64,000 nt of DNA. It comes from Nitrospirota bacterium (lineage in GTDB: Bacteria > Nitrospirota > Thermodesulfovibrionia > Thermodesulfovibrionales > Dissulfurispiraceae). The notes below the pieces were generated by a model. That model worked only from the letters and a program-made list of their open reading frames with translations. It was not told where the DNA came from and did no database searches. The DNA is taken from positions 160,001 through 224,000 of the forward strand of contig CAWBMP010000004.1 in assembly GCA_963790025.1 (NCBI GenBank), given 5' to 3'. The position numbers and the translations under genes were made by a program. Below are positions 1-64,000 of the stretch, piece by piece; within the stretch, counting starts at the first letter, position 1, and every line of letters begins with the position of its first letter.

Positions 1-504
1 TCCTGAAGACGCCTCCGCTCCCCTGTTATAGAGCTGTGAGAGGTTGTCACCCTCTGCATAGACAACCTTTAAATCTCCTGAAATACCGGCGAGCAGGTCT
101 TTTATAGCGCTGTCATTGACAACAATGATAGTCTCCCAGTCCTGGAATGTAACACCTTCCGACAGGGACGTAAGACTTGATAAAAGGGCCTCGGAGTCGC
201 CTCCTGAAGCGATAACAAAACTCACTCTGCCCCTGGTCCCCGGACTGCCGGAGAGCGAAGTCGGACCGGCCGTTGACTCCCTGGAACCGAGAATAAAACC
301 GATCACGTCCGATGCCCTCTCTAAGGCCTTGCCGTCAAGTTTGTAAAAAGATCGCCTCACATAGTTGTCGGCTTTTTCCCGTATTTCCGCCGGAATGCCA
401 TGCTGCATGGTGTCAAAAAGTTTTTCCCAGTTGCCCAAAGGCGATATCAACTGGGCAACGCCTGACTTGGCATAATACGCTTCGATCTGATCATGAGTAT
501 CCAA
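1..504 (-). pseudogene. Out-of-frame continuation of the 491..1534 glycosyltransferase: end of the GT-B fold followed by a GT2-like domain; runs off the window start
   Basis: Hand translation of 504->1 is open for 168 codons: LDTHDQIEAYYAKSGVAQ...FYKLDGKALERASDVIGFIL (typical GT-B terminal helix), then RVSFVIASG...DWETIIVVND...LYNRGAEASSG (GT2-like). It is in the +1 frame relative to 491..1534. Confidence 0.65.
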
Positions 505-1534
505 TTAGTGACGTGACCTCAAACAAAGGCTTCTGCCAGGCCAGGGCCTCTATGGCAACGGTACTTTTGCCGAGGGCAACACAGTAATCTGCGATGGAAA
601 GTATTTTATAAGGATCATATGTATAGAGCACTATTGCAGACGGCATGATTTCCTTCATTATACGCTCTATCCGTTTAAAGTCGGACAGGGGCAAAAGAGA
701 GTGCCACTTGAATATGCACACCAGCCCGTCCCTGTCCAGACCTTTGCACAATTCCTGCCATATCTCCTTTTTAATCACTATGGCCCAGTCAAAACCGAGC
801 AAAAGCGCCAATACTTTCCTGCCCTGTTTAATGCCGAGTTCGTTCCTGACAGATCTCCTCATGGAGGCTGTAGAATATTTTTCTATAATATCGTCAAGAT
901 ACCAATTGCCGTTAATTACCATCTTATCAGTCGAATTTTTATGTCTCTCGAGGTATGAGACGGTTGAATCCCCCCATATGAGGCATGCTGTTGAATACTC
1001 CGTATGGATCATCGAGGCAAGCGTATCAACATAATAATCGCCTTCCTGCAATGTTATAAAAGGTATTCCATATGCGGCTGCAACATGCCCTATTTCTTTT
1101 CCCCATGGGTTTACCTCATGAAGGGCCACAAACATATCGGGCTGTTCAATTTTCGCCATTTGCACAATGCAGCTATATTCCTCAATCCTCAACATTAAAA
1201 GCCTGTCCTGAGTGTAAAGAGGCCAGTGCCTGATACCGTCCCAGCCAAAAATCAGTCGTATCCATTCATCATAGAATTTATTTGAGGTCCTCCTGATATG
1301 CTCTTTGGTTTCCTCATCCGCATATTCGGACAAGAATTTAAATCTGTAACCCCTCTTTATTAATTCGCCCTCAAACGGATACAGGTCTGACGTAGTAAAA
1401 AATAATATCTCGGCGCCCTCCTTCCTGACTGATTCAGCAAGAGGGAAGAGATACTTGCAGTGGTGAGGCAGTGTAACAAAAAATGCTATCTTCTTATTCT
1501 TCAGTCTCTGACTTTCTCTTTGCCTATTGCCCAT
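491..1534 (-). CDS. GT-B fold glycosyltransferase (capsule/CDP-glycerol transferase or sialyl/pseudaminyl-transferase-like); appears truncated by a frameshift near 505
   Basis: 347 aa; motifs GIPFITLQEG, FKWH, ADYCV...STVAIEALAWQKP; last gene of the pse cluster. Confidence 0.65.
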   Translation of the reverse strand: MGNRQRESQRLKNKKIAFFVTLPHHCKYLFPLAESVRKEGAEILFFTTSDLYPFEGELIKRGYRFKFLSEYADEETKEHIRRTSNKFYDEWIRLIFGWDGIRHWPLYTQDRLLMLRIEEYSCIVQMAKIEQPDMFVALHEVNPWGKEIGHVAAAYGIPFITLQEGDYYVDTLASMIHTEYSTACLIWGDSTVSYLERHKNSTDKMVINGNWYLDDIIEKYSTASMRRSVRNELGIKQGRKVLALLLGFDWAIVIKKEIWQELCKGLDRDGLVCIFKWHSLLPLSDFKRIERIMKEIMPSAIVLYTYDPYKILSIADYCVALGKSTVAIEALAWQKPLFEVTSLIGYS

Positions 1535-1554
1535 TGCCTATTGCCCATCGCCCG
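1520..1554. repeat. Heptamer tandem repeat (TTGCCYA) x4 plus one degenerate unit
   Basis: ttgccta ttgccca ttgccta ttgccca tcgcccg; supplies the stop of 1538..2749 and the start of 491..1534. Confidence 0.8.
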
Positions 1555-2749
1555 TGGTTGTCTTCTTGCTGCACAGCTTGCCGACGAGGTCGGACAGACA
1601 ACTGTATCCGGTCTTTTTTTCATTGTATCGTTTCAGAACCATTTCTTTCAGCTCTTTTGGATCATCGATAAATTTGACGCCGTCGCCGGTTTCAACATTC
1701 TCGAATATTCTATTGTAAACTGCAGCCGCTTTCCCATGACACGCCGCCAAACCCAAACTTTCCATGTATGTCGCTGATATCACTACATCCGCAAGCATCA
1801 GAAGCTGGGCTACGGTGCCGTACTCTGCAAAATACACCCTGCCTTTGAATTTATTTATAATATCGCCATAAACGCCGTCTATTACATCCTGCTCACTCAG
1901 CTCTTTTACGGAATAGCCGACCTTCACCAGAAAAACAACTGCGGGGACATCCAGTTGGTCCAGAACATGAAAAATCTGTCTTATTTGGGACCTGTATTTC
2001 GGATGGTTGAAGAGAACGACAAAGAATTCTTTTCTATCTATCTTGATGTCAGTATTATCCATGAAATCAAGCAAGGCATTCATATAATAGTCTTCACAGG
2101 TCTTCAGACAATAGGCTTCCCTCTCGTCCGTCAAAAGGAATATCCTCTCTTTTTCGAAGCCAAGCCGCTCAATAAATTTCCTTTCCCACTCCTCTTTAAC
2201 AACAATATAGTCCATAAATTTTACATACAGAAATGCATTATGAAACGGGGGCTGCGTCTGCAGCCCTATGAGCGGCACTTTCCTTTCCTTGGCAAGAAAA
2301 CAGATTGCGGAAAAGAAGGCATCTGAATCCCAATTCGGGAAATTCTCCATTGAAATAATCGGCATTAATATAAGACTGTATGGCGAGACATTTATATCGG
2401 GATAGGTATAAGGCATGATAAAACCTTGAAAATCATCAAAGGCCGCCAACTTGTAAATCTTCATGTCCGTTTCAGGAATCAAAAGATTATGCGTCTGCCT
2501 GATGAATGTCTTTAAAAGATCATCCTTGAAAATATCGGTAAGCGGTACAAGATGCGGTTTCACCAATAAAACATGAACATTTTCATTTCCCTTGAAAGTT
2601 TCGACAGCCTTCGCATGTATCTCGTCACTCGGGGTAAGAATATCAACCTGGTATCCATCAACGGAAAGTATGCGGACCAGGCGCAGCATTCTGCCCTGGT
2701 TCATGATAAATTGCTTGCTGTCTATTGGAAAAAGCAACTTTTTAGTCAT
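1538..2749 (-). CDS. Hypothetical protein, probable GT-B fold glycosyltransferase
   Basis: 403 aa; KVPLIGLQ and LLMLADVVISA...GLAACHGK resemble GT-B motifs; lies in the pse cluster. Confidence 0.55.
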   Translation of the reverse strand: MTKKLLFPIDSKQFIMNQGRMLRLVRILSVDGYQVDILTPSDEIHAKAVETFKGNENVHVLLVKPHLVPLTDIFKDDLLKTFIRQTHNLLIPETDMKIYKLAAFDDFQGFIMPYTYPDINVSPYSLILMPIISMENFPNWDSDAFFSAICFLAKERKVPLIGLQTQPPFHNAFLYVKFMDYIVVKEEWERKFIERLGFEKERIFLLTDEREAYCLKTCEDYYMNALLDFMDNTDIKIDRKEFFVVLFNHPKYRSQIRQIFHVLDQLDVPAVVFLVKVGYSVKELSEQDVIDGVYGDIINKFKGRVYFAEYGTVAQLLMLADVVISATYMESLGLAACHGKAAAVYNRIFENVETGDGVKFIDDPKELKEMVLKRYNEKKTGYSCLSDLVGKLCSKKTTTGDGQ

Positions 2750-3297
2750 TAGTGCGTTTTATCTATGGTCATCATTACTTCATGTGCCATTTTAAGCAGC
2801 TTGCTGCCGCTGGTATCTACATAACGCGTGACAGCAGCCATATAAGCTTCATGGTCAGAGGAATTCTCATAAGCCGGCGGGAGCATTTCATTCATTACCC
2901 TGGCAACTGACTCGTCAGTCGTAAACCCGTAATTATAAATGCTGCTGTCTTCTGAGCTGCATGCCAGCAAATACTTCAACACGTCGGGAAACATTGCATC
3001 ATAGGCGCCCCTGTACTTCAGAACAACCAGCCTCAAATATAAAAGGTCCGCATGCATTTCTCTAAGGGAAAGTCCCTCTTCAACATATTTTGCAGCGGAC
3101 GTATAGTCTTTGTCGCCCACCGCCGTCGCCGCCAGGTAAGAAAGCATTCTGATATAGGCAAGGTTATCGCCCTTCTTTTCATCTTCAGGCACCTGTGAAA
3201 GCGCCCTGTTCAGGGACTCTCTCGCATGGTCCCTCTGTCCCATCTTCAGATAGGCAATTGCAGAGTTCAAATTGGCTATATATGATGATTCAGGCAT
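2749..3297 (-). CDS. TPR-like helical protein
   Basis: Start moved to ATG 3297 behind GGAGGG; TPR-like N-terminus (LNSAIAYLKMGQRDHARESLNRAL); TAATG overlap with the next gene. Confidence 0.6.
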   Translation of the reverse strand: MPESSYIANLNSAIAYLKMGQRDHARESLNRALSQVPEDEKKGDNLAYIRMLSYLAATAVGDKDYTSAAKYVEEGLSLREMHADLLYLRLVVLKYRGAYDAMFPDVLKYLLACSSEDSSIYNYGFTTDESVARVMNEMLPPAYENSSDHEAYMAAVTRYVDTSGSKLLKMAHEVMMTIDKTH

Positions 3298-3347
3298 GTC
3301 CCCTCCGAGTAATTTCCCCATTTATATTATTGGCTATCATAACAGAT

Positions 3348-4394
3348 TCATCCTATGCACTCCCAGCTTAAAGGTGTCCCTCTCGTTGAAGATATCCGGG
3401 CCTTTTTACCTATAATATCTTTAAAATACCTGGGATGGAGGCCATAACCCGGCCTTATCGACCGGATGTTTTCTTCTGTAAATGTTTCACCTTCTCTGAT
3501 ATCTTTAACTATAAATAATGACCGCGAGAACTCCCTGCTTTTCTTTGTTTTGTCCGACAGGTCATAGTTTACCGTTCCAAGCGCCTTCTCCACGTCTCTC
3601 ACCGCATTGACCATTGCCCTGAATTCTTCCGGCTCCAGGGAAAATGCTGCGTCAGGTCCGCCCAATTTCCTGTCCAGTATAAAATGTTTCTCTATTATTT
3701 TTGCACCCAGGGCCACAGCCGCTGCAGGTACCGATGTGCTCAGGGTATGGTCGGACAAGCCGGTTACTGTCCTGAAAATTTCTTTCATACTCGGGATTGT
3801 CCTCAGGTTCACATCCTCCAGGGGCGCAGGGTATGCAGAGCTGCATTTTAAAAGGGCCATCTTGTCATTGCCCATCTTTCTGCACGCATCCACCGCGTCC
3901 TGGATGTCGCACAATGTTGCAATCCCTGTTGATATGATGACCGGCTTGCCCTTTGACGCAATATATTCTATGAGCGGGATGTCCGTTATCTCAAACGATG
4001 CAACTTTGTAGGCGGGGACACCCATGTCCTCGAGAAAATCCACTGCGGTGCGGTCGAACGGGGAGGAAAAACATACAAGTCCCAGGTCCTCGCATATGAC
4101 CTTGAGCTTTGGGTGCCAGTCCCAGGGCATGAACGCGCCCTGGTAGAGCTCATAAAACGTCTTGCCGTCCCATATTGTTCCCTGGTTAAGGGTGAATCGG
4201 CCGCCGTCATGATTTATCGTTATGGTATCAGGTGTATATGTTTGCAGTTTGACTGCGTCGGCGCCGGCCTCCTTCATGGCCTTGATAGTGTCTACTGCCA
4301 GATCAAAACGCTGAAGATGGTTGGCAGAGAGCTCAGCCATTATGAAAACCGGATGGTCATCTCCTATCTTTCTGTCTGCTATAGCTATTTCCAA
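3348..4394 (-). CDS. pseI: Pseudaminic acid synthase (NeuB family)
   Basis: IMAELSANH, AVKLQTYTPDTIT, GLSDHT, IIEKHF; C-terminal SAF domain (IRSIRPGYGLHP). Confidence 0.93.
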   Translation of the reverse strand: MEIAIADRKIGDDHPVFIMAELSANHLQRFDLAVDTIKAMKEAGADAVKLQTYTPDTITINHDGGRFTLNQGTIWDGKTFYELYQGAFMPWDWHPKLKVICEDLGLVCFSSPFDRTAVDFLEDMGVPAYKVASFEITDIPLIEYIASKGKPVIISTGIATLCDIQDAVDACRKMGNDKMALLKCSSAYPAPLEDVNLRTIPSMKEIFRTVTGLSDHTLSTSVPAAAVALGAKIIEKHFILDRKLGGPDAAFSLEPEEFRAMVNAVRDVEKALGTVNYDLSDKTKKSREFSRSLFIVKDIREGETFTEENIRSIRPGYGLHPRYFKDIIGKKARISSTRGTPLSWECIG

Positions 4395-4416
4395 CTAAAT
4401 AAACTCCTTATGTAAA

Positions 4417-4965
4417 TTAGTCATCGTGCCCATCGCTTTTATTGATAAGCCCCATGATTATCATATCATGCCATCTGCCGTCCCTGAAAACAAATTCCTT
4501 CAGCCTTCCCTCTTCGACAAATCCCGACTTTGTATAAAAATCCACGGCCCGTCTGTTGGTTTCCATGACCTCCAGTTTCAAGGTATGCAGATGTGCTATG
4601 TCAAGAGCCAGTCTTTTCAGGCCATCAATGAGCATTCGCCCGGCCCCGGAGATATTGCAATCGGGATTGGCATAAATTCCAAAATATGCGTTTTCATTTT
4701 TTAAATCGACTTTGTTCAGATACACAGTGCCCAGATAGTTTCCGGCTTTGTCTTTTGCTATCCAGTATAGATTTTTGTAATCAGACCGCAGCCCCTCAAT
4801 AAAGGCCTGATGCTTTTCTGTCTCTATGATATCGCTGTCGTACATCCAATTCCGCACCGTTTCGTGATTTCTCCAATTCCTTACCATCTCGACTTCTTCA
4901 GCACCAAGGCTTAAAAAGTTAAGAAGCACTAAATCTCCAAAATCCATTTCCTTGTGAAGGTCCAT
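4417..4965 (-). CDS. pseH: UDP-4-amino-4,6-dideoxy-AltNAc N-acetyltransferase (GNAT)
   Basis: VRNWRNHETVRNWM, FGIYANP, LEVMETNRRAVDFY...GF; start at ATG 4965 (TAATG overlap). Confidence 0.85.
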   Translation of the reverse strand: MDLHKEMDFGDLVLLNFLSLGAEEVEMVRNWRNHETVRNWMYDSDIIETEKHQAFIEGLRSDYKNLYWIAKDKAGNYLGTVYLNKVDLKNENAYFGIYANPDCNISGAGRMLIDGLKRLALDIAHLHTLKLEVMETNRRAVDFYTKSGFVEEGRLKEFVFRDGRWHDMIIMGLINKSDGHDD

Positions 4966-5648
4966 TACTTGATCACCCGTACGCTCTTGAAGGCCTCGGC
5001 GCAGCGCAAGCCTGTCCTCATGCCCCACTGTTCGGCATTCATAGTTATGCCTTTCAAAGACCTTGGATGAGGAAATTCTCTCAACTCTGTTTTATATTCG
5101 CCCATCGCCTTTAGTTTTATGTCCAATGTACTTTCAATGTCGAAAAAAACATCAGGAGAAAAAGATAGAGGGAAACTCCATTCAGTGGAGGATGGTATCT
5201 CAAATGAGTAAATTTCTTTAACAGATTCATTCCCGCACGGACGTGCAGCGGTTATGACAGCTTTATAGGTGATCTGGTGGTCTATATTCAGGTCTCCCTT
5301 GTAATGGGTAAAAATAATGCCGGGCCTGATCTTATCTTTCACCGCCTCTATAATTTTTACAATGTCCAGCAGTGCAACCGTATCAAACCTGTTGTCGGGA
5401 AAATCGTAGGCAAAAAGCTTTTTAATACCCACTATCATATTGGCCCTCGAAATCTGCTTCTTCAACTGTTTTATATCTTCCGCCCTTTTTTTCCTGTCAG
5501 GCTTATCATCTCTTGAAGTTATCCCTTCCCCCAATATTACCGTATATGCTTCATACCCCTCTCCTATTAATCGTGAAACTGTTCCTCCGCAACCCAAAAT
5601 TTCATCATCGGGGTGAGCAGCTATAACAAGGACTTTTTTGTTATTCAT
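4965..5648 (-). CDS. PIG-L/LmbE family N-deacetylase
   Basis: AAHPDDEILGCGG; THYKGDLNIDHQ. Confidence 0.9.
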   Translation of the reverse strand: MNNKKVLVIAAHPDDEILGCGGTVSRLIGEGYEAYTVILGEGITSRDDKPDRKKRAEDIKQLKKQISRANMIVGIKKLFAYDFPDNRFDTVALLDIVKIIEAVKDKIRPGIIFTHYKGDLNIDHQITYKAVITAARPCGNESVKEIYSFEIPSSTEWSFPLSFSPDVFFDIESTLDIKLKAMGEYKTELREFPHPRSLKGITMNAEQWGMRTGLRCAEAFKSVRVIK

Positions 5649-6288
5649 GCAGATATTCCTCGATCTCCGCTATTTTATCAAGGCAAGGCACATTCGGCGG
5701 GACCTGCTCTTTCACAGGTCCGCCGGTCTTATATAAAAAAGAAATTCCAGCCCTCACAGACGCGACCCCATCTATCGCATACCAGTCTCCGACACTTAAA
5801 CATTCGCGGGGCGACAAACCATGTTTTTCCAGGAGATTCACAAACCAGTATGTCGACGGCTTTCTGCGTTCATCCGACGCAACAATAATCTCATCAAACA
5901 GACCTTCCAGTTTAAGGGCCGAAACCTTGGATTGTTGGGTCCCGGCATTGCCGTTTGTTATCAAAAACTGCTTTATACTTTTAATCTTTACGTGTACTAA
6001 AAATCTATAAACTTCTTCCTCCAAAACCAGTTGCGTCCTGAAGTTTCTATAAGCAGCCAGAAAGTCTCCCCTGTCCACTTCCAGAGCGAATTCATTGATC
6101 AGCCTGTCGATTATATCACTTTTCGCAGGCCCGTTGACCTTCCACTCGTCGGTCCACAAGGCTTTTACTCTCCCGGCATTTTTTAATGAGAATTTATGTA
6201 TGCAATAATCTATCCTTTGGACAATATCGGTTATCTGGGGGTAGAGGGTATTGTCCAGATCATAAAAGATAGCCCTTATCTTATTCAT
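5641..6288 (-). CDS. HAD-superfamily hydrolase
   Basis: DLDNTLY, ITNG, RKP, VGD motifs. Confidence 0.88.
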   Translation of the reverse strand: MNKIRAIFYDLDNTLYPQITDIVQRIDYCIHKFSLKNAGRVKALWTDEWKVNGPAKSDIIDRLINEFALEVDRGDFLAAYRNFRTQLVLEEEVYRFLVHVKIKSIKQFLITNGNAGTQQSKVSALKLEGLFDEIIVASDERRKPSTYWFVNLLEKHGLSPRECLSVGDWYAIDGVASVRAGISFLYKTGGPVKEQVPPNVPCLDKIAEIEEYLHE

Positions 6289-7258
6289 AGTAATACTCGC
6301 AAAGGTACCGCACCATCTTTAACTTTTTCGGTTTGCCGTAGCGTGTTATTTCCTTCTGTTGCTGTCTTTCCAGAAGATTATTAAGAAGGTCAACCCCGGC
6401 CTGCACAGAAAACATAATGGTGCCGCTTGGACGTGGATTATAGTCGGTAACGTATAACCCTTCCTCTCCTTCTATCAATTGAATATTGTTGAGCCCGCTT
6501 ATCATAAAGGCCGCGCATATCCTCGTAACGTATGCCTCAATCGCCTCGTCAAGTATTATCTCTCCTCTCAGACTCACTCCCCTGTGCTCGGTCCGCTTGC
6601 GGACGGACATATTAATGACCGTTCCCATATCGGCAAAAAAATCCACGGTGTATTCGGGGCCGTTTATGAATTCCTGAACAAGAAATGCGCTCACGTTGGC
6701 GCCGCTGCCGCTCACAATTCCCTTGATACGGACAATATCTTCCAGGCTCGATGCCTTATGTGTGTCCCTTGATCCGAACCCAACCCGCGGTTTGACGATT
6801 ACCGGCATATGCAGCGGGCCGGCATCTTTGTCTTCGGTCAGAAGAAACGTCTTCGGACAGATAAAGCCGTGATCGCTGAGCATCTTTGAAAAGAGCAATT
6901 TATCGTAAAACTCTGCGAGGTCAGGCCGGAAGTTAAAAGCAAAGACGCGCTCCATGCTCTCGGGAACCAGGGAGGAGTGATATCTCTCGTTCCAGAACAT
7001 GATCTCCGGGTCCAGCCAACTGATAAACACATCAATGCCGTAATCAGTAATGATACCCGTAATCGTATCGGCATAGGACGGAGCGTTCACTGCTGGAACA
7101 TGAATGAAGCGGTCGGTAAAAAACCTTCCGATGGATTCTGCATTTCTGTCGATGCCGATGACTGTCATCCCCCGCTCTTTAAAGTAACGCACAATGCCAT
7201 AAATGGCCTGTCCCCCTGCAGGTGAGATAAGCACCCTATTGGCTGCCTGCATAGTCAT
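6281..7258 (-). CDS. ATP-grasp ligase
   Basis: VIVKPRVGFGSR, LVQEFINGPEYTVD, NIQ...DYNPR. Confidence 0.85.
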   Translation of the reverse strand: MTMQAANRVLISPAGGQAIYGIVRYFKERGMTVIGIDRNAESIGRFFTDRFIHVPAVNAPSYADTITGIITDYGIDVFISWLDPEIMFWNERYHSSLVPESMERVFAFNFRPDLAEFYDKLLFSKMLSDHGFICPKTFLLTEDKDAGPLHMPVIVKPRVGFGSRDTHKASSLEDIVRIKGIVSGSGANVSAFLVQEFINGPEYTVDFFADMGTVINMSVRKRTEHRGVSLRGEIILDEAIEAYVTRICAAFMISGLNNIQLIEGEEGLYVTDYNPRPSGTIMFSVQAGVDLLNNLLERQQQKEITRYGKPKKLKMVRYLCEYYYE

Positions 7259-8379
7259 TGCACCACCATGACCTGCCCTGCGGTGATGTTATATCTTTTG
7301 CATGTATCGAGGATCTCACTATGGAACTCAGATGCGATGCATAGTGTTTTTACAGACTTGTTTTCCAAAATCGTAAAAGGGCGCACTTCAAGATTCGGCC
7401 CGGGAATGAACATTCCCCATTTGTTCTTGTCCCCATCGACTACGGTCAGGCTTGTATCTTGAAGGACAGAGGGGTCGGCCTGGTTGAGATAAACCACTGC
7501 CGAGGATCCTGCCCCCCACCAGTACACCTTTTCTCCCCTCTCTGACTCAAGCACGCGTCGCATCGCTGCTACGCTGTCAGTGAAATATCTGTACTGTTTT
7601 CCGGCAGCTGCAACAACCGCTTCGGGCCGTTTGAGCGGCCTGATCTCCTGGTATCCGGCTGCATCGCCGTGGACAATGACCACTCGCAGTGCGCCGCGCT
7701 CACGCCTCTTTTCTATGATCTTCAGCCCTTTGTCGCGGCAAAGGGTCATAAAAAAAGGCAGACTGAAGAAAAAGAGATGCTGGTGATGATACCCTCCAAA
7801 GTCAGGGACCTCAATAACTATCTTACCGTCGGGGGCAAGCTGTTCTTTCATATGCTCCAGCATCGAAAAAGGGTCGTCAAAATGCTCGAACACATGCATC
7901 AGAAAAAAACCGTCGACAGTGCGGCCTCTGAAGGTATTGCCGTCAAAATAGTCCCGTATGATGTTCAGGCCAAGACGTCTGGCCTGCTCGGCCTGGGGTC
8001 CCGGCTCTATTCCGGCCAGCCGCGTATAACCCCTGTTTCTCATCAGGTGCAGCAAATAGCCTTCGGAGCAGCCGATCTCAATAAGCTCGGCTTTCTTATC
8101 AAAATATTTGCGCAGCGTCCTGACCATTCCCCCGTATTTAGTCCGGCCGATTCCGCTCATGGGAGATATATAGAAATAGTTGTCGTAAATCAGCCGCAGT
8201 TCCTCCTGGTCCAGACGCGTTGCATTGAAGCCCAAAAAGCAGGCGCGGCAAAGCCTCGCTTCAAAGGGAAAAATTTTGACCCTTTCGAGCATAGGGCCTG
8301 GACACGCGGAAAGGATATTAGGCATTCGCGCATCGTAATAGATGAAGGTATTCGGGCTACCGCAATAGGGACATAACAT
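7255..8379 (-). CDS. Class I SAM-dependent methyltransferase (NDP-sugar C-methyltransferase-like)
   Basis: N-terminal CxxC...CxxC; IEIGCSEG; HVFEH; C-terminal WGAG domain. Confidence 0.8.
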   Translation of the reverse strand: MLCPYCGSPNTFIYYDARMPNILSACPGPMLERVKIFPFEARLCRACFLGFNATRLDQEELRLIYDNYFYISPMSGIGRTKYGGMVRTLRKYFDKKAELIEIGCSEGYLLHLMRNRGYTRLAGIEPGPQAEQARRLGLNIIRDYFDGNTFRGRTVDGFFLMHVFEHFDDPFSMLEHMKEQLAPDGKIVIEVPDFGGYHHQHLFFFSLPFFMTLCRDKGLKIIEKRRERGALRVVIVHGDAAGYQEIRPLKRPEAVVAAAGKQYRYFTDSVAAMRRVLESERGEKVYWWGAGSSAVVYLNQADPSVLQDTSLTVVDGDKNKWGMFIPGPNLEVRPFTILENKSVKTLCIASEFHSEILDTCKRYNITAGQVMVVQ

Positions 8380-8394
8380 CCCGCCACCTCATTA

Positions 8395-10074
8395 TCATAC
8401 TGCCTCCTGCGACCCTGCTCCGGAAACATTGGCGACCCGGCCCTCCCGAAGCGCAAGGAATTCTCCGAAGATCGGGTTATCGGCATCAATATACTTGCTG
8501 TAGGTCTGATAAATCCCGTCATCACGTTCAGCCAGTTCCACGGCCCTCTCTATCGTTTCCCGGGCAAGACCTGACTCTCCCGCCTTTTGGTAGGCATTGG
8601 CAAGGCATATAATTCCTATCAGGTGCTTCGGGTACCGTGAAAGAATGTCCGTGAACTGCAGCACTGCAAAGCGAGGGTCATCATCGAAATTATGGTTCCG
8701 GATGAAATTCACTTCTATGTTTATGGAGTAGGCCTTCTCCTTAAGCCATTTCTCGTCAAATTCCCCTGTCCTGATATTGGCGAAACCGTAACGGTAACGC
8801 TCCAAATCGCTGTCAGCCTTGACGAAATAATTGTTCTTTTCGCAAATCTCATACATTTCCGTCCCGGGGAACGGCGTTGCTATACTCATCTGGTTCCAGT
8901 CGCATTGCAGTTCAGCGGCAAAATCCTTCGTTTCCTCTATCTCTTCCTTGGTCTCTCCCGGGAACCCTATAATAAACGCAGTCTGGATTTTGAGGCCTGT
9001 CTCCCTTGCAATCCTGCGGACTTCCCGCGCCTTATCTTTGCTGACAGGTTTATGGATAATTTCTTTAAGGACCCTTTCGGAGCCTGACTCAATAGCGATC
9101 GTAAGCATGTCGCATCCGCTTTTTTTCATGAGCCCGATAAGTGGAGCATCGAGGGTGACTATGGCGACGGCATTTGGGGTGGTCCAGGTGAACCCGTAGT
9201 CCATCTCGATAAAACCGGATAGTATGGCGATGATCCGCTCTTTGTCAAGAGTAAGGTTATCGTCCCTGAATTCGATTTCTTCGATCCCGTAGGTACGTTT
9301 GAGGTAGTCTATTTCGTCAAGCACCCTCTTGTCGGAAAAGGGCCTGAACTTTTTGCCCCAGAGAAGATGAGTGGAACAGAAGGAACATCCGAAGGGACAT
9401 CCCCGCGAGGTGATATAAGATACGAACCTGTTCTTGCGGTAACTCATATATTTTTCGAGGCCGATCCCCTCCCAATCGTAAAAAGGCAGGACGTCGAGGT
9501 CCTTGATCATGGCGGGCCTGCGATTAATGACCTTCCGGCCTGAATCATCTCTGAAGCCTATGCCGTTCGCACTGCCCAGCTTTTGCCGGTCGAATCCGCT
9601 GTCAAGAATGTTCAGGAGTACCTCTTCTCCCTCGCCGATCACAATAAAGTCGATATTGCTGTCTTCCAGAAGCTTTTCAGGGAGTATTGCCGCATATCCG
9701 CCTCCGACGATGACCCTGACATCCGGCTTTATCTTCCTGGCCAGGGCTGCAATGTGATGCACCCATTTATAATTTATGATCATCAGGGCCGAGATGCCGA
9801 TCACGTCCGGCATTACTTCCCTAATGCGCCTCTCGGCCACATCGATCAGCACATTCCTGTCATGCTGCTCACGGTATCTTTCGAACCCTTCAAGAAACAT
9901 GTCGAGCAGATGTATCGAATGGCGGGTCATTTTTTTAAGATAGGCCGACAGGCTCGCTATGCCCAGGGGCATCGGCGGAGCATCGAGCGCCAGAGACTCG
10001 GCATAGCTGATATTTTTTTCTTCGAAATCAACCTCAGGGACTTTAATCAACAATATATTCAGATGGTCCTGCAT
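8395..10074 (-). CDS. Cobalamin-binding radical SAM protein
   Basis: PLGIASL, IVGGG, IGEGE, SRGCPFGCSFC, IESGS, FIIGFPGET. Confidence 0.9.
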   Translation of the reverse strand: MQDHLNILLIKVPEVDFEEKNISYAESLALDAPPMPLGIASLSAYLKKMTRHSIHLLDMFLEGFERYREQHDRNVLIDVAERRIREVMPDVIGISALMIINYKWVHHIAALARKIKPDVRVIVGGGYAAILPEKLLEDSNIDFIVIGEGEEVLLNILDSGFDRQKLGSANGIGFRDDSGRKVINRRPAMIKDLDVLPFYDWEGIGLEKYMSYRKNRFVSYITSRGCPFGCSFCSTHLLWGKKFRPFSDKRVLDEIDYLKRTYGIEEIEFRDDNLTLDKERIIAILSGFIEMDYGFTWTTPNAVAIVTLDAPLIGLMKKSGCDMLTIAIESGSERVLKEIIHKPVSKDKAREVRRIARETGLKIQTAFIIGFPGETKEEIEETKDFAAELQCDWNQMSIATPFPGTEMYEICEKNNYFVKADSDLERYRYGFANIRTGEFDEKWLKEKAYSINIEVNFIRNHNFDDDPRFAVLQFTDILSRYPKHLIGIICLANAYQKAGESGLARETIERAVELAERDDGIYQTYSKYIDADNPIFGEFLALREGRVANVSGAGSQEAV

Positions 10075-11066
10075 ATGCTCTCCTTGTTCACAATGTACTC
10101 AACTATCCTTTTTGCACCCCTCCCATCAACCAATGCCCTGCCTGTTCGTGACATTTCATTTCTTCTGTATGCAGGTCCAAGTAATGTAAATGCTCTGCGC
10201 AAATTATCAAGGATCATACCATCTTCCCACCAGCCCGCATACTCGATGCATCCTGCCTCCCTCCATCCTGTTATATTGTTCATCTGATTATCGGCTACGG
10301 CTATGGCTATCGCAGGCACCCCAATCCTTGCAAGCTCGTATAATGTCTGGCCGCCGGCTGAAATGGCTATATCAGAGGCCAATGCAATATTAAGCATAGC
10401 TTCAGAATCAGGATTATAATGCAACATAGTGTTGTTATCTGCTGCGGCTTCTATTTGATCTGCATTACGGCATCCCTTTCCAATAACAATTTGTTTGTAA
10501 AGCCCCGGATATTCTTTCACAAGCTGCCTGAGGATTTCCGGCGTCATATTCCTGGTATCTTCGCCCCCGAAGGTCACCATGATGGTTGAGACATTCTCCC
10601 TTATCTCTTTTTCAGGCACCTCCCAAAACGCCTTTCTAAGCGGGACATATTTTACGCCGAGTAAATATTCGCTGCCCTCCAGCCTGCTATAATCAAGACT
10701 TTCTGCATTAATACTTCCATTTACTATAATACCTTGTGGATAGTCGAGCCGCTTGTTATCGTCCAAATAGACAGGCATTTTTACGGTCCCGGCTATTTTA
10801 TGATACATTCCCGGACCGGCCATGTAAGAATCGATGACCGCCATATCAGCCCCCTGCAGAATATCCAGTGCCTTTTTACCTTCTTCGAGCCAGTTTAAAA
10901 GCAGGCAATCCCTGTCGCTCAATACGTCTCTTATTGTTTCATCGCCATTTACTATCAATCCCACTTCTATTTTTTTTTCTTCAAATGCCTGGCAAAGGGA
11001 GCTGCAACGTGTAACATGCCCGAAACCGATATTTGTTCCGCCCTCGGTTAAAATAAAAGCATTCAT
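10059..11066 (-). CDS. pseG: UDP-2,4-diacetamido-2,4,6-trideoxy-altropyranose hydrolase (PseG/SpsG)
   Basis: IGFGHVTRC, IDSY, VTFGGED, ISAGGQTLYEL, VADNQ. Confidence 0.85.
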   Translation of the reverse strand: MNAFILTEGGTNIGFGHVTRCSSLCQAFEEKKIEVGLIVNGDETIRDVLSDRDCLLLNWLEEGKKALDILQGADMAVIDSYMAGPGMYHKIAGTVKMPVYLDDNKRLDYPQGIIVNGSINAESLDYSRLEGSEYLLGVKYVPLRKAFWEVPEKEIRENVSTIMVTFGGEDTRNMTPEILRQLVKEYPGLYKQIVIGKGCRNADQIEAAADNNTMLHYNPDSEAMLNIALASDIAISAGGQTLYELARIGVPAIAIAVADNQMNNITGWREAGCIEYAGWWEDGMILDNLRRAFTLLGPAYRRNEMSRTGRALVDGRGAKRIVEYIVNKESICRTI

Positions 11067-11070
11067 AGAT

Positions 11071-12111
11071 TTATATAGTTACCTCAGTGTGCAACCTTAG
11101 GAACATATGGGTGGCAAACCCCTCTTTGAAATGAGCAATGCTGAGTTCTTTTTCAGTCGGCGTGTTGCTGTCACCCTGATAAAAGCGCTCCCCCAGCTTA
11201 TGCCACCGCAGGCCAAGCGTCTTCATGTGCTCTATAGCTTTCATCTGCACTATATGTCCTAACGGCTTGTCAAAAAGGCTTCGGTCATATACGCCGACAG
11301 CGTACAGACCTTCTGTTCTAGATATGTAGAACAAACCGCCTCCCACCATGTTTCCTTTGTCGTCTCTCAGCACAACAAGAAATGCGTCACCGCAATTAAT
11401 GGCCTGCTCCAGAATATTCCAGGTCTCGACAGAACGGGTGGCACGTCCCGAAACCTGAAAATGCAATTGACGGAACTCGTCGAATACATCGTGCCCGACC
11501 CTCGCAAATATGCCCGACTGCCATAACCGGTCGCCCATCGAAAGCAACGATTTATAACTCTTTCTCAGGTTTGCTTTTATGTCCTCGGTGCTCATTGACA
11601 GGTCGACAAATAGCTCGTGTGCAACACTTCGGACAGTCGCGCCCCGTTCCATTAGTTTTCGGTGCCACCCGTCAACACCGCGATCATCAACATATTCCAC
11701 ACATCTCAAAACCTTCTGGTCAGTCAGCTTGCATAGTGCTTCCAGCACGGTCAGACACCGATCGATCAATGCCTTGCGGGTCTTTTCGGCCGTATTTTTA
11801 ACAAACAAGGGAGCGAGTATCTGCCCCTCGTTCGACCCGCATAACCATGCTCCTTCTGAAAAGCGCATATTCAAAGGCCATATGCCCGCCGGCTTGTTAT
11901 CGTGCATCAGCACCATAGAAATGTCGGTAAATTTTTCGACTATCTCCGATATATATTTGTTGCGGTATGTCACCACGCTGCGCGCATACACCAACGGTAC
12001 ATATAAGGCATTCGACAGCACATGATCCCACTCTGCCGGAGATTCGGACATCGGCTTTGCATTCACTGCGGAGGTAACGACATCGAAATATGGGGCGCCG
12101 TCTTTTCCCAC
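11071..12111 (-). CDS. FemAB-like/GNAT family protein
   Basis: VDLS...LRKSYKSL; ELSIAHFKEGF. Confidence 0.75.
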   Translation of the reverse strand: MGKDGAPYFDVVTSAVNAKPMSESPAEWDHVLSNALYVPLVYARSVVTYRNKYISEIVEKFTDISMVLMHDNKPAGIWPLNMRFSEGAWLCGSNEGQILAPLFVKNTAEKTRKALIDRCLTVLEALCKLTDQKVLRCVEYVDDRGVDGWHRKLMERGATVRSVAHELFVDLSMSTEDIKANLRKSYKSLLSMGDRLWQSGIFARVGHDVFDEFRQLHFQVSGRATRSVETWNILEQAINCGDAFLVVLRDDKGNMVGGGLFYISRTEGLYAVGVYDRSLFDKPLGHIVQMKAIEHMKTLGLRWHKLGERFYQGDSNTPTEKELSIAHFKEGFATHMFLRLHTEVTI

Positions 12112-12112
12112 G

Positions 12113-14155
12113 CTATACCTTCCTGAAAATAGGCTCCAGGAGCCTTCCCTCGATCATTTCATCCAGCATTTCATATCTGATGCAGCATTTAAGGATGTCC
12201 ATCACTTCACCATACACAGCCAACGTCTTTTCTATGGTCCTATCGTCGTGCGGCAGGGAAACATTGTGCGTTCCGGTAAAGAGCACTCCTCTTTTCGCGC
12301 ACTCCTGCTGGAAAAAGGTCTTCATAGCAAGACTTTTTTTCTCCTCGCCCTTGAATCCCATGACAGTTCTTATGGGATACCCGTCTATTGATACTGCATC
12401 GCCAAGTTTTTTGTCGCCCATGATCTTTTCTATACCGTCTTTCATTTTCCTGCCCTGTGCCCAAAGATAATTTATTACATCATGTTCCTGCATATACCTG
12501 ATAGTGGCAAGGGCAGCAGCAATAGAGGCCGTCTCACCCCCGAAGGTAAATGAGAAGAATATCTCGTCAAAAAGCCTCATGAATTCCCTTTTCCCGACAA
12601 TAGCCGAAACCGGCATGCCGTTGCCCATTGCCTTTCCAACACATGCAATATCAGGAGCAATTTTGAAGAATTCCTGCGCGCCGCCAACGGCAAATCTGAA
12701 TCCGGTCACCACCTCATCAAATATAAGCAGGGCGTTATTCTTATGGGTCATTTCTTTTACTTTATTCAGAAAGTCATTTTCCGGAGTTGACAGGCTGACA
12801 GGCTCCATGATCACGCAGGCGATTTTGTCCCGGTATTGGTCAAACAGTTTTTCCAGGCTTTCCATATTGTTATACTGGAACGGGAGCGTAAGTTCTTTTA
12901 CAGCCGGCGGGATGCCCTTGCTTCTTGTTGTTGTCGCAATGTACCAGTCCTGCCAGCCGTGATACCCGCAGCAGGCGATGTAATCCCGTCCGGTATATGC
13001 ACGCGCCAATCTGACCGCGGCAGAAGTGACATCAGAACCGTTCTTTCCGAAACGCACCATCTCTGCACACGGGATTACCTGCGTAAGAAGTTCCGCAAGC
13101 TCGTATTCCAGATAATGCGGAAGCGTATATGCACTGCCCTTTTCCAGCTGGCGTTGAACTGCATCGAGGACCGGTCCAAAGGCATAGCCCAGAATACAGG
13201 GACCAAGTCCCATGGTGAAATCAATTAAAACATTATTGTCAACATCGGTCACCATACAGCCTTTTGCCTCTTTGACAAAAAGGGGCACACTGCCGACGCT
13301 GAACTGGAGGTACGATTTACTGAAGGTTTGGGAACCATTGGGAATGATGTCAAGGATTTTTTCAAAAAGCAGCTTGCTTTCCGATAATGCCAGCTTCTTT
13401 CCTTTCAGTCCCTTTATGAATGCTTTATCTTCATTTACCGATTTCCGATAGCCTTCATTGACTTCAATGTGCTTTATACTGTCGAGAATACGGGGTTCTT
13501 TGTTTATCAGCGCTGCTACATCGTCATAGGTAAAATCCTTCCCCTTGAATACCTCAAGTATCCTCCCCATGACATCGGCATCTTCCCTGTAATCAAGGCT
13601 GAGATGCACCCGCGAGAGGTCTTCATCCCCGTAAGGTAAAAAAACTGTCTTAAACTGTCCCGAGTTCCTTATATAGGGACTTACATGCTCTCTCTCCGAA
13701 GGCATTTTAGCCATCTTCGCCGCCTCGAGGATTGCACTGGCTTTCATCACTTCTACATCGAACCCGTCGATTATGTTAGCAAGTACAAGACAATCACAAT
13801 CGAGCTCCAGGAATTTGGACATGGCAAAATTGACGAGACGGTAATCGGTAAAAATACAGTCACCTGTTATGCGTATGACCATTTCCAGATTATGCGTTTC
13901 TACCGCACTCGCAAACCTTTCGAGCACATCGTTGATACTGCCTCTTATGACATGCCATCCGTTTTCTACTGACTTTTCAGCAATGGCATCATCCTCCGGG
14001 CTCGAAGATGTGGCAACTATTCTGCAATCGGCTTTTATTCCCTGACATCTCCCAAGGACCCATTCTATCGCCGTCTTTCCATTAAAATCATGGAGCATTT
14101 TATTAGGGTATCGGGTGGAACCGCTCCTCGCCTGCACAACAACACCGCTTTTCAT
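12113..14155 (-). CDS. Fusion of SpsF-type cytidylyltransferase and class III aminotransferase (GSA-aminomutase-like)
   Basis: N-terminal QARSGSTRYPNK, RITGDC, REHV; C-terminal FGKNGSD, GYHGW, FDEVVTGFR, GKAMGNG. Confidence 0.88.
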   Translation of the reverse strand: MKSGVVVQARSGSTRYPNKMLHDFNGKTAIEWVLGRCQGIKADCRIVATSSSPEDDAIAEKSVENGWHVIRGSINDVLERFASAVETHNLEMVIRITGDCIFTDYRLVNFAMSKFLELDCDCLVLANIIDGFDVEVMKASAILEAAKMAKMPSEREHVSPYIRNSGQFKTVFLPYGDEDLSRVHLSLDYREDADVMGRILEVFKGKDFTYDDVAALINKEPRILDSIKHIEVNEGYRKSVNEDKAFIKGLKGKKLALSESKLLFEKILDIIPNGSQTFSKSYLQFSVGSVPLFVKEAKGCMVTDVDNNVLIDFTMGLGPCILGYAFGPVLDAVQRQLEKGSAYTLPHYLEYELAELLTQVIPCAEMVRFGKNGSDVTSAAVRLARAYTGRDYIACCGYHGWQDWYIATTTRSKGIPPAVKELTLPFQYNNMESLEKLFDQYRDKIACVIMEPVSLSTPENDFLNKVKEMTHKNNALLIFDEVVTGFRFAVGGAQEFFKIAPDIACVGKAMGNGMPVSAIVGKREFMRLFDEIFFSFTFGGETASIAAALATIRYMQEHDVINYLWAQGRKMKDGIEKIMGDKKLGDAVSIDGYPIRTVMGFKGEEKKSLAMKTFFQQECAKRGVLFTGTHNVSLPHDDRTIEKTLAVYGEVMDILKCCIRYEMLDEMIEGRLLEPIFRKV

Positions 14156-15567
14156 AGGGCCTCCAGGGAATAAAGCCTTGCATTTTTCATAGCTATTTTT
14201 ATTTTCGTCGAAGGGCCCCTTAATTTCGTCTTGATTTTGTAATTCAATGAATCGATGTTCCGTATCTCGAATTTTTGGCCGTCTCTTCCTTTTTTCATTA
14301 TTTCAACCGATATGGCGCCGTGCCTTGAATCTGCGTTGATATTCATCATCCCCTTCTCAAACAGAAAAGGCTTGGTGATAAAATGTCCTCCTTGTGACGA
14401 AGAGGCATATACAAAACCGTCTTTACGCATACTTGCAACTCCTATTTTAACACTGTGCTTTCCCTGTTCCAGAATACCCGTTTCGTCATGGCCTATGCCG
14501 TGTCCGAAATTTGCGCCGCTGTAATAGATCAATGTCCTGTCATTATCAAAAACAGGAGCATTTGCAGTACATATGATATCAGTGTCCCAACCATGGGCAC
14601 TCAGGGGAATAAGCGGTATATCAGAAAAACGCTTCCATTTTTTTCCATCACTGCTGTGCGCCAGATAAACTTCGATCTTCCCTTCATGCGTGCCTTTCCT
14701 GATCTCGTATTCGATGTAGAAAAGCCAGAGGAACCCGAGATACGTCTTGCCGTAATTGAAACCGCAGAGGCCGTAGAAATCTGCCAGCTTAAACCCTTTG
14801 GCAGTTGCCAGCCTGTCTTCCTCAGCGCCGGGGGACCATATGGTTTCAGGTTTGCTCCATTTCCTGAAATCATCGCTTTCAGAGATTCCCACACATCTCC
14901 TCGTCCTTCCTTCACTGTCAATCGTGTACGTCTTTACAAACGCGATGAACCTGTTCGTCAGGGTGTCCTTAAAGGCTGGAGCGACATCGCTGAACCAAGT
15001 TTTGTTCGTTTGGCTGTTCGGGAACCGCATAACGGGAAGGACCGGATTGTATTCATATTCTCTAAAATTCATTCCGTCTCTTGAAAATGCCGTACAGTAT
15101 CCTGCATCGGTATATCCGAACATCTTGTACCGAGTGTCCTTATCGTCAGGATCGTATATAACACTCGGTATGTGGTACGACGACACAATATTTGTCATGC
15201 AACTGTCCTTTTCAGCCTTTTTCAGATAAAAATTTTTTATTTCTCCATCCAAAGCCACGGTAGGATATAGTTCAGGTCCCTTGAAACAGTACCTCTTCAT
15301 CAGCGGCTTCTTCCATGTAAGGCCGTCCATCGATCTGGCATAGTTCACAAAGAACCCCAGCCCATCCACATATGACTGATACCACATTCTGTAAAGCGGT
15401 CCCTTTTTTATGACCGAACCATAGAGATAGGTGTGCGTCTCTTCCCAGGGATATTCAGGCACAATGACCGGTTTTTTCCGTTTTAGTATCTCACCCTGCT
15501 TAAATTCAATACCCTCCATATAAGCAACATTCGATGTATCGGGAAACAGTATCTTCAAGTGTTCCAC
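14152..15567 (-). CDS. Five-bladed beta-propeller glycoside-hydrolase-like protein
   Basis: Repeated Asp-box-like motifs (SMDGLTW, SRDGMNF, SDDFRKW, SSDGKKW); YYSG. Confidence 0.65.
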   Translation of the reverse strand: MEHLKILFPDTSNVAYMEGIEFKQGEILKRKKPVIVPEYPWEETHTYLYGSVIKKGPLYRMWYQSYVDGLGFFVNYARSMDGLTWKKPLMKRYCFKGPELYPTVALDGEIKNFYLKKAEKDSCMTNIVSSYHIPSVIYDPDDKDTRYKMFGYTDAGYCTAFSRDGMNFREYEYNPVLPVMRFPNSQTNKTWFSDVAPAFKDTLTNRFIAFVKTYTIDSEGRTRRCVGISESDDFRKWSKPETIWSPGAEEDRLATAKGFKLADFYGLCGFNYGKTYLGFLWLFYIEYEIRKGTHEGKIEVYLAHSSDGKKWKRFSDIPLIPLSAHGWDTDIICTANAPVFDNDRTLIYYSGANFGHGIGHDETGILEQGKHSVKIGVASMRKDGFVYASSSQGGHFITKPFLFEKGMMNINADSRHGAISVEIMKKGRDGQKFEIRNIDSLNYKIKTKLRGPSTKIKIAMKNARLYSLEAL

Positions 15568-16442
15568 CTGTACGGCAAAATAATGTCCTCATTGTCGGTT
15601 GCCAGTTCCGACAATGCGTGCTCCACAGCCGAATATTTGTCGGAATTCCACGACCGGAGGCACTCGACATTGCTTTTGACCTGCTCCACGCTGTCAACTC
15701 CGATGACCACGCCGCCTATCCATGGCCTGGCTGTTGCAAACGACAGGGCCAGGCATTCCGGTCTTATCTGATGTTCCGCGGACAAGTCCCTTATCTTCCT
15801 CAGTCTGTCTTTTACCTGCACGAACCTGCCGTTAAGCGCCCCGTATTGGAGGAAGAAAAGGCCCTGCAAAAACACCGACCGCGCAAAAAAAGAGAACCCC
15901 CTGCTATTGAGGTCCTCCATAAAGCCGTCTATTAAAAACCTTTGATCAAAAAGATTAAGAGGAAACTCGAAAACCAGCTCATCGCCGGTTTCCCGGGTTA
16001 TTTCGACGATCTCTTCCGGATGGTAGACGGAGACACCATAGTTTCCGATGATTTTATCTCTGCAAAGAGACTGCAGCACCGGGACAATAATGTTTCCATA
16101 CCGCTTCCAGGTACCGAAGGAGTGGATGAGGAAAACATCAATAAACGGGACATTCATGTTTTTCAATGAGTCAGACACCTCACGGCCGACATCCTGCGCG
16201 GTAATATACTCTTTGCCCGGAAGTTTGCTTATGACCTTTAATACCTTGCCGCGCTTTTCAAAGAACTCCCCGACTACATTTTCGGCATCCCCGTATGCGC
16301 GCGCGGTATCTATCCACTCGACGCCCTGCGAATGGGCATAATCAAGGATGGCAAAAGCCTCTTCAGGGCTTAACTTTTTATCGTTTGCAATCCCGTACCG
16401 GAGGCCGAAATTGGCAGTGCCTATGACTAATTTGCTGCTCAT
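15555..16442 (-). CDS. Aldo/keto reductase
   Basis: GTANFG, IDTARAYG, LIH, GVSVY, RSVFLQG. Confidence 0.9.
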   Translation of the reverse strand: MSSKLVIGTANFGLRYGIANDKKLSPEEAFAILDYAHSQGVEWIDTARAYGDAENVVGEFFEKRGKVLKVISKLPGKEYITAQDVGREVSDSLKNMNVPFIDVFLIHSFGTWKRYGNIIVPVLQSLCRDKIIGNYGVSVYHPEEIVEITRETGDELVFEFPLNLFDQRFLIDGFMEDLNSRGFSFFARSVFLQGLFFLQYGALNGRFVQVKDRLRKIRDLSAEHQIRPECLALSFATARPWIGGVVIGVDSVEQVKSNVECLRSWNSDKYSAVEHALSELATDNEDIILPYRWNT

Positions 16443-17641
16443 AGCTTTTTAAAAACTCCATTTATCCGATCTATTACGAAGCTGATATCCTTTTCTTCCA
16501 TGGAAGGATAGAGCGGAATACTGATTTCTCTTTGATAAAAATCCTCGGCAACCGGGCATGGCCCTTTTTTGTAGCCGAGATTTTCATAATAAGGCTGCAG
16601 GTAAACCGGAATGTAATGTACCTGTACGCCAAGACCTGCTTCCCTCATACTTGAGAATATTGCCTTCTTCTCATTTTTGCATGTTTCCTTGAGTCGTATC
16701 GGATAAAGATGATATGATGAACGGCCATAGTTTTTTTCAACAGGCACATCAAAATAAGAATTGTTTTTGAACGCTTCATTATAACGGGCGACAATTGCCC
16801 GCCTATATTCGGTGAACCTGTTGAGTTTTTTAAGTTGCGATATACCGAGCGCCGCCTGGATATCGGTCATCCTGTAATTGTTACCCAAAAAATGCATCTC
16901 GTAATACCAGTCGCCATGCGACCCATTAACAAAATTTTCTCTTGTTATGCCGTGTGTCCGGAATTGTTTGAGACGCTTATATATTATCCTGTCATTCGTC
17001 AAGGCCGCCCCGCCCTCGCCGGTGGTAATAGGCTTCACCGGATGAAAGCTGAAAACAGTAATATCGGAATGCATACACGCACCGACCTTAATCCAGTCGC
17101 AGCCCATGGTTTTTTTCCCTTTGCCATTTGTTATTTGCCTCCGGTATTCCGCGCCTATGGCGTGACAGGCATCTTCGATAACAATAAGACCGTGTTTTAT
17201 GGCAATACGCTGTAGGGCATCCATATCGACCGGGTGGCCTGCATAATGAACAGGCACAAGGGCCTTTGTTTGCCGGTTTATTGCTGACTCGATCAGTTCA
17301 GTATCTATATTGCCCGTATCACACTCGACATCGACAAAGACAGGCTTTATGCCGAGCATCAATGCAGCATTTGATGTGGCAGAGAAGGTAATGGGAGAGG
17401 TGATCAGGGCATCATCACGGCCCAGGCCGGCTGAAAAATAGGCGGCATGCAACGCGGCAGTGCCCGAGGAGAAAACAACGGCATATTCTGTCCCGGCATA
17501 TGAGGCAAGGGCGGCCTCAAAAGCATCTACCGCAGGCCCCTGTGTCAGATAATCCGACTTGAGGACAGAAACCACCGCTGCAATGTCCTCCTCGTCGATG
17601 GATTGCCTGCTGTATGGAATAAAAATTTTATTGTCCGGCAC
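16439..17641 (-). CDS. pseC: UDP-4-amino-4,6-dideoxy-AltNAc transaminase (DegT family)
   Basis: IPYSRQSIDEEDI, EDACHA, FSFHPVKPITTGEGG, GVQVHYIP. Confidence 0.93.
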   Translation of the reverse strand: MPDNKIFIPYSRQSIDEEDIAAVVSVLKSDYLTQGPAVDAFEAALASYAGTEYAVVFSSGTAALHAAYFSAGLGRDDALITSPITFSATSNAALMLGIKPVFVDVECDTGNIDTELIESAINRQTKALVPVHYAGHPVDMDALQRIAIKHGLIVIEDACHAIGAEYRRQITNGKGKKTMGCDWIKVGACMHSDITVFSFHPVKPITTGEGGAALTNDRIIYKRLKQFRTHGITRENFVNGSHGDWYYEMHFLGNNYRMTDIQAALGISQLKKLNRFTEYRRAIVARYNEAFKNNSYFDVPVEKNYGRSSYHLYPIRLKETCKNEKKAIFSSMREAGLGVQVHYIPVYLQPYYENLGYKKGPCPVAEDFYQREISIPLYPSMEEKDISFVIDRINGVFKKL

Positions 17642-17670
17642 GTACGTTTCTCCGCGAACGCCCCCGGCCC

Positions 17671-18681
17671 TTATCCGGCAGAGCGCCTGTCGATATTCAT
17701 AGTCTCTATCAGGCCGCTGATTTCAGTATGTGATAGCCAATGGTCGTTTTTATCGCTCCTGTAAAAAAAGCCTTCAACCATTCTCGGATATTTGGAGTAG
17801 CCGAAATGTTTGTTGTCATGGAAACTGAATTGGGGCAGAATGACGTACACATCGCCCATATCAACAGTATTCCTTCCCTCATCTTCGGAAATAAGCGATT
17901 CGTGCAGTTTTTCACCCGGCCTGATGCCGATAAACTCACATCCGGCATCAGGGCAGAGCGCCTTTACAATATCGGTGATTTTTGTGCTCGGTATCTTGGG
18001 CACAAATACCTCTCCGCCTACACTGTCCCTGGCAGCCCTGCAGACCAGGTCCACTGCCTGCGAAAGCGTTATCCAGAACCGTGTCATACGTTCGTCCGTA
18101 ACCGGGAACTTTTTTCCGCCCTTGTTTAATAAGTTGATATAGAGCGGTATAACACTGCCCCGGCTGCCGACCACATTACCATATCTTACTACGGAAAAAG
18201 TCGTATCTTTGGCCCCAACATATGCGTTGCCCGCGACGAACAATTTTTCCATAGCGAGTTTAGTTGCGCCGTATAAATTGATCGGGCTGACCGCCTTATC
18301 CGTAGAGAGCGCTATCACCTTTTTAACGCCTTTATCTATGGCGACTTCGATGATGTTCTGTGCCCCCAGAACATTCGTCTTTATCGCTTCAAAGGGATTA
18401 TATTCCGCCGCGGGCACCTGCTTGATCGCAGCGGCATGAATAACGTAATCGACCCCTTCGAAAGCCCTGCATAAACGGCCCCTGTCCCTGACATCACCGA
18501 GAAAATAACGTACAGGATAGTTGGATTCAGGGAAATATTTTGACATTTCAAATTGCTTGAATTCATCTCTGCTGAATATAATGACTTTCCGGGGTTTATA
18601 ATTATTTACAAGGTATTCGGTAAATTTTTTTCCAAAAGACCCGGTCCCGCCGGTAATAAGTATTATTTTGTCATTGAACAT
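17671..18681 (-). CDS. pseB: UDP-GlcNAc 4,6-dehydratase (inverting)
   Basis: ITGGTGSFG, SRDEFKQ, KQVPAAEYNP, STDKA, RYGNVVGSRGS; ATG 18681 behind AAGGAG. Confidence 0.95.
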   Translation of the reverse strand: MFNDKIILITGGTGSFGKKFTEYLVNNYKPRKVIIFSRDEFKQFEMSKYFPESNYPVRYFLGDVRDRGRLCRAFEGVDYVIHAAAIKQVPAAEYNPFEAIKTNVLGAQNIIEVAIDKGVKKVIALSTDKAVSPINLYGATKLAMEKLFVAGNAYVGAKDTTFSVVRYGNVVGSRGSVIPLYINLLNKGGKKFPVTDERMTRFWITLSQAVDLVCRAARDSVGGEVFVPKIPSTKITDIVKALCPDAGCEFIGIRPGEKLHESLISEDEGRNTVDMGDVYVILPQFSFHDNKHFGYSKYPRMVEGFFYRSDKNDHWLSHTEISGLIETMNIDRRSAG

Positions 18682-19012
18682 GTGAATCTCCTTGCAATCG
18701 CATTTGGAACTGGAATAACTTGAGTTTTTAAGCAATAATTATACCCAGGCGCCAACATTTCTTATCGCCTTGTATTTTCGGCTTATTCTTTTGATTTATT
18801 TGGCGGAAGCACATATTTTCAATTCGCAAAGGGAAATTTTTTCCTGTCAACAAATTGACTATATGAACTGCCCCCGGCATTTCTTAGAAATAACTCTGAG
18901 GAAAAGCATCAGCGTGCTTATGCTGAATCTGTTGTATAATATTTCTTTCATAATAAATAAATATCCGTCACAAAATACCGGGAAGTGACTATCCGAAGAT
19001 TTGGAATCTTTT

Positions 19013-20623
19013 ATGGTAAAAAAAATAAAGAAGAATAACAAGGACCAATCTTTAAATATCTCCGGCGCCCTCCAATCAGCCGTAAAGCACCATCAGAAAG
19101 GGGAGTTGCAACAGGCAGAAGCGATTTATCATCAAGTATTGCGCATGGATAAAAACAATGCTGATGCGCATAACAATCTGGGCGTTGCGCTTAAAGAGCA
19201 GGGGAAGCTGGAGGAAGCAATAGCGTGTTACCGCCGTGCATTGTCCTTAAAACCTGATTATCTCGAGGCGTATAACAATCTTGGCATTGCGCTTGAAGAG
19301 CAGGGGAGGCTGGAGGAAGCAATAGCGTGTTACCGCCGTGCATTGTCTTTAAACCCTGACTTTCACATGACTCATTACAATTTGGGCGTTGCGCTTAAAG
19401 AGCAGGGGAAGCTGGAGGAAGCAATAGCGTGTTACCGCCGTGCATTGTCCTTAAAACCTGATTATCACGAAGCGCATAATGATCTGGGCATTGCGCTTAA
19501 GGACCTGGGACGGCTCGAAGAAGCAGCGGCCTGTTATCATCGTGCATTGTCCTTAAAACCCGATTTTCACGAGGCACATAATAATCTGGGGCTGATGTTC
19601 CAAGATCAGGGAAAATTAGACGAAGCAATTGTTTGTTACCAGCGTGCCTTGTCCTTAAAACCTGATTGTCCCGAGGCACATTTTAACTTGTCCACTATTT
19701 ATCTTTTAAAGGGTAATTTCAAAGAAGGATGGGAAGAATATAAATATCGACTCAGGAGGCAGGACGTTTCCAGGTATTTTAATCCTGTTCATCTCGATTT
19801 TACTCAGCCGTATTGGGACGGTTCTGATATTAAAGGCAAGACTATTTTACTTTGGGCTGAACAGGGATTGGGGGATGTTATCCAGTTTATAAGATATGTC
19901 CCTATGGTTTTTGAAAAAACCGACAAAATAATAGTTGAATGCCGGAAGGAACTGATTGTCTTAATTCAAGGAATAAACGGTATACATCAAGTTGTGGCTC
20001 AAGGACAACAATTGCCTGATTTTGATTTTCATTGCCCTTTGTTAACTCTGCCTTTGGTTTTTAATACAACACTTCAAACAATACCCGCGACGATACCCTA
20101 TATCATGAGTGATCGTCAAAAAGTTTTAATGTGGCGGGAACGGCTTCAGTCCGATAGTGCCAGGCTCAAAGTTGGTTTGTGCTGGGCAGGCAATCCGGCA
20201 CACAGGAATGACCTCAATCGTTCAATCTCTCTGGATATGTTTTCACCGCTTGGAGAGATGGAAGACGTTACTTTCTACAGCCTGCAGAAGGGAGAGGCAG
20301 CAGGGCAGACAGGGAATCCACCCAACAGGATGCACCTCGTCGATTATACGAATGACCTGAATGACTTTTCTGATACGGCCGCTTTGATCGAAAATCTTGA
20401 TCTCGTAATTTCCGTTGATACTGTAATAGTTCATTTAGCCGGAGCACTGGGTAAACCGGTCTGGACTTTACTTCCGTTTATGCCTGATTGGAGATGGATG
20501 CTGGACCGGGGGGACAGCCCCTGGTATCCTACAATGCGTTTATATCGACAGCCGGCATACGGGGACTGGGACAGTGCTTTGAAAATGATTAAGCTGGAAC
20601 TTCATGCCGTTGCGCAAGGATAG
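19013..20623 (+). CDS. TPR-repeat glycosyltransferase (GT9-like C-terminus)
   Basis: About six TPRs, then WDG...EQGLGDVIQF...VGLCWAG...ISVDT..HLAGALG...WRW...SPWYP. Confidence 0.88.
   Translation: MVKKIKKNNKDQSLNISGALQSAVKHHQKGELQQAEAIYHQVLRMDKNNADAHNNLGVALKEQGKLEEAIACYRRALSLKPDYLEAYNNLGIALEEQGRLEEAIACYRRALSLNPDFHMTHYNLGVALKEQGKLEEAIACYRRALSLKPDYHEAHNDLGIALKDLGRLEEAAACYHRALSLKPDFHEAHNNLGLMFQDQGKLDEAIVCYQRALSLKPDCPEAHFNLSTIYLLKGNFKEGWEEYKYRLRRQDVSRYFNPVHLDFTQPYWDGSDIKGKTILLWAEQGLGDVIQFIRYVPMVFEKTDKIIVECRKELIVLIQGINGIHQVVAQGQQLPDFDFHCPLLTLPLVFNTTLQTIPATIPYIMSDRQKVLMWRERLQSDSARLKVGLCWAGNPAHRNDLNRSISLDMFSPLGEMEDVTFYSLQKGEAAGQTGNPPNRMHLVDYTNDLNDFSDTAALIENLDLVISVDTVIVHLAGALGKPVWTLLPFMPDWRWMLDRGDSPWYPTMRLYRQPAYGDWDSALKMIKLELHAVAQG
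19179..19680 (+). repeat. 102-bp tandem repeats encoding TPR units
   Basis: Five units; 19179-19262 is identical to 19383-19466 (84 bp). Confidence 0.9.
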
Positions 20624-20642
20624 GAGAGTGGTTATAGCGATT

Positions 20643-22685
<2,043 letters not shown>

Positions 22686-23183
22686 TTATCTTTCGGCCCC
22701 TTTTGCTGTTTCATAAAGGAATCTCACCGCCTCAAGCGCTGCCTGCTCCTTATTTGAAGTCCTGTCTCCTGTGAGCCTGAGCTCTTTTGTCACGGTTTTT
22801 GCGGGCATACTCACAGCGATGTAGACAAGGCCCCGGGTCTTTCCCTCAAGCACATCGGGGCCCAGATTCCCTGTCGTAGCAAGGGCGTAATCTGTTTTAA
22901 GCAAAGCACGCGTCTTTTCTGCCATTTCGCGTGCTGCAGCATCGCTGATTATACCGTATGTCTCGATAGTGCCGGAAGCGAGGCCGAGTATGATACTTTT
23001 TGATGCATTCGAGTAAGTAACAACGCCCGCCTGAAAAAAAGCGCTCGAGCCCGGCAGCAATGTCATATAGTGGCTGATCAGCCCTCCGGTGCATGATTCG
23101 GCGACAGAAAGTGTCAACCCTTTTTTTACAAAAAGTTTATGCACATTCCTGATAATTTTCGACATCTCTTCGTTCATCTGCAT
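22686..23183 (-). CDS. pncC: CinA C-terminal domain protein / NMN deamidase
   Basis: AESCTGG, PGSS, TYSN, TGNLGP. Confidence 0.88.
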   Translation of the reverse strand: MQMNEEMSKIIRNVHKLFVKKGLTLSVAESCTGGLISHYMTLLPGSSAFFQAGVVTYSNASKSIILGLASGTIETYGIISDAAAREMAEKTRALLKTDYALATTGNLGPDVLEGKTRGLVYIAVSMPAKTVTKELRLTGDRTSNKEQAALEAVRFLYETAKGAER

Positions 23184-23320
23184 TTAAGATACTATAACCC
23201 ATGTCAGGAAATTTCTCATGCCCTGCCATTATTGCAAAACGGTATACTTGTACGATACTATATTATCGTTATGGCATCGAAATTCCCGGGGATTAAAGGA
23301 CCGGACAGCAAAATAAAGTA

Positions 23321-24583
23321 ATGGATTTATTTCAACAGGAAGAGACATCGCCGGAAAGGACCGGCGCGCCCGATACCAATGCCCCGCTCGCTTACCGCAT
23401 GGCCCCCCGCACACTCGATGAATATATAGGACAGGAGCACATTCTCGGCAAGGGCAAACTGTTGAGACGCGCCATTGAAGCCGACAGGATCAGTTCGTTA
23501 ATACTTTATGGCCCTCCAGGCACCGGCAAGACAGCGCTCGCCAGGGTAATAGCGAACATGACAAAAGCCCATTTCGAATGGCTCAACGCGGCAGTTGCAG
23601 GTCTCGATGACCTCAGAAAGATTATACAGTCGGCAAAGGCTCGCAGATTGAACGGCGTGCGCACAGTGCTCTTCCTCGATGAAATTCACCGGTTCAACAA
23701 ACTGCAGCAGGACGTGCTGCTTCCGGATGTGGAGGAAGGCGTCATTACCCTGATTGCTGCGACGGTCGAAAACCCTTTTTTCTATGTCAACTCTGCGCTT
23801 ATTTCGAGAAGCCAGGTTTTTGAACTGCAACCACTCAGCGAGCAGTCTCTTCTTCGAATCCTGGACGCGGCGGCGAATGACACAGAGCGCGGATTGGGCG
23901 GCCTGAAAATCGCGGTCGATAGTGACGCACTGCGCCATATGGCAAAAATGTCTGCCGGCGATGCCAGGAAAGCGCTGTCCGCCCTGGAGCTTGCAGTGCT
24001 GTCCACCCCTCCGGGTGAAGACGGCGCCCTGCATGTGACGCTTTCTACGGCAGAGGAATCGATCCAGAAAAAGGCCGTTGTATACGATAAAAAAGGTGAC
24101 CAGCACTATGACACGATCTCGGCTTTCATAAAAAGCATGCGCGGCTCTGATCCTGATGCGGCTGTATATTATCTTGCCAAAATGCTTTATGCAGGAGAAG
24201 ACCCTCGTTTTATAGCGCGCAGGATAGTAATATGTGCTTCAGAGGATGTAGGCGATGCCGATCCTATGGCTTTAGTTATTGCGACGTCGGCACTGAGAGC
24301 AGTTGAATTTGTCGGCATGCCCGAGGGTAGAATACCTCTTGCCCAGGCTGCCATCTATATTGCTTCTGCCCCGAAAAGCAATGCCTGTTACCGTGCAATC
24401 GAGGCGGCGCTGGATGATATAAAAAATGAAGAGACGATGGAAGTGCCGGATCATTTAAAAGACAGCAGCTATCCCGGAGCCAAGAAACTCGGCCACGGGA
24501 AAGGCTACAAGTATCCCCATGATTACGGCGGTCATGTAGAGCAGGAATATCTCAAGAAGAAACGAAGCTATTATAAACCATAA
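23321..24583 (+). CDS. rarA: Replication-associated recombination protein A (AAA+)
   Basis: GPPGTGKT, DEIHRFNK, SAFIKSMRGSD, ASEDVG, YKYPHDY. Confidence 0.96.
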   Translation: MDLFQQEETSPERTGAPDTNAPLAYRMAPRTLDEYIGQEHILGKGKLLRRAIEADRISSLILYGPPGTGKTALARVIANMTKAHFEWLNAAVAGLDDLRKIIQSAKARRLNGVRTVLFLDEIHRFNKLQQDVLLPDVEEGVITLIAATVENPFFYVNSALISRSQVFELQPLSEQSLLRILDAAANDTERGLGGLKIAVDSDALRHMAKMSAGDARKALSALELAVLSTPPGEDGALHVTLSTAEESIQKKAVVYDKKGDQHYDTISAFIKSMRGSDPDAAVYYLAKMLYAGEDPRFIARRIVICASEDVGDADPMALVIATSALRAVEFVGMPEGRIPLAQAAIYIASAPKSNACYRAIEAALDDIKNEETMEVPDHLKDSSYPGAKKLGHGKGYKYPHDYGGHVEQEYLKKKRSYYKP

Positions 24584-24587
24584 AAAC

Positions 24588-24669
24588 CAGGCGATAGGCT
24601 ACAGGCTATTGGAATAATATCTTTTCTGTTGCTTTGACCTGTCGCCTATTGCCTATTGCCTATCCCTTA
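24588..24669. repeat. Inverted heptamer-repeat array (YAGGCKA ... TYGCCTA); possible terminator hairpin
   Basis: caggcga taggcta caggcta ... tgacctg tcgccta ttgccta ttgccta tccctta. Confidence 0.7.
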
Positions 24670-24683
24670 TGTTTTAATTATCC

Positions 24684-25433
24684 ATGATTAAGCTTGTTTT
24701 ACTGAGACATGGTGAAAGTACGTGGAACAAGGAAAACAGATTTACCGGGTGGACAGATGTGGACCTGTCGGAAAAGGGAATCGGCGAGGCTAAAAAAGCC
24801 GGTCACGTCCTGAAAGATGCCGGATTCGACTTTGATATCGCATTTACATCGGTACTGAAACGGGCCATAAGAACTTTGTGGATTGTCCTGGACCAAATGG
24901 ACCTGATGTGGATTCCCGTATACCGGTCGTGGCGTTTAAATGAGCGGCATTACGGCGCATTGCAGGGACTGAATAAGTCCCAGACGGCAGCCTGCTACGG
25001 AGAGGAACAAGTGCATATATGGCGCAGGAGCTTTGACGTCCCGCCTATTGCTCTCGAAATTACAGATCCCCGTTATCCCGGAAACGATCCGCGTTACAAA
25101 GATCTCAGCAGCAGCGAACTGCCGTTGGCTGAAAGTTTAAAAGATACTATCGCACGGTTTCTTCCTTATTGGCATGAGGTTATTGCCCCTGCCGTACATT
25201 CCGGCAAGAAGGCAATAATCGCAGCGCATGGAAATTCCCTCAGGGCCCTTGTAAAATATCTCGACGCTGTCCCCGACAACGACATCGTGGGATTGAATAT
25301 ACCTACAGGCATCCCCCTGGTTTATGAGCTTGATGACAACCTGAAGCCGCTTAAGCACTATTATCTCGGCGATGTTGCGGAAATTGAAAAAGCGGTGCAA
25401 AAAGTGGCGGGACAGGGAAAAGTATCGGAATAG
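24684..25433 (+). CDS. gpmA: 2,3-BPG-dependent phosphoglycerate mutase
   Basis: [27 protein letters not shown]. Confidence 0.97.
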
Positions 25434-25512
25434 CGTCAAAGGAAGTAGTTTCAGCACACAGAGAAACAGCTCGCCCCCTGCCGATATCCACACCTCTTTG
25501 TTATAATAAAAG

Positions 25513-27381
25513 ATGCTGCAAGTAAGCGATCTGTCTAAAGCATACGGACAACAGGTTATCTTCGATGGGGTGAGCTTCACGGTCGGTCCGGGAGAGCGCA
25601 TCGGACTGGTAGGCAGAAACGGGCACGGCAAAACAACCCTCTTCCGCATGATACTCGGTGAGGAGAAGCCTGATGATGGGATAATCAGCGTCCCTGTCGG
25701 CTATACCGTCGGCCACCTCTCCCAGCATATCCGTTTCACCCGTCCAACCGTACTGGAAGAAGGATGCCTTGGACTGCCTGCATCAGAGGACGGCAGGGAT
25801 GAATCCTATAAAGTAAAAACCATCCTCACCGGACTCGGCCTTTCCCCGGATGATTTCGACCGGAGCCCCCACTCACTCTCAGGCGGATACCAGATACGTC
25901 TGAATCTGGCCAAAGTGCTGGTGGAGGCGCCCAACCTCCTTCTCCTCGATGAGCCGACAAATTACCTCGATATCGTTTCCATACGCTGGCTGACCCAATT
26001 TTTGCGCAACTGGAAAAACGAACTGATCTTAATTACGCACGACAGGGACTTTATGGACAGCGTAACCACCCATACTATGGCCATCCACCGGTGCAAGATG
26101 AGAAAAATAGCCGGTCCGACCGGGAAGCTTTATGACCAGTTGCTGCAGGAGGAGGAAGTCTACGAGCAGACAAGGATAAACGAGGGAAAAAAACGTAAAG
26201 AGGTGGAACAGTTTATCAATCGTTTCAGGGCCCAGGCAACCAAAGCGAAGGCAGTGCAGTCAAAAATCAAGGCACTGCAAAAGAAGGGGAACCTGGAAAA
26301 AAAAACCCAGGCAAAAAACCTCGATTTCGAATTCAATTCTGCATCCTTCAACGGAAAATATCTGCTTGAGGCAAACAACATCTCTTTTTCATTTCCCCAT
26401 GAAGGACCGCTCATCAACAGCTTCAGCCTTACCGTAGGAAAAAACGACCGGATTGCAGTGATAGGAAAAAACGGTAAAGGGAAAACAACACTCCTTAATC
26501 TGCTGGCCGGAGAATTACCTCCTTCGAAAGGGACTGTTACACAGAACCCTAAATTGCAACTTGCCTACTTTGGACAGACCAACATCAACCGTCTCAACCC
26601 GGACAAGACAGTTGAGGATGAAATAATCGATGTGCTCCCAGAATACAGCAGAAAGGTCGCACGCTCAATCTGCGGCATTATGATGTTTGAAGGAGACAAG
26701 GCTCTGAAGAAAATAGAGGTCCTTTCCGGCGGAGAAAAAAGCCGCGTGATGCTCGGCAAGCTTCTGGTGGGCCCTGCCAATCTGCTCATGCTCGATGAGC
26801 CGACCAATCACCTCGATATGGAATCGATCGACTCACTGCTGGAGGCGTTATCTGCATTTGACGGCGCCGTCATAATCGTCACCCACAGTGAAATGATCCT
26901 TAACGCACTTGCTGCCAGGCTCGTAGTATTCGATGATGACCGCGTGAGCGTATTCGAAGGCACCTATCAGGATTTTCTAGACAGAGTCGGATGGGCGAAT
27001 GAAACGAGTACAGAGTGCTGCGAACAGGGGACTGTGCCCATGAATAAAACAACATCCATGAACGCTGTACGCTCCAAGAAAGATATGCGAAGGATCAAGG
27101 CCGAACTGGTCGGCGACAAGGGTAAAGTCCTCGGAGCGCTCAAAAAAAGGATCGCCGAAATCGAAACGATCATAATAGAATTAGAGCAGAAAGTTAATGA
27201 CGACACAAAAGCACTATTGGACGTTTCAGTGAAAAGCGAAAGTGCGGCAATAAAAAGCCTGTCAAAGTCGCTGCATAATACGCAAAAACAGATTGAGGTC
27301 CTTTTTGATGAGCTGTCAACTCTCACCGAAGAACTCGAATGTAAAACAAAGGCATTCGAAGAGAGGCTCAGTTCATTGTAA
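25513..27381 (+). CDS. ABC-F family ATPase
   Basis: Two ABC domains (GRNGHGKTT/LSGG/LDEPTN; GKNGKGKTT/LSGGE/LDEPTN), no TM segments, C-terminal coiled coil. Confidence 0.93.
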   Translation: MLQVSDLSKAYGQQVIFDGVSFTVGPGERIGLVGRNGHGKTTLFRMILGEEKPDDGIISVPVGYTVGHLSQHIRFTRPTVLEEGCLGLPASEDGRDESYKVKTILTGLGLSPDDFDRSPHSLSGGYQIRLNLAKVLVEAPNLLLLDEPTNYLDIVSIRWLTQFLRNWKNELILITHDRDFMDSVTTHTMAIHRCKMRKIAGPTGKLYDQLLQEEEVYEQTRINEGKKRKEVEQFINRFRAQATKAKAVQSKIKALQKKGNLEKKTQAKNLDFEFNSASFNGKYLLEANNISFSFPHEGPLINSFSLTVGKNDRIAVIGKNGKGKTTLLNLLAGELPPSKGTVTQNPKLQLAYFGQTNINRLNPDKTVEDEIIDVLPEYSRKVARSICGIMMFEGDKALKKIEVLSGGEKSRVMLGKLLVGPANLLMLDEPTNHLDMESIDSLLEALSAFDGAVIIVTHSEMILNALAARLVVFDDDRVSVFEGTYQDFLDRVGWANETSTECCEQGTVPMNKTTSMNAVRSKKDMRRIKAELVGDKGKVLGALKKRIAEIETIIIELEQKVNDDTKALLDVSVKSESAAIKSLSKSLHNTQKQIEVLFDELSTLTEELECKTKAFEERLSSL

Positions 27382-27407
27382 AATCAAATCCTGCGACAAA
27401 GAAAAGT

Positions 27408-28904
27408 TCAGAACGTTATCTTTTTTTCCGCCATCCGGGCCTTGAGGAGTTCTCCCAGGCTTCCGAGCGTCCCTGATGACTGCTCTTCACTCTTAAGCGA
27501 ATCCTTGTAACGCTTGTAGTCTGCCTGTTCTTCCTTCTCCTTCAGTGCCTTCCGGCTCAGCAGCACTTTGCCGCGCGCTGTATCAACTTCACGCACACCG
27601 ACCTGCATTGTTGACCCGGCTGGAAACATACGGCTGTGGTCCGATCCATTCGGTGTATCCATCTCGGAATTGGGGACAAGCCCTGTGAGATCATCACTTA
27701 TTTTTACAAACACCCCGAAAGGCATGACCTTGTCGACTGTTCCATCTATAATTTCGCCAACGGAAGGCAGGACGATTTTTTTCTCCTCGCGTTTGGGCTG
27801 CAGGGAAAGAGAAAACTTCCTGTTCTGAGGATCGACCGCGAGCACATATGCTTCAACCTGCTGGCCGACCTCAACAACCTCTTTCGGATGGTTTATGCGA
27901 CGACCCGCACCGAGATTCGAGATGTGGACCAAACCGTCTATGCCGGGTTCAACTGAAACAAAAGCGCCAAAGGGCACCAATCTGACAATAGTACCGTTCA
28001 CTTTTCCGCCCACTGAATACTTCTCAGTCGCACCGCTCCACGGGTCGGGCTGCGTCGCCTTGATGCTCACAGTCAGGCGCATCTTGTCCCAATCCAGCGA
28101 TAAAACCCTTACCGTCACTTCCTGTCCCGGCGACAGCACCTCTTCAGGCTTCTCTATCCTGCTCCATGAGATCTCGCTGAAAGGGACCAGTCCGTCAATG
28201 CCTCCGAGGTCGACAAAAGCTCCGAAATTCTGAAGAGAGCGCACCTTCGCGGTAATGTCCATGCCGATGGCAATTGTTTCTTTAAGATGGTCAATGCGGG
28301 CCTGGCGTTCCTCTTCAAGTATGGCGCGGCGAGAAACCACGATATTACGGCCGTCCTCTTTATAATCCAGCACCTTGACAGGGAATGTCTTGCCCACATA
28401 TTCTGCCCCGGATTTTCCACCTCTTTTTAGGCTGATATGCGACCCGGGGCAAAAACATGATACACCGTCGATCGAGACCTCGAACCCACCTTTTATCTCA
28501 CGCTTAAACTCTCCGTCTATCGGTGTACCGGCTTTGAAGGCGTCCTGTATTGCTTCAAGACGCAGGGAGGAATAACCATGGACCAGCGTTGTGAGTTGCC
28601 TGATGCCGTCCTGCACAGACTTGAAAAAGGCATCGATAACGTCACCCTCGCTCACCCGGCATATTCCATTTTCGTCGATAAATTCGCTGAGAGCTATCAT
28701 TCCCTCGCTCTTTCCGCCGAGATCGATAAACACCTCATCGCCGGAAATACTGATCACTTTGGCCCTGACCTTCTGCCCGGGCTTGAGTCTGTCAGAAGCC
28801 GCGCCGTTCTTCTCCAGCAGGGCGGCAAAACTCTCTTCCTCAAGGGAAATCATTTCCTGCCCGGCAACATTTAATGCCGCATCTTTTACGCAATCATCAG
28901 TCAT
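27408..28904 (-). CDS. rpsA: 30S ribosomal protein S1 homolog (about five S1 domains)
   Basis: IDLGGKSEG, NIVVSRR, FGAFVDLGGIDGL, DGLVHIS; may be a paralog. Confidence 0.8.
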   Translation of the reverse strand: MTDDCVKDAALNVAGQEMISLEEESFAALLEKNGAASDRLKPGQKVRAKVISISGDEVFIDLGGKSEGMIALSEFIDENGICRVSEGDVIDAFFKSVQDGIRQLTTLVHGYSSLRLEAIQDAFKAGTPIDGEFKREIKGGFEVSIDGVSCFCPGSHISLKRGGKSGAEYVGKTFPVKVLDYKEDGRNIVVSRRAILEEERQARIDHLKETIAIGMDITAKVRSLQNFGAFVDLGGIDGLVPFSEISWSRIEKPEEVLSPGQEVTVRVLSLDWDKMRLTVSIKATQPDPWSGATEKYSVGGKVNGTIVRLVPFGAFVSVEPGIDGLVHISNLGAGRRINHPKEVVEVGQQVEAYVLAVDPQNRKFSLSLQPKREEKKIVLPSVGEIIDGTVDKVMPFGVFVKISDDLTGLVPNSEMDTPNGSDHSRMFPAGSTMQVGVREVDTARGKVLLSRKALKEKEEQADYKRYKDSLKSEEQSSGTLGSLGELLKARMAEKKITF

Positions 28905-29059
28905 ATGTTGTACCTCTCATTGAAATTATGTGCACAATAGCCTTTATCAGAACAAAAGGTAAAAAAAGCAATAAAGGAATGCGCTGAAACAAATGTCTTA
29001 CAGTATAGAAGATTAGAGCAACTCCCGTCAAACAAAAGAGCGTGCGGTCCTTTTTCACT

Positions 29060-29089
29060 TTGACACTTTGACACTATGATAACTATAAT
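29060..29089 (+). promoter_or_regulatory. Consensus sigma70 promoter TTGACA-N18-TATAAT overlapped by 8-bp direct repeats
   Basis: TTGACA 29060-65, TATAAT 29084-89; repeats ctttgaca ctttgaca ctatgata. Confidence 0.75.
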
Positions 29090-29098
29090 TAAACAAGA

Positions 29099-29260
29099 AT
29101 GGAAAAAGAGGAGCAGCCCAAGAAGAATCCGTGCCCCGATTGCACATTTTGCCAATGTTGCAGTGAAACTCGCTGCGGCATGTGCCGGCCGCCTGCAAAC
29201 AAAAAAATAAAAAAACAAAACAAATTAAAGGAACACAAACCTCTTTTCAGGGCATACTGA
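29099..29260 (+). CDS. Small Cys-rich protein (53 aa), absent from the ORF track
   Basis: MEKEEQPKKNPCPDCTFCQCCSETRCGMCRPPANKKIKKQNKLKEHKPLFRAY; consensus promoter directly upstream. Confidence 0.65.
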   Translation: MEKEEQPKKNPCPDCTFCQCCSETRCGMCRPPANKKIKKQNKLKEHKPLFRAY

Positions 29261-29302
29261 CGGATATCCTGATTAAGGAGAGGACCCGCAGGGGCAGGTT
29301 TT

Positions 29303-29983
29303 TTATCTGCCGCTCAGAAGAAGTAGTTTGGCTTTCCAAGCCCACTTTCTCTCCATCTTGCGCTTGTAAAGCGGCGAAGCCTTGAATACGGAGATGGCCT
29401 TCTTAAGATACTCCTTTCCCTCATTCATCTTCCCTGTTTTTGTCTTCACAAGACCCATCTGATAGAACCCCTGCGTGCTTGAAAGATGCACCTTCAGAAA
29501 GCGTTCAAGGAGGGGTTCAGCTTCGGCGTATGCTCCGGTATCAATATACACTTCTGCCATTGCAAGATATGGGTCCCCGTATTTCAACCCCGGCGCAGTG
29601 CGCAGAGCATCATCCACCAGCATTCGTCCCTTTTCTACGGCACCGGTCCTGGCCATAGCGACACCGCGGTAATAATTGAATTCAGGGTCATCGGACATTT
29701 TTGAGGAGGCCCTGGCAAAATATTGGAGGGCTTCCTGATAATTCTTCTTTTCAAACATAAAGATACCAAGTTCTTTCAGAGACCTGGCATCGTGCGGATT
29801 GATTGCAACAATCCGCTGCAATTCCCTTATCCTCCCGGCCGCCTTGAACAGCCGCATCGGATCAGGAACAAAACCATAATATCTCCTGTCTATCGCCAGA
29901 TAAACTGCAAGGATAATAATCACCGCCAGAATAGGACTTCCGGTAAGCCATGAGAGAAAGATGAACAGGATAAACTTACTCAC
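29303..29983 (-). CDS. Membrane-anchored TPR protein
   Basis: Hydrophobic N-terminus and TPR-like helices; GTG start behind GGAGG. Confidence 0.8.
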   Translation of the reverse strand: MSKFILFIFLSWLTGSPILAVIIILAVYLAIDRRYYGFVPDPMRLFKAAGRIRELQRIVAINPHDARSLKELGIFMFEKKNYQEALQYFARASSKMSDDPEFNYYRGVAMARTGAVEKGRMLVDDALRTAPGLKYGDPYLAMAEVYIDTGAYAEAEPLLERFLKVHLSSTQGFYQMGLVKTKTGKMNEGKEYLKKAISVFKASPLYKRKMERKWAWKAKLLLLSGR

Positions 29984-30136
29984 TACTGTGTCCTCCGAAC
30001 GGATAAAAAACTTCCCGTTGACGCATGTGTCATATCATATCAAATACTCAAACTGCGCGCAATTATGAGAAAAAAATATTAATGATAGGACCGGCAGGGG
30101 CAGGCTTTTTTTTGGCATCAGTGTAAAATATAAAGT

Positions 30137-33100
30137 ATGAAACTGAACAGGACGCTTTTGTGGAGGTTTTTCTGGGGGACCGCTGTCCTGTTGCTTGCCG
30201 TCCTCTTTGCCTTCACCTATTCGGGTTATCTCAACATAAAAAAAATCCTGCGCGATGAAATCACCTCAAACGCCACCGCCCTTATCGGCCAGCGGGTTGA
30301 ACTTCAGGATATCTCATTTAGCGCACTGTCAGCTGCCCTGAAATATCCCGGATTTATTGGTCGCCCGGCCCTCCATCTTCACAATATTGCCATACAAAAT
30401 CCTGATGGTTTTGCTCATGGTCAGCTTGTGCGAATAAAAGAGCTTGTCATCTCTCCTGACATGCGGGCCCTTGTAAAAGGAAGAATACATCTTACGGAAA
30501 TTGCCGTCTCTTCTCCAGAAATCAACCTTATGCACAATGCAAAAGGGGACCTCAATATTTCAGAAAAGCTCAGGCAATTTTTCTCAAAAAAGTCCACGAG
30601 TACGTATCAGGTGGATACTTTAAGCATCCGATCAGGCAGCTTCGGCCTTGACAGCAAGAAACGTTTTGGCCTTACTGCCATCAATCTGGAAATGAACGGC
30701 ATTTCGTCTCAGAGAGACACTAAGACAATAATAAAGGGCAGCCTTACCCATGCCGGCGCCAATAAAATTCTGCTCGATGGCGGGGCCTATCTCAAGAACG
30801 TCCCCTTGCGTTTTGCCCTTACCGTTTCATCGCCTGGCTTTGCTCCAATTTCCTTAAGCGGCAATCCCGAGAAATACGATAGCCCGCTTGTCAAGACTGC
30901 CATGGAAGTAAAACTGGTCCTGGAGGGTGATCCGGAAACGGGTATTCATATTACATCCCATATTACCTCGCATGGTCCCGTCGTCACTCCAAAAAGTCTC
31001 CGGCTTTTGGCTCGCGATGCCCCTGCTGCAGGCGGGGACCCAGTCCCTTACCTAAAAAATTTTCGATTCTTATCTCTTGATGCCGACGCCTTCTATGATG
31101 TCCGTAAACATTCACTTGTGGTCCGCGATGCAACCCTGCTGACCGATGTCTCTGTCATGGCTCATATGACCGGCGTGATTAGCAATCTCAATGACAAGCC
31201 TTCTTACAGTGCGCACGCGAAAATAACAGGCCTCGACCTGTCAGCGCTCCGTATCTCAGAGGCTTACAAAGTCAGCGGAAGGGTCACATCCGATGACCTC
31301 TCGGTAAAGGGGACCTTCGCCGGGGTCTTTCCATTGTTATCAGGCTCTGTCCGAATAGAAGGTGCGGCATTCAAATCTAAAGATTTTGTTCTCGATAAAA
31401 TCAACGGTGATATTTATCTTTCATTTTCATCCGGTAAGGCGTTCACTGTCACCACCGGGATGTCGGCAAATGTACAAAAAATAAAAGACACAGTGTTACA
31501 AAAACCACCTTCCGTAAAACTCGCCCTCGCCGCTCAGGGGACACCTGCTGCAGCAACTTTACATACATCGGCATCCGTTGCAGCATTCTCACTTCCCGTC
31601 AGGAACGGTAAAACAGCGTCTTTCGGCAACGCCCATCTAATTATAGACGGCTCACTTCGCACGACCGGCAGGGAACATATTTTCTCGGGTAGAAGCTCTA
31701 TAGGAATAAGTGACCTGCTCTATAACGATAGACATATCCCATTGCTTCAAAGCAGTGCTGATTTTAATTATAGTGACAACACTATCGCCCTTAAAGCGCT
31801 GAGGCTGGAAACAAAAGATATCCGTTCATTTGCAGATGACACAACCCTGAGATTCGACGGACACAACAAAAGTTACACAGCTGACTTGAGCAGTGTCGAC
31901 ATTTCGTTCCCGGGACAAAAGACAGAATTCAAAAACGGCATGTTTCATATTGCGGCGTCAAGCCGGGCACTCAACACGCTGTCCATAAACGATTTGAGTG
32001 CCCGGTTTTCGGTCGGCAACATCCTGTTTCACGATGAGGCCCTCGGCTCAATATCGGGAAGCTGCAGATTTGATACGGAAAACTTTTATCTTGACGGATT
32101 GCGGGCCGCTTTGCCTTCAGGAAATATAGCGTTAAATGCTCAGGGAAAGCTTGCTGGCGCTCCTTTTCCGTTAAGAATAAACGCGGTTGCAAAGGACCTC
32201 GATCTCGGACAGATCTCCTTGATTTATGCTGAATCAACGGCGCCCACTTACCAGTTGTCCGGAAAGCTTGGGACTGCAAGTTTTGACGGTTCCATAGAGA
32301 AGACCGGTTTCTTTCAAGGCAATGCAGTGCTGGATGTGCAAAATCTGACCGTATCCGCTGCTCACGCAAAACGTCCCTTGATAAAGGATTGGACCCTGGC
32401 CGGCCGTCTCGACTTTAAAGGTAAGGACCTCGATTTTTCCGCGCATGCCGGAAACAGGGGAGTGGCTGCCGACACTTACGGTTCAATAAAAAATTTTTCT
32501 GAAACAAATAGAACCGCAGTAATCAATATCCTCATACCCGAGACGCAGGCGGCAAGCGTGCGCGAGGCCTTCTGGGACATCTTTCCCGATAGTCTGCTTT
32601 ATACCGGTTTGGACGGCGCTGCTTCATCGGAAATCCTGCTGAGACACGGTCCGGCAGGAACAAACATCACCGGGAACATCACGCTTAAAAACCTCTCTGT
32701 CTCCGGGGAGAACGGTGAATATACAATCGGACCTGTTGATGGCATACTACCCATCGTATATGCCGAGACCCCAGGCGAACAGGAGAAAATAACCATGCCT
32801 CCATTCGACCGCGCTGAATTTGATATGCTCTCCAGGACCTATTCCGGCCGGTTTACCGGCGAGGGATACAACAGGATTACCGTCGCCTCGCTGCGCTACG
32901 GCTTCAGGCTGCTCGATTCTGTCAGTCTTTGGGTAAAGCAGAAAGGGACCGCACTGGATGTAGGGAGATTCAGTGCAAACATCTTCGGTGGGACGCTCAA
33001 TGGGGCCGCCTTTGCAACCATTGGAAAAGGCGTGAATTATCGAATCGGCTTCATTGTCGACGGACTTAGCCTGACTTCGCTCTGCAACGGCATAGAGCCG

Positions 33101-33490
33101 ATCAAGGGATACATTTCAGGAAAACTTAACGGGACAGCCTCATTAAGAGGGACAGGCGCAAATTTGTCCGGGTTAATCGGAAAAGCTGATTTTTGGACAT
33201 ATAGTGACAAAAATGAAAAGACAAAAATCAGCAAGGAATTTCTGCAGAAAGTAGGCGGCCCAAGCATGGGATCATATCTCAGCGAAAAAAATTTTGATAC
33301 AGGAATAATGAGCGTCTACGCACAAAAAGGTGATCTGGTTTTTGAGCGACTGGAAATATCCAACAGGAATTTTTTAGGCATGAAAGACCTTTCGATCAAA
33401 GTTGCCCCGTTAAATAACCGGATCTCCATCGACGACCTGATGTGGGAATTGGTAGAAGCGGCGCACAGGGCGGAGTCGAAAGGTCAGTAA
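30137..33490 (+). CDS. AsmA-like (YdbH/DUF748-type) periplasm-spanning protein
   Basis: 1117 aa; single N-terminal TM segment, beta-rich; followed by a DUF1318 gene. Confidence 0.7.
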   Translation: MKLNRTLLWRFFWGTAVLLLAVLFAFTYSGYLNIKKILRDEITSNATALIGQRVELQDISFSALSAALKYPGFIGRPALHLHNIAIQNPDGFAHGQLVRIKELVISPDMRALVKGRIHLTEIAVSSPEINLMHNAKGDLNISEKLRQFFSKKSTSTYQVDTLSIRSGSFGLDSKKRFGLTAINLEMNGISSQRDTKTIIKGSLTHAGANKILLDGGAYLKNVPLRFALTVSSPGFAPISLSGNPEKYDSPLVKTAMEVKLVLEGDPETGIHITSHITSHGPVVTPKSLRLLARDAPAAGGDPVPYLKNFRFLSLDADAFYDVRKHSLVVRDATLLTDVSVMAHMTGVISNLNDKPSYSAHAKITGLDLSALRISEAYKVSGRVTSDDLSVKGTFAGVFPLLSGSVRIEGAAFKSKDFVLDKINGDIYLSFSSGKAFTVTTGMSANVQKIKDTVLQKPPSVKLALAAQGTPAAATLHTSASVAAFSLPVRNGKTASFGNAHLIIDGSLRTTGREHIFSGRSSIGISDLLYNDRHIPLLQSSADFNYSDNTIALKALRLETKDIRSFADDTTLRFDGHNKSYTADLSSVDISFPGQKTEFKNGMFHIAASSRALNTLSINDLSARFSVGNILFHDEALGSISGSCRFDTENFYLDGLRAALPSGNIALNAQGKLAGAPFPLRINAVAKDLDLGQISLIYAESTAPTYQLSGKLGTASFDGSIEKTGFFQGNAVLDVQNLTVSAAHAKRPLIKDWTLAGRLDFKGKDLDFSAHAGNRGVAADTYGSIKNFSETNRTAVINILIPETQAASVREAFWDIFPDSLLYTGLDGAASSEILLRHGPAGTNITGNITLKNLSVSGENGEYTIGPVDGILPIVYAETPGEQEKITMPPFDRAEFDMLSRTYSGRFTGEGYNRITVASLRYGFRLLDSVSLWVKQKGTALDVGRFSANIFGGTLNGAAFATIGKGVNYRIGFIVDGLSLTSLCNGIEPIKGYISGKLNGTASLRGTGANLSGLIGKADFWTYSDKNEKTKISKEFLQKVGGPSMGSYLSEKNFDTGIMSVYAQKGDLVFERLEISNRNFLGMKDLSIKVAPLNNRISIDDLMWELVEAAHRAESKGQ

Positions 33491-33579
33491 TATGCACCGG
33501 GTGAAAGAAAAACGGAAATGATTTAATATTAATAAGCGGTAAGCCGACGAGCTGTTGAACTGACAAGGAGGATTACAAC

Positions 33580-34218
33580 ATGATTAAAAAGGCTGGACTT
33601 ATAGCAGCGGTTATTTTTACTATTGCATCATGTGCCGTTATCACGGTGAATGTCTACTTTCCCGAAAAAGATGTGAAAGAAGCATACAAGAACCTTGAAG
33701 ATGAACTTATGAAGCCTGACAATGCAGCGCCGGACAAGCAGGAAACCCCTGCCAAAGAGAAACCGGCCCAGGACAAGCCGGAAAGTTCTATTCGTTTTGA
33801 CTTCGTCAGTTCAGCATATGCCCAGGATTCAGATCTTGCTAAAAGGATTGCAGACACCATAAGGAAAATGCCTGACGTTGTTGCGGCATACCGGGCGATA
33901 GGGGCGGTAATTCCCGATCTTGACAGATTAAGAAGCAACGGTGCTGTCGGAGAGGCCAATAACGGGTTGCTCGTGCCGAGAGAGGGCACTATGAGCCCTT
34001 CCGACAAGCAGCTCGTTGACATGGTAAACGCTGACAGAAAAATAGTCATAAACGGGATGGCAAAGGCCATCTTGCGCATCAACAGATCGCCTGAAAACGC
34101 CGACACGCTTAAACAGGTTATACCACAGGCTACAGAGCAGTTTGCCGGAATCAGAAGAGATACGGCAAAAAAGGGATGGTGGATTCAGGACACCAACGGG
34201 AACTGGGCGAAAAAATAG
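33580..34218 (+). CDS. DUF1318 (YdbL-like) lipoprotein
   Basis: Lipobox IASC; GAVGEANNGLL, VNADRK, GWWIQDTNGNWAKK. Confidence 0.8.
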   Translation: MIKKAGLIAAVIFTIASCAVITVNVYFPEKDVKEAYKNLEDELMKPDNAAPDKQETPAKEKPAQDKPESSIRFDFVSSAYAQDSDLAKRIADTIRKMPDVVAAYRAIGAVIPDLDRLRSNGAVGEANNGLLVPREGTMSPSDKQLVDMVNADRKIVINGMAKAILRINRSPENADTLKQVIPQATEQFAGIRRDTAKKGWWIQDTNGNWAKK

Positions 34219-34225
34219 ACAAGGG

Positions 34226-35767
34226 TCACATTTTAGCTCTACCGGAGACGAATAAAGGTGCGTGGTTGGAAGTGAAAAACGGCGGTTCGCGTCTTATAAT
34301 GGGTGCAACCGCCTTGTGCCTTTTGAATACGCCCTCCAGAAACTGTTTTACCGGTTTTCTGGTCCATCCCTTCGGATGTCTGAAATCGGTATACAGGGAC
34401 AGGTCGCCTTCATAAAAAGTGCCCGTGCCGAATTCTGCCGCATCGGGACTGTTTATCGGCATATTAAAAAGCGCGAGATTCAGGTAATCGATCTCTTTGC
34501 TGTGCTTGACCGTAAAATCCAGCGTCTTTCGGGCTTCAGCCTCCGACTCATACGGAGTGCCGAATATAAGATAAATATAACTCGCAATCCCTGCCTTAGC
34601 GAGTGTTTTCAGCACGCGGGATGCCGTTTCCAGATTAGTGCCTTTCTGCATACTGTCGAGCACACCCTGATCGCCTGATTCAATCCCCAGTTTGAGCATG
34701 ACGCAGCCGGAGCGTCTGAGCGACTCGCAAAAGGAACTGTCGGCTAATTGCTCTTCAACCCTGGCAAAACCATACCACGCAACACCCGGGGGAGTATCGG
34801 ACAATGACTTCATGAAGGATTTGCTCATAGCATTATCAAGCACATGTACGAGCACAGGTTTTGTTTTTCCATCCAGCGCGGCCAGGTCCGCAATCTCGCT
34901 CTGAGCCAGCCCGGCAGGTACGGGCCTGTACGGGACATCTTCGACGCTTTCGGGGCAAAATGAACACCTCTTCCAGTAACAGCCATCCGATGCGCTGTAG
35001 GGGAGAATAAGGCCTGGAGCCATGTATTCATTTCCCAGGAAAGGGCTGTAATCCGGCTTATAGTTTTCCATCAAATCGTCCGCCCCGAACAGGGAAAGCA
35101 AGGGTCTTTCTCCGGGACCTGCAATGACATGGTCTACCAATCCCACAAAGGGGTGGCCCCGGTCACTCCAGCGCGCAGCCTTCATCCATGAGGTAACAAG
35201 ACCTCCTCCAAGGTATACTGTGAGCCCGGCAAATGACTTTTTCAGGTATCCGATCATTGCAAAGGTGCACAGTGCCTGACTCAAAAAATTAAGTGAAAAC
35301 CCTACTGAATTGTCTTCAGTATGTTCCAGTACTGCGTGCAGGCGGCCTTTAAAATAAGAATAAAACGGATTTGTCTCAAAGTCCTCAGCTGCCCTGATCA
35401 AATCGCTGCTGTTTACTGGTGAGAGAGTATGGTGCCTGTAGTTCGACAGGCTTATTGTCACTCCACTGCCGGAGGATGATTGTTCCAACACACGGTTCAC
35501 ATCACCTATCGCCCTCCGATACTGAGCCGGCCGGCTGTATATGCCGGGTTCCCTCAGGGACACCAGATGGTCCAAACACTTTCGAAAGGCGCGGTGCGTC
35601 CATGTGTCGGAAGGCGACTGCGGCTGGTGCAAAAGATAAAGTATACCCTCCAGATTTGCATCAAGGGCATCGCCATTTATCCCGTGTGCCCTGAGAGCGC
35701 CGAGAAGCCTTGCAATACCTGCGGGAGGCTCGCAGGGCTTTGCGACAGGAGGGTATATGAGAATCAT
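34226..35767 (-). CDS. B12-binding-type radical SAM protein
   Basis: YPP...[20 protein letters not shown]. Confidence 0.85.
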
Positions 35768-36078
35768 TTGATAAACGAACAGCAGTAATCGGTCAGCGTC
35801 TTTACCTTCAGCTTAAATTTTGCATTCGGCGCAACTTCAAACGATTCGTCCCCTTTGACCGGCTTCCACTCCGATTTCCCGGGAAGAAGGACCTCAAGCT
35901 CACCCGAAAGTATTTCCATCAGTTCTTTATCGGCGGTGCCGAATTCGTATTCGCCGGGAAGCATTATCCCGAGCGTTTTCCTGGACCCGTCCCCGAAAAT
36001 AACGGTCCTGCTCGTTACCTTCCCGTCAAAATAAACGTTCGCCTTTTTGACTACAGTCACATTTCTAAATTCAGACAT
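35764..36078 (-). CDS. ppnP: Pyrimidine/purine nucleoside phosphorylase (DUF1255)
   Basis: [34 protein letters not shown] 36078. Confidence 0.92.
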
Positions 36079-36266
36079 AAAAACTCCCCTCTGCAAACTT
36101 TTTTATGAAAAAACATCTTCTTACACTTTATCAGAGTGTTGGCAACGTGTTCAAGGAACAACCGGCCAGGTCGTTCCTATCCGTATGTGTTGATAAGGGT
36201 TTGGAGGGCTGCTCATTTGTGCTACAATTATAAGAATTTATATAAGACCCGAAAGGACTTGGCTGA

Positions 36267-38063
36267 ATGAAACAGATACAATGGGACCTAAAACAGCTCT
36301 TCGAGAGCGACAATGACCCTCAGATCGAGAAGGAAAGGCAAAACACCGAAGAGAAAAGCTACCGTTTTATCAACAAATGGAAAGACCGCACCGATTATCT
36401 TGAAGACCCCGCCGTTCTCAAACAGGCGCTCGATGAATATGAAGTATGGTCCCGGGAGTGCGGGACAGATGGTGATGGTGGTTACTATTTCTGGCTCAGG
36501 ACCCAGCAGGACCAGAATGACCCTGCGCTCAAAGCACGATATAATCAGGTGGAAAACTTCAGCAGGACTATACAGAACGATATCCAGTTTTTCCAACTCC
36601 GGATAGCCAAGATCCCTCCCGTACAACAAAAACAATTTCTCGATTATGGCGGGTTACAGGAGTATAGGCACTTTCTTGAGCGCATATTTGCAGAATCAAA
36701 ATATCTGCTTAGCGAAGCCGAGGAAAAGGTCCTGAACCTTAAGGCGTCGACGTCATACACAAACTGGGTAAAAATGACCTCCGGTTTCCTTGCAAAAGAA
36801 GAAAAAATAGTACTTCTTGAGGACGGCTCAAAGGACAACAGGAACATCTCGGAACTGCTAAGCCTTTTGGACAGCAAGAACAGAAAAGTGAGATATTCCG
36901 CTGCAAAGGCATTGAACAGCATTTTCGACAAATATGCAGAGGTCGCGGAGGCAGAATTAAACTCCATACTTGCCAATAAGCGGACCGACGACGAGCTGCG
37001 CGCCATTCGGCGTCCTGATTTTTCGCGCCACCTCGGTGATGACATTGGAAGCGAAATTGTGGATGCGCTCATCAATACAGTATCGGCGAGGTTTGCTATA
37101 GCTCATCGCTTTTACGGACTCAAGGCAAAGCTGCTGGGACTGAAGATACTGAAATACCACGAGAGGAATGTCGAATACGGCGATATCGTGAAAAATTATC
37201 CATATAAAAGGTCACTCATGCTCGTTGACAGGGTTTTTAAGAAGCTTGACGGAGAGTTTTCCGAAATCCTGTCCATGTTTATAAATAAAGGACATTTCGA
37301 CGTGTATCCGCGAAAGGGTAAGGGAAGCGGGGCCTTTTGTGCCCACCATCTTATTTCACAACCTACGTACATCCTCTTTAATCACACCGATAAGCTGAAC
37401 GATGTTCTTACAATAGCGCATGAACTCGGGCATGGAATCAACAACGAGCTGATCAGAAAAAAACAGAATGCCCTTAATTTCGGCACCTCCACCGCGACTG
37501 CTGAAGTTGCAAGCACTTTCATGGAGGATTTTGTTCTGCAGGAAATTCTGAGGAAAGCCGATGACGAAATGAAACTCGCCATTATGGTTAAAAAGCTCAA
37601 CGACGATGTCTCCACAATATTCCGCCAGGTCGCCTGCTACCGTTTCGAGCAGGAACTCCACCATGACTTCAGAGCAAAGGGCTATCTTTCAAAAGATGAA
37701 ATAGGAAGTCTTTTCAAAAAGCATATGGCTTCCTATATGGGGCCCTTTGTTGAGCAGTCTGCGGGCTCTGAGAACTGGTGGGTATACTGGAGCCATATCC
37801 GTTCATTCTTTTATGTATACTCGTATGCAAGCGGACTGCTGATATCGAAGGCATTGCAGCACTCCGTCAAGAAAGACCCACCATTCATAGGAAAGGTCAA
37901 GGACTTCCTTTCGGCGGGCCTCTCCGATTCACCGGCCAATATATTTAAACGCCTCGGCGTAGATATAACCGACAGCGGGTTCTGGCACAAGGGACTTGAT
38001 GAGGTGGAAGCTCTGCTGGAAGAAACAACCGCTCTGGCCCGGAGCCTGGGCAAAATAAGATAA
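36267..38063 (+). CDS. pepF: M3B oligoendopeptidase F
   Basis: WDL, KGSGAFC, HELGH, AEVASTF, FYVYSYA. Confidence 0.9.
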   Translation: MKQIQWDLKQLFESDNDPQIEKERQNTEEKSYRFINKWKDRTDYLEDPAVLKQALDEYEVWSRECGTDGDGGYYFWLRTQQDQNDPALKARYNQVENFSRTIQNDIQFFQLRIAKIPPVQQKQFLDYGGLQEYRHFLERIFAESKYLLSEAEEKVLNLKASTSYTNWVKMTSGFLAKEEKIVLLEDGSKDNRNISELLSLLDSKNRKVRYSAAKALNSIFDKYAEVAEAELNSILANKRTDDELRAIRRPDFSRHLGDDIGSEIVDALINTVSARFAIAHRFYGLKAKLLGLKILKYHERNVEYGDIVKNYPYKRSLMLVDRVFKKLDGEFSEILSMFINKGHFDVYPRKGKGSGAFCAHHLISQPTYILFNHTDKLNDVLTIAHELGHGINNELIRKKQNALNFGTSTATAEVASTFMEDFVLQEILRKADDEMKLAIMVKKLNDDVSTIFRQVACYRFEQELHHDFRAKGYLSKDEIGSLFKKHMASYMGPFVEQSAGSENWWVYWSHIRSFFYVYSYASGLLISKALQHSVKKDPPFIGKVKDFLSAGLSDSPANIFKRLGVDITDSGFWHKGLDEVEALLEETTALARSLGKIR

Positions 38064-38066
38064 TTA

Positions 38067-38155
38067 AAAAGTAAGAAGTGAGAAGTGAAAAGTGAAAAGT
38101 TAAAAAAGCAAAGAAAATGTAATCGTTTGTTTTTTATTCCTTACTTTTTACTTGT
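38067..38155. repeat. Heptamer array (ARAAGTG) with a partial inverted copy between convergent pepF and coaD
   Basis: aaaagta agaagtg agaagtg aaaagtg aaaagtt ... tattcct tactttt tacttgt. Confidence 0.65.
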
Positions 38156-38633
38156 CTTTACGAAACTTGTCCTTCAATGCCTTTTCCACCACTTCAGGCA
38201 CAAGCCCGGTAATTGTTCCGCCGAAGGAAGCCACCTCTTTCACGATCGTCGAAGTGAGGTAGGAGTATTCCTCTGAGGGCATCATGAAAACAGTCTCAAG
38301 ATCGCCGGCTAGCCGTCTGTTCATCAAGGCCATCTGCATTTCATATTCAAAATCCGATACCGCCCGCAATCCTCTTATGATGCCGATGCCGCCCCTCCTT
38401 TTGACATAATCGATAAGCAGCCCGTCGAATGCCTCCACCCTCACGCCCTGGTACTCCCTGACAGACTCTTCAATCAACAAAAGCCGTTCCTTGATGGTAA
38501 ACAGCGGCTGTTTTTTGGGGCTGGGCGCAACAGCAATTATCAACTCATCGAATATCATCAGGCCCCTTTCAACAAGGTCGAGGTGTCCGTTTGTAACAGG
38601 ATCAAATGTGCCCGGATAAATAGCACGCTTCAT
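38148..38633 (-). CDS. coaD: Phosphopantetheine adenylyltransferase
   Basis: YPGTFDPVTNGH, RGLRAVSDFEYE. Confidence 0.97.
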   Translation of the reverse strand: MKRAIYPGTFDPVTNGHLDLVERGLMIFDELIIAVAPSPKKQPLFTIKERLLLIEESVREYQGVRVEAFDGLLIDYVKRRGGIGIIRGLRAVSDFEYEMQMALMNRRLAGDLETVFMMPSEEYSYLTSTIVKEVASFGGTITGLVPEVVEKALKDKFRKDK

Positions 38634-38659
38634 CGCTCTCCTCCCAAAAAAAGCAGGAA

Positions 38660-38736
38660 AAGGCGTAGGTAAAGGTAAAGAAGAAGGCTCTTCTTTACTT
38701 TTACTCTACCTCTACCTACACCTTTACCTATGCCTT
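38660..38736. repeat. Intergenic inverted repeat built from hexamer units
   Basis: AAGGCGTAGGTAAAGGT (38660-76) / ACCTTTACCTATGCCTT (38720-36), with an inner AAAGAAGA/TCTTCTTT hairpin. Confidence 0.7.
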
Positions 38737-39299
38737 CATCTGTCTTTCATGTATAAACTGAGAGATGTATCTCCATATCTATACTTCTTCATTAAAAAAA
38801 AAGAGCCCGCATGCTCTTCTAAATCTCTTTTTGAGGAATGTTCGGCAATAATAGTCCCATCATCACCGGCTGTTCCGAGTTCGTCGATCAGCGATACTAT
38901 GGCCATGGCTTCTTCAGATGCATACGGCGGATCAAGAAAAATAATACTAAACCGCTCCTCATTTTTCTTCAGGAAATCCCGGACACGCTCCCTCGCGACC
39001 ATCGCTTTATCACTGAAGCCGAAACGGTGCACAAACTCTTTAATTATATTGACCCTGCCCGGATTTTCTTCGACAAACACAACTCTTTCGGCACCCCTGC
39101 TCAGTGCCTCGATTCCAACAGCCCCAGTCCCGGCATACAGGTCCAGAAAAGAGGAACGGTCTATTCTGTCTCTCAGAATATTAAAAATCGCCTCTCTTAC
39201 TTTTGAAGGTGTCGGCCTCAGTTGCTCCCCAGCTTTACTTAAAAAGGCCTTTTTAATGCCTACCTTTCTGCCTTTTGCAGTACCACCCGAAATTCTCAT
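38736..39299 (-). CDS. rsmD: 16S rRNA m2G966 methyltransferase
   Basis: MRISGG, RPT...VREAIFN, DLYAGTG, EALSRGA, DPPY. Confidence 0.95.
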   Translation of the reverse strand: MRISGGTAKGRKVGIKKAFLSKAGEQLRPTPSKVREAIFNILRDRIDRSSFLDLYAGTGAVGIEALSRGAERVVFVEENPGRVNIIKEFVHRFGFSDKAMVARERVRDFLKKNEERFSIIFLDPPYASEEAMAIVSLIDELGTAGDDGTIIAEHSSKRDLEEHAGSFFLMKKYRYGDTSLSLYMKDR

Positions 39300-39946
39300 C
39301 TCAGCTGGGGATTGACTATATGTCCGTCATCCATTTCATAACCGGCTATCTTGACAACCCTGCCCTCGATGCTCAGCCGGCCCTCGGCATAAAGCCTTAT
39401 GGCTTCAGGGTATATCCTGTGTTCCAGCTTCAGTATCCGTGCGGAAAGCGTTTCTTCAGTGTCATCAGGAGAAACAGGCACTGCGGCCTGTATTATAACA
39501 GGTCCAGTATCCATCCCCTCGTCTACAAAATGTACTGTGCAACCGCTTATCCTGGCCCCATACTTCACCGCATCCTTCTGTCCATGAAGGCCTGGAAAAG
39601 CGGGCAGGAGGGCCGGATGAATATTCATGATCCTGTTAGGAAAAGCATCTATCAAAGGTTTTCTCACAATTCGCATAAACCCTGCAAGCGCCACAAGTTC
39701 CACCCCGCGCCTTTCAAGCTCGCCAGCTATGACCGAAAAAAAAGCGTCCTTTGAATGTGATGCTGCAGGGTCTATATAGAGGTAATCTATAGAGTGTTTT
39801 TTAGCCCTCTCGATGGCATAAGCACCCGCATTATCAACGATGAGCAGTTTAATAGAAGCATTAATTCTACCCGCCTCTATCTCATCGATAATGGATTGAA
39901 AGTTTGAGCCTCTGCCGGATGCCAGGATGCCGAGTGTCAACATCAT
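39296..39946 (-). CDS. purN: Phosphoribosylglycinamide formyltransferase
   Basis: SGRGSN, LAGFMR, NIHPALLP, GCTVHFV, DTGP. Confidence 0.97.
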   Translation of the reverse strand: MMLTLGILASGRGSNFQSIIDEIEAGRINASIKLLIVDNAGAYAIERAKKHSIDYLYIDPAASHSKDAFFSVIAGELERRGVELVALAGFMRIVRKPLIDAFPNRIMNIHPALLPAFPGLHGQKDAVKYGARISGCTVHFVDEGMDTGPVIIQAAVPVSPDDTEETLSARILKLEHRIYPEAIRLYAEGRLSIEGRVVKIAGYEMDDGHIVNPQLR

Positions 39947-40248
39947 ATGACATTGTCGATGATTGTATCTTTCAATATCTTGCCCGCAACGTCATCTCCC
40001 TTGACGTTGTAAGTTCCTGAATTAATGGCATCTTTCAGTTTTTCCACCTTGTCTGTCCGCACATCCGGCAGTTTCATGGCTTCTGCTGAAAGCCTTGACA
40101 TCTCTTTGGCTGCGTCCGATAGTGATACCTGGTCACCTTGTGATGCAGCCTCTCCGGCCGTCCCGGTCTTCTCATCATTTACCGTTACTTTTGTCTTGTC
40201 GCTCTTCTGAAGGTTTAAATCAAGATTGCTCGTCTCCGTAATCTTCAT
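39943..40248 (-). CDS. flgM: Anti-sigma28 factor FlgM
   Basis: DQVSLS, PDVRTDKVEKLKDAINSGTYNV...VAGKIL; GGAGG RBS. Confidence 0.9.
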   Translation of the reverse strand: MKITETSNLDLNLQKSDKTKVTVNDEKTGTAGEAASQGDQVSLSDAAKEMSRLSAEAMKLPDVRTDKVEKLKDAINSGTYNVKGDDVAGKILKDTIIDNVI

Positions 40249-40387
40249 TTATCATTACCTCCTTATCCTGCAATACTGTTCGTTCATAATGATATTATAC
40301 TCTGCAAATGAAAAAAGCGCAGGTTTTTTGAATTTACGGAGGGGCAGTTTGTCATCAGAATGGGTCGGAGCGCCACCTGCGAAGACA

Positions 40388-40762
40388 CTATTTTTTCATT
40401 TGAGCATATTTTATAGTTATTGTGTATTCAACATCCAGGCATTCGGGAGCAGAACAACTGTCACAGCCCAATTTGCCTTTTGCTGTCGTTTTGCGGTTCT
40501 TGACCATGTTGCTTATTATTTTAGTGAAATTAAACCCGCCTTCAACACAGTCCGAACATAAACAATTTACCCTGAATACAGCAAAACTGCCGGGGAAGAA
40601 ATTAACTGTCCGTGACAAAGGTTCTAATACCCCTGTTTGACTGTACATCATGCTTATAGCGATTTCTGCAACCTTGGGGAAGACTTCAGACACAAGGCCT
40701 GCATCAATTCTCTGTTGCTTCTTTTCCGCCCTGGCCGCTGTAATCTTCGCTCTGCGATTCAT
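40388..40762 (-). CDS. Hypothetical basic Cys-containing protein downstream of the cold-shock gene
   Basis: ATG 40762 behind GGAGG; CLCSDC and CDSC...C motifs. Confidence 0.7.
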   Translation of the reverse strand: MNRRAKITAARAEKKQQRIDAGLVSEVFPKVAEIAISMMYSQTGVLEPLSRTVNFFPGSFAVFRVNCLCSDCVEGGFNFTKIISNMVKNRKTTAKGKLGCDSCSAPECLDVEYTITIKYAQMKK

Positions 40763-40817
40763 TTTGCCTCCAAATGAAGAGGCCCCCTCCTGCCGGGAAG
40801 GGACCTTCAACGGTAAA

Positions 40818-41018
40818 TTACAGCTTTACAACGTTTATAGCTTTGGGCCCTTTAGGTCCCTCTTCAGTATCGAAGGTGACCTTGTCCCCTTCGGCAAGAC
40901 TCTTAAAGCCGGCGCCCTGGATGGACGTATGATGTACAAAATAATCGGTTCCGTCCTCACCGCTGATAAAGCCAAACCCCTTGCTGTCGTTAAACCACTT
41001 CACAGTGCCTCGTTTCAT
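40818..41018 (-). CDS. cspA: Cold-shock protein
   Basis: [23 protein letters not shown]. Confidence 0.95.
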
Positions 41019-41120
41019 TTCTTATTACTCCTTCTTGAACTCAAACTAAAAAATCTCTTAAACGCAACCTGCCCGCATAAAAATCCCTTCGTCATCTGCC
41101 GGCTGCCACCCATCGCCTTT

Positions 41121-41396
41121 TTACAGGGCTGCTTTCAGTTTCTTCCCGGCAGTAAACTTGACGGTCTTGCTCGCCTTAATCTTTATTGCCTCTCCGGTCC
41201 GGGGGTTCCTCCCTTTCCTTGCCTTTCTCTTTGCCAACGAGAAGGTGCCGAAACCCACAAGGGTAAGCCTCCCATTCTTTCTGGCAGTTTTGCCGACCGC
41301 CTCAGTAAAGGATTTAATAACTTTTTCTGCCTGGGCCTTTGAAATACCTGCGTCCTTTGAAAGCTTCTCTACAAGTTCTGTCTTGTTCATTTTCAT
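41121..41396 (-). CDS. hup: HU family DNA-binding protein
   Basis: MNKTEL, GFGTF, RKGRNPRTG; start at 41396 or 41390. Confidence 0.95.
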   Translation of the reverse strand: MKMNKTELVEKLSKDAGISKAQAEKVIKSFTEAVGKTARKNGRLTLVGFGTFSLAKRKARKGRNPRTGEAIKIKASKTVKFTAGKKLKAAL

Positions 41397-41491
41397 TCTC
41401 CTATTAAAGTAACTACCTGATGACAGAAAGTATAGCACAAAATAATTTTCATAGTAATTCATAAATGCGTAACATGCTATAATTTATTGTT

Positions 41492-42148
41492 ATGTATTCC
41501 ATCGAAGCTCTTAACATCCTCGGTCATCAAAAAGAAGCGGTGCCGAACACATTCTTCCGGCAAAAAGCTGAAACGCGGCATTTGTCCATCGTCTTGCCCG
41601 GTTTCGGCTATACGTCTCACATGCCGGTTATGTATTATCCCTGCCTGGCCCTTCTTTCGAGGGGGGCCGATGTCCTGCGGGCGGAATACAACTATAGTAA
41701 GCTGGCGGATTTCATGGCCCTGTCTCAGGATGAGCGCAGACGACAGGCTGCTGACGATGTGTCGGCCATTTATGCCGCCGCTATCAGGCAGCGAGAGTAT
41801 GACACGATAACGCTTGTCGGCAAATCGATCGGGACCACTTCAATGGGTCATCTAATTACGTCGGTTTCAGGCTTTCCGGAATTGCAGTGTCTCTGGCTCA
41901 CACCCGTTTTAAAAAGTGAGCGTCTGCTTTCACAAATAAAGCAGGTGGGGCATAGGGCGCTTTTTGTTATCGGCACAGCTGATACGTACTATGATAAGGG
42001 AACCCTGGACGACCTCGTGAAGGTGACCGGCGGAGACAGCATTGTCATCGAGGGCGCCGATCACAGCCTCGAAATAGACGGTTCGCCAATAAAATCACTT
42101 CAAGCCCTTGAGCGTATAATGATCGGGATTGAAAGGTTTCTCGGTTGA
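41492..42148 (+). CDS. Alpha/beta hydrolase
   Basis: LPGFGY, GKSIG, GTAD, GADH. Confidence 0.85.
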   Translation: MYSIEALNILGHQKEAVPNTFFRQKAETRHLSIVLPGFGYTSHMPVMYYPCLALLSRGADVLRAEYNYSKLADFMALSQDERRRQAADDVSAIYAAAIRQREYDTITLVGKSIGTTSMGHLITSVSGFPELQCLWLTPVLKSERLLSQIKQVGHRALFVIGTADTYYDKGTLDDLVKVTGGDSIVIEGADHSLEIDGSPIKSLQALERIMIGIERFLG

Positions 42149-42324
42149 TACCTTTTATTGATTACAGCTTATGTAACGGATGTGGGGCTTGCGCTGAATC
42201 ATATCCTTTGTTCTTTGTGATACGGGACGAGAAGGCGTGGGTCATAAACCATGAGAAGTTTGTTTTGGAAGAAAATAAAAATGTTGAATACATCTGCCCT
42301 TTCGGCGCTATCACCATAGAATAA

Positions 42325-42347
42325 GTTAGAGGTTAGAGGTTAGAGGT
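42325..42347. repeat. Heptamer triplication GTTAGAG x3 at the 3' end of the M24 peptidase gene
   Basis: gttagag gttagag gttagag gt. Confidence 0.75.
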
Positions 42348-43515
42348 ACACGATATCGTCCGCCAGATTTGTCAGTTTTTGGCATCCTTTGTCCGTTATT
42401 GCCAGGGTGTTCTCTATGCCTACAGCCCCCTTGCCGGGGAACAGGAATTTAGGTTCAACGGCAATTGTCTGCCCTGCCTGAATAAGGGCCTTGAACTTCG
42501 GCGCAAGGACAGGCAGTTCATCCAGTTCGAGCCCGACCCCGTGCCCTACGAACTTTGCCAGTTCGCCGGGATGGCCCATAAAATGTTCTCCTAGCCCTGC
42601 ATCAGCCGCCATCTTTGCTGCACGATGGAATAGATCTTCGCAAATATTTCCGGGCGTGAGTTTCTCTTTTACCAATTCCTGTATGTCAAGAGAGATACCA
42701 AAAGCCCGTTCAAGCTCGGGGATGAGGCCGCCAAAACAGAAAATACGAGTCATATCAGCAATATACCCATTGTAAAATCCCCCATAGTCTACAACGATAG
42801 GGACCCCTTTTCGAATGACGTCTGTTGAAGGTCCGTAGGGCGCCGCGGTCCATTGCCCTTTGCCGGAAACAGGACCGTCAAAACAGCCGGCTACTGCAGC
42901 GTTCACGCCCGAAGACGCAATCCCTGTTATCTCCTGGTTGAAGCCGCGAATACGGAGATATCCACCAATGCCGGCTTTTCGCAGGCAATATTCAAATTCT
43001 GCGGCAAGGTCAAGCTCCCGCATCCCGGGAATAAGAAAGTCAGGTATCTTGTTGAATGCTCCGGCGAGCATACTGCCGCTCATCCGCATCTGCTCAAGTT
43101 CCCAGGCCGATTTCACTGACCTCAATTCCCGGTTGATTCCAGAGATATCCACAAACTCATAATCCCGAAGAATATTACGGAAAAAGTTAAAATGTTGCAA
43201 AGGGAGCACATCAAAGGTGAGGCCGATCTTTCTTATGCCCTTCCCGAGAATATCAGGCAGGTCCTTGCTTGAAGGGAACGGCCGAACGTCTTCCACATTG
43301 CTCTCCCCTATGCTGCGGATGAAGCTCTTTCTCACAAGCAGGGCAGGAACGCCGTCTATCGGTATCCATAAAACGGCATTCTGCCTGGAACCACTGAAAT
43401 AGAAGACGTCGACTGCATAATTGAAGAGGGCCCCGTCAAGCCCTTCGGCTGAAAGCCTTTTCTTGAGGTTCTCTATCCTCTGACTTATCTCTTCTTTCGG
43501 AGTTGTCGTATTCAT
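42340..43515 (-). CDS. M24 Xaa-Pro peptidase family protein
   Basis: RSVKS, DYGG...DMTR, GHGVGLELDE, AVEP, GIEN. Confidence 0.92.
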   Translation of the reverse strand: MNTTTPKEEISQRIENLKKRLSAEGLDGALFNYAVDVFYFSGSRQNAVLWIPIDGVPALLVRKSFIRSIGESNVEDVRPFPSSKDLPDILGKGIRKIGLTFDVLPLQHFNFFRNILRDYEFVDISGINRELRSVKSAWELEQMRMSGSMLAGAFNKIPDFLIPGMRELDLAAEFEYCLRKAGIGGYLRIRGFNQEITGIASSGVNAAVAGCFDGPVSGKGQWTAAPYGPSTDVIRKGVPIVVDYGGFYNGYIADMTRIFCFGGLIPELERAFGISLDIQELVKEKLTPGNICEDLFHRAAKMAADAGLGEHFMGHPGELAKFVGHGVGLELDELPVLAPKFKALIQAGQTIAVEPKFLFPGKGAVGIENTLAITDKGCQKLTNLADDIVYL

Positions 43516-45197
43516 TGAAGCGGCGGTCTCCTGCGAAGTGCCTGATCGAGCTGGTCGTCCCTTTCGTATATGTCATTCCTGAACTGAAGAATACCCTCCT
43601 CATCAACCCAGGCTGTAAGATAAAGAAAATGTACATTTATCGGGTGAGAAATCAGGACGGTTTTCTCTGTAACATTCTGTAAAGCAGCCAATAATTTTTC
43701 CTGAGTCCACCGGGGATCGTCCCGCAACAGATACTCTGCCAGCTCGATAGGTTTTTCAATCCGGGTGCAACCGTGACTGAATGTACGTACATTCGCCGAA
43801 AACAGCTGTTTGGCCGGAGTGTCGTGGAGGTAAACATCGAATTGATTGGGAAACATAAATTTAATACGGCCAAGGGGGTTCAGTAGGCCGGGCTCCTGGC
43901 GGAACCTGTATATCAGATTTGTTTCGGTGATCTTCGGCCAGTTTACTGTCCCCGGGGATATTACATCTTCGCGGTGTCCCCAGCCCCTTAACACCTTGAT
44001 CTTTTGCTCAATAAGATAACTGGGATCGTGTTTGATCTTTTTCAGTATCTCTTTCCGTGCTATGCTGTCCGGAATGTTCCACGCAGGATTTAAAATGAGG
44101 GAAGTCATCTTTGCACTAAAAATTGGGGTGCGCTGGTAACGCTTCCCAACCACTACTTTCATGGAGAGAATTGACTTTCCGTTTTCGATGACATCAAGTT
44201 GAAAATTCGCGATATTGACAAAGATCAACCGCTGGTCCGCATTTCCCTGTATCCAGCGCAGTCTTTCCATATTCAATTCCATTTGTCGTATCCGTTGCTT
44301 TAACGGAACGTTGAGTGCATCGAGAGTAACGGGTCCTACAGCACCGTCGGGGTCAAGCCCGTGGCGTTTCTGGAATAAGATTACCGACTGCTGGAGTTTC
44401 TCATCAAACCGGTCGCTTCCGTTCGTCTCACTAGTCTCCGAATCACCTGAAGCGGCAAGCCTTTTTCTCAGTTCAACAACCCTGTCCGACATGGAACCCT
44501 TTTTCAGGACCGGACCATTTGAAACAAGCGGCCACGGACCCTTTGTTGAAAGTTCCCTGTACAGCGCGAGGGCCTTTTTGAGCCTGTTATACGAGCCACG
44601 CGTCGGGCGGAGCCTAATCAGGGCCTCTCTTATCTGCTTTTTTGCAAGTGCCTGGGCCAGGACAGAGGCAACATCCACATTTGCACGTTTTGCAAACCAT
44701 TCCGTTTCAATAGTCACAGGATCCACGCAACCGCCCGACAGGTGACAACCGAGAGAGAGAAATGTATCCGTGAGGAGTATATCAAGATCGCCCAGTAATG
44801 CCGGGTCGGCAAATAACGCGCTCTCTGCCTTAGCGACAAGAGATTTAATGGCTGAAAGATGATAATAATCAGGAGTGAGACCATCACCGTAGGCTTCCTC
44901 CACGGCCTTAATGAGTGTATCTACCTGCATCAGATAACCATTTTGGCTCCATGCAGGCTCGTAGTTTCTTGTCTTATAGAAGCTTTGGATTAGAACGGCA
45001 GCGTATATTTGCTCGCCCTCGATTACTATTTTTGAGGGGGCCTTCCAGTTGGTCACCCTATTTTTTATCAGCAGTCCGAGTTCTTGATCCGGTACCTGCA
45101 CATTCGAATCGCTTGCCGACAAAACATTGTGAGGGCGAAAAAAAACAACTATTAGAAGTAGAACAATAATTCCCTTACCTATCCGTAAAGTTTGCAT
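43512..45197 (-). CDS. L,D-transpeptidase (YcbB/LdtD-like) with peptidoglycan-binding domain
   Basis: FQKRHGL..DG.VG; VNIA; NPLGRIKF; YLHDTP; SHGCTR. Confidence 0.92.
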   Translation of the reverse strand: MQTLRIGKGIIVLLLIVVFFRPHNVLSASDSNVQVPDQELGLLIKNRVTNWKAPSKIVIEGEQIYAAVLIQSFYKTRNYEPAWSQNGYLMQVDTLIKAVEEAYGDGLTPDYYHLSAIKSLVAKAESALFADPALLGDLDILLTDTFLSLGCHLSGGCVDPVTIETEWFAKRANVDVASVLAQALAKKQIREALIRLRPTRGSYNRLKKALALYRELSTKGPWPLVSNGPVLKKGSMSDRVVELRKRLAASGDSETSETNGSDRFDEKLQQSVILFQKRHGLDPDGAVGPVTLDALNVPLKQRIRQMELNMERLRWIQGNADQRLIFVNIANFQLDVIENGKSILSMKVVVGKRYQRTPIFSAKMTSLILNPAWNIPDSIARKEILKKIKHDPSYLIEQKIKVLRGWGHREDVISPGTVNWPKITETNLIYRFRQEPGLLNPLGRIKFMFPNQFDVYLHDTPAKQLFSANVRTFSHGCTRIEKPIELAEYLLRDDPRWTQEKLLAALQNVTEKTVLISHPINVHFLYLTAWVDEEGILQFRNDIYERDDQLDQALRRRPPLQ

Positions 45198-45230
45198 CCT
45201 TTATTCTACCAAATCCGGGATTTATTACAA

Positions 45231-45284
45231 AAATAGGGACAGCGACCATTTTTGATATTACAAAAAAGGTCGCTGTCCCTATTT
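45231..45284. terminator. 17-bp perfect inverted repeat; terminator for the 45337..45513 gene or a REP-like palindrome
   Basis: AAATAGGGACAGCGACC (45231-47) / GGTCGCTGTCCCTATTT (45268-84), with extra TTTTTG/CAAAAA pairing inside. Confidence 0.7.
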
Positions 45285-45336
45285 ATTTTCTTCTATTTCT
45301 TTGTTTACCTGTTGGCCGAAATCACATTTGTACAGC

Positions 45337-45513
45337 TCACTTCTGAGGAGCCTGCGCCGCAGCCTGTTGTGCTGCTTTCGCAGCGTCGCTAACCTGCACA
45401 GTGTCATCAGGGGGCGGCATCGGTTTAGATTCTGTTTCCTTTGGTTTCGCTGGTGCTGGTGCGGGTGGGGCCGCCTGCTGGACTTGAGTTGGACTTGATA
45501 CATTAGTAACCAT
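45337..45513 (-). CDS. 58-aa Pro/Ala/Gln-rich protein with an FlgM-like DxVxxSxAAK motif
   Basis: MVTNVSSPTQVQQAAPPAPAPAKPKETESKPMPPPDDTVQVSDAAKAAQQAAAQAPQK; GGAGG RBS; sigma28 promoter upstream. Confidence 0.75.
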   Translation of the reverse strand: MVTNVSSPTQVQQAAPPAPAPAKPKETESKPMPPPDDTVQVSDAAKAAQQAAAQAPQK

Positions 45514-45554
45514 ATTGGACCTCCGTAGTTTGGCGTAATAATCCTTAATATTAT

Positions 45555-45581
45555 TTATCGGAAGAATGATCAAAAACTTGA
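45555..45581 (-). promoter_or_regulatory. Sigma28 (FliA) promoter
   Basis: TCAAGTTT-N11-TCCGATAA versus consensus TAAAGTTT-N11-GCCGATAA (7/8 and 7/8, exact spacing). Confidence 0.8.
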
Positions 45582-45716
45582 GGGGAAGCCCTAACCTCTT
45601 GTTTTGCCATCTTATAATCATCCAGGACTTTTCCATTCGCTCCTCAAAAGTGCTGTTGAAGTCTTAACGTATATTTTCCGAGCTATTCAAAATCTGTTCA
45701 TGCTGATATTGAATGA

Positions 45717-45751
45717 AAAGAAAGAATAGGCACGAGGGGTTTCGAACCCCT
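45717..45751. repeat. att direct repeat: displaced 3' end of tRNA-Val
   Basis: 35 bp AAAGAAAGAATAGGCACGAGGGGTTTCGAACCCCT, identical to 50281-50315. Confidence 0.92.
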
Positions 45752-45774
45752 TTGATAGCTCCGCAAATCAAATA

Positions 45775-45803
45775 TTGCAATCATATTTATAATATCGTAC
45801 TAT
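45775..45803 (+). promoter_or_regulatory. Sigma70-like promoter of the RHH gene
   Basis: TTGCAA-N17-TACTAT. Confidence 0.55.
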
Positions 45804-45828
45804 TGTAATATGATAACGGAGGATCGGA

Positions 45829-45993
45829 ATGGTTAAAGCGAAGGACGACGTTAAGAGAGAAAGTTACTCAGTGAGATTGAATCCTGATTTGATACAAAAG
45901 GTAAAGCACATCGCGGTCGATGAAAAGAAAACCGTAAGCCGGGTAATTGAAGAAGGGATAGCCTTACTTCTCAAAAGTAAAAAGGCAGAATAA
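45829..45993 (+). CDS. Ribbon-helix-helix DNA-binding protein (54 aa), absent from the ORF track
   Basis: MVKAKDDVKRESYSVRLNPDLIQKVKHIAVDEKKTVSRVIEEGIALLLKSKKAE; GGAGG RBS. Confidence 0.8.
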   Translation: MVKAKDDVKRESYSVRLNPDLIQKVKHIAVDEKKTVSRVIEEGIALLLKSKKAE

Positions 45994-46010
45994 GCTCGGA
46001 GGTTGGCCTT

Positions 46011-46340
46011 ATGGGGATGGAAGCAGGCGGCTGGATTGAAAAAAGAATTAATCCCAGGATACCTGCATCAGGTGAAGTATTGTTCAGGGCACATTGGATA
46101 TCCGACTTTTACGGAAGCAATCTCTCTTTAAGCACATACTTACATGCCGACCTGATAGACACGAGCATCGATGGTATGCGCATAAAGACATCTTTCCCCC
46201 TAAACAAAAAAGACGTGTTGGAACGCGTCTCGCAATATACCGATTCTCTTAGACAGACAGAACTGGTGAAATGGGTGGAAAAAATAGATGATTGCTATTG
46301 CGCAGGCCTCCAGTCTGTGCGTGAATTGAGCAAGCTGTGA
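46011..46340 (+). CDS. PilZ-domain protein; stop codon supplied by the MITE
   Basis: RINPR (RxxxR) and DTSIDG (DxSxxG); GGAGGT RBS. Confidence 0.75.
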   Translation: MGMEAGGWIEKRINPRIPASGEVLFRAHWISDFYGSNLSLSTYLHADLIDTSIDGMRIKTSFPLNKKDVLERVSQYTDSLRQTELVKWVEKIDDCYCAGLQSVRELSKL

Positions 46341-46498
46341 ATCGGCATCGAATATTGACCCGGCATCGGCGTCGAATTGTGACCCGCATATCGTAAATAT
46401 AACAGCCAGAATAACAAGCAGTTAATGGATATAGAAGCGGGTCAAGTTTGAATGCCGATATAGCTTAAAAGTGGGTCAAATGGCTGTGCCAATTCACA
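46336..46498. mobile_element. 163-bp IS21-type MITE, copy 1
   Basis: TG...CA termini; TGTGAATCGGCA-N7-TTGACCC ends, each with a second internal repeat; 160/163 identical to 48999-49161. Confidence 0.8.
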
Positions 46499-46753
46499 AA
46501 AAAGGCCATAAAGGCAGTAGAGGAAGTGACAGGCGTACTTTGGGATGAGATAAGCTCCCGAAGCAGGAGCAAGGAAGTAATATTTGCGCGAGGATTATTA
46601 GTTGGGGTATGGAGAGAGGCGGGGCATCGGATAGTGAACTTACAGCCCCAACTGAGGAGGGACTTATCAGTGCTTTCAAGATTGTCAAAAATCGCAGAGA
46701 GTGAAAGAGGACGAAAAGCCATGAAACAAATATTTCACATGCTAAATGCATGA
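46499..46753 (+). pseudogene. 5'-truncated helical fragment, probably the DnaA-C/TrpR-like HTH tail of a REP-associated (Y1) transposase
   Basis: KKAIKAVEEVTGVLWDEISSRSRSKEVIFARGLLV...RDLSVLSR; frame open right up to the MITE end; followed by GCCTGA|CCCC. Confidence 0.55.
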
Positions 46754-46797
46754 ACGCAAGCCTGAACATCCCGCTGGAATTTTCAATATATTTTTTC

Positions 46798-47997
46798 TTA
46801 TTTAGATAAGATGTACCCTCTGTTCTCCTTCAGCATCTTGAAAATAACACGGCAAAGATGACGACCAAGCGCACGTAGTGCCTGGTTATGTTTCTTGCCT
46901 TCAGCTCTTTTTTTCTCATAATATTGTTGAGACTGCGGAACTTGTTTTCGGTGCCGATCTACGGCAACCATCATTGCGGCCTTAGCCCGAGTATTAACCT
47001 GCGTTGGTGGTTTTGATCCTTTTTGCTTGCCTGAACTATTGTCAAGATTCGCCATCCCAATATACAGAGCCAGACTTGCTTCGCTGCCAAAGCGCTCGAT
47101 AGTTCCAATCTCTCCGGCGAGTTCAGATGTACAAATGGAACCGAATCCTGGAATGGTTGCGAGCGTTTGCGCAATATCCGAGCCGTGTGCAACACCCTCC
47201 ATCTTTGCTTCAAGTGATTTTATCTTGGCATGGAGTTCCATCACGCGGATTGCATCTTCCTGGATCATTTCACCGACCCACTCGACGTCGTGACTAAACT
47301 GTGCTGTTTTCTGCCATTCAACAATAACAGAGGCATATTTCTTACCAATGCCCGGGATCTTGCGGATAGTTGTTTCCCGCATGCGTGCAAGCGTGCGAAG
47401 GTCATCCGTGCTGGTCAGAAATCCAAGAAACCACATATTGTCGGCCTCACCGGTAATCTCCAGAAGTCCCGGACATACAGCGTGAAGATCGGCCTGTAGG
47501 TTGTTTACTACCCGTACTCGCTCATCGACCAAACGACGCCGGCGCCGTGATAGCCGCTTTAGAATGTCGTTGTCCCGCGGCGTTTTGCGTACCTCCTGCA
47601 GCACATCCTTGGCTATCGGCAGATGATCTCGAAGCTGAAAAAGCTCCAGTCCTTTCCTTGCGTCGATTGCATCGGTCTTCGCGGCACCGGGGAATATCTC
47701 CTTGAATCGAGCAAGCTTGAGATTGTTGATATTGAAGAGGCGATAATTGCGGGCTCGAACGAGCGTGTCCAGCGGACGTGCGTAGCCGTTGAAGCCCTCC
47801 ATTGCTACGGCAACGGGACAACTAAACCTTTGCTCCTGCTTCTCGATGCGACAGAAGAATTGCCGGAACCCTTCAGGTTCATGCACGATTGAGAATTCAT
47901 CGAGGACTTCACCGCTGGATAGGCCGATTGCAACGTTGTGACTGCGGCAGCCAATATCGACGCTTACACGCAGTTCGAGGGGATCATCTTTTTTCAT
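46798..47997 (-). CDS. IS110 family DEDD transposase / bridge recombinase
   Basis: VSVDIG, AMEG, KTDAIDA (DEDD); TIPGFG, EIGTIERF, NSSGK (catalytic Ser region), ALGRHL; AAGGAG RBS. Confidence 0.95.
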   Translation of the reverse strand: MKKDDPLELRVSVDIGCRSHNVAIGLSSGEVLDEFSIVHEPEGFRQFFCRIEKQEQRFSCPVAVAMEGFNGYARPLDTLVRARNYRLFNINNLKLARFKEIFPGAAKTDAIDARKGLELFQLRDHLPIAKDVLQEVRKTPRDNDILKRLSRRRRRLVDERVRVVNNLQADLHAVCPGLLEITGEADNMWFLGFLTSTDDLRTLARMRETTIRKIPGIGKKYASVIVEWQKTAQFSHDVEWVGEMIQEDAIRVMELHAKIKSLEAKMEGVAHGSDIAQTLATIPGFGSICTSELAGEIGTIERFGSEASLALYIGMANLDNSSGKQKGSKPPTQVNTRAKAAMMVAVDRHRKQVPQSQQYYEKKRAEGKKHNQALRALGRHLCRVIFKMLKENRGYILSK

Positions 47998-48021
47998 GTA
48001 GTCTCCTTTGCAGACAAGATT

Positions 48022-48213
48022 ATCATCCTCAGGTCTCGTCTACTTACAGAGCCACATTTGGCACCATCCCGGTCGACCCTTTTGAGGATGATGCAGATGA
48101 CGGAGGCGGCATTTCAGACTCAAGTGAGCCTGAATGAACAGGCCACTGACCCCACAAGCCACACCCCCGTTAAGCATATCTTACATGAATAAAGCTGCCA
48201 TAGTCATCTGCAT
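48022..48213 (-). ncRNA. Predicted IS110 bridge RNA (target-binding and donor-binding loops)
   Basis: Two internal-loop hairpins whose unpaired segments match the insertion site (UGGGGUCAG; AGUCUGA) and the end junction (CGGGAUG; GUAGA). Confidence 0.8.
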
Positions 48214-48315
48214 AAATCCTATGGTAGACCCCATTGTTTCCTTATTCTGAACTATTCGGAATTATAGCAGAATGCCATTTGAACAACTACAACAAGTAAT
48301 CTGAAATTATAGTCA

Positions 48316-48597
48316 CTACTTCGTTGCACCATGCAATTCTTCATCTACCTTCTCAGTCAGGAACATTTTCAGGAGCGATTGGTAAGGAACATCTCTCTTG
48401 TTCGCGAGCACCTTAAGATGCTCAATAAGCGATTCAGGCAGACGAATCGAGATTGTCTTAGTAGATGGCTTTAAGTTCGGAAAAGCGACCCGCTTTGCCT
48501 TTGTATAGTCAATGTACTCAGTAGAATCATGAGTCGCCCAAAAATTGACTTCTTCTGCTTCGCTTTTAAACTTCGGTATCTTCTTGAATTTGCTCAT
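48316..48597 (-). CDS. brnA: BrnA/CopG family antitoxin
   Basis: IPKFKSEAEE..FWATHD, TKTISIRLP, VPYQSLLK; overlaps the toxin gene. Confidence 0.88.
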   Translation of the reverse strand: MSKFKKIPKFKSEAEEVNFWATHDSTEYIDYTKAKRVAFPNLKPSTKTISIRLPESLIEHLKVLANKRDVPYQSLLKMFLTEKVDEELHGATK

Positions 48598-48889
48598 ATA
48601 CTCTTCTCTCCCTGCGGTTCATATCACGCGCCGAAATTATTCTTATCTTGGCTCCCCTCACTGTAAAAACAATGAAAAGTAATCTTCCGGTATCCGTTCT
48701 CCCTAAAACAAAGTATCGGTCTTCACCAATTGAATGTGACGCATCTTTCTTTACGATAATCGGATCGTTAAAGAATATCTCTTCGCATTCAACATGAGAG
48801 ACCCGATGTTTCTCCCAATTCTTCTTGATATTGCCCTCGTCCCATTCAAACCCTTCGAGTGAACCCAATATGTCGGACCAATCTTTCAT
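48566..48889 (-). CDS. brnT: BrnT family toxin
   Basis: GFEWDEGN..KNWEKH, EDRY..LG, IRIISARDM; ATG 48889. Confidence 0.92.
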   Translation of the reverse strand: MKDWSDILGSLEGFEWDEGNIKKNWEKHRVSHVECEEIFFNDPIIVKKDASHSIGEDRYFVLGRTDTGRLLFIVFTVRGAKIRIISARDMNRRERRVYEQIQEDTEV

Positions 48890-48998
48890 ATAGTATATTA
48901 TCAATATATACAAATAAGTTTTCCTTGTCAATTCTGTTACTCCTTATTTGCGACACCTGAAGATTTGAATCATAAAATATAGTCATGCAAACCCCGGC

Positions 48999-49161
48999 TG
49001 TGAATCGGCATCGAATATTGACCCGGCATCGGCGTCGAATTGTGACCCGCATATCGTAAATATAACAGCCAGAATAACAAGCAGTTAATGGATATAGAAG
49101 CGGGTCAACTTTGAATGCCGGTATAGCTTAAAAGTGGGTCAAATGGCTGTGCCGATTCACA
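48999..49161. mobile_element. 163-bp IS21-type MITE, copy 2 (same orientation as copy 1)
   Basis: Perfect 12-bp terminal IR TGTGAATCGGCA/TGCCGATTCACA; three substitutions versus copy 1. Confidence 0.8.
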
Positions 49162-49299
49162 ATCGGCCACTGTGATCAAACAATTTCTAATCGTAATCTA
49201 CTTTACAACTGTCTATCAATGGAAGCTTACGATATGGTATCTAAGTTAATCCAGGAATGAATCTGAACTGACGCAATAATAATCGTGTATAATAATTTC

Positions 49300-49809
49300 A
49301 TGCCGAAGGGAAAAAGTATGTACGAAGAACTGCTGACAGTTCTAAACCGCCAGAAGGTTAGATATTTAGTTGTCGGCGGAGTGGCTGTGAATTTGTATGG
49401 GATTGAGAGGATGACGGGCGATTTCGATATTATCATTGAAATGTCTCCGGCTAACTTAGAGAGGTTCTTGGATGCTGCTCAACTGCTTAAGCTAAAGCCC
49501 TCCATCCCGGTTAAGTACAAGGATATCACCCTCGAATCGATAGCTAAGTGGCGTCGGGAGAAGGACATGATCGCACTTCGTTTAATCCATTCCCAAAACC
49601 AGATGCTTATTCTTGACCTTGTGTTCGACGATACGGTTTCGTTTGAGGAGGCCTTCAGCCTACGAGAAACATTTCGTATCGGGCACATCTCGTTTCCTGT
49701 TATGTCTATCAACGACCTTATTAAGATGAAACAGGGAGTGGCAAGAGAACAGGATATCGCGGACGTCTATCATCTGAAACGCCGAAGGGATGTTGATAGT
49801 GACAGGTAA
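49300..49809 (+). CDS. Pol-beta-superfamily nucleotidyltransferase (DUF6036/AbiEii-like)
   Basis: VVGGVAVNLYG..RMTGDFD; DLIKMK...REQDIAD; start at ATG 49300 or 49318. Confidence 0.8.
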   Translation: MPKGKSMYEELLTVLNRQKVRYLVVGGVAVNLYGIERMTGDFDIIIEMSPANLERFLDAAQLLKLKPSIPVKYKDITLESIAKWRREKDMIALRLIHSQNQMLILDLVFDDTVSFEEAFSLRETFRIGHISFPVMSINDLIKMKQGVAREQDIADVYHLKRRRDVDSDR

Positions 49810-49975
49810 GTTACTTATCTATTACCGTTCAGCAGAGCAAATAGCAAGCTATCAGAAAGTCCCAGTCCGGACAAAATTTCTTATGCTTGAGGAGGCCGCT
49901 AAATTCTTCACAAAAGTTAAGCGAGCGCGGAAACGACAATCCAGTCGAACAATCTCACCATTCCGCAACAAATAA
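49790..49975 (+). CDS. Small basic hypothetical protein, partner of the nucleotidyltransferase
   Basis: 61 aa, overlaps the NTase stop; YYRSAEQIASY...LEEAAKFF. Confidence 0.5.
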   Translation: MLIVTGKLLIYYRSAEQIASYQKVPVRTKFLMLEEAAKFFTKVKRARKRQSSRTISPFRNK

Positions 49976-50290
49976 AAAATACCCGCGCGTGGACCGAAAG
50001 TCAATTGTGAGCATTTCCGGTTATACTCTATCGCATATGCAGGTCAACCTCTGGTGCGGTGTGCTGTGAGGACTCTGCCCTGAGGAACAATTTCACTTTA
50101 CGCTTTAACCATCGAGCAAGGAATGCAATTGAATTTTAAAATTTACTGACGGTTTTGGAGATGCCCCTTTCAAATGGTCATTCGATGGTAGCATGTTATT
50201 GATAAATCAGGATAATCATAAGTGGAAAAAAGACCCGGAACGGTTACTGCTGAGTGATATAACTCATTAATAAATAAAAGAAAGAAAGAA

Positions 50291-50362
<72 letters not shown>

Positions 50363-50444
50363 GATTGGAAGTCAGGCTTTTAATTTAACTAAAAGAACCA
50401 CATTTTTTCAAGGGCACAGGCTGCAAAAACTCAAACCCAACGCT

Positions 50445-51809
50445 TCAACGTTCAATCAGCTTTCGAGAAAGGTCACGGGCGAAATCCGCAAGGGTCTCGT
50501 CACGCGCGCCCATGATTGCATAACTGTCCCATTCAAAAGACCGCCTTAATATAATTTCCCTGCTCTCTGCCACCTCTACGGATTTCCCACGCTGGCGTAT
50601 GCCCACGGCAAGGTCATTGCTCGATATGTCTTTGCTCACGGTCCCGCCGGCATAAAAGATTGGCAGCAGTATAAGATGGTCCCCGGAGCGGAGATTTTCA
50701 GCAAAAGCCCCTATATACTCTGTCTTCATCATACGCGTCGGCGCAAATCCGTGAGGCTGGAATATATAGCAGATACGCTCGCGCACTTTCTGAACGGTAC
50801 CCATAAAAGATACTATCTTATGCGGGTTGTGCGCATAATCGTCAATAACAAGCCGCCTTCCGTCATCAAGATGTATATCAAACCGCCGTTCGATGCCGCT
50901 GAATTCAACCAGAGCGCCGGCGATATCCTGAGATGAAATGCCGCTTTCCCTGAGCAGCGCGATGCAGGAAAGTGCATTGTAAAGATTATATTTCCCCGGA
51001 ATGGAGAGTCTGAAATCAGTCCCGTTCAGCGAGAAGGTTGTGCTGAAAGGCCGCAAATCAACAGCTTCAGCACGGTATGCGGAAGGGGTCCCGATGGAGA
51101 AACATATCGCATGCCGTATGGGAATTTGCATTAGATACACGTCATCAGCGTTTATTACATTCATACCGGAGGTATTTCCGCCAAGGGCTTCGAACATTGC
51201 CGAGGTCTTTTCCACTGAATGGTGGTCCAGATCAAGATTCAATATTATCGAATGCTCAGGTCTATAATTTATTATTGTCCCGTCAGATTCGCATGCTTCT
51301 ATTATGAGGCGTTCCGAGTCCCCTGTAATTGCATTGCCGGGGTTATGCTCTGTCCTGAACTGTTTCACCCTTCCGCCGCCTATGAAATTCGGTCGCAGCC
51401 CGAGGCGCTGCATGATAAATGCAAGCATTCCCGCAGTGGTCGATTTCCCGCTGGTCCCTGCAACTGCTATGGTATTGTATTCGGTTATCAGTCTTGCAAG
51501 GTATTCAGGCCTTGTTTCTATCGGGATGCCGAGAAGTTTTGCTTTAATCACTTCGGGCCGATCAGCTTCCACAGCAGTGCTGAAAACGGCAAAATCAAAG
51601 GAGCTGTCGATGCCGCTGCCGTCCTGGGGAACTATGGCGATATTTTTTGCTTTCAGGAGTTGACAGACCGGATGTGCCGGATTACTGTCAAAAGACCTGT
51701 CGGAGCCGACTACTATATGGCCTTTCTCAGCCATGAAACTCGCAATCGCTGAAACACCGCTGCCGCCGATGCCGGAGAAGAATATTTTTAAAGGCCTGTT
51801 TTCCATCAT
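50445..51809 (-). CDS. MurC/Mpl-like Mur ligase
   Basis: GIGGSG, AVAGTSGKSTT, EACESD, RRF, DDYAHNP, FQPH. Confidence 0.88.
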   Translation of the reverse strand: MMENRPLKIFFSGIGGSGVSAIASFMAEKGHIVVGSDRSFDSNPAHPVCQLLKAKNIAIVPQDGSGIDSSFDFAVFSTAVEADRPEVIKAKLLGIPIETRPEYLARLITEYNTIAVAGTSGKSTTAGMLAFIMQRLGLRPNFIGGGRVKQFRTEHNPGNAITGDSERLIIEACESDGTIINYRPEHSIILNLDLDHHSVEKTSAMFEALGGNTSGMNVINADDVYLMQIPIRHAICFSIGTPSAYRAEAVDLRPFSTTFSLNGTDFRLSIPGKYNLYNALSCIALLRESGISSQDIAGALVEFSGIERRFDIHLDDGRRLVIDDYAHNPHKIVSFMGTVQKVRERICYIFQPHGFAPTRMMKTEYIGAFAENLRSGDHLILLPIFYAGGTVSKDISSNDLAVGIRQRGKSVEVAESREIILRRSFEWDSYAIMGARDETLADFARDLSRKLIER

Positions 51810-51837
51810 GCTGCCGACTTAATTATAACAAATAATA

Positions 51838-52021
51838 AGTGTAATGCAGGATATATCCCTGAAGCGAATCGCGGAGATTTGGTAACAGTTCTCGGCGAAG
51901 GGAGCGTTAAGCAGTCGCAATGTCCGAGCCCGGAGGGCGAGTTTTGCGACTGTAGCAAACAAGCCGTTATAACTGTCAAGACGGAGCGTCTGAGCGTAAG
52001 AGATATATCCTGCATTGCACT
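51838..52021. repeat. 184-bp palindromic MITE-like element
   Basis: 20-bp terminal IR with one mismatch (AGTGTAATGCAGGATATATC / GATATATCCTGCATTGCACT); nested ACAGTT/AACTGT and CAGTCGCAA/TTGCGACTG. Confidence 0.75.
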
Positions 52022-52062
52022 ATCCGAATTGCACTTATTCTCAAAATGTTAAAATAAACGAT

Positions 52063-53772
52063 ATGTCCGGCTACACTGGCAAGAGTTTGCGCGTCAATCT
52101 CACCACAAAGGAAATCTCAGTTTATGACACGCCCCCTGCCCTCTGCGATGAATTCCTGGGCGGCAGGGGCATGGGTGTTGCAATGATCACCGACCGCATA
52201 ACCCAACCCTGCGATTCTCCTGAAATGCCCCTGATCTTTGCCACCGGGCCGCTTGTCGGCACCGCTTCACCAACTTCAGGCCGAATGTCGGTTGTTTCAC
52301 GATCTCCCCTCACCGGCACCGTATTTGACTGTTCAGTAGGCGGACTCTTCGGCACTCAACTTAAAAAAGCCGGTTTCGATGTCCTTGAAGTAACAGGCTC
52401 TGCCGAACGATGGACTCTTTTGAATATCTGCAATGGCAGCGTTGCTTTCGAAGATGCCTCCCGACTAGCTGGAGAGAACACCTCGGAGGTGGGCAAAAAG
52501 ATTCATAGCAAAGGCTCATATGCTGCAATAGGTATCGCCGGAGAAAAAAAGGTCCGGTTTGCATCGATTGTTTTTGACGGGCATTACTGCGCCGGGCGCG
52601 GCGGCCTCGGTGCTGTGATGGGGGCAAAAAAGTTGAAGGCAATAGCAGTACGGGGTGAAGGGAGAATCCCTGTTGCCGATGAGGAAGGACTAAGGCAGGC
52701 ACGTGAAGACATAATGAGGCTTTTAAGGACCTCACCTGCCATATTCGGAGAATTCGGCCTATCGGAATTCGGCACTGCTGCCCTCGTCGATTTGATACAT
52801 GCAAGGAGAATGGAACCTACGGATAATTTCAAAAAAACGGTGTTCCCTTATGCATCAAATTACTCCGGGTATGCCATGAAAACACATTATAGTGCAAAAA
52901 AAACCGGATGTGCCGGCTGCCCCATCCTCTGTAAGAAAGTCGGATCAGGCGGAGAGGTCATCCCTGAATATGAAAGCGTTTCGCATTTCGGAGCCTTGAA
53001 CGGCTGCGGCGACATGGAAAGCATTGTCAAGGCAAATCGCATTTGCAATGAATTCGGTCTGGATACTATTACCGCTGCCTCCACCATTGCCTGTTATTCC
53101 GAAATTCACAATAAGCGACTTTCTCCGAAAGAGATGCTGGATTTGCTTGTACTCATAGGCTCCAGGGGACCGGGCTTAGGCGATGCGCTTGCCGAAGGTT
53201 CGCTGCGGTATGCCACGTCGATGGGCCATCCGGACTTAAGCATGTCTGTAAAGGGTCTTGAACTGCCTGCCTATGACCCGAGGGGCGCTTACGGCATGGC
53301 CCTGGCATACTCTACTTCTAACAGGGGAGGATGCCACCTGAGGGCCTATCCGATCAGCCACGAGATACTGAGAAAACCGGTTGCTACAGACAGGTTCTCC
53401 TTTGAAGGCAAGGCACGCATTATTTCGATAGCCGAGGACCTGAACGCCGTCATCGATTCCCTTACGGCGTGCAAATTTGTTTTTTTTGCCGCGAGCCTCG
53501 AAGAATATGCAAACGCTGTCAATGCGGTCACCGGCAAGGAATTTAGTGTTCAGTCACTTCTTAAAACCGGTAAACGCATATGGGACCTCGAACACAGCTT
53601 AAACGAAAAAAACGGATTTAACCAAACTCACGACGATCTGCCACAGCGCTTTTTCTCTGAGGAGGGGACTTCAAGCCCTAATATTTCAATATCTCCGATT
53701 GACCGTGATGCCTTCCTGAAGGCAAAGGAACGCTATTATAAAATCAGAGGCTATGGAAAAACTCATCAATAA
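52063..53772 (+). CDS. aor: Aldehyde:ferredoxin oxidoreductase family (W/Mo-pterin)
   Basis: LGGRG, SPLTG, AGRGGLGAVMGAKKLKA, CAGCPILC, GLD, AYDPRG, RGGCH; ATG 52063. Confidence 0.92.
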   Translation: MSGYTGKSLRVNLTTKEISVYDTPPALCDEFLGGRGMGVAMITDRITQPCDSPEMPLIFATGPLVGTASPTSGRMSVVSRSPLTGTVFDCSVGGLFGTQLKKAGFDVLEVTGSAERWTLLNICNGSVAFEDASRLAGENTSEVGKKIHSKGSYAAIGIAGEKKVRFASIVFDGHYCAGRGGLGAVMGAKKLKAIAVRGEGRIPVADEEGLRQAREDIMRLLRTSPAIFGEFGLSEFGTAALVDLIHARRMEPTDNFKKTVFPYASNYSGYAMKTHYSAKKTGCAGCPILCKKVGSGGEVIPEYESVSHFGALNGCGDMESIVKANRICNEFGLDTITAASTIACYSEIHNKRLSPKEMLDLLVLIGSRGPGLGDALAEGSLRYATSMGHPDLSMSVKGLELPAYDPRGAYGMALAYSTSNRGGCHLRAYPISHEILRKPVATDRFSFEGKARIISIAEDLNAVIDSLTACKFVFFAASLEEYANAVNAVTGKEFSVQSLLKTGKRIWDLEHSLNEKNGFNQTHDDLPQRFFSEEGTSSPNISISPIDRDAFLKAKERYYKIRGYGKTHQ

Positions 53773-54958
53773 ATACATAAATAAGCTCGAACAGCAGGGG
53801 CTTGCCCTCAAAGATAACATAACGTTCCTTGCGCTCGATGACGATCTGGTCTCAAACAGGACAATCGATGGTGAAACATTGATGCTCTCCAAACTCTTCT
53901 CGTTAATGAACATCAATGTCGTGCTCTTTGCCGAGCCCTCGGAACCTTACAAGAGTATCATACGGGAAATCACAAAACATGACGCACTCTGCCGGACACA
54001 GTCCAAGCTGGTACCGATGGATTGCGAGACGCGGACGTTCTTTCACGATATTCCTATAGTCAATGATTTTTCTCCTGAAGCGATTGCCGCTGCGCTTTCC
54101 CGCCGCAAATCGGCAATCATCAAAGACAGAGGGATTGTGACCTATGGGGTGGTAACTCCTGAACAGGCTTTTGTTTCATTAAGTTCCACCTGCTTTTCGA
54201 CGTTTGTAAAATATTTCTACGACAGCCTCGTCTATAGTGAAAAGTGCGCTGCCGGGAAGCTGCCCCCTGACGATGACTTCATAAAATCTTTCGGGACCAT
54301 TTCATCACATTCTGAAATGCGTCAGCCTGCCGTCTCAAACGCCTCACTCTCGCCGGGACCGCCTTTAAACGGCGATGACGTCGTTGCAATGCTTTCGGAG
54401 GCCGGCAGGGCAGTGGTAGGGCACCGGCTCGTAGACTCGTTTTTCGGGAATATATCATATATGTTCAATAATATCATCTATATAAGTGAGACGGGCAGTT
54501 CGCTGGACGAACTCGAATGCTGCATCGATGCCGTTCCTCTGGACGGGACATCTTCGGTAGGCATCACCGCATCATCCGAATTGTCGGCCCACAAAAAAAT
54601 TTATCAGGAAACCGGAAACACCGCTGTATTGCATGGTCACCCAAAGTTCTCCGTGATCATGTCGATGCGCTGCGGGAAGGAAGGCTGCGACAGGTCTTTG
54701 TGCCACAAAGTGTGTAAAGAGAAACGTTATATTTCGGAAACGCCCATTGTCTCAGGAGAAATAGGCACAGGACAAACCGGGCTCATGCATACCGTGCCGG
54801 CCGCAATCAAGGAGGGGAAAGGCGCCATAGTGTACGGGCACGGTGTTTTTGCCGCCGGACAGGGCAGTTTTCAAGGACCTTTCTCGATGCTTATGGAGAT
54901 AGAGAATACGTGCAAGAGCGAATATTTTAATGCCGTAAAAAACTGCATGGAGATATAG
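53753..54958 (+). CDS. Class II aldolase/adducin family protein with an extra N-terminal half
   Basis: GNIS, SSELSAH, LHGHP, GHGVF in the C-terminal half. Confidence 0.82.
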   Translation: MEKLINKYINKLEQQGLALKDNITFLALDDDLVSNRTIDGETLMLSKLFSLMNINVVLFAEPSEPYKSIIREITKHDALCRTQSKLVPMDCETRTFFHDIPIVNDFSPEAIAAALSRRKSAIIKDRGIVTYGVVTPEQAFVSLSSTCFSTFVKYFYDSLVYSEKCAAGKLPPDDDFIKSFGTISSHSEMRQPAVSNASLSPGPPLNGDDVVAMLSEAGRAVVGHRLVDSFFGNISYMFNNIIYISETGSSLDELECCIDAVPLDGTSSVGITASSELSAHKKIYQETGNTAVLHGHPKFSVIMSMRCGKEGCDRSLCHKVCKEKRYISETPIVSGEIGTGQTGLMHTVPAAIKEGKGAIVYGHGVFAAGQGSFQGPFSMLMEIENTCKSEYFNAVKNCMEI

Positions 54959-55027
54959 AGGTGTAATATTATGGGCGGTACAAATCGAGCTCATAAAATC
55001 GGGTGTAAGAGTTTTGATCGTCCTGAA

Positions 55028-55047
55028 AAAAGACCGGACGGTCTTTT
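55028..55047 (+). terminator. Possible intrinsic terminator
   Basis: AAAAGACC-GGAC-GGTCTTTT, about 70 bp after the aldolase stop. Confidence 0.45.
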
Positions 55048-55322
55048 CACAGTGGGGGGACAGGAGGAGAAGAATATCAGGACCAAGCCTGCCGGAGAGT
55101 CACCGATGTACTGAAGAAGGTGTTTGAGAAGTAGGGTCGTTTGCAAAATTGATTGTCTGCTGAGTTCGGCAGGAAGTCCGCAAAATCATTGGATTTAAAT
55201 TCTGATTATTACTCAAAATAGCCATGATTTCATCCGAGGAGGCTCATTTGGTTTAGAAAAAAATTGATACAGACTACACAGTGGCATAAGCACAATGCTA
55301 TATGGTTAAATAAAAATACGTG

Positions 55323-57455
55323 ATGGGAAAGTCTTCCAATAAAAAGAAAAAAACTGAAGCGGTGTCCCGCATCGGAAGAGACAGCAAGGTATCATCAAAT
55401 GAGCAACACAGAGATGTCTCCCGATGCGATGGGAACATAATAAAATACAGCAATGTCAGATATGGTATTGCCTCGGCTGTTTCGCTAATAACCTTTATCG
55501 TCTATCTTTCCTCTCTGCATAATGAGTTTGTATCGTGGGATGACAACCATTATGTTTACGAAAACCCGCATATTCATTCATTGAATGCAGACTTTTTCAG
55601 GTGGGCATTTTCCGAATTCTATGCTGGAAACTGGCATCCGCTAACCTGGGTATCCCATGCACTGGATTATGCCGTATGGGGATTGAATCCCCTGGGGCAC
55701 CATCTGACCAATAATATTCTGCATGCTGTCAACACCTTTGTTGTAGTAATACTTGCAACAACACTTTTAGAGGCATGGAAGAGGAAGGCGGAAAAAAGTG
55801 GTCAAAAGATTTTTTTCAATGCGCAGGCGATTCTTATTGCCGGTGGGATAACAGGGTTATTATTCGGCCTTCATCCTGTGCATGTGGAATCAGTGGCATG
55901 GGTTTCCGAAAGAAAAGATCTCTTATGCGCCCTATTTTACTTACTGGCAATTGTTCAGTATGCCAAATACGCTAATATCGGGGGTGCCGAAACAATTCAA
56001 GAGAATTCCAAAACACGCTTTCTGAACAAATATTACCTCCTCGTCCTGGCGTTTTTTGTTCTTGCTCTGTTAAGCAAGCCGATGGCGGTCAGTCTTCCTG
56101 CAGTTCTGCTCATATTAGACTGGTATCCATTTCAAAGAATCCGGTCTATAAAATCGTTTATGTCTGCATTTGTCGAGAAAATGCCGCTTATCGTATTAAG
56201 TATCATCTCTTCAATACTGACAGTTCTGGCACAAAAGGCAGGAGGGGCAATACAATCCACTGAGATAATACCATTTTCATCGCGGGTTTCTGTGGCTGCT
56301 GAATCCCTCCTGGGTTACCTTTTGAAAATGGCATTGCCTGTGAATATGGTCCCGTTTTATCCATATCCTGAGAATGTTTCGCCGTTTTCGGCAGGGTATC
56401 TTTTATCGATCGTTCTTGTGCTTGGGATTACAGCGACCTGCATTGTCATGTCAAAAAGACAGAAGTTATGGTTATCAGTCTGGGGCTACTATGTTATCAC
56501 CCTGGTCCCTGTCCTCGGAATCGTTCAGGTGGGAAGCCAGTCAATGGCAGACAGGTATACTTATTTGCCGAGTCTTGGCCCATTCCTTTTGGCAGGTTTG
56601 CTTTCTGCATGGTGCATTGAAAAGACAAATATTCGGCGGAAGCAAGCCCAGATCGTTAAGCTTATTGGCGGCATTGCAGCCATTTTGGTATCAGTTTGCC
56701 TTTCATTTATAACTTTTAGGCAAGTGGCGATATGGAAAGACAGCGTCACCCTGTGGACTTACGTTATCGAGAAAGAACCAAATGCCCCTGTAGCACATAA
56801 CAATCTCGGCCTTATCTATCAAAATCAAAATATGCCTGATGAGGCCGAAAAGGAATTTCTGACTGCTCTCAAACTAAAACCGGATTACGCTCTGGCACAC
56901 AATAATCTCGGACTCGTCTATAAAACCCACAACATGCTTGACAAGGCGATGGAGCAATATCTAATCGCCACTAAGCTGAAGCCTGACGACGCTGAGGCGC
57001 ATAGCAATCTTGGCATCTCATATCAAGCCTGCAATATGCCTGATAAGGCTGAAGAAGAATTTCTGACTGCCGTTAAACTAAAACCCGATGATGCTGCGCT
57101 CCACTTCAATCTCGGCCTCTTTTATAAATCACGCAATATGCCTGACAAGGCTATGGAGCACTATGCGATTGCCATTAAACTAAAACCCGATTTAGCAGAA
57201 GCGCATAATAATCTTGGCGGCATTTATCTGGTCCTCAAGATGCCCGATAAGGCCGAACAAGAATTTCAGACTGCTCTTATATTAAAGCCAGATTTGGCGG
57301 AAGCGCATTATAGTCTTGGTTTTGCGTACTACAATACGGGACAGATGGAAAAGGCGCAAAGGGAATTAGCCAGAGGATTAGAAATAAAGCCGACTAACCA
57401 ACAGGCTCAGCAATTGTTAAAAATAATAACAGAATATCTGAAAGCAAAAGATTAA
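55323..57455 (+). CDS. TMTC-like GT-C membrane glycosyltransferase with C-terminal TPRs
   Basis: WDD, WHPL, HLTN.ILH, HPVHVESVAWVSERKD, ADRYTYLP; multiple TM segments; about six TPRs. Confidence 0.85.
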   Translation: MGKSSNKKKKTEAVSRIGRDSKVSSNEQHRDVSRCDGNIIKYSNVRYGIASAVSLITFIVYLSSLHNEFVSWDDNHYVYENPHIHSLNADFFRWAFSEFYAGNWHPLTWVSHALDYAVWGLNPLGHHLTNNILHAVNTFVVVILATTLLEAWKRKAEKSGQKIFFNAQAILIAGGITGLLFGLHPVHVESVAWVSERKDLLCALFYLLAIVQYAKYANIGGAETIQENSKTRFLNKYYLLVLAFFVLALLSKPMAVSLPAVLLILDWYPFQRIRSIKSFMSAFVEKMPLIVLSIISSILTVLAQKAGGAIQSTEIIPFSSRVSVAAESLLGYLLKMALPVNMVPFYPYPENVSPFSAGYLLSIVLVLGITATCIVMSKRQKLWLSVWGYYVITLVPVLGIVQVGSQSMADRYTYLPSLGPFLLAGLLSAWCIEKTNIRRKQAQIVKLIGGIAAILVSVCLSFITFRQVAIWKDSVTLWTYVIEKEPNAPVAHNNLGLIYQNQNMPDEAEKEFLTALKLKPDYALAHNNLGLVYKTHNMLDKAMEQYLIATKLKPDDAEAHSNLGISYQACNMPDKAEEEFLTAVKLKPDDAALHFNLGLFYKSRNMPDKAMEHYAIAIKLKPDLAEAHNNLGGIYLVLKMPDKAEQEFQTALILKPDLAEAHYSLGFAYYNTGQMEKAQRELARGLEIKPTNQQAQQLLKIITEYLKAKD

Positions 57456-57554
57456 AAGCAAATGCTTACATGATACTCGGGAAGAAACTTGGCCCTCCTG
57501 CCTATCCGATCTCTCTAACCTTTTTATATCATATTTATCGGTAGGAGGAAGTTA

Positions 57555-58388
57555 TTAAGTACCTGCGAGGCTATCCTGCGAGTGCGGATTTCGTTCGTTA
57601 ACAAAACCCATGATTGTTTGCCACCAGTGCAGGTCTACCCTGTTCGGCCAATCGTTATGCCCGGCCCCTTTAATCACCCACATCGCTTTGTTTCCGTCCA
57701 GTGATTGGTATAATGTATTTGCATGCCTTATAGGGATTATCTCATCCCGTTCTGCCCCTGCCACCGCAATTCTTCCCATGTAACTTTTGAGGTTCCTCAT
57801 ACTGTCATATTTGTCTTTCATAAACAATCGCACCGGCAACCATGGAAATTTAGATTGAGCAACGGACAGAAGCGAATCCCAAGGCGTTATGAGCACAACT
57901 CCGTCGATCTTTATAGACATCTTATTAACTACTGCTGCCACAACTCCGCAGCCGAGTGATTCTCCCAAGAGAAAAATCGGGGCGCCATATTGCTGGTAGG
58001 CCAGGCGTATTGTTTCTTTTGCATCGCTAACAAATGAATTCTCTCCCAATTCTCCTGCTCTTGCCCCATATCCTGGATATTCGGCAAGTATGACGAGATA
58101 CCCCAACTGCCCCATTGCCGTCAAATAATATGCCCTATCTGCCGCCGTGCCGGCGTTCCCATGAAAAACTATGATGGTGCCCTTCAGATTTTTGACAGCT
58201 TGATTGCCGATGAACCCTTTATAGTTAACGGGTCCAGAGGGCCAAAATTGCATATTTTTGAAGACGAGCTCGTCCTGGGAGGGTAACGATGAGTTTGGAT
58301 AATAAAGCAGCTTATGTTGAAGATCACAGCCCGACATAGCCATAAAGATATTCATTAGTATGAATATATATTTTCCAATGTTATTCAA
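57555..58388 (-). CDS. Alpha/beta hydrolase (ABHD-like), possible lipoprotein
   Basis: FHGNAG, EYPGYG, GESLG, DEIIP, GAGHND. Confidence 0.9.
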   Translation of the reverse strand: MNNIGKYIFILMNIFMAMSGCDLQHKLLYYPNSSLPSQDELVFKNMQFWPSGPVNYKGFIGNQAVKNLKGTIIVFHGNAGTAADRAYYLTAMGQLGYLVILAEYPGYGARAGELGENSFVSDAKETIRLAYQQYGAPIFLLGESLGCGVVAAVVNKMSIKIDGVVLITPWDSLLSVAQSKFPWLPVRLFMKDKYDSMRNLKSYMGRIAVAGAERDEIIPIRHANTLYQSLDGNKAMWVIKGAGHNDWPNRVDLHWWQTIMGFVNERNPHSQDSLAGT

Positions 58389-58416
58389 AACAGAGCCGGT
58401 CTCTTCGGTTTGTTCT

Positions 58417-59253
58417 TCATTGTTTGAAAAATTCTTTTATTCTCTCCAGGAAAGACGTGCGGATTTTGGCCCTGAGGAAGAGGTCCCCGGGTTCGCCGCC
58501 TTTCTTGCCCTCCTGACCGAGACCCTTGAGTTTTATCTTCTGTCCGTCTCTTATCCCGGGCGGGACCGTGATCAGCAAATCCCTGGGTTGGCCCCGTTTC
58601 TTGTATAGGTATCGGACCTTGCCGCCGGCCACTGCTTCTTTGCGGGCAATCCCGATGACATCATATAAATCTTTTCCCCTTGTCGGCAGTTCCAGGCCCA
58701 ACCGGCGGGCAGCTAATCCCGTAAAGAAGTCCAGAATCCTGGCTATGATTACCGAAAGCAAAGGATGCAATTGCCGCATCTGATCAGGAGAAGTCTTCAA
58801 GCGGTCCTGATAAATTTTTCTCATAGGACCGTAAAAGTAGAAACCACTACCGGAAAATCCGGGGTCCTTGAATTCAAAGGTCCTGTAGCGGGAACCGTAA
58901 AAATTGTTCCGGCTAAAAATATCTTCCGGCCTGCTAAAACCGAATGCCTTGCTGAACTCTTCGAAAACCTGACCAATATCGGAACCGCGGAAAATATCCT
59001 GATCAGTATGTGACTGTCTGAACTGGTCCCTGGCGAAGGGGCCATACGCTTGTCTCAGCGCATCATACTCTTTCTTCTTCACAGGATTTGAAAGGACGGC
59101 ATAGGCCTCATTGATTGCCTTCATCATCTCCTCGCCTCCAGGATTCCTGTCGGGGTGATACCGGAAGGCGAGGTTCCGATAAGCTTTTTTTATCTCGCCG
59201 GGGCCTGCATCTTCTCCCACACCGAGAGTCTTGTAATAGTCCTTTTGGTTCAT
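58417..59253 (-). CDS. DnaJ-class chaperone (J domain and C-terminal domain, CbpA-like)
   Basis: DYYKTLGV, YHPDRN, INEAYAVL, VPPG...KLKGLG...GDL; ATG 59253. Confidence 0.9.
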   Translation of the reverse strand: MNQKDYYKTLGVGEDAGPGEIKKAYRNLAFRYHPDRNPGGEEMMKAINEAYAVLSNPVKKKEYDALRQAYGPFARDQFRQSHTDQDIFRGSDIGQVFEEFSKAFGFSRPEDIFSRNNFYGSRYRTFEFKDPGFSGSGFYFYGPMRKIYQDRLKTSPDQMRQLHPLLSVIIARILDFFTGLAARRLGLELPTRGKDLYDVIGIARKEAVAGGKVRYLYKKRGQPRDLLITVPPGIRDGQKIKLKGLGQEGKKGGEPGDLFLRAKIRTSFLERIKEFFKQ

Positions 59254-59255
59254 CG

Positions 59256-59951
59256 CTATCGCTTGATCTCGATCCGGTGGAACGCTTCGGCGAGTTCGCA
59301 CTCAGCGCCTTCAGCCATAGAGCAGGACCACTCTCTCACCCAAGCCTCCAGATCTGCCACTTTGAGCTCTTTTACCTGGCTTTCATGGCAGCGCAGCGCC
59401 GCAACTTTCAGATCGAAGGTCGCCGATATATCGGAGCGGTAATTAATGTCTTCCGAACCAAAGAAGAGCATCTCGCCGACCTTGTGAGGTCCGAGGCCTT
59501 CCTCCAGCAGTTCCGGATAGGACAGGTGGTCCCGCGCTAAGGGGAAGACGGCGTCGAGTGTCGCCTGCCCCACAATCCTGTGGTCCCGGTGCCAGATGTA
59601 CCGGTGGTAAGGGTCCGAGGTGACAACTGTTTCTGGACGATATGTACGAATTGTACGCACGATCATTTTCCTGAATTCGGAAGTGTCTTCCAGCCCCTGA
59701 TCAGGAATCCGGAGAAAGACGACTTCCCGTACGCCCAGGACTCTTGCAGCAGCTTCCTGTTCTCTCTCTCTTATTTGGGCCAGGAGCCCGGGTTGCATCG
59801 TCTCGTCCGATGTTCCCTTCTCCCCGCTCGTACAGACAACATATACTACCTGTTTGCCTTCCAGGACCCAGCGCGCCACCGTTCCGGCGACGCCAAATTC
59901 GGCATCGTCAGGATGCGCTATGATGACGAGTATATCAGCAGAAGCTGCCAT
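59256..59951 (-). CDS. PIG-L family deacetylase (MshB/BshB-like)
   Basis: AHPDDAEFG, TSGEKG, HRDH, HESQ; ATG 59951. Confidence 0.9.
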   Translation of the reverse strand: MAASADILVIIAHPDDAEFGVAGTVARWVLEGKQVVYVVCTSGEKGTSDETMQPGLLAQIREREQEAAARVLGVREVVFLRIPDQGLEDTSEFRKMIVRTIRTYRPETVVTSDPYHRYIWHRDHRIVGQATLDAVFPLARDHLSYPELLEEGLGPHKVGEMLFFGSEDINYRSDISATFDLKVAALRCHESQVKELKVADLEAWVREWSCSMAEGAECELAEAFHRIEIKR

Positions 59952-59973
59952 ATTACAACTCCCTGTACCATTT

Positions 59974-61257
59974 TTATGCAACACAAGGCTGGAGGGCAGT
60001 CGTGTACTCCTGCACGACGGCGGATGCAATGTCAGCCCAGCCATAACTTAAAACAGAAGAACGTATTTCATCACGGGACAAGACGCAGTTAGTCGGGTCT
60101 ACGATGAATTTTCGGATTGCCGATGCGAAGGAATGCGGGCTCGGCGTGTCAACAAGAAGTCCCGTCTTTCCGTCCCTTATCAAGGTTTCCATTGCACCTA
60201 CGCGCGCGGCAATAACAGGCGTTCCGCAGGCAAGCGCTTCGAGTGCGACGAGGCCGAAACTTTCGTAGTAAGACGGTACGACGACTACGTCGGCGGCGCT
60301 GTAATACAAAGGGAGAAGATCATGACTGACCCTGCCCTGAAATCTCACTATATCATCTACAGAGGCACGGCGGGCGAGCCGCGAAAGTTCAGCGGATGCA
60401 TGCGCCTGCGGACCGTCACCGCCGACTATCAAAAACATCAGTCCACGGTGAGAGCGCAGATGTGCGGCCGCAGATACTAGTCTGTGGAGCCCCTTGACAG
60501 GGGCGAACCTGCCAACGTAAAGAACAAGAAACCGGGTATTATGAAGTCCCAGTTCCTTTCGCGCCAGATCTTTCGCTACAGGCCGGAACCGTTCGAGGTC
60601 AACGCCGCAGGGGACCATGCCGATCTTTTCTCGCGGCACCCCATAGTATCTCACAAGCAGGTCCTTCTCCCTATCAGTTGCGGCCATAATCCGGTCGCTT
60701 TTACGGGCCAGCCTCTTTTCGGCAATCAGACGCAGGGCCGGTTCTCTCTCCTGGCTGCAGGCAACACGCTTTGCGATGCCGGTCGTGTGGAACATCACGA
60801 CATGAGGGATGTCCCACCTGTTTTGGGCAAGAAACCCCACTTCGCCGGATATCCAATAGTGGCTGTGGATGAGATCATAGCACACATTGTTTCTCGTAAT
60901 ATACTTCTCGAGCGATTGAAACGTTTCCGGCAGATGTCTGTACAGCATGCTCTTTGTGACATCCCCCTTGCACCCTATGCCCAGATGAATAAGGCGCACA
61001 TTCCCGGACATAAACATCTTAGTATCCATTATGCCGGCGCCGGCGCACGTATAAATGTCGACGCTGTGGCCCGCTCTTCCAAGTTCCCGCGAGAGTTCAC
61101 GGATATATACGCTCATGCCGCCCGTGTCCTCTGTCCCGAGTTCGCCGAGCGGACTAGAATGGATGCTGAGAGCAGCGATCCTCAATGGCCGCACATTAGA
61201 TAACTCCCCGTGTCCTTTCAAACCGGCTTCTGAAACAACAATGGAAGTTGGAGTCAT
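59974..61257 (-). CDS. GT4 glycosyltransferase, MshA-like
   Basis: SIHSSPL...DTGGMSVY, HSHYWISG, YVGRFAPVKG, PSYYESFGLVALEALACGTPV. Confidence 0.88.
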   Translation of the reverse strand: MTPTSIVVSEAGLKGHGELSNVRPLRIAALSIHSSPLGELGTEDTGGMSVYIRELSRELGRAGHSVDIYTCAGAGIMDTKMFMSGNVRLIHLGIGCKGDVTKSMLYRHLPETFQSLEKYITRNNVCYDLIHSHYWISGEVGFLAQNRWDIPHVVMFHTTGIAKRVACSQEREPALRLIAEKRLARKSDRIMAATDREKDLLVRYYGVPREKIGMVPCGVDLERFRPVAKDLARKELGLHNTRFLVLYVGRFAPVKGLHRLVSAAAHLRSHRGLMFLIVGGDGPQAHASAELSRLARRASVDDIVRFQGRVSHDLLPLYYSAADVVVVPSYYESFGLVALEALACGTPVIAARVGAMETLIRDGKTGLLVDTPSPHSFASAIRKFIVDPTNCVLSRDEIRSSVLSYGWADIASAVVQEYTTALQPCVA

Positions 61258-62261
61258 TTCAGAAGTGCCTCGCAGTGAAGCAGTCTCACCGGCCGACCGC
61301 CGAGGCGTCCTTTGTATGCCTCACCGCCCCGAAGAAAATTAAACTTTTTCCTGTTTCTTTTTATGCTTTCCCGTATGCAGAAGACCTTGCTCAGGAGTCC
61401 CACACTGAGATGCTCATAGCGCCGGTCATAGCCGTTATTGTAAAGGTAAACCGTCGAGTGATAGTCGAAACACATCGTTGAGGCTACGGGCTTATCGTTC
61501 AAGTCTAAAAAAAATAGACTTAAGAGCCCGGCCTCGGCCATTTCGACTGCTGCAGACCTGAAAAATAACTCGACATCGCCTGACATGAACCCGGCCTTAT
61601 CCTTCCTATTGGACCGGAAAAGAGCTATGAAAGTGTCCAACGCATGTGCAACATCCTTCTTGTCCTCGATAACGCGCAGCCCGACATGACCGGCACTCTC
61701 CAACCGCCTGAGCTTCCGGCGCGTCTCGTGCCGCTCCCTTCCCGACAGGAGGTCGAGATATCCTTCCCACGTGCCGGCCAGGTCCATTTCATAAAGCACA
61801 TCAACGTGGTCCCAGGAGACATCGCAACCGAGGAACGCAGAGTATGCCTGGAGGCATAAGATGATGGTTGAATCGGCACGGACGCGTCCCGCATCGAAAC
61901 GACTTATGCCCTCGCCTCTGAGGTAGTCAAAAAGGGTCGACAAAAATTCCCTCTCCCTTGAGGGCGCAACGATGAAATCAGTGTAATCGATCAGGTCGCT
62001 GTCGCCGATGAGGTGAGCTGTGTGTCCTCTGACCTCAAGCGGCGCCACACCGAGGACCTCATCGTGCTGTCTCACAACGCATAGGTGAGTTTCCAGGCCT
62101 TGTGCGAAATACGACCGCCAGGTACCAAGCAATGGGGGAAGCATAAACAAACAATCCCACTTGAGCTGGCTCCCTGCAACCTGCCAGTAGCTCTCAAGAT
62201 CGTACAGAGGCTCGATGCTTACCCACCCTCCCGGTGCTGCAATTTCAGCCTTATCTTTCAT
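61254..62261 (-). CDS. GNAT family protein (CelD/BcsL, Fem-like fold)
   Basis: DYTDF, TWEGYL..LS...RRKLRRL, YNNGYD...SVG, FLRGGEAYK; ATG 62261. Confidence 0.85.
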   Translation of the reverse strand: MKDKAEIAAPGGWVSIEPLYDLESYWQVAGSQLKWDCLFMLPPLLGTWRSYFAQGLETHLCVVRQHDEVLGVAPLEVRGHTAHLIGDSDLIDYTDFIVAPSREREFLSTLFDYLRGEGISRFDAGRVRADSTIILCLQAYSAFLGCDVSWDHVDVLYEMDLAGTWEGYLDLLSGRERHETRRKLRRLESAGHVGLRVIEDKKDVAHALDTFIALFRSNRKDKAGFMSGDVELFFRSAAVEMAEAGLLSLFFLDLNDKPVASTMCFDYHSTVYLYNNGYDRRYEHLSVGLLSKVFCIRESIKRNRKKFNFLRGGEAYKGRLGGRPVRLLHCEALLK

Positions 62262-63522
62262 ACCACCGCCACCCTTCCTGAGTATCATCGACTTCAATGT
62301 TCACCCGCTTCAGGCAATCACGGACCGCATCGGCCTCATGCCACTGGTTATTTTTCCTGAATAGAGCTCTTAATGCAAGTAATTCTTCCACGAGTGGCGC
62401 GAGACACTCGTAACTGCTTTTCGGCGCTGAGGACAGGCGCATTCCTAAAAGAACTATGAATTCGTGAAAGAGATCTCTTGCCTGGGAGATGACCTCCGGT
62501 CCCTCCTTATCCTGCTGGGCCTGCCAGATTAGCCTATCGAGGGCCAAAACAGCGTTGGCAGCATCCCGGGCATCTTCGTCGAGGCCTTTGTGGAACCCAA
62601 CTTCGACGGCATGCACGGCGCCCCAGAAGTCTGTCTCATCAGACGAGGACCGAGCACTCAACACGCTGTTCACTCCCGCCTCAAAAGTCTGCGACTTCCC
62701 GGGACCTCCCGGCGATTTGAGTGCTCGGCTCCCTTCTCTGTCTGAAAAGGCACTGAGCGGGAATTGTTCTCCCCTGACGAATGTCCTCTCATATGTACCA
62801 TGTCTCAAAGTCACAGAGCCGATACCTTTTATCGAGATTTCCTTCCTGTCAATATCTATGATGCAGGCCGTATGTTCGTCGATACCAAGGATACTCATAT
62901 CCTCCGGCAGCATTGATTCGAGCAACCTGAACCGGCCCTCTCCCATAAAGCAGAAACGCGTGTCGTGTGTCCCTCCCTCGGCGTTATTCCAGTGAGGGAC
63001 CACAACCGTATTCAGCCCGAAATGACCTAGTATCTTGAGGCCTTCAGTCCAATGTGGCTCCTGACCGACCTTGTAAATCTCGTATACAGGCAGGGTAAAA
63101 CTCCCTGCTGTTAGTGCCGCCGCGCTGGCGGCGACAAGACATGCGCCTTTTTCGATCCGCCGCTGCAGTATCCCTGGTATGGGAGTCCCCTGCCACTGCC
63201 TAATGGCATATGTCGGGCTACCGGGTCCGACCAGGACATAATCCGCCTCTTTCAGGGTGCGAAAGGCCTGCTCTCTTTCAAGGGCCGGTATGTCTTTCGA
63301 CTTGTACGATATGACTGCCATTGGATGGCCGACACTCACTCGGAAATATTCTACCGCCCGTTCGGACAACTGGTCGGCGTTCAACTGGAACCCCGCAGGA
63401 GTATCGAGAAAGAACGCTTTGGGAGAAATGCCGAGTCGTGCAAGTATGTCCTTGTGGACCTCGACCATTGTGGCTGTGAGTTCACCTGAGCCCATGAGAA
63501 CAATCAAACCCTTTTTATGCAT
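62251..63522 (-). CDS. Peptidase S51/cyanophycinase-like domain fused to a CysRS-type C-terminal anticodon-binding domain
   Basis: GSGE, GPGSP, AASAAA, PHWNN, GIDEHTA; C-terminus LLALRALFRKNNQWHEADAVRDCLKRVNIEVDDTQEGWRW. Confidence 0.8.
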   Translation of the reverse strand: MHKKGLIVLMGSGELTATMVEVHKDILARLGISPKAFFLDTPAGFQLNADQLSERAVEYFRVSVGHPMAVISYKSKDIPALEREQAFRTLKEADYVLVGPGSPTYAIRQWQGTPIPGILQRRIEKGACLVAASAAALTAGSFTLPVYEIYKVGQEPHWTEGLKILGHFGLNTVVVPHWNNAEGGTHDTRFCFMGEGRFRLLESMLPEDMSILGIDEHTACIIDIDRKEISIKGIGSVTLRHGTYERTFVRGEQFPLSAFSDREGSRALKSPGGPGKSQTFEAGVNSVLSARSSSDETDFWGAVHAVEVGFHKGLDEDARDAANAVLALDRLIWQAQQDKEGPEVISQARDLFHEFIVLLGMRLSSAPKSSYECLAPLVEELLALRALFRKNNQWHEADAVRDCLKRVNIEVDDTQEGWRWYER

Positions 63523-63598
63523 ATTCTAATTTGAGCGTGTTTCATGGCCGTTGTCAAGTGCCGGGACGCATCCTCAGTAGGGCAGCCGAAACCCGAGT

Positions 63599-64000
63599 TT
63601 ATTTTACAATCCACTGCGTGCCGCAGATATACTGGAAATCGCATGTCGGGCACACCTTCTTACTGTCGGCTGCCTGTCCGAAGGGAACCAGAGGATCTAT
63701 TATTTCGTTGAGTGCCTTGAAGATCAGTATCTTCAGTGGTGCAAACATTTCTGCCGGCGATGAACCATCAAATAGGGAAAGTTCAACATCTCTACTTATC
63801 ATCGAGCGGCCCAAAAGCAGAAAAAGCGCATCGAGCTTCTCTATCGTTCTTTTTTTCTTTTCAGTATAAAGCAAGAGGTAAAATGGAAGCTGGATACTAC
63901 CTATAGCCTTGTCCCAAGTCTCTCTTTTGCCGATGTCGAGTTTTTCCATATCAATCTTCAGATAATTTGGGCTGGAGCCTGTCTTGTAATCGACTATGAC
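63599..64000 (-). CDS. C-terminus of a PD-(D/E)XK nuclease (AddB/RecB-like), partial
   Basis: Frame open to the window end: VIVDYKTG, QLPFY, CPTCDFQYIC. Confidence 0.85.
   Translation of the reverse strand, partial: VIVDYKTGSSPNYLKIDMEKLDIGKRETWDKAIGSIQLPFYLLLYTEKKKRTIEKLDALFLLLGRSMISRDVELSLFDGSSPAEMFAPLKILIFKALNEIIDPLVPFGQAADSKKVCPTCDFQYICGTQWIVK

Follow-up and report, generated by a model that had tools for sequence, protein, structure and literature searches.

A multi-copy IS110-family element in a Nitrospirota genome with a predicted bridge RNA and a split promoter that would be completed when its ends join

The window analysed here, a stretch of 64,000 nucleotides from a Nitrospirota genome, carries an IS110-family insertion sequence whose two ends each hold one half of a sigma70-like promoter. 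This raises the question of where exactly the element ends, what its ends would form on joining, and from which form its RNA and transposase would be expressed. The evidence given below makes it highly probable that the element is an intact, multi-copy member of the IS110 subgroup with a bridge RNA in its left end (LE) and a split promoter which is completed on joining of the ends. Its outline is as follows.

46764..48228, minus strand: the whole IS110 element, with base-level ends from genomic copies and empty sites
46764..46765, minus strand: core dinucleotide on the right-end side, GA on the plus strand and TC in element orientation, found at both ends of 6/6 copies and single in empty sites
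46766..46797, minus strand: right end (RE), 32 nt from the transposase stop codon to the core, from the sequence and the copies
46798..47997, minus strand: IS110-family RNA-guided transposase, 399 aa, from Pfam, NCBIfam, invariant residues and structure profile hits
47998..48226, minus strand: LE, 229 nt and non-coding, from the sequence, the copies and the fold
48003..48008, minus strand: Shine-Dalgarno sequence AAGGAG, 5 nt before the ATG, with AGGAG conserved in the alignment of relatives
48227..48228, minus strand: core dinucleotide on the left-end side, GA on the plus strand, from direct reading and copy comparison

The own genome (3.45 Mb in 5 contigs) possesses six full copies of this 1,460-1,461-bp element with 99-100% identity. 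Each copy is preceded by ...AAGCCT-GA and followed by GA-CCCC..., and in unoccupied sites only one GA lies between these flanks (...AAGCCT-GA-CCCC...). Outside the two cores, the six copies are flanked by ...AAG(C/T)CT at one end and by CCC(C/T)... at the other. Five additional loci share only the left flank of an IS110 copy, up to the GA. Except one, these are empty sites reading ...GCAAGCCT-GA-CCCCA... (4/5), and the fifth, which is without the exact 30-mer query, was recovered by a genome-wide scan for the target motif. The scan found 15 AAG(C/T)CTGACCCC sites, and about 14 unoccupied target sites are left in the genome. As the bases beside the two GAs are unlike (T/A before, A/C after), the target duplication amounts to exactly 2 bp. 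Save for the 2-bp ambiguity inherent in the core, the boundaries are thus confirmed at single-base level.

A preliminary description of the locus had proposed a 2-bp GA core at both ends with no longer duplication, the absence of terminal inverted repeats, and an 18-mer expected at the empty site, and had left the boundaries open to contradiction by other copies. All of this held. The six copies and the single-GA empty sites agree on the core, the inner ends are identical in 6/6 copies with GA on either side, and the 18-mer occurs 6 times in the own genome. An inverted-repeat scan listed 69 short pairs, none of which joins the tips of the element. The sole end-to-end inverted pair is subterminal, 15 nt long at 80%, and many internal pairs are as good. 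Traits of the IS1111 subgroup, namely subterminal inverted repeats and an extended non-coding stretch beyond the gene's 3' end, are lacking, the RE being just 32 nt and the subterminal pair standing at the level of internal chance.

The transposase gene is the only gene in 46764-48228. Its product matches PF01548, the N-terminal RuvC-like DEDD domain, over residues 12-176 (E 7.2e-21) and PF02371, the C-terminal Tnp domain (E 1.2e-16), and scores 164.6 bits against NCBIfam NF033542 'IS110 family RNA-guided transposase' (cutoff 140). In an alignment of 12 proteins, the window's and 11 relatives, D14, E67, D109 and D112 are invariant together with S321-S322-G323. We take the four acidic residues to be the DEDD tetrad, by comparison with IS621 and from a partial alignment, and the serine in the S321-S322-G323 motif is presumably the catalytic residue. 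A search of solved structures with an alignment profile found ISCro4 (9t56) at 8.2e-10 and IS621 at 7.6e-09, and sets the SSG of this transposase onto the ESG motif of both. With the single sequence, the same collection gave no match at E <= 0.001 and weak matches at E <= 10. The weakness of the single-sequence matches to ISCro4 and IS621 marks the transposase as a distant relative of the studied enzymes.

The 399-aa reading frame is intact in 4/6 copies. The other two share the loss of 1 nt from a C run (window-equivalent 47356), a deletion which cuts the product to 243 aa. These are L002 (C5:250278-251810) and L004 (C4:1511256-1512744), where the deletion falls in a CCC run; it may represent either a true frameshift or an assembly error in the homopolymer. 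Beyond this deletion just two positions vary among the six copies, and the non-coding ends are all identical. The intact reading frames, the identical ends and the remaining target sites fit an element that may be recently or currently mobile. This is in line with the earlier suggestion that it is probably still active, since four intact frames and six sets of identical ends fit recent activity.

The LE is predicted to encode a bridge RNA of about 192 nt. It is composed of an outer stem around the target-binding loop, followed by the stem of the donor-binding loop, and its guides are assigned as follows.

48022..48213, minus strand: predicted bridge RNA, about 192 nt, from fold and consensus structure
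48148..48155, minus strand: left target guide (LTG) GUGGGGUC, in sense to the left flank ATGGGGTC
48114..48124, minus strand: right target guide (RTG) CUUGAGUCUGA, antisense to the right flank TCAGGCTTGCG
48063..48072, minus strand: left donor guide (LDG) CCGGGAUGGU, to be compared with the RE ...GCGGGATGT
48039..48048, minus strand: right donor guide (RDG) UGUAAGUAGA, whose GUAGA pairs with TCTAC at the LE tip
46764..46775, minus strand: left donor half-site AGCGGGATGT with the TC core, invariant in relatives

Folding of the 229-nt LE (48226 down to 47998) gave a z of -3.85, with 0/200 shuffles equally stable. The consensus structure of 23 aligned left ends has 49 pairs, 19 of them with compensatory changes. 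The outer stem is 11 bp long (AUGCAGAUGAC/GUCAUCUGCAU); it begins at 48213, 48203-48213 pairing with 48091-48101, and the portion conserved among relatives begins at 48211. Rfam 15 gave no match at E <= 1 across 46000-49000, and may hold no model fitting this IS110 clade.

The RTG pairs with the flank at 10/11 positions, 3 of them being wobble. PMC11208160 gives the rule that the LTG has the sense orientation to the target and the RTG the antisense one, and the orientations of the two guides match what that rule requires. On the donor side, the CGGGATG of the left donor half-site recurs in sense within the donor-binding loop as part of the LDG, and the RDG shows covariation. In the 23 aligned elements, GUAGA is found in 20/20 that begin TACCAT and AUAGA in 3/3 that begin TATCAT. 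The third base of this LE hexamer, the -10 half described below, shifts only along with the RDG, C with G and T with A. This compensatory change ties the bridge RNA to the exact tip of the LE. Scoring of own against other guides and targets gave 9.7 vs 9.2 for the LTG and 8.2 vs 7.8 for the RTG, a contrast which is small because the targets are nearly the same across relatives; the guide assignment therefore rests on individual compensatory cases, not on own-versus-foreign scoring. In the proposed mechanism, one loop of the bridge RNA would read the target ...ATGGGG-TC-AGGCTTG..., the end repeat of a RAYT-like element, and the other would read the element's own joined ends ...AGCGGGATGT-TC-TACCA....

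The promoter halves are placed at the two extremities of the element.

46781..46786, minus strand: -35 half TTGAAA, 15 nt from the core, with TTG invariant in 30/30 relatives in which both ends were found
48221..48226, minus strand: -10 half TACCAT, the hexamer with which the LE opens, from the sequence and relatives
48213..48214, minus strand: predicted transcription start, 7-8 nt past the -10, from standard sigma70 geometry

Read along the minus strand, the RE has the sequence TAA(stop)-GAAAAAATATA-TTGAAA-ATTCCAGCGGGATGT-TC, in which the A/T-rich stretch GAAAAAATATA comes before the -35 half. The LE runs TC-TACCAT-AGGATTT-AUGCAGAUGAC.... The two hexamers had been reported at 46786-46781 and 48226-48221 on this strand, and both are present there (TTTCAA at 46781-46786 and ATGGTA at 48221-48226 on the plus strand). 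The arrangement TTGAAA-N17-TACCAT, predicted for ends joined through one core, was also borne out by counting, as 15 nt and the 2-nt core make a 17-nt spacer. It has 9/12 consensus matches with A2 and T6 present. The same description had placed the start near 48213 as the first base of the 5' stem of the RNA. The 11-bp stem does begin at this base, and with standard spacing the predicted start would fall on it. The TAC of the -10 along with the core (TCTAC) doubles as the right donor half-site which is paired by the RDG. Assuming that the sigma70 consensus holds for this Nitrospirota host, background was estimated by the criterion of 5/6, N17 and 4/6 with A2 and T6. Equally good or better sites occur at 967/6,901,904 genome positions, or 1.4e-4 per position, so that a junction-spanning register starting near the RNA stem is expected by chance at well under 1%.

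Conservation of the two halves was analysed in 69 relative-encoding loci obtained from a scan of species-representative genomes, with a protein identity of 49-91% where both ends were located. Both ends were found in 30/69 loci, the LE- and RE-tip patterns being 1,458-1,609 bp apart. Among the remaining 39/69, many of which are truncated contigs or distant, 19 had the LE pattern only, 7 the RE pattern only and 13 neither. In 30/30 two-ended loci, TTG-N-A-A is present at the same offset, 15 nt before the core, and the LE starts with TA(C/T)CAT. Counting that of the window, there are 29 distinct end pairs. Their -35 is TTGAAA in 21, TTGCAA in 5, TTGTAA in 2 and TTGATA in 1, and the -10 is TACCAT in 25 and TATCAT in 4; the spacing is always 17 nt. 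The -35 count is independent because the RE search pattern left the -35 out. The -10 count in the 30 loci is not independent because the LE search pattern required TA(C/T)CAT. In an alignment chosen on RE grouping and not on the LE pattern, TC-TA(C/T)CAT is present in 18/19 sequences. The exception, L042, has it about 100 nt further out; with about 100 nt between LE tip and stem, it shows that adjacency of start and stem is not universal. Two relatives, L042 (26-140) and L045 (1135, 1234), have a pair of LE-tip-like sequences spaced by about 100 nt, and both sequences in L045 follow GGGG-TC. These doubled tips may have been left by repeated insertion into a single site. Conservation in the RE rises sharply at TTG, the stretch between stop codon and TTG being not conserved, and extends beyond the hexamers, covering 23 nt at the tip of the RE and 15 nt at that of the LE.

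In the integrated element the -35 in the RE and the -10 in the LE are about 1.4 kb apart, and each would be without a usable partner. Scanning of the 300-nt flank and the LE of 6/6 integrated copies, by the same criteria as in the promoter tool, found no sigma70-like site. Hexamers in the flank 16-18 nt before TACCAT match TTGACA at just 0-4/6 positions, and those beyond the -35 of the RE match TATAAT at just 0-3/6. The poor hybrid combinations and the lack of a site in flank and LE thus leave the promoter halves orphaned in the chromosome. If the ends were joined through one TC core, either in a circle or at a tandem junction, TTGAAA-N17-TACCAT would be formed, and transcription could run from about 48213-48214 through the bridge RNA into the transposase gene with its strong ribosome-binding site. 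The activity of this promoter, the co-transcription of the transposase and the formation of the joined form are predictions from sequence. At that level, halves which are conserved and orphaned when integrated lend support to the earlier proposal that RNA and recombinase are mainly expressed after excision.

Upstream of the LE, the window also contains a gene pair on the same strand.

48316..48931, minus strand: brnT/brnA toxin-antitoxin pair (BrnT toxin, CopG-type antitoxin), from Pfam

The pair ends 88 nt upstream of the LE, and no predicted terminator was found between the two. Low-level read-through from brnT/brnA into the window's copy is plausible.

The joined RE-LE sequence had 0 matches in the own assembly. 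The 18-nt junction motif was found in 25 metagenome contigs, 4 of them IS-related and none a clean circle. By a rough estimate, 25 contigs look like the chance level for an 18-nt motif, and most of them, having no IS features, are probably chance matches. A relative of the transposase lies beside the motif in 2/25 contigs, L096 and L099. The RNA model matched a full bridge RNA in L096 only and a partial one in L091, L099 and L103. In L096 the LE is preceded by an RE-like sequence which has only 19 nt in common with its own RE. L099 has an intact transposase gene and an RE with a perfect TTGACA -35 and the TC core, followed by about 22 nt of LE before the sequence departs; its RE-TC-LE junction lies at around 1302. 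L091 and L103 are short relics. In L103 (around 1276-1375, reoriented) the RE is joined via TC directly to the LE tip with about 22 nt of LE, after which the sequence continues through a hairpin and an inverted LE tip to GA-CCCCAT. Two preprints favour copy-out or single-stranded circles. If this mode applies here, an empty site need not arise, and the promoter would require the junction to be double-stranded.

The reading of TTGAAA and TACCAT as promoter halves has to be weighed against their conservation as donor-site contacts of the recombinase or the bridge RNA, with an incidental likeness to a promoter. The TAC of the -10 does lie in the half-site paired by the RDG and covaries with it, and conservation spans the 23 nt and 15 nt at the two tips. 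As the -10 overlaps the donor half-site and the 15 nt after the -35 are conserved, conservation alone cannot separate promoter from donor recognition. The details, however, speak against mere donor contacts, for conservation in the RE begins exactly at TTG, and positions 4-5 of the -35 vary where TTG, the 17-nt spacing and A2/T6 never do, which is the pattern of a promoter. A match this good, moreover, occurs at only 1.4e-4 per position. According to PMC11208160, a 22-bp IS621 donor without the -35 recombines, and does so only with RNA in trans. Its competence under this requirement argues that the -35 is needed for expression and not for recombination. In that paper, the RNA start of IS621 and five orthologues was mapped experimentally to the junction promoter. 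An incidental likeness is accordingly regarded as very improbable.

A promoter formed at the junction might also add little if the window's copy were expressed mainly by read-through from brnT/brnA, which lie on its strand 88 nt away with no terminator-like site between. For chromosomal IS621, PMC13626964 describes upstream read-through giving low expression, enough for excision. The same paper states that on joining of the ends the junction promoter boosts expression and gives the stronger RNA signal. In the present genome the upstream flanks of the other five copies differ, and among relatives the split promoter is kept whatever the flank, so read-through as the main source appears improbable. 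The copies could, finally, be inactive relics whose near-identity comes from duplication of a larger segment or from assembly collapse. The frameshift in 2/6 copies would suit this, as would the >260 bp of left flank which two copies, L001 and L002, have in common. That common flank is, however, itself a multi-copy element whose ends are the target; the right flanks differ in 6/6 copies, four left flanks share just the ~25-nt target motif, and four reading frames are intact with every catalytic residue. Inactive relics are thus scarcely credible, and an intact element with a split promoter remains the preferred reading.

The target of the element is the end repeat of another mobile element, and the target context in the window is the following.

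46499..46765, plus strand: 3' remnant of a RAYT-like Y1 transposase element, 267 bp, ending ...AAATGCATGAACGCAAGCCT-GA
48229..48241, plus strand: left-target flank CCCCATTGTTTCC, from copy comparison and motif scan

The 267-bp repeat is multi-copy and forms the 3' part of an about 987-bp element encoding a 316-aa protein, of which L081 10129-11115 (C4:1215128-1216114) is a full example. The protein matches Y1 transposase PF01797 (E 6.7e-16), has a weak DnaA-C-like helix-turn-helix tail, and scores 76.9 bits against NF047646 'REP-associated tyrosine transposase', just under the cutoff of 80. The genome possesses 3 full-length RAYT-like elements, several fragments and about 7 paralogues at 36-42% identity. 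The IS110 target motif is present at both ends of the element, the two being inverted relative to each other. A Tn3-type terminal repeat (GGGGTC...) had been considered as the target and was dropped, as the element encodes a Y1/RAYT-like protein. Insertion into REP-type repeats is known for the IS110 family, as described in PMC12288879.

The flanks of the window's copy are mixed. The left one belongs to the RAYT 3'-end type, after which empty sites usually continue with CCCCAgcaatc; the right one, CCCCATTGTTTCC, follows the other (5'-end) type in empty sites. The mixture (46743-46765 vs 48229-48241) suggests recombination between two IS copies or sites after insertion. A 166-bp direct repeat of 98% identity (46334-46499 and 48997-49162), with no third genomic copy, encloses the RAYT remnant together with the IS and the brnT/brnA genes. 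Elsewhere in the genome, in L081 (C4:1205000-1224000), two kinds of RAYT end occur in alternation along about 17 kb and are separated by other genes, among them those for a 432-aa helix-turn-helix-domain protein and a PIN-PhoH protein.

RAYT-like genes adjoin the IS in 8/69 related loci within 1.5-kb flanks. That the -10 letters jointly encode promoter strength and donor recognition, the two thus evolving together, and that the clade, in MAGs labelled as several phyla, specialises in the ends of RAYT-like Y1 elements, is a proposal for which we see the balance as even. If the specialisation is true, one mobile element would be living on the ends of another. With this locus, a bridge-RNA element that is fully delimited and apparently active becomes available from a lineage distant from E. 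coli. Everything from its ends and core to its guides, natural target and predicted promoter is defined, and it shares its architecture with some 30 relatives, a set useful as raw material for comparison of bridge recombinases. It speaks for the split junction promoter being conserved across the family and not peculiar to IS621, and leaves the current understanding of the IS110 family unchanged.

By analogy with IS621, the element would be a further case of the junction-promoter switch-on already described there. The two are alike in a DEDD and serine recombinase, a 2-bp core without terminal inverted repeats, and a bridge RNA in a long LE, with the LTG in sense and the RTG antisense to the target and LDG and RDG reading the donor (IS621 of E. 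coli; 8wt6 etc.). Both insert into repeated extragenic sequences, and both have a sigma70 promoter divided by the core, with the -35 in the RE and the -10 in the LE, as given for IS621 in PMC11208160 and PMC13626964. The differences are several. The protein is distant (phmmer E 0.0034; profile E 7.6e-09, C-terminal domain only) and has 399 aa compared with the 328-residue IS621 chain. The core is TC here and CT in analyses of IS621, the target-binding loop is situated inside a long outer stem starting at the predicted transcription start, the RTG is longer with 9-11 pairs, and the target is the end of a RAYT element. ISCro4 (9t56) is the best structural relative by profile (E 8.2e-10), with confident alignment in the C-terminal domain only.

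Other members of the family offer further parallels. The transposase of ISEc11 is reportedly driven by a promoter, Pjunc, assembled at the joined ends; that element differs in belonging to the IS1111 subgroup with subterminal repeats. IS492 is likewise said to excise and form circles and to have a junction promoter. ISPpu9 and ISPpu10 of Pseudomonas putida and IS4321/IS5075 reportedly insert into REP palindromes or the terminal repeats of other transposons, whereas the target of the present element is the end repeat of a RAYT-like Y1 element.

Follow-up and report, generated by a model that had tools for sequence, protein, structure and literature searches.

Bridge recombinases of IS110 elements are under development as tools for large DNA rearrangements, and those of the IS621 type that have been tested prefer cores ending in T. 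According to the accessible text of PMC11208160, 85.7% of IS110-group elements were predicted to carry a bridge RNA, and the guide track of the Durrant design code runs from a 9-nt left target guide (LTG), through a right target guide (RTG) with core and handshake bases and an 8-nt left donor guide (LDG), to a split right donor guide (RDG; rr..rrr), again with core and handshake bases; the code warns against non-NT cores. In IS621, as described in the accessible text of PMC11208158, the second core T is almost invariant and is read by the backbone of Gly63, and the handshake bases pair with positions 6-7 of the non-cognate DNA. A 2026 preprint reports, in the portion available, 32,190 bridge RNAs modelled with 86 models (10.64898/2026.10.21.760802). 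The available part of a 72-orthologue screen in human cells describes any signal in 18 of 72 and a measurable one in a single orthologue; given this low success, usefulness cannot be assumed.

In the 64,000-nucleotide stretch analysed here (the window), an initial annotation had proposed that the non-coding end of an IS110 element carries a bridge RNA with guides for both target and donor DNA. The insertion sites of the element's own copies, the empty sites, guide/target and guide/donor covariation, the stems, a junction promoter and the catalytic residues all agree with this proposal, and the locus very probably encodes a two-loop bispecific bridge RNA of an IS110-group element, one from a distant clade with recombination centred on TC.

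The element, its recombinase and its core

46764-48228, minus strand: IS110-group element with TC at both ends, 1463 bp with one core counted
46798-47997, minus strand: 399-residue recombinase with D14, E67, D109 and D112 (RuvC-like) and S322 (Tnp)
48001-48008, minus strand: putative ribosome-binding site AAGGAG, recognized by its sequence

The element has the layout of the IS110 group, with 231 nt upstream of the ATG (a long left end) and approximately 35 nt downstream of the stop codon; its predicted bridge RNA lies in the left end, and not in a long right end as in the IS1111 group. The recombinase contains both IS110 Pfam domains, PF01548 (DEDD_Tnp_IS110) and PF02371 (Transposase_20), and passes the NCBIfam model NF033542 with 164.6 bits (cut-off 140). 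A single-sequence phmmer search of the PDB gave no matches; a profile of 41 relatives matched IS621 (E 6e-28) and ISCro4 (E 1e-26), and the AlphaFold model (pLDDT 91.5) matched the IS621 and ISCro4 structures at TM 0.61-0.66 with 14-16% identity. Among relatives the five residues D14, E67, D109, D112 and S322 vary little or not at all. In the profile alignment Asn70 occupies the place of IS621 Gly63, which may be related to the TC core.

Six near-identical copies of the element, with common ends and at most three differing positions, are present in the genome, and six matches to the bridge RNA correspond to these six copies, leaving no orphan bridge RNA or MITE derivative in the genome. The recombinase ORF is intact in four copies, the other two having in common a frameshifting 1-bp deletion. 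This deletion is identical in both (G000 C4:1511278-1512740 and C5:250343-251805), which suggests that a broken element was copied in trans. When 68 genomes of the family were searched at the DNA level, one of the 67 others had a full-length copy, and the best full-length matches in a plasmid collection reached only 25-28%. The nearest named relatives (87-91% amino-acid identity) are from Nitrospirota and Thermodesulfovibrionales genome bins, and the remaining ones are from many phyla, nearly all uncultured.

Two sets of relatives were compared by the same tests. Set 1 comprised 71 loci from GTDB genomes, 57 of them parsed, with fragments and 27-34% matches left out, and set 2 the best 80 of 319 metagenome loci; a few set-1 insertions recur in set 2, and the sets are therefore not fully independent. 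The parser mis-called one end each in L010 (right), L096 (left) and L157 (left), and in L143 and L150 a longer bulge shifts the RDG parse.

The core letters TC are found at 48228-48227 and 46765-46764. There is no target duplication beyond this short core, TC being single in the empty repeats and occurring once per element end. Among the 57 set-1 loci examined, TC forms the core in 48 of the 50 left ends; for right ends the figure is 41 of 42. The corresponding counts in set 2 are 67 of 70 and 64 of 66, two of the left-end exceptions being parser errors. Present at both ends, single in empty sites and nearly constant in two sets of relatives, the TC core read initially from the window stands.

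The predicted bridge RNA and its guides

48022-48213, minus strand: predicted bridge RNA, from the fold and the covariation of 38 pairs in 45 sequences, both ends being predictions
48091-48101, minus strand: 3' arm of the 5' closing stem (5' arm 48213-48203), from the fold, ensembles and covariation
48148-48156, minus strand: LTG, 7 nt plus core, positions 3-9 effective
48114-48120, minus strand: RTG, core plus 5 nt, from covariation with flanks
48112-48113, minus strand: putative target-loop handshake bases AA, the first A facing donor position 7 (T) in 31/37; invariant

No Rfam family was found within the element. Folding of the 192-nt minus strand, as proposed in the initial annotation, yielded a stable two-loop structure (-78.2 kcal/mol, z = -4.35; 0 of 200 shuffles equally stable) that has the guide layout of IS621, with one target loop and one donor loop, and the segments named at the outset were located at the coordinates assigned to them. 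The alignment of 45 left ends shows pairing in 96.4% of cells and double changes in 21 of 38 pairs, compared with 10.9 in shuffles and 4-10 in slid registers (alignment A1 excludes four near-duplicate rows). The 11-bp closing stem first described (48203-48213/48091-48101) is favoured in the window copy (p 0.98 in the ensemble), but only its outer 5 bp are well kept and covary across the family; up to 11 of 45 sequences have a disrupted inner part, and in these a longer base of the target stem takes the bases concerned.

Burial of the guides in stems had been named beforehand as evidence against the proposal. In the naked-RNA ensemble much of the LTG and RTG do pair with each other, because both contain the shared core, and the LDG is partly paired; the loops are therefore not predicted to be open without the protein. 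On the other hand, the donor closing stem is favoured in 38 of 45 single-sequence ensembles, and an RNAalifold consensus that buried the LDG was rejected on these grounds. A subclade comprising L005-L007, L009, L017, L021, L027 and kin has a longer hairpin within the donor loop, with unchanged donor arms, and a right end that is longer by 80-120 nt.

Taken singly, each guide match is weak and could be due to chance: when the RNA was dinucleotide-shuffled 20,000 times, a match at least as good was obtained in 5.2% of cases for the LTG, 17.8% for the RTG, 3.1% for the LDG and 10.8% for the RDG. All four matches jointly arose in none of the 20,000.

The covariation of guides with insertion sites that the proposal calls for is seen in both sets of relatives, and in the target loop it is strong for the RTG and modest for the LTG. 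The RTG, placed from the outset at 48120-48114, pairs 7/7 at all six own sites, five of them with one G:U. Among 37 set-1 loci, 141 of 185 pairs between the RTG and its own flank (positions 10-14) are Watson-Crick, compared with 102.9 ± 5.0 after permutation (0/100,000). When the six own copies are added, positions 11-14 each covary, slid registers give 18-52 versus 166/215 in register, and reduction to a single row per guide type (17 types) leaves a p of about 0.0005; on the set-1 tree the RTG letters change 5-11 times per position. Set 2 gives 213/300 versus 178.7 ± 6.2 (0/100,000 permutations), and with one row per type (13 types) its signal is weak (median p 0.04, worst 0.74). Extension of the pairing to target positions 15-16 revealed no covariation in either set.

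These data bear on the possibility that the protein, or a DNA structure at the terminal repeats (TIRs), picks the site, the RNA only regulating expression and its matches being by-products. Target positions 15-16 are indeed conserved (T at 15 in 36/43) without a guide partner, and ISPpu10 uses a target stem-loop besides pairing, according to the available text of 10.64898/2026.03.19.712850. However, the RTG letters change together with DNA outside the element at four positions and several times on the tree, and slid registers fail, which makes this explanation highly improbable.

The LTG is nearly invariant and therefore cannot covary much: set 1 gives 263/371 matches versus 240.9 permuted and set 2 gives 290/462 versus 275.4 (101/100,000), with covariation at positions 4 and 6. 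Positions 1 and 2 match poorly (12/53 and 21/53), and positions 5 and 7 match in 52/53. Its match to the site, as first proposed, holds for positions 3-9, but its limits have moved from 48154-48146 to 48156-48148, where the guide ends with the core and the AG beyond belongs to the loop and stem. The insertions of L011, L016, L020 and L029 fit their own guides poorly. Six of 53 sites (L010, L025, L043, L047, L049 and L058) have T at target position 6 opposite a G guide, and L053, L132, L138 and L139 carry the matching U; the guides may be lagging behind a shift in the target repeat at this position.

The donor loop and the element ends that it would read comprise the following segments.

48063-48070, minus strand: LDG, with a mismatch at position 7
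48039-48048, minus strand: RDG, UG (48048-47), a 3-nt bulge and GUAGA (48043-39)
48037-48038, minus strand: putative donor-loop handshake bases CG, the C facing target position 7 (G) in 46/47; invariant
46766-46772, minus strand: left donor arm GGGATGT, from sequence and right-end comparison
46781-46786, minus strand: predicted junction promoter -35 box TTGAAA, 17 nt from the -10 box once the ends are joined
48221-48226, minus strand: predicted junction promoter -10 box TACCAT, also the right donor arm, ending 8 nt before 48213

The LDG, originally given as 48071-48063 with 8/9 matches, retains its match to the donor, with the span corrected to 48070-48063 and a mismatch at position 7; in IS621 donor position 7 likewise tolerates a mismatch, according to the accessible text of PMC11208160. 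It matches the element ends and barely varies. The GUAGA first taken to be the whole right donor guide (48043-48039) does pair with the donor, and its first base, the one RDG position that covaries with the element end, follows donor position 12 in 55/55 set-1 loci (49 G-C and 6 A-T; three changes on the tree) and, in set 2, in 61 G-C and 6 A-T combinations with 3 others (n=70). The guide also includes the UG across the 3-nt bulge, which is invariant (55/55) and faces donor positions 13-14, while the three bulge bases vary. In both loops, the base following the right guide is able to pair at position 7 with the other DNA but not with its own; position 6 shows no such fit. These bases are invariant and are thus consistent with handshake pairing, not proof of it.

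Position 7 also bears on the register of the core. Were the core mis-registered, for example as G-T or C-T in another frame, TC would be an artefact of duplicated letters, and the G-U of the LDG where the donor has T-T, one base to the left of TC, would suit such a shift. Against it, GA, complementary to TC, closes both the RTG and the RDG, neither of which continues beyond it, and the LTG ends in UC; moreover, the donor has T and the target G at position 7, which therefore cannot be shared core. A shifted core is exceedingly improbable.

The insertion site of L103 (L103:100-125, 1555-1590) matches the donor, and not the target, at 13 of 14 bases. The idea that it represents a circle junction was rejected in favour of a chromosomal donor-like site, similar to the donor-like insertions of IS621, which are reported along with half-match insertions in the available text of 10.64898/2026.08.31.748434. 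A 98-bp direct repeat also flanks L103 on either side.

In a seekRNA-type system guiding would be confined to the target loop, and the second hairpin would serve as scaffold or regulate the transposase from the 5'-UTR; the matches of this hairpin to the element ends would then come from RNA-RNA pairing in read-through transcripts. Precedents come from the available text of PMC11187229, in which ISEc21 works with a 58-nt RNA, and of PMC8450116, in which the ISPpu9 5'-UTR regulates translation. Here, however, the first bases of the element are core and -10 box, which would be absent from a junction-promoter transcript; the LDG finds its match 1.3 kb away, at the right end, and in register with the RDG; the rival fold appears in 2 of 45 single-sequence ensembles, most of which favour the donor closing stem; and both the handshake bases and the L103 insertion fit a donor loop. 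We consider a target-only RNA to be quite unlikely, and the bispecific bridge RNA is retained below.

Target repeats, putative promoters and a proposed cycle

46499-46750, plus strand: 3' fragment (residues 233-316) of a Y1_Tnp + DnaA_C-type transposase gene, the end targeted by the element
48229-48235, minus strand: left target arm, outer flank of the TIRtron terminal repeat
46742-46763, minus strand: right target arm, which continues as the terminal repeat of the Y1-transposase element

All six own copies are inserted at GGG-TC-AG(G/A)CTT, in keeping with the target motif near TGGGG-TC-AGACT that had been anticipated. Empty sites with a single TC belong to one repeat family of 19 members, four occupied and 15 empty. 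The repeats are the inverted ends of an element of approximately 1 kb, the Y1_Tnp protein of which has a weak DnaA_C match, and thereby resemble TIRtrons (TIRYT; TnpA(Y1) subclass 2.1), for which the available text of PMC3733652 and PMC6006769 describes a Y1_Tnp and a DnaA_C-like domain and inverted ends with GGGGWSAS; IS110 insertion into these repeats is not mentioned in that text. A Y1 gene or fragment lies within 1.3 kb of four of the six copies, compared with about 1% of random sites (scored over -770/+900). Among the relatives, 18 of 32 rebuilt sites in set 1 and 24 of 54 in set 2 fit GGGGWSAS, and the short flanks contain a Y1 gene at 7 of 57 and 11 of 80 loci, respectively. Judged from these matches, TIRtron ends are a common, not an exclusive, target of the clade.

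The flanks of the window copy are mixed, the left (48229-48245) being of the upstream-TIR type and the right (46742-46763) of the downstream-TIR type, a combination absent from all empty sites found; it could have arisen by inversion between TIRs, by recombination between IS copies or by an assembly switch. Two 98%-identical elements of approximately 164 bp with inverted ends, which we take to be IS21-like, lie at 46337-46499 and 48999-49162 and are the only two in the genome. They bracket the IS110 element, the truncated Y1 transposase gene and a toxin-antitoxin pair in a 2.8-kb unit that resembles a composite transposon; the pair consists of BrnT-family toxin and CopG-family antitoxin genes (48316-48931, minus strand) just outside the left end. 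Further away are a tRNA gene (50291-50362, minus strand) and a hairpin (45227-45284), probably a terminator, whose Rfam match falls below the threshold.

By sequence, the joined ends build a predicted sigma-70 promoter (TTGAAA, 17 nt, TACCAT). TTG is found at the exact -35 distance in 40 of 42 right ends called, and TA(C/T)(C/T)AT is present at the left end throughout the family, the motif itself having been used to find this end. No end-to-end junction was found in the assembly or in the contigs of four sequencing runs, contigs being prone to drop rare forms. The sequencing runs listed for the stretch include no RNA run; neither this nor the missing joint in the contigs counts as evidence.

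A second promoter inside the left end, suggested by sequence motifs, is possible rather than probable.

48178-48207, minus strand: possible internal promoter (ATGACT, 18 nt, TAAGAT), with a predicted start near 48171

Within an otherwise variable 5' region, all 45 left ends have a TA placed 19-21 nt ahead of the target-loop motif (11.9 in shuffles, maximum 25), and 22 of them have TAnnnT (3.6 in shuffles, maximum 11); the interval was chosen after looking at set 1, and set 2 gave 73/73 and 33/73, respectively. The commonest letters 17 nt upstream of this TA are T-T-G-(A/C)-C-A, and the -35-like letters overlap the 5' stem. A promoter scan did not call the internal promoter. RNA from it would start at the base of the target stem.

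By analogy with IS621, from which we infer the transcript, the circle, the chemistry and the handshake function, the element would leave as a circle, the joined ends of which would form the sigma-70 promoter and drive an RNA of approximately 190 nt from about 48213. This RNA would bind the recombinase, its target loop pairing with both strands of a chromosomal T-G-G-G-G-[TC]-A-G-R-Y-Y and its donor loop likewise with the two strands at the circle junction. Cutting and exchange of the top strands at TC would follow, with the position-7 handshake bases favouring the forward reaction, and the integrated element would be flanked by TC without further duplication. The programmed target would mostly be the GGGGWSAS terminal repeat of TIRtrons, a safe and repeated landing site.

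A more elaborate reading, which we regard as doubtful, is that of a whole clade which has shifted to an N-C core disfavoured by enzymes of the IS621 type, parasitizes TIRtron ends under the direction of its RNA, and carries two promoters, the junction promoter producing the long RNA from the circle and the internal one producing a two-loop RNA of approximately 150 nt, as well as mRNA, from the integrated copy. The short RNA, lacking the 5' arm, would let the target stem extend. If true, the two promoters would answer how bridge RNA arises before the circle, and the clade would offer a programmable recombinase for TC sites. For comparison, the available texts describe weak read-through from the linear form of IS621 (PMC13626964) and a promoter inside the left end of ISPpu9 (PMC8450116).

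Comparison with known systems

Five RNA and end motifs of the clade gave only unrelated matches in the searchable part of the Durrant 2024 supplements. Supplementary Table 1 of that study contains the 30%-identity cluster 111c4e57a8d4a3f780, whose domain sequences are similar to those of the clade, with 25 of the first 34 residues identical by eye; in the study the cluster is only a tree tip, with an empty ISfinder column. In the accessible IS110 and bridge-RNA literature (including 10.1101/2025.10.25.684509 and 10.64898/2026.08.14.744561) no paper on the clade or on TIRtron targeting was found, figures listing cores of other elements excepted; the clade may be present in the supplements of the 86-model preprint or of the 72-orthologue screen.

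With approximately 15% identity, a fixed TC core, a long right guide and more than 100 natural guide/target pairs, the clade provides a test of core reading and is a candidate whose target range differs. Its insertions extend the list of repeats used by IS110 elements to TIRtron ends and include a natural donor-like one.

IS110-family elements that land in repeats or other elements, as here, include the REP-targeting ISPpu9 and ISPpu10, as well as ISEc21 and IS4321/IS5075, which go into other mobile elements, as far as the accessible descriptions go. ISPpu9 also shares a non-CT core, its repeat being AG (PMC8450116, available text), whereas ISPpu10 has a CT core, and the target here, the TIR of a Y1 element, differs from those of all five.

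The closest described systems are IS621 and ISCro4/IS622, which, in the accessible text of PMC11208160, PMC11208158 and 10.1101/2025.05.14.653916, have the same fold with a RuvC-like DEDD and a Tnp serine, an RNA in the left end, an LTG of 9 nt, an RTG of 7 nt, an LDG of 8 nt that tolerates a mismatch at position 7, and a split RDG; the predicted junction promoter, the putative handshake bases and the insertion into a repeated extragenic element are further likenesses. The order of the IS621 design track is also preserved, except for a 3-nt instead of a 2-nt RDG bulge. In contrast to IS621 and ISCro4, the recombinase has 399 rather than about 326 residues and shares only 14-16% identity with them; its core is TC, not the CT (N-T) of IS621, and this core and the low protein similarity place it outside the IS621/ISCro4 clade; the RTG is naturally 7 bp long; and the 5' arm closes around the target loop instead of forming only a separate hairpin. 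Since bridge RNAs are predicted in most IS110 elements and a look-alike protein appears in the Durrant 2024 table, the system is a variant of the known bridge-RNA system; the distant clade to which it belongs is set apart by its TC core, its scaffold and its target class.

Follow-up and report, generated by a model that had tools for sequence, protein, structure and literature searches.

A probable bridge RNA in the left end of an IS110-group element with a TC core

Since 2024, a bridge RNA has been predicted for the majority of IS110 elements, and for 85.7% of the IS110-group members in ISfinder (PMC11208160). The left donor guide of the IS621 bridge RNA is 8 nt long, with the first core base as its last position, and IS621 and its close relatives share a CT core, whose T9 is described as almost invariant (PMC11208158). 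For the IS1111 group, the RNA is also named seekRNA (PMC13604230). Bridge recombinases are being turned into programmable tools with which DNA can be inserted, inverted or excised. Those characterised, IS621 and ISCro4, use a CT core; the element described here is a natural TC-core orthologue. It lies in the 64-kb stretch of Nitrospirota DNA that we analysed as a whole (the window), and its left end very probably encodes an IS110-group bridge RNA of about 190 nt. The anatomy of the element with its ends and core, the protein family with its catalytic residues, the covarying structure and the covariation of guides and flanks were observed directly.

Extent of the element and its recombinase

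By sequence inspection, the limits of the element were set by a TC repeat at 48228-48227 and 46765-46764. The element and its immediate surroundings comprise the following features:

48229..48233, minus strand: left target TGGGG, followed by the core TC (48228-48227) and identical to the left target guide
46764..48226, minus strand: whole IS110-group element, 1463 bp with one copy of the TC core counted
48226-47998, minus strand: left end, 229 nt, non-coding, holding the predicted bridge RNA
48221..48226, minus strand: first left-end bases TACCAT (right donor), also the putative -10 box of the junction promoter
46798..47997, minus strand: recombinase gene, 399 aa, with the ribosome-binding site AAGGAG at 48008-48003
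46797-46764, minus strand: right end, 34 nt with the core
46781..46786, minus strand: TTGAAA, putative -35 box of the junction promoter in the right end, 17 nt from the -10 box once the ends are joined
46773-46759, minus strand: left donor CGGGATGT (46773-46766), core TC (46765-46764) and right target AGGCT (46763-46759)

Read on the minus strand, the left flank junction is ...TGGGG-TC/TACCAT (48233-48221) and the right flank junction is CGGGATGT-TC/AGGCT (46773-46759). Elements of the IS110 group have a non-coding left end that is long and a right end that is short, lack long terminal inverted repeats and carry a common dinucleotide core. Here, the left end measures 229 nt and the right end 34 nt, and the core dinucleotide is identical at the two sides. 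The limits were confirmed in genomes with several copies (12 in a Methylococcales MAG, 4 in a Geminicoccaceae MAG and 3 in each of two others), where the copies diverge exactly outside TC/TACCAT and GGGATGT-TC. The left end starts with TACCAT in 56 of 68 loci and with TATCAT in 7 of 68. As an annotation, these limits explain a 1.46-kb insertion and define its exact ends and the empty-site sequence. The insertion lies just 3' of a co-directional brnTA toxin-antitoxin operon.

The initial annotation of this locus had proposed a TC core, and TC was indeed present in all 65 reconstructed sites. These sites also carried G at position -1 without exception (65/65) and G at -3 in 57/65. The preferred target, which had been placed near TGGGG-TC-AGACT, recurs in a relative with the same right guide (L001), whose site reads ...GGGG-TC-AGACT. 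The junction sequences alone are compatible with a shifted crossover register. Such a register, with GT as the target core, TT as the donor core and T at position 9 as in IS621, was set aside by reasoning alone, because TC is the sole dinucleotide common to donor and target, and because each 3' guide pairs with its own TC while the next base fits the other partner, which is the handshake pattern of IS621.

The ORF adjoining the left end encodes an IS110-family recombinase. This is supported by matches to Pfam DEDD_Tnp_IS110 (PF01548, 7e-21) and Transposase_20 (PF02371, 1e-16) and by a score of 164.6 bits against NCBIfam NF033542, 'IS110 family RNA-guided transposase' (cut-off 140). The protein combines an N-terminal DEDD (RuvC-like) domain with a C-terminal Tnp domain carrying the catalytic Ser. 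Residues D14, E67, D109, D112 and S322 were invariant in 19/19 aligned sequences, and the profile alignment placed S322-G323 on the Ser-Gly of IS621 and D109/D112 on its KTDxxDAR motif. As a single sequence, the recombinase had no match in the PDB at E up to 0.001 (phmmer). A profile built from the 19 relatives matched the recombinases of IS621 (8wt6, E 1.6e-5) and ISCro4 (9t56, E 3.4e-5), and the link to IS621 covers mainly the C-terminal domain. A length of 399 aa is that of most homologues among the 120 matches listed, and the DEDD/Ser recombinase looks intact, as judged from its sequence.

Searches with blastn and tblastn found no second copy, whole or partial, in the 64-kb window, and further sites resembling TGGGGTCAGRYT with at most one mismatch gave 0 matches in the window, with 0.86 expected. 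None of the 80 fetched loci held an identical copy; the closest showed 91% protein identity and 96% identity over the left end. A protein search of the plasmid collection returned 950 records, all below 60% identity (best 27%), and no named close relative. A single copy in 64 kb with no second partial copy, and with no identical counterpart among the 80 loci, would suit an immobile relic that keeps the bridge RNA anatomy and no longer transposes, as would a right guide that fits its site only via a G:U pair. We consider this unlikely. The reading frame is complete and keeps all five catalytic residues, the clade consensus is followed at both ends, in both promoter hexamers and in each guide and helix, and one G:U lies within the mismatch range of other natural sites. 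We prefer to read the locus as an IS110-group element with a bridge RNA, which may be intact and programmable.

Fold and covariation of the left-end RNA

The initial annotation had interpreted the non-coding end as a bridge RNA, and this interpretation was borne out on every computationally checkable point; the coordinates and sequence strings that it gave are all present on the minus strand. In 5' to 3' order, we assigned the following parts to the predicted RNA:

48205..48211, minus strand: closing helix, 5' strand GCAGAUG, pairing with CAUCUGC (48093-48099)
48171..48204, minus strand: 5' stem-loop region, a predicted hairpin that holds a conserved -10-like TAnnnT (TAAGAT, 48180-48185)
48158..48170, minus strand: target-loop stem, 5' strand ACGGGGGUGUGGC, pairing with GCCGCCUCCGU (48110-48100)
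48148..48154, minus strand: left target guide UGGGGUC, covering five bases of the left target and the core
48123..48147, minus strand: target-loop inner hairpin
48114..48120, minus strand: right target guide AGUCUGA, pairing with TC-AGGCT (46765-46759) with one G:U
48112..48113, minus strand: putative target-loop handshake guide AA; its first A could pair with position 7 of the donor (T46766)
48083..48092, minus strand: donor-loop outer stem, 5' strand AUCAUCCUCA, pairing with UGAGGAUGAU (48031-48022)
48075..48078, minus strand: second donor-loop helix GGUC, pairing with GACC (48032-48035)
48063..48071, minus strand: left donor guide CGGGAUGGU, matching CGGGATGT-T (46773-46765) at 8/9 and stopping at the first core base
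48051..48062, minus strand: donor-loop inner hairpin, with GCC/GGC 99.4% paired
48039..48048, minus strand: right donor guide, discontiguous, with GUAGA (48043-48039) pairing with TC-TAC
48037..48038, minus strand: putative donor-loop handshake guide CG; its C48038 could pair with position 7 of the target (G48229)

For the 235-nt end, the predicted folding energy is -88.2 kcal/mol (z = -3.64), and 0/200 shuffled sequences did as well. In 56 distinct homologous ends, the two-loop architecture with its 41 pairs was 93.7% paired, compared with 34.8-47.1% in a control in which the partners were slid by 1-3 columns. Compensatory changes affecting both sides were found in 23/41 pairs, and 0/500 column shuffles reached any of the five measures. 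The covariation of the 41 pairs passed both controls, and the 5' stem-loop has the standing of a prediction: the alignment is poor over 48171..48204, and the hairpin of this region was predicted from the window.

The target-loop stem was paired in 99.2% of cells, with both-side changes in 6/11 pairs, and RNAalifold finds the same helix. The corresponding values were 86.1% and 7/9 pairs for the target-loop inner hairpin, 95.3% and 3/7 pairs for the donor-loop outer stem, and 88.5% and 4/7 pairs for the closing helix. The GGUC/GACC helix was paired in 96.4% of cells, with G-C replaced by C-G in 10 sequences and U-A by C-G in 2. In relatives, the donor-loop inner hairpin is longer through self-complementary inserts.

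Two structural proposals of the initial annotation stood in part. The closing stem had been described as an 11-bp helix (48213-48203 / 48101-48091). Its 7 bp GCAGAUG/CAUCUGC (48211-48205 / 48099-48093) are free of conflict; positions 48101-48100 are common to the target-loop stem and 48092-48091 to the donor-loop stem. The disputed pair A48170-U48100 covaries as part of the target-loop stem (AU in 47, GC in 8 and GU in 1). The guides had been expected not to be buried in stems. In the unconstrained fold of the naked RNA, each loop has its two sides partly zipped to one another, with mean pairing probabilities of 0.79 for the left and 0.65 for the right target guide. This zipping of guide segments is not accompanied by compensatory change (columns 70-72 with 107-109). 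Holding the guides open yields a minimum-energy fold identical to the bridge architecture (-67.5 vs -78.2 kcal/mol). A search of 46500-48500 against Rfam 15, which may hold no bridge RNA family, gave no match at E up to 10.

On the alignment of 56 sequences, RNAalifold recovers the target loop. For the donor loop, it picks a helix between AUCAUCC (48092-48086) and the left donor guide, which we rejected as the main fold: the helix has no compensatory pairs, whereas the helices that clash with it do. The same pairing of AUCAUCC with GGAUGGU could be a second functional fold of the donor loop that masks the left donor guide, as in self-inhibition or a switch, and its selection by RNAalifold speaks for it. 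Nearly all sequences could form this pairing, since guide and 3' strand are almost copies of each other. We regard a second fold as improbable, since 0/9 pairs of the helix change on both sides, while the clashing outer stem (G-C at its first pair in 4 sequences) and the GGUC/GACC helix (C-G in 10 sequences) both covary. Furthermore, one relative (L031), as read by eye from its alignment row, keeps the pairing with the 3' strand (GUCCUCC/GGAGGAU) and mismatches the guide.

Guides, promoters and proposed mechanism

The 5' side of loop 1 corresponds to the left target plus core, its 3' side is complementary to the core plus the right target, and both covary with the flanks. The left target guide was identical to its own site at 7/7 positions. 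In guide/flank shuffle tests, which leave the relatedness among the sequences in place, 291/360 cells of the left target guide matched at -1 to -5, compared with 269 after shuffling, and 0/10000 shuffles were as high. Left target guides that are altered sit in likewise altered sites: CUCUG-UC in CTCTG-TC (L080), GGUG in GGTG (L041) and AGCGG in AGCGG (L042). The left guide had originally been given as the 9-nt segment UGGGGUCAG (48154-48146). Its first seven bases equal the site, and the final AG does not belong to the guide. This position is C, G or T in 24/67 loci, yet position +1 of the site is still A in 21/24 of them.

The right guide AGUCUGA (48120-48114), which had been proposed to be complementary to TC-AGGCT with one G:U, pairs at 7/7 positions. 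From +1 to +5, 225/305 cells were Watson-Crick matches, compared with 156 after shuffling (0/10000 as high), and the guide/flank shuffle test gave no signal from +6 onward. When a single site was taken for each of the 35 guide classes, 132/175 cells matched, compared with 91 after shuffling, and 0/500 shuffles were as high in each of 200 draws. Poor fits of guide and site occur as well: most of the 12 Methylococcales copies lie in GGTG-TC-AGTCA, and their guides specify GGGG-TC-AGTGC. The check for guide/flank covariation, as put forward in the initial annotation, thus gave a positive result in that the right and left target guides track the flanks and the right donor guide tracks the left end.

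The guides of loop 2 match the junction of right end and left end, with 8/9 positions on one side and 5/5 plus two discontiguous positions on the other. The 8/9 match of the left donor guide CGGGAUGGU to the end junction had been noted before and was reproduced here. Its mismatch at position 7 is conserved, because the exact guide/end pair is present in 56/68 loci. The right donor guide had been described as GUAGA. These bases are complementary to TC-TAC (5/5), and the guide is discontiguous and has two more bases: UG (48048-48047) could bind the CA that follows in the left end, with UAA (48046-48044) left out as a loop. Both length and sequence of the linker vary, and (C)UG is kept. A change from G to A in the right donor guide was found in exactly the 7 loci with a TATCAT end, with 0 exceptions in 75. 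A second compensatory change occurs in L042, with AG for UG in the guide and TACCTT for TACCAT in the end. Covariation in the donor loop is limited to this G/A with C/T exchange and to L042. Donor and left target guides are nearly invariant in the clade, and their covariation therefore rests on few lineages. At the putative handshake positions, A of the target loop was opposite T in 65/68 loci, and C of the donor loop was opposite G in 72/72 loci.

A sigma-70-like promoter, as predicted from its hexamers, forms only across the joined right end and left end, where it is rebuilt 5' of the RNA. The -35 hexamer is TTGAAA in 37/68 and TTGCAA in 18/68 loci, and both junction hexamers are conserved at 17-nt spacing. 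A consensus scan revealed no promoter-like site on the minus strand of the integrated left end. A count across relatives showed -35/-10-like hexamers conserved at fixed spacing inside the left end, which possibly form a second, internal promoter. The candidate consists of a -35-like (A/G)TGAC(A/G), a spacer of 17-18 nt and a -10-like TAnnnT located 9-11 nt before the target-loop stem. If true, integrated copies could make bridge RNA lacking its 5' stem-loop, and the clade would have a built-in answer to how the RNA arises before the first excision.

These internal hexamers, together with donor-side guides that are nearly invariant, as protein-binding sites would be, could suggest that the left end serves solely as a structured 5' leader or as a promoter region that regulates recombinase expression, and that the flank matches are protein-recognised ends and not RNA guides. 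We consider this most improbable. On the 3' side of loop 1, which is variable, the bases follow the right flank one by one over exactly five positions; where the left target guide differs (L080, L041 and L042), the left flank of the same locus differs with it; and compensatory changes maintain the helices. A leader model predicts neither such tracking nor such changes.

For this element, we infer transcription, RNA ends, protein binding, chemistry and current activity as follows. The RNA would be laid out as closing helix, 5' stem-loop, target-binding loop and donor-binding loop. In the donor loop, CGGGAUGGU and UG...GUAGA would address the excised-circle junction CGGGATGT-TC-TACCA. By analogy with IS621, a tetramer of the DEDD/Ser recombinase would hold both loops, and the top strands would be cut and exchanged at the TC core. 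After strand exchange, one handshake base beside each 3' guide, namely A48113 and C48038, would then pair with position 7 of the other DNA, and resolution of the junction would insert the circle between TGGGG-TC and AGRCT. RNA and recombinase would be made mainly from the promoter that is present only when the ends are joined, with the -35 box from the right end and the -10 box from the left end. An integrated copy might be expressed through read-through from the co-directional brnTA operon or from a weak internal promoter.

Comparison with known bridge recombinases

The geometry of the RNA is that of IS621, as had been stated in the initial annotation: the target loop comes first and the donor loop second. 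As in IS621, the RNA is encoded in a long left end (PMC11208160, PMC11208158) and follows the order 5' stem-loop, target loop, donor loop. Its 5' guides have the sequence of the top strand and its 3' guides are complementary to it, with the core as part of the match. The left donor guide reaches no further than the first core base, the right donor guide is interrupted by looped-out bases, and the putative handshake bases follow the core-binding GA/AG on its 3' side. The two systems also share a promoter rebuilt across the joined ends, here known from sequence, the DEDD + Ser type of recombinase, and a second loop that is more conserved than the first.

The differences concern the core and the reach of the guides. 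Unlike IS621, whose CT core had been quoted correctly (PMC11208158), the element has a TC core (T8, C9), which places it outside the IS621 subgroup. The signal of the left target guide extends over 5-6 bases plus core, compared with 7 plus core in IS621. The right target guide covers five bases beyond the core, compared with two (extendable) in IS621. One handshake pair is possible per loop, compared with two in IS621, and the RNA has a length of about 190 nt, compared with 177 nt. The recombinase is too distant from that of IS621 (8wt6) for a single-sequence match.

ISCro4 (IS622) from Citrobacter rodentium represents the same system, and its protein was matched by profile (bioRxiv 10.1101/2025.05.14.653916). 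Closely related to IS621 and with the same CT core, it has been assayed in human cells, whereas the element described here is distant and known from sequence. The IS1111 group shares the recombinase family and the logic of an RNA with two specificities (PMC11208160). Its RNA lies in a long right end, and its members have subterminal inverted repeats of 7-17 bp (PMC11208160). Unlike these, our element has a right end of 34 nt and carries the structured RNA in the left end.

The fixed TC core, with C where relatives of IS621 show an almost invariant T, the five-base right target guide, the single handshake pair per loop and possibly the internal promoter might mark a separate, uncatalogued lineage of bridge recombinases across many phyla of environmental bacteria, an assignment that we make tentatively and consider rather doubtful. 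If true, it would provide an orthogonal core specificity. In the available supplements of Durrant et al., a cluster representative of the same clade is present without an ISfinder name, and none of the five guide or junction strings was found in their searchable part. A literature search for IS110 with 'TC core' found no paper, which does not show that the core is undescribed. Relatives have already been retargeted in nature, and the element, if active, would widen the range of addressable sites. In terms of basic biology, its main contribution is to confirm, in a distant clade, the model already published. The element is a sound, fairly ordinary further example of the known RNA-guided recombinase system.

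The element and its recombinase

The window holds only one copy of the element, which has the following coding region and ends:

Recombinase gene and core positions
46798-47997, minus strand: recombinase ORF of 399 aa, with 229 nt of non-coding DNA before it and 34 nt after it
48228-48227, minus strand: left TC core, directly before TACCAT
46765-46764, minus strand: right TC core, directly after CGGGATGT

The ORF matched the Pfam families DEDD_Tnp_IS110 (E 7e-21) and Transposase_20 (E 1e-16), and scored 164.6 bits against the NCBIfam model NF033542 'IS110 family RNA-guided transposase' (cut-off 140). A single-sequence search of the PDB gave no match at E values up to 0.001. With a profile built from the ORF plus 18 homologues (alignment A1), the PDB search retrieved the IS621 recombinase (8wt6, E 1.6e-5), ISCro4 (9t56, E 3.4e-5) and a third protein of the IS110 family, 9mty. 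In the profile alignments, S322-G323 corresponded to Ser-Gly of IS621, D109/D112 to its KTDxxDAR motif, and E67 to Glu of ISCro4. D14, E67, D109, D112, and S322 were invariant in all 19 sequences of A1.

Related loci (L001-L080) were the best 80 of 244 matching stretches from a genome_contigs search with protein alignment. Multi-copy genomes were MAGs of Methylococcales (12 copies), Geminicoccaceae (4), Binatia (3), and Thermodesulfobacteriota (3); their copies were identical as far as TC|TACCAT on the left and GGGATGT-TC on the right. Because they diverge exactly beyond both TC boundaries, the element comprises positions 46764-48226, that is, 1463 bp including one core copy. TC was located at the centre of the reconstructed site in all 65 loci having both flanks (consensus A-rich-T-GGGG-TC-AGG(C/T)(C/T)T), in agreement with the core proposed in the initial annotation.

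The left target plus core was tandemly duplicated or triplicated right before the element in 6 of 72 loci, in units of approximately 14-17 nt (left flanks of L014, L020, L028, L036, L045, and L077). At an unoccupied site, L031:2398-2445, the 18-nt left half is repeated twice ahead of AGGTCTTTGG. Such repeats may have been left by insertion/excision cycles or by half-site recombination.

Architecture of the predicted bridge RNA

The initial annotation had described a two-loop bridge RNA in the left end, and all of its strings and coordinates were correct when checked against the sequence. The fold of the 235-nt left end had a z-score of -3.64, and none of 200 shuffles folded equally well. Among the 81 sources (80 loci and the window), blastn matched the left end in 77 but not in L047, L067, L079, and L080. 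The matched left ends comprised 64 distinct sequences, from which two truncated (L021, L027) and six identical over the core region were removed, leaving the 56 rows of the RNA alignment A2. The proposed architecture was coded on A2 as 41 pairs in six helices. In total, 93.7% of the cells were paired, compared to 34.8-47.1% when the 3' partners were slid by 1-3 columns. Both sides had changed in 23 of the 41 pairs, and both-side-changed cells numbered 132 versus 35.5 after shuffling; no shuffle out of 500 reached any of these measures. Each of the six helices is supported:

Pairing and compensatory change in A2 (share of paired cells; pairs that changed on both sides)
Closing helix: 88.5%; 4 of 7
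Target-loop stem: 99.2%; 6 of 11
Target-loop inner hairpin: 86.1%; 7 of 9
Donor-loop outer stem: 95.3%; 3 of 7
GGUC/GACC helix: 96.4%; 2 of 4
GCC/GGC helix: 99.4%; 1 of 3

The two-loop architecture is paired and covarying in 56 relatives. Seven base pairs of the 11-bp closing stem originally drawn are free of conflict, while 48101-48100 and 48092-48091 belong to the loop stems.

RNAalifold recovered the target loop from A2 and paired AUCAUCC with the left donor guide, not with the 3' strand. We rejected this helix as the main fold: it shows no both-side pair changes and clashes with the covarying GGUC/GACC helix. It is possibly an alternative state.

In the donor-loop stem, the 5' strand AUCAUCC (48086-48092, minus strand) is complementary to both the 3' strand GGAUGAU (48022-48028) and the left donor guide GGAUGGU (48063-48070, minus strand). 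Nearly all of the 56 relatives share this dual complementarity, which might act as a switch or be a relic of how the loop originated.

Unconstrained folding of the 192-nt RNA partly zipped the loop sides, with pairing probabilities of 0.79 and 0.65 for the left and right target guides, respectively; the zipping is without compensatory support in A2. When the guides were constrained to stay unpaired, the bridge architecture was the best fold (-67.5 vs -78.2 kcal/mol).

In L062 (1145-1262), and likewise in L031, L051-L059, and L064-L078, about 100 extra bases separate the TACCAT end from the closing helix, a gap of 117 nt in L062 versus 15 nt in the window. The insert carries a near-perfect palindrome with DnaA-box-like arms, TTATCCACA.

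Predicted guides and the DNA that they match

Parsing succeeded for the guides and flanks of 75 of the 81 sources, to which L080 was added manually; left flanks were available for 72 loci and right flanks for 67. For the right target guide, 61 distinct guide/site pairs yielded 225 Watson-Crick matches of 305 at +1 to +5, compared to 156 with shuffled sites (0 of 10000 shuffles as high), in statistics that, like those of the other guide shuffles, ignore the kinship of the sequences. Matches per position were 57, 52, 41, 35, and 40 of 61, against expectations of 55, 36, 24, 19, and 22; from +6 onward, the 61 pairs showed no excess. When each of the 35 distinct guide classes was represented by a single site, 132 of 175 positions matched versus 91, and in each of 200 draws none of 500 shuffles was as high. 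Since the excess is confined to +1 to +5 after the core, the right target guide consists of the seven bases initially assigned to it.

The left target guide is nearly constant among loci. At -1 to -5, 291 of 360 cells matched versus 269 (0 of 10000 shuffles as high). Three loci are informative. L080 combines the guide CUCUG-UC with the site CTCTG-TC, and its right guide predicts TCAAGTT, the actual sequence. Guide GGUG faces site GGTG in L041, as does AGCGG AGCGG in L042. The 9-nt left guide of the initial annotation matches through the core; its final two bases, beyond the core, do not track the site.

Several natural sites are an imperfect match to the guides of their elements. Most of the 12 copies in the Methylococcales MAG (L062-L075) lie in repeated GGTG-TC-AGTCATTGCAT. 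Their guides specify GGGG-TC-AGTGC and most sites read GGTG-TC-AGTCA, giving one left and several right mismatches, which reflects either natural mismatch tolerance or a recent guide change. L004 (1288-1475) is the sole case among 75 parsed loci with CC at the core positions of the left target guide and TC in the flanks.

Target position +6 was T in 50 of the 65 reconstructed sites, many continuing TTG or CTTG; the bases concerned are 46754-46758 in the window. This preference without guide match could stem from contact with the protein, from wobble pairing, or from a target sequence type common to the sites.

The right donor guide is GUAGA where the element begins TACC and AUAGA in the seven loci beginning TATC, with no exception in 75. 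A conserved UG, located upstream across a variable linker of 0-4 bases, is able to pair with the CA that follows in the left end; in L042, AG replaces UG and the end reads TACCTT. The right donor guide, first assigned as GUAGA, tracks the element end in 75 of 75 loci and is discontiguous with the upstream UG, the pattern described for IS621. The left donor guide agrees with the right end at 8 of 9 positions, as initially noted, and extends no further than the first core base. Its one mismatch, at position 7, is conserved, and the identical guide/end pair occurs in 56 of 68 loci. In IS621, the left donor guide has 8 nt and its last base is the first core base (PMC11208158), an end point common to both elements. 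Directly after each 3' guide lies a base that can pair with position 7 of the other DNA: in the donor loop, C faces target G in 72 of 72 loci, and in the target loop, A faces donor T in 65 of 68. This handshake pattern is that of IS621, with one possible pair per loop here.

Expression context and relation to known elements

Joining of the ends brings TTGAAA (46786-46781) and TACCAT (48226-48221) together across a 17-nt spacer. In 68 loci, the first hexamer was TTGAAA (37), TTGCAA (18), or TTGTAA (4), and the second TACCAT (56) or TATCAT (7). A consensus promoter scan of the minus strand of the integrated left end revealed no promoter-like site, and no terminator-like site was detected between the upstream gene and the element. 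The anatomy is consistent with the model described for IS621 (a junction promoter, with read-through transcription before excision), from which we infer a putative junction promoter and read-through expression. Upstream of the element lie:

Neighbouring genes
48566-48931, minus strand: BrnT-type toxin (Pfam BrnT_toxin, 1.9e-26)
48316-48597, minus strand: CopG/BrnA-type antitoxin (1.8e-34)

This brnT-brnA operon (48316-48931) is co-directional with the element and ends 88 bp upstream; transcripts reading through from it could supply the integrated copy with bridge RNA.

Promoter-like hexamers are also conserved inside the left end (48180-48209, minus strand; A2 columns 5-40). The -35-like (A/G)TGAC(A/G) overlaps the closing-helix strand, and a spacer of 17-18 nt follows in 52 of 56 sequences. 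The -10-like TAnnnT is present in 39 of 56; in 55 of 56, its position ends 9-11 nt upstream of the target-loop stem. In 31 of 56 sequences, both hexamers score 4/6 or better; those of the window, ATGACT and TAAGAT, are under the promoter scan threshold. They could be an internal promoter or merely a conserved part of the 5' stem-loop.

Overall, the bridge-RNA-like left end first noticed from the sequence is confirmed: its strings are correct, its structure covaries and its guides follow the DNA. The interpretation is supported by covariation, ends, core, and recombinase family, with four corrections of detail. A specialist would not be surprised, as 85.7% of the IS110-group elements in ISfinder have a predicted bridge RNA (PMC11208160). 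Judged from sequence, the element is a candidate orthologue of some value, with its TC core, naturally retargeted relatives, and possible internal promoter.

A literature search for 'IS110' with 'TC core' returned no paper, and the best match in the plasmid collection was 27% identical, not a close relative. Durrant et al. list, in the portion covered of their supplementary tree table, a same-clade cluster representative under 'Multiple Phyla' with an empty ISfinder column. The covered portion of the supplement text contains none of five guide/junction strings of the element, and no named description turned up within this coverage. By every computable criterion, the predicted system belongs to the IS110-group bridge RNA elements, which were reported in 2024 (PMC11208160, PMC11208158), and it would work in the same way. 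It is not of the IS1111 type, because its RNA is in the left end and its right end has 34 nt. Nor does it belong to the IS621 subgroup, since its core is TC instead of CT, its protein is distant, and its guide lengths are different.

Follow-up and report, generated by a model that had tools for sequence, protein, structure and literature searches.

Organization of the operon

The analysed window, a stretch of 64,000 nucleotides from a Nitrospirota bacterium, carries four minus-strand open reading frames (ORFs) that, according to the ORF list and its translations, overlap or abut in the order A-B-C-D (Table 1). By their ORF coordinates A overlaps B and C overlaps D, and the stop codon of B shares the overlap ATGA with the start codon of C. 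Internal methionines, picked from the position at which homologue alignments begin, are more likely starts than those of the ORFs for B (Met13, at 62261) and D (Met32, at 59951); with these starts, A and B would overlap by 11 nt, and C and D would be separated by about 22 nt. The original prediction of four tightly coupled genes encoding an S51/CysRS-tail fusion, a Fem-like GNAT, a GT4 and a PIG-L deacetylase is borne out by the ORFs, their overlaps and the Pfam and NCBIfam matches. As for the genes downstream, E has a homologue in none of the 80 related loci described below, is window-specific and probably lies outside the pathway, while F finds weak matches only, in 4 of the 80 loci (27-30% identity, opposite strand), and is a window-specific gene whose membership of the operon is doubtful.

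Table 1. Genes and protein domains of the locus (window coordinates)
Feature	Position	Strand	Description
Gene A	62251..63522	-	423 aa; S51-type serine hydrolase with CysRS-derived helical-bundle/anticodon-binding tail
S51 domain (A residues 1-265)	62728..63522	-	Putative triad Ser133-His177-Glu216
Linker (A residues 266-292)	62647..62727	-	Low confidence
CysRS-type tail (A residues 293-423)	62254..62646	-	Profile search, Foldseek
Gene B	61254..62297	-	347 aa; Fem-fold double GNAT
Gene C	59974..61257	-	427 aa; MshA-like GT4 glycosyltransferase
Gene D	59256..60044	-	262 aa; PIG-L/LmbE-family de-N-acetylase
Gene E	58417..59301	-	DnaJ-like; DnaJ and DnaJ_C domains (Pfam); immediately 3' of D
Gene F	57555..58388	-	Alpha/beta hydrolase, lipoprotein-like N-terminus; Hydrolase_4 / Abhydrolase_1 (Pfam)

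An S51 domain with a CysRS-type tail

Peptidase_S51 covers residues 7-223 of A (E 6e-6, over the Pfam cut-off), and residues 306-421 correspond to positions 346-464 out of 466 in the NCBIfam cysS model TIGR00435 (E 3e-6), CysS_C being weak on its own (E 0.004, under the cut-off). The AF2 model has a pLDDT of 90.2, falling below 50 at residues 270-291 of the linker, which is variable in alignment A1. Foldseek paired the S51 domain with 6nqc (E 2e-14, TM 0.83) as well as with peptidase E and cyanophycinase (S51 targets, TM 0.71-0.83, all target-normalised), and a profile search of PDB sequences lined up the A motifs SAAA, PHWNN and DEHTA with those of 6nqc. The putative triad is conserved across 60 diverse A homologues (S133 in 59, H177 in 60, E216 in 58). 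A resembles these S51 peptidases in fold and Ser-His-Glu triad; unlike them, it carries a tRNA-synthetase tail, has the additional invariant blocks PVYEIYK and EGGTHDTR, and belongs to a biosynthetic operon. Among the four proteins A is conserved best, its median identity of 55% exceeding those of B (43%) and C (48%).

Concerning the tail, the A-family profile matched the PDB sequences of CysRS 8qhp (E 2.5e-8) and of E. coli CysRS 1li5/1u0b at residues 337-460 (E 2e-6), and Foldseek matched the tail to 1u0b_B (E 5e-4). A shares with cysteinyl-tRNA synthetase the helical bundle and the anticodon-binding region, whereas the entire catalytic Rossmann part is absent. MshC keeps the catalytic core of CysRS and lacks the tail, and A is thus its converse in the CysRS parts retained. 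Specifically, R385, R389, W394, D398 and R401 of A align with R423, R427, W432, D436 and R439 of E. coli CysRS, which, in passages of two papers, either contact the anticodon base G34 or are targets of engineering around it (PMC12684709, PMC13449415). Among the 60 A homologues, R385, D398 and R401 are each present in all 60, R389 is R in 57 and K in 3, and W394 is aromatic but not invariant (33 W, 16 F, 9 Y). The retention of these residues favours the earlier idea of a CysRS-type tail that recruits Cys-tRNA.

The Fem-like protein, the glycosyltransferase and the deacetylase

B matches PF13480 (Pfam, E 6e-27), and 37 of 40 members of its family match FemAB_like, 11 FemAB and 7 LPG_synthase_C. 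The nearest folds of its AF2 model (pLDDT 92.6) are the aminoacyl-tRNA-dependent Sbb17/Sba18, FemA, FemX and MprF (TM 0.54-0.67, target-normalised), the Sbb17 structure holding bound streptothrisamine, versus TM 0.40-0.48 for acetyl-CoA tandem GNATs. R189, R194, K195 and R197 of a basic helix are invariant, as is Y328-K329. B is Fem-like by both fold and sequence, as had been proposed, and shares the double-GNAT fold, the basic helix and the C-terminal aromatic-Lys motif with FemX/FemA/FemB and MprF (aaPGS), whose acceptors are peptidoglycan precursors or lipids, whereas B sits in a putative sugar-inositol operon. According to a review, FemX binds tRNA through a helix and has Lys305 as a catalytic residue, and Orf11 employs Gly-tRNA for the aminoacylation of the streptothrisamine amino sugar (PMC12945691). 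In structure B is matched best by Orf11/Sbb17/Sba18 (streptothricin-type, BD-12), and the pathway proposed below would be akin to theirs in using a Fem fold and in moving an amino acid from aminoacyl-tRNA to an amino-sugar amine (PMC12945691); these three differ in belonging to actinomycete antibiotic clusters, in their use of Gly-tRNA and in lacking a partner that could bind a tRNA anticodon through a dedicated domain. A HMMER comparison of B with PDB sequences detected no similarity to these three proteins.

The best NCBIfam model of C is MshA TIGR03449 (336 bits, under the cut-off of 462.5), compared with 105 bits on BshA, and its best PDB sequences are C. glutamicum MshA 3c48 (E 4e-69) and Tll1590 6kih (E 1e-66), the latter named merely 'Tll1590 protein' in the PDB and presumably a sucrose-phosphate synthase. 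The motifs HSSPL, DTGGMSVY and HSHYW are present in the translation, in agreement with the MshA-like GT4 originally predicted. D matches PIG-L PF02585 (Pfam, E 1e-33) and scores 101 bits on BshB1 and 46 bits on MshB, both under the NCBIfam cut-offs; its PDB matches include diacetylchitobiose deacetylase (E 2e-33), BshB (E 4e-16) and MshB (E 5e-6).

Conservation of the gene neighbourhood

Co-occurrence of the four genes elsewhere, the check proposed together with the original prediction, was assessed in 80 loci fetched around A homologues with ±8 kb flanks. B, C and D adjoin A in 39 of the 80, across phyla, and 37 of these 39 are collinear A-B-C-D on one strand; partial sets occur beyond them (B and C in 11 loci, some cut by contig ends; B and D in 3; C and D in 1), and A is followed by B in 56. 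The linked loci belong to Nitrospirota, Desulfobacterota, Nitrospinota (Nitrospinaceae), Deferrisomatales and others, and the linkage is far beyond chance. In locus L009, A, C and D are present but B is missing, which fits B as an optional capping step. A is also found with none of B, C and D beside it, in 8 loci with complete 8-kb flanks and in four of four Actinomycetota records (±10 kb). Since Actinomycetota have the mshA-D genes (PMC6282198), A is not simply an MshC substitute confined to MshC-less hosts.

The genes that recur around the related loci point to an inositol-based thiol: an inositol-phosphate synthase (13 of 80 loci), one type of which reaches 409 bits against the mycothiol_INO1 model, a His-phosphatase (13) and a HAD phosphatase (12), a GloB-like (glyoxalase-II-like) MBL hydrolase (13), and a mycoredoxin-like domain (76 bits) fused to a thioredoxin-reductase-like domain (318 bits; 6 loci). 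The window itself yielded no gene of these kinds, be it synthase, phosphatase, GloB-like hydrolase or reductase. The recurrent neighbour clusters of the 80 loci contain no ATP-grasp, CysRS-core or other ATP-dependent ligase, PPDK_N proteins being present in merely 2 loci, in line with the earlier idea of aminoacylation without such a ligase.

Relationship to known thiol pathways

Mycothiol biosynthesis in Actinobacteria relies on Ino1, MshA, a phosphatase, MshB, MshC and MshD. The operon resembles this pathway in its GT4 nearest to MshA, its PIG-L deacetylase and a GNAT of two domains that occupies the place of MshD, and the related loci add the mycothiol_INO1-type synthase, the phosphatases and the mycoredoxin-like redox partner. 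Conversely, the operon and its recurrent neighbours have no CysRS-core ligase (MshC), C and D fall under the equivalog cut-offs, B is of the Fem type (PF13480) and not an MshD, and A is an extra protein; the hosts, too, are Nitrospirota, Desulfobacterota and others, outside the Actinobacteria, the only group in which PMC6282198 reports mshA-D. The bacillithiol pathway (BshA, BshB, BshC) offers the same order of GlcNAc transfer, deacetylation and cysteine addition, and D scores higher on BshB1 than on MshB; it differs in that C scores far lower on BshA than on MshA, the linked genes suggest inositol and not malate, and no BshC is present in the operon or among its recurrent neighbours.

Proposed pathway and alternative explanations

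There is about an even chance that the operon directs, in a Nitrospirota-like anaerobe, the synthesis of a mycothiol-like Cys-GlcN-inositol, or a capped form of it, whose amino acid comes from Cys-tRNA(Cys) with no MshC/BshC-type ligase. From the domains, conserved residues and gene linkage observed, we infer the following chemistry. C would transfer GlcNAc from UDP-GlcNAc to inositol phosphate, the acceptor being suggested by its likeness to MshA and by the inositol-phosphate synthase genes linked in relatives; a phosphatase encoded elsewhere would remove the phosphate, and D, judging from its family, would deacetylate the product and free the 2-amine. A would then dock tRNA(Cys) through its CysRS-derived tail, as the conserved residues aligning with the G34 contacts suggest. 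S51 peptidases form aminoacyl-enzymes, and in a parallel step, preferred here although a toss-up within the model, the Ser133-His177-Glu216 triad of A may accept the cysteinyl group, forming an acyl-enzyme, and pass it to the GlcN amine. Finally, B would take the part that MshD has in mycothiol synthesis and cap the cysteine amine, probably again drawing on an aminoacyl-tRNA. Against this reading, the window lacks the partner genes seen in relatives, C and D score under the MshA and MshB/BshB cut-offs, C is nearly as similar to Tll1590 as to MshA, W394 varies among aromatic residues, and A is found in some loci on its own.

By its fold, B could also be the sole tRNA-dependent transferase, which would leave the catalytic role of A unexplained. 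In this explanation, which we consider rather unlikely, pathway and product are unchanged, the GlcN amine receives its cysteine from Cys-tRNA(Cys) through B, and A plays an accessory part, either selecting or delivering tRNA(Cys) or using its S51 triad to proofread or deacylate it. It is favoured by the aminoacyl-tRNA-dependent transferases among the nearest folds of B, including streptothrisamine-bound Sbb17, by the FemAB_like matches (37 of 40), the invariant basic helix and Y-K motif, the 56 loci with B after A, and the precedent for amino-sugar aminoacylation by a Fem-like enzyme (PMC12945691); a mere adaptor, however, has no need of a triad that 58-60 of 60 homologues retain, or of a sequence more densely conserved than the other three proteins, L009 dispenses with B, and A stands alone in several phyla.

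It is improbable that B, C and D make a non-thiol GlcN-inositol compound, for example an osmolyte bearing an amino acid or a glycolipid of the GlcN-phosphatidylinositol type that is aminoacylated in the manner of MprF, and that A has its own tRNA(Cys)-related function, for instance trans-editing or the deacylation of mis-esterified tRNA(Cys). GT4 and PIG-L enzymes are a general pair for GlcNAc transfer and deacetylation (PIG-A/PIG-L, aminoglycoside pathways), S51 enzymes are hydrolases, A is found without B, C or D, and B is also similar in fold to the MprF/aaPGS lipid aminoacylases, with LPG_synthase_C in 7 of 40 members. Yet unrelated functions are hard to square with the 37 loci, from different phyla, in which A lies ahead of B-C-D on the same strand, and the recurrent GloB-like hydrolase and mycoredoxin-like/TrxR fusion are of thiol type; moreover, the recurrent clusters of the 80 loci contain neither a CDP-alcohol phosphatidyltransferase nor any other lipid gene, and Pfam predicts no membrane features in C and B. 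An ordinary mycothiol- or bacillithiol-type pathway, with a canonical ATP-dependent ligase elsewhere in the genome, B as an acyl-CoA N-acyltransferase in the role of MshD and A as a peptidase on the thiol or its conjugates, is very improbable. Actinomycete msh genes are not known to be clustered, the ligase search covered the 64-kb window and the ±8 kb flanks of relatives, and PF13480 includes the acyl-CoA enzyme BspF, a crotonyltransferase whose model B matches weakly (E 7e-8); nevertheless, a plain peptidase has no need of a CysRS-type tail with conserved residues aligned to the G34 contacts, tRNA-dependent enzymes resemble B in fold more closely than acetyl-CoA tandem GNATs do, and the synthase, phosphatases and redox partners recur in the 80 neighbourhoods while the ligase does not.

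Taken as a whole, the observation behind the original prediction is confirmed and its interpretation partly supported: all computed parts point the same way as that prediction, which is narrowed by the occurrence of A alone in Actinomycetota, a group with mshA-D (PMC6282198). No paper describing such a pathway was found in the literature. If the reading of a Cys-tRNA-dependent thiol pathway is true, the usual ATP-driven cysteine ligase would be replaced by two proteins that depend on Cys-tRNA, a new route to a cellular thiol.

Organisation and conservation of the operon

The four tightly coupled genes of the original prediction, which encode an S51 hydrolase fused to a CysRS-type tail (A), a Fem-like double GNAT (B), an MshA-like GT4 glycosyltransferase (C), and a PIG-L deacetylase (D), are confirmed by their open reading frames and domains. 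The stop codon of B overlaps the start codon of C in an ATGA motif, and the A/B and C/D reading frames also overlap by their coordinates; with the internal Met starts taken from homologue alignments, these junctions measure at most about 22 nt. A DnaJ-like gene, whose product has a J domain but only a fragment of the DnaJ C-terminal domain, begins a few bases from the D stop codon and is followed by a gene for a lipoprotein-like alpha/beta hydrolase. By tblastn across 80 related loci, no DnaJ-like gene is found beside the operon and the alpha/beta hydrolase has only weak matches, in 4 loci; both genes are treated as local additions to the operon.

Positions of the operon and of other features in the window
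Feature	Positions	Strand	Remark
A	62251-63522	minus	ORF, 423 aa
B	61254-62297	minus	ORF, 347 aa
C	59974-61257	minus	ORF, 427 aa
D	59256-60044	minus	ORF, 262 aa
DnaJ-like gene	58417-59301	minus	beside D
Lipoprotein-like alpha/beta hydrolase	57555-58388	minus	after DnaJ-like gene
Aldehyde:ferredoxin oxidoreductase and overlapping protein	52015-54958		second protein with class II aldolase domain
tRNA-Val	50291-50362
IS110-family transposase	46798-47997
Sugar-modification cluster	1-18735	minus	seven genes below included
PseB-like dehydratase	17671-18735	minus	sugar cluster
DegT	16439-17641	minus	sugar cluster
Cytidylyltransferase-aminotransferase fusion	12113-14155	minus	sugar cluster
ARAGORN 'tRNA-Asn'	12542-12634		93 nt, anticodon ATT; probably a false positive
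B12-radical SAM enzyme	8395-10074	minus	sugar cluster
ATP-grasp	6281-7258	minus	sugar cluster
Second PIG-L	4965-5648	minus	sugar cluster
NeuB	3348-4394	minus	sugar cluster

The family of A is large: of the 8000 candidates scored, 7645 proteins reach E <= 0.001, and there are 1477 clusters (50% identity) at the same threshold, 463 of them below 1e-30, and at least 587 confirmed places in species-level genomes. Its closest homologues belong to Nitrospirota/Thermodesulfovibrionia metagenome-assembled genomes (71-76% identity), which places the host outside Actinobacteria. In the best 80 of these at least 587 loci, fetched with 8-kb flanks and searched with the window proteins by tblastn, the neighbourhood proves conserved: B, C, and D lie beside A in 39 loci, 37 of which are collinear in the order A-B-C-D on one strand. 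Partial sets consist of B and C (11/80), B and D (3/80), C and D (1/80), B only (3/80), or C only (2/80), while 21 loci have none of the three, and in 12 of these the sequence stops less than 4.2 kb downstream of A. Labels of the carriers include Nitrospirota, Thermodesulfobacteriota/Desulfobacterales, Syntrophobacteraceae, Nitrospinaceae, and Deferrisomatales, among others.

No dedicated tRNA gene lies near the operon in the window, whose only convincing tRNA is a tRNA-Val, and no tRNA-Cys is present in the 60 of the 80 loci that were scanned. Riboswitch and T-box leaders are absent from the operon (window 50000-64000) and from 8 scanned loci of the 80, and a promoter/terminator scan was uninformative, as the number of sites did not exceed that of shuffled sequences. 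Separately, the closest related locus (L001) carries a c-di-AMP riboswitch at 136-286 (82.5 bits), about 2 kb upstream of its A homologue.

Protein A joins an S51 domain to a CysRS-type tail

The N-terminal 265 residues of A correspond to S51, with residues 7-223 matching Peptidase_S51 at 26.5 bits (Pfam cut-off 23.9), and residues 306-421 align to the final 120 positions of the model for cysS. The class I catalytic domain of CysRS is absent, as just positions 346-464 of the 466 of the model are matched. A profile of 14 homologues run against PDB sequences retrieves only CysRS chains, namely 8qhp (E 2.5e-8), the E. coli enzyme 1li5/1u0b (residues 337-460, E 2e-6), 3tqo, 6ujd, and 3sp1, plus the S51 structure 6nqc. 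The AF2 model (pLDDT 90.2), in which a linker at 270-291 is disordered, leads by Foldseek to the same two families: the first domain matches 6nqc (TM 0.83), peptidase E, and cyanophycinase, and the tail matches the CysRS-tRNA(Cys) complex 1u0b. The S51 fold retains its Ser-His-Glu triad, with S133 found in 59, H177 in 60, and E216 in 58 of 60 homologues.

The tail provides the clue to tRNA(Cys). When the A profile is aligned with CysRS from E. coli, R385, R389, W394, D398, and R401 of A pair with R423, R427, W432, D436, and R439, respectively; among 60 diverse homologues, the first, fourth, and fifth positions are Arg, Asp, and Arg in all 60, the second is Arg in 57 and Lys in 3, and the third is Trp in 33, Phe in 16, and Tyr in 9. 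In CysRS, G34 of tRNA(Cys) is hydrogen-bonded to Arg427 and Asp436 and stacked on Trp432, with Arg423 taking part in a water network (PMC12684709), and Arg427, Trp432, Asp436, and Arg439 are treated as the anticodon-binding residues to alter for an anticodon switch (PMC13449415). The conservation of the aligned G34-contact residues indicates that the tail retains what the reading of at least G34 needs, and the tail is predicted to be a CysRS anticodon-binding region with its contacts to at least G34 preserved. The S51 triad is conserved to the same degree as these residues.

Among the four operon proteins, conservation is judged highest for A, the median identity across loci being 55% for A, 43% for B, 48% for C, and 65% for D, the last taken over fewer loci. 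Source databases name A by its domains only, and its protein-atlas clusters bear automatically assigned names, 'Cysteinyl-tRNA synthetase family protein' among them. A search for fusions returned just two longer forms: one was rejected because its low-complexity extension has no similarity to B, and the other, with an extra MFS domain, is not meaningful. In an Acidobacteriota locus (L068, 6348-9239), the frame of A is open for 963 codons, the first ~540 of which have no Pfam match, and this may be a mere upstream extension. Some representatives of the family, 345-360 aa long (P0125, P0128, P0131), match the S51 part only and may be tail-less variants or fragments.

Protein B has a Fem fold

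B belongs to PF13480, and 40 members of its family match FemAB_like (37/40), FemAB (11/40), and LPG_synthase_C (7/40); both the family signal and, in the predicted model (pLDDT 92.6), the double-GNAT fold of FemABX proteins are present. The nearest structures by Foldseek are the aminoacyl-tRNA-dependent peptide synthases Sbb17/Sba18 (Sbb17 E 2e-12), one of which was solved with streptothrisamine, followed by FemA, FemX, and MprF, whereas tandem GNATs that use acetyl-CoA give lower TM-scores. B does not fit the family of MshD, the acetyl-CoA:Cys-GlcN-Ins N-acetyltransferase: MshD is absent from the 50 fold matches listed, and the sole NCBIfam match is a weak one to BspF. A single-sequence search of PDB sequences with B found nothing, and four profile matches (E 0.11-2.3) were discarded as unrelated proteins. 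An invariant basic helix (R189, R194, K195, R197) and an invariant Y328-K329 pair resemble the tRNA-binding helix and the catalytic Lys305 that a review describes for FemX (PMC12945691), an indirect hint at an aminoacyl-tRNA as the donor of B, which the fold of the model also suggests.

Proteins C and D resemble mycothiol and bacillithiol enzymes

C matches TIGR03449, the model of MshA (the UDP-GlcNAc:inositol-phosphate GlcNAc transferase), over its full length at 336.1 bits (cut-off 462.5), against 105.4 bits on BshA (cut-off 273.7). Among solved structures its best match is C. glutamicum MshA (E 4e-69), and Tll1590 (E 1e-66) comes almost level with it by these scores. K102, Y134, and H157-T158 of C align with K78, Y110, and H133-T134 of MshA (numbered from 3c48_A minus 20 leading residues, assumed to be a tag), which we take to be the inositol-phosphate contacts. 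D is a PIG-L protein (Pfam E 1e-33) that scores far below the MshB equivalog level, with 46.5 bits on TIGR03445 (cut-off 224), and is nearer to BshB1 (101.4 bits, cut-off 182.5) and to archaeal diacetylchitobiose deacetylases than to MshB.

The bacillithiol route differs from the operon in that C and D do not reach the BshA and BshB1 equivalog scores, and no BshC-like protein occurs in the operon or among the recurrent neighbours of the 80 loci. Likewise, no MshC-type enzyme, an ATP-dependent Cys:GlcN-Ins ligase with a CysRS core, is found in the operon, among the scanned window ORFs of at least 150 aa, or in the gene clusters that recur around A in the 80 loci, the search for mshC and bshC covering the 64-kb window and the ±8 kb flanks of related loci.

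Inositol, phosphatase, and redox genes recur beside the operon

Clustering of the ORFs of all loci, followed by Pfam and NCBIfam annotation and tblastn counts (n=80), reveals several recurrent gene types, none of which is found in the 64-kb window. Two GFO/IDH/MocA oxidoreductases are inserted as a pair between A and B (31 and 28/80 loci; for example, L014 9517-12172), likewise absent from the window; one member has a ThuA-like N-terminal domain, and there is a weak likeness to IolG. The pair hints that the lineages concerned use a modified cyclitol or sugar. In two loci, L013 and L025, it follows A where no B, C, or D was found, L025 ending ~4 kb past A. An inositol-phosphate synthase, one short type of which scores 409 bits on mycothiol_INO1 (cut-off 638), is encoded in 13 loci, a histidine phosphatase in 13, a HAD phosphatase in 12, and an MBL-fold hydrolase in 13, the best model of the last being hydroxyacylglutathione hydrolase at 84 bits, below cut-off. 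Moreover, 6 loci encode a fusion whose glutaredoxin-like N-terminal domain has mycoredoxin as its best model (76 bits, cut-off 89.5) and whose remainder matches thioredoxin reductase (318 bits, cut-off 343). As a set, these genes speak for inositol phosphate as the acceptor and for a thiol served by redox and glyoxalase partners of its own.

No ATP-dependent ligase recurs among the neighbours of the 80 loci. A PPDK_N (ATP-grasp) gene, which precedes A in L010 and L013, was considered as a hidden ligase and dropped, being confined to these 2 of the 80 loci.

Other features of the window

Far from the operon, the long sugar-modification cluster looks like one for nonulosonic-acid synthesis of the pseudaminic or legionaminic type; it also includes GNAT, HAD, and methyltransferase genes and several ORFs without a Pfam match. 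The 'tRNA-Asn' called by ARAGORN lies inside the coding region of its cytidylyltransferase-aminotransferase fusion.

A proposed tRNA-dependent route and the assignment of its transferase

The pathway interpretation of the original prediction, a sugar-thiol or aminoacyl-sugar route in which Cys-tRNA could be the donor, survived every computational test run and gained new support, while the chemistry itself we infer. GlcN-inositol would be assembled by C and D along the lines of mycothiol synthesis, with a phosphatase step between the two, after which Cys-tRNA(Cys) would supply the cysteine. In the preferred assignment, for and against which we see the balance as about even, A would act as the cysteinyl transferase. 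The acyl-enzyme of S51 peptidases of the peptidase E type carries one amino acid, its amine free, and this is the chemistry that accepting an aminoacyl group from tRNA needs. The cysteine amine would then be capped by B, in the place that the two-domain GNAT MshD holds in mycothiol synthesis, and a locus with A, C, and D present and B absent (L009) fits such an optional cap. A second assignment also fits the data, with B as the transferase and A selecting, delivering, or proofreading tRNA(Cys): besides the FemX-like helix and Y328-K329 pair of B, it has a precedent in Orf11, by which the amino sugar of streptothrisamine is glycylated from Gly-tRNA (PMC12945691), but an intact triad would be pointless on a mere adaptor, which argues for A as the transferase. 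A complex prediction for A and B scored 0.00 and is uninformative either way.

The distribution of A bears on its role. In 8 loci with full flanks, A stands alone among unrelated genes, and a homologue with 42% identity to the window protein, used as query, leads to relatives named Actinomadura, Micromonospora, Actinoplanes, and others. None of four actinomycete records has B, C, D, or an inositol gene within 10 kb of A; on both annotated Streptomycetaceae plasmids (L081 and L083), A adjoins DUF4331, TPR, 'nickel transporter', and class F sortase genes, with no sugar or inositol gene in this context. Since A is thus present in Actinobacteria, the only group in which PMC6282198 found the mshA-D genes, it is not merely a stand-in for a missing MshC. 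The actinomycete A may use the GlcN-inositol of the housekeeping pathway or another acceptor.

Significance

We read the operon as a putative variant of the GlcN-cysteine thiol pathways; more boldly, A may represent a tRNA-dependent transferase of a new kind. That A founds a class of aminoacyl-tRNA-dependent transferases, in which the S51 domain takes cysteine from Cys-tRNA(Cys) as a covalent acyl-enzyme under the guidance of a captured CysRS anticodon-binding tail, and that A-B-C-D makes the main low-molecular-weight thiol in sulfate reducers, Nitrospirota, and related anaerobes, we regard as rather unlikely. A review of aminoacyl-tRNA synthetase paralogues has CysRS* and MshC as its only CysRS entries (PMC9437257). 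Neither an S51-CysRS-tail protein nor a tRNA-dependent mycothiol-like pathway is described in the literature searched, which lies mostly outside subscription journals, so that prior work is possible.

The main thiol redox buffers are known in some bacterial groups only, as glutathione, mycothiol, bacillithiol, and a few others. Judging by this operon, many sulfur- and nitrogen-cycle anaerobes may have another route to a mycothiol-like compound. If this is true, thiol synthesis would be tied to the pool of charged tRNA(Cys), a large and highly conserved protein family named only by its domains would gain a function, and tRNA-dependent biosynthesis would possibly acquire a new catalytic scaffold.
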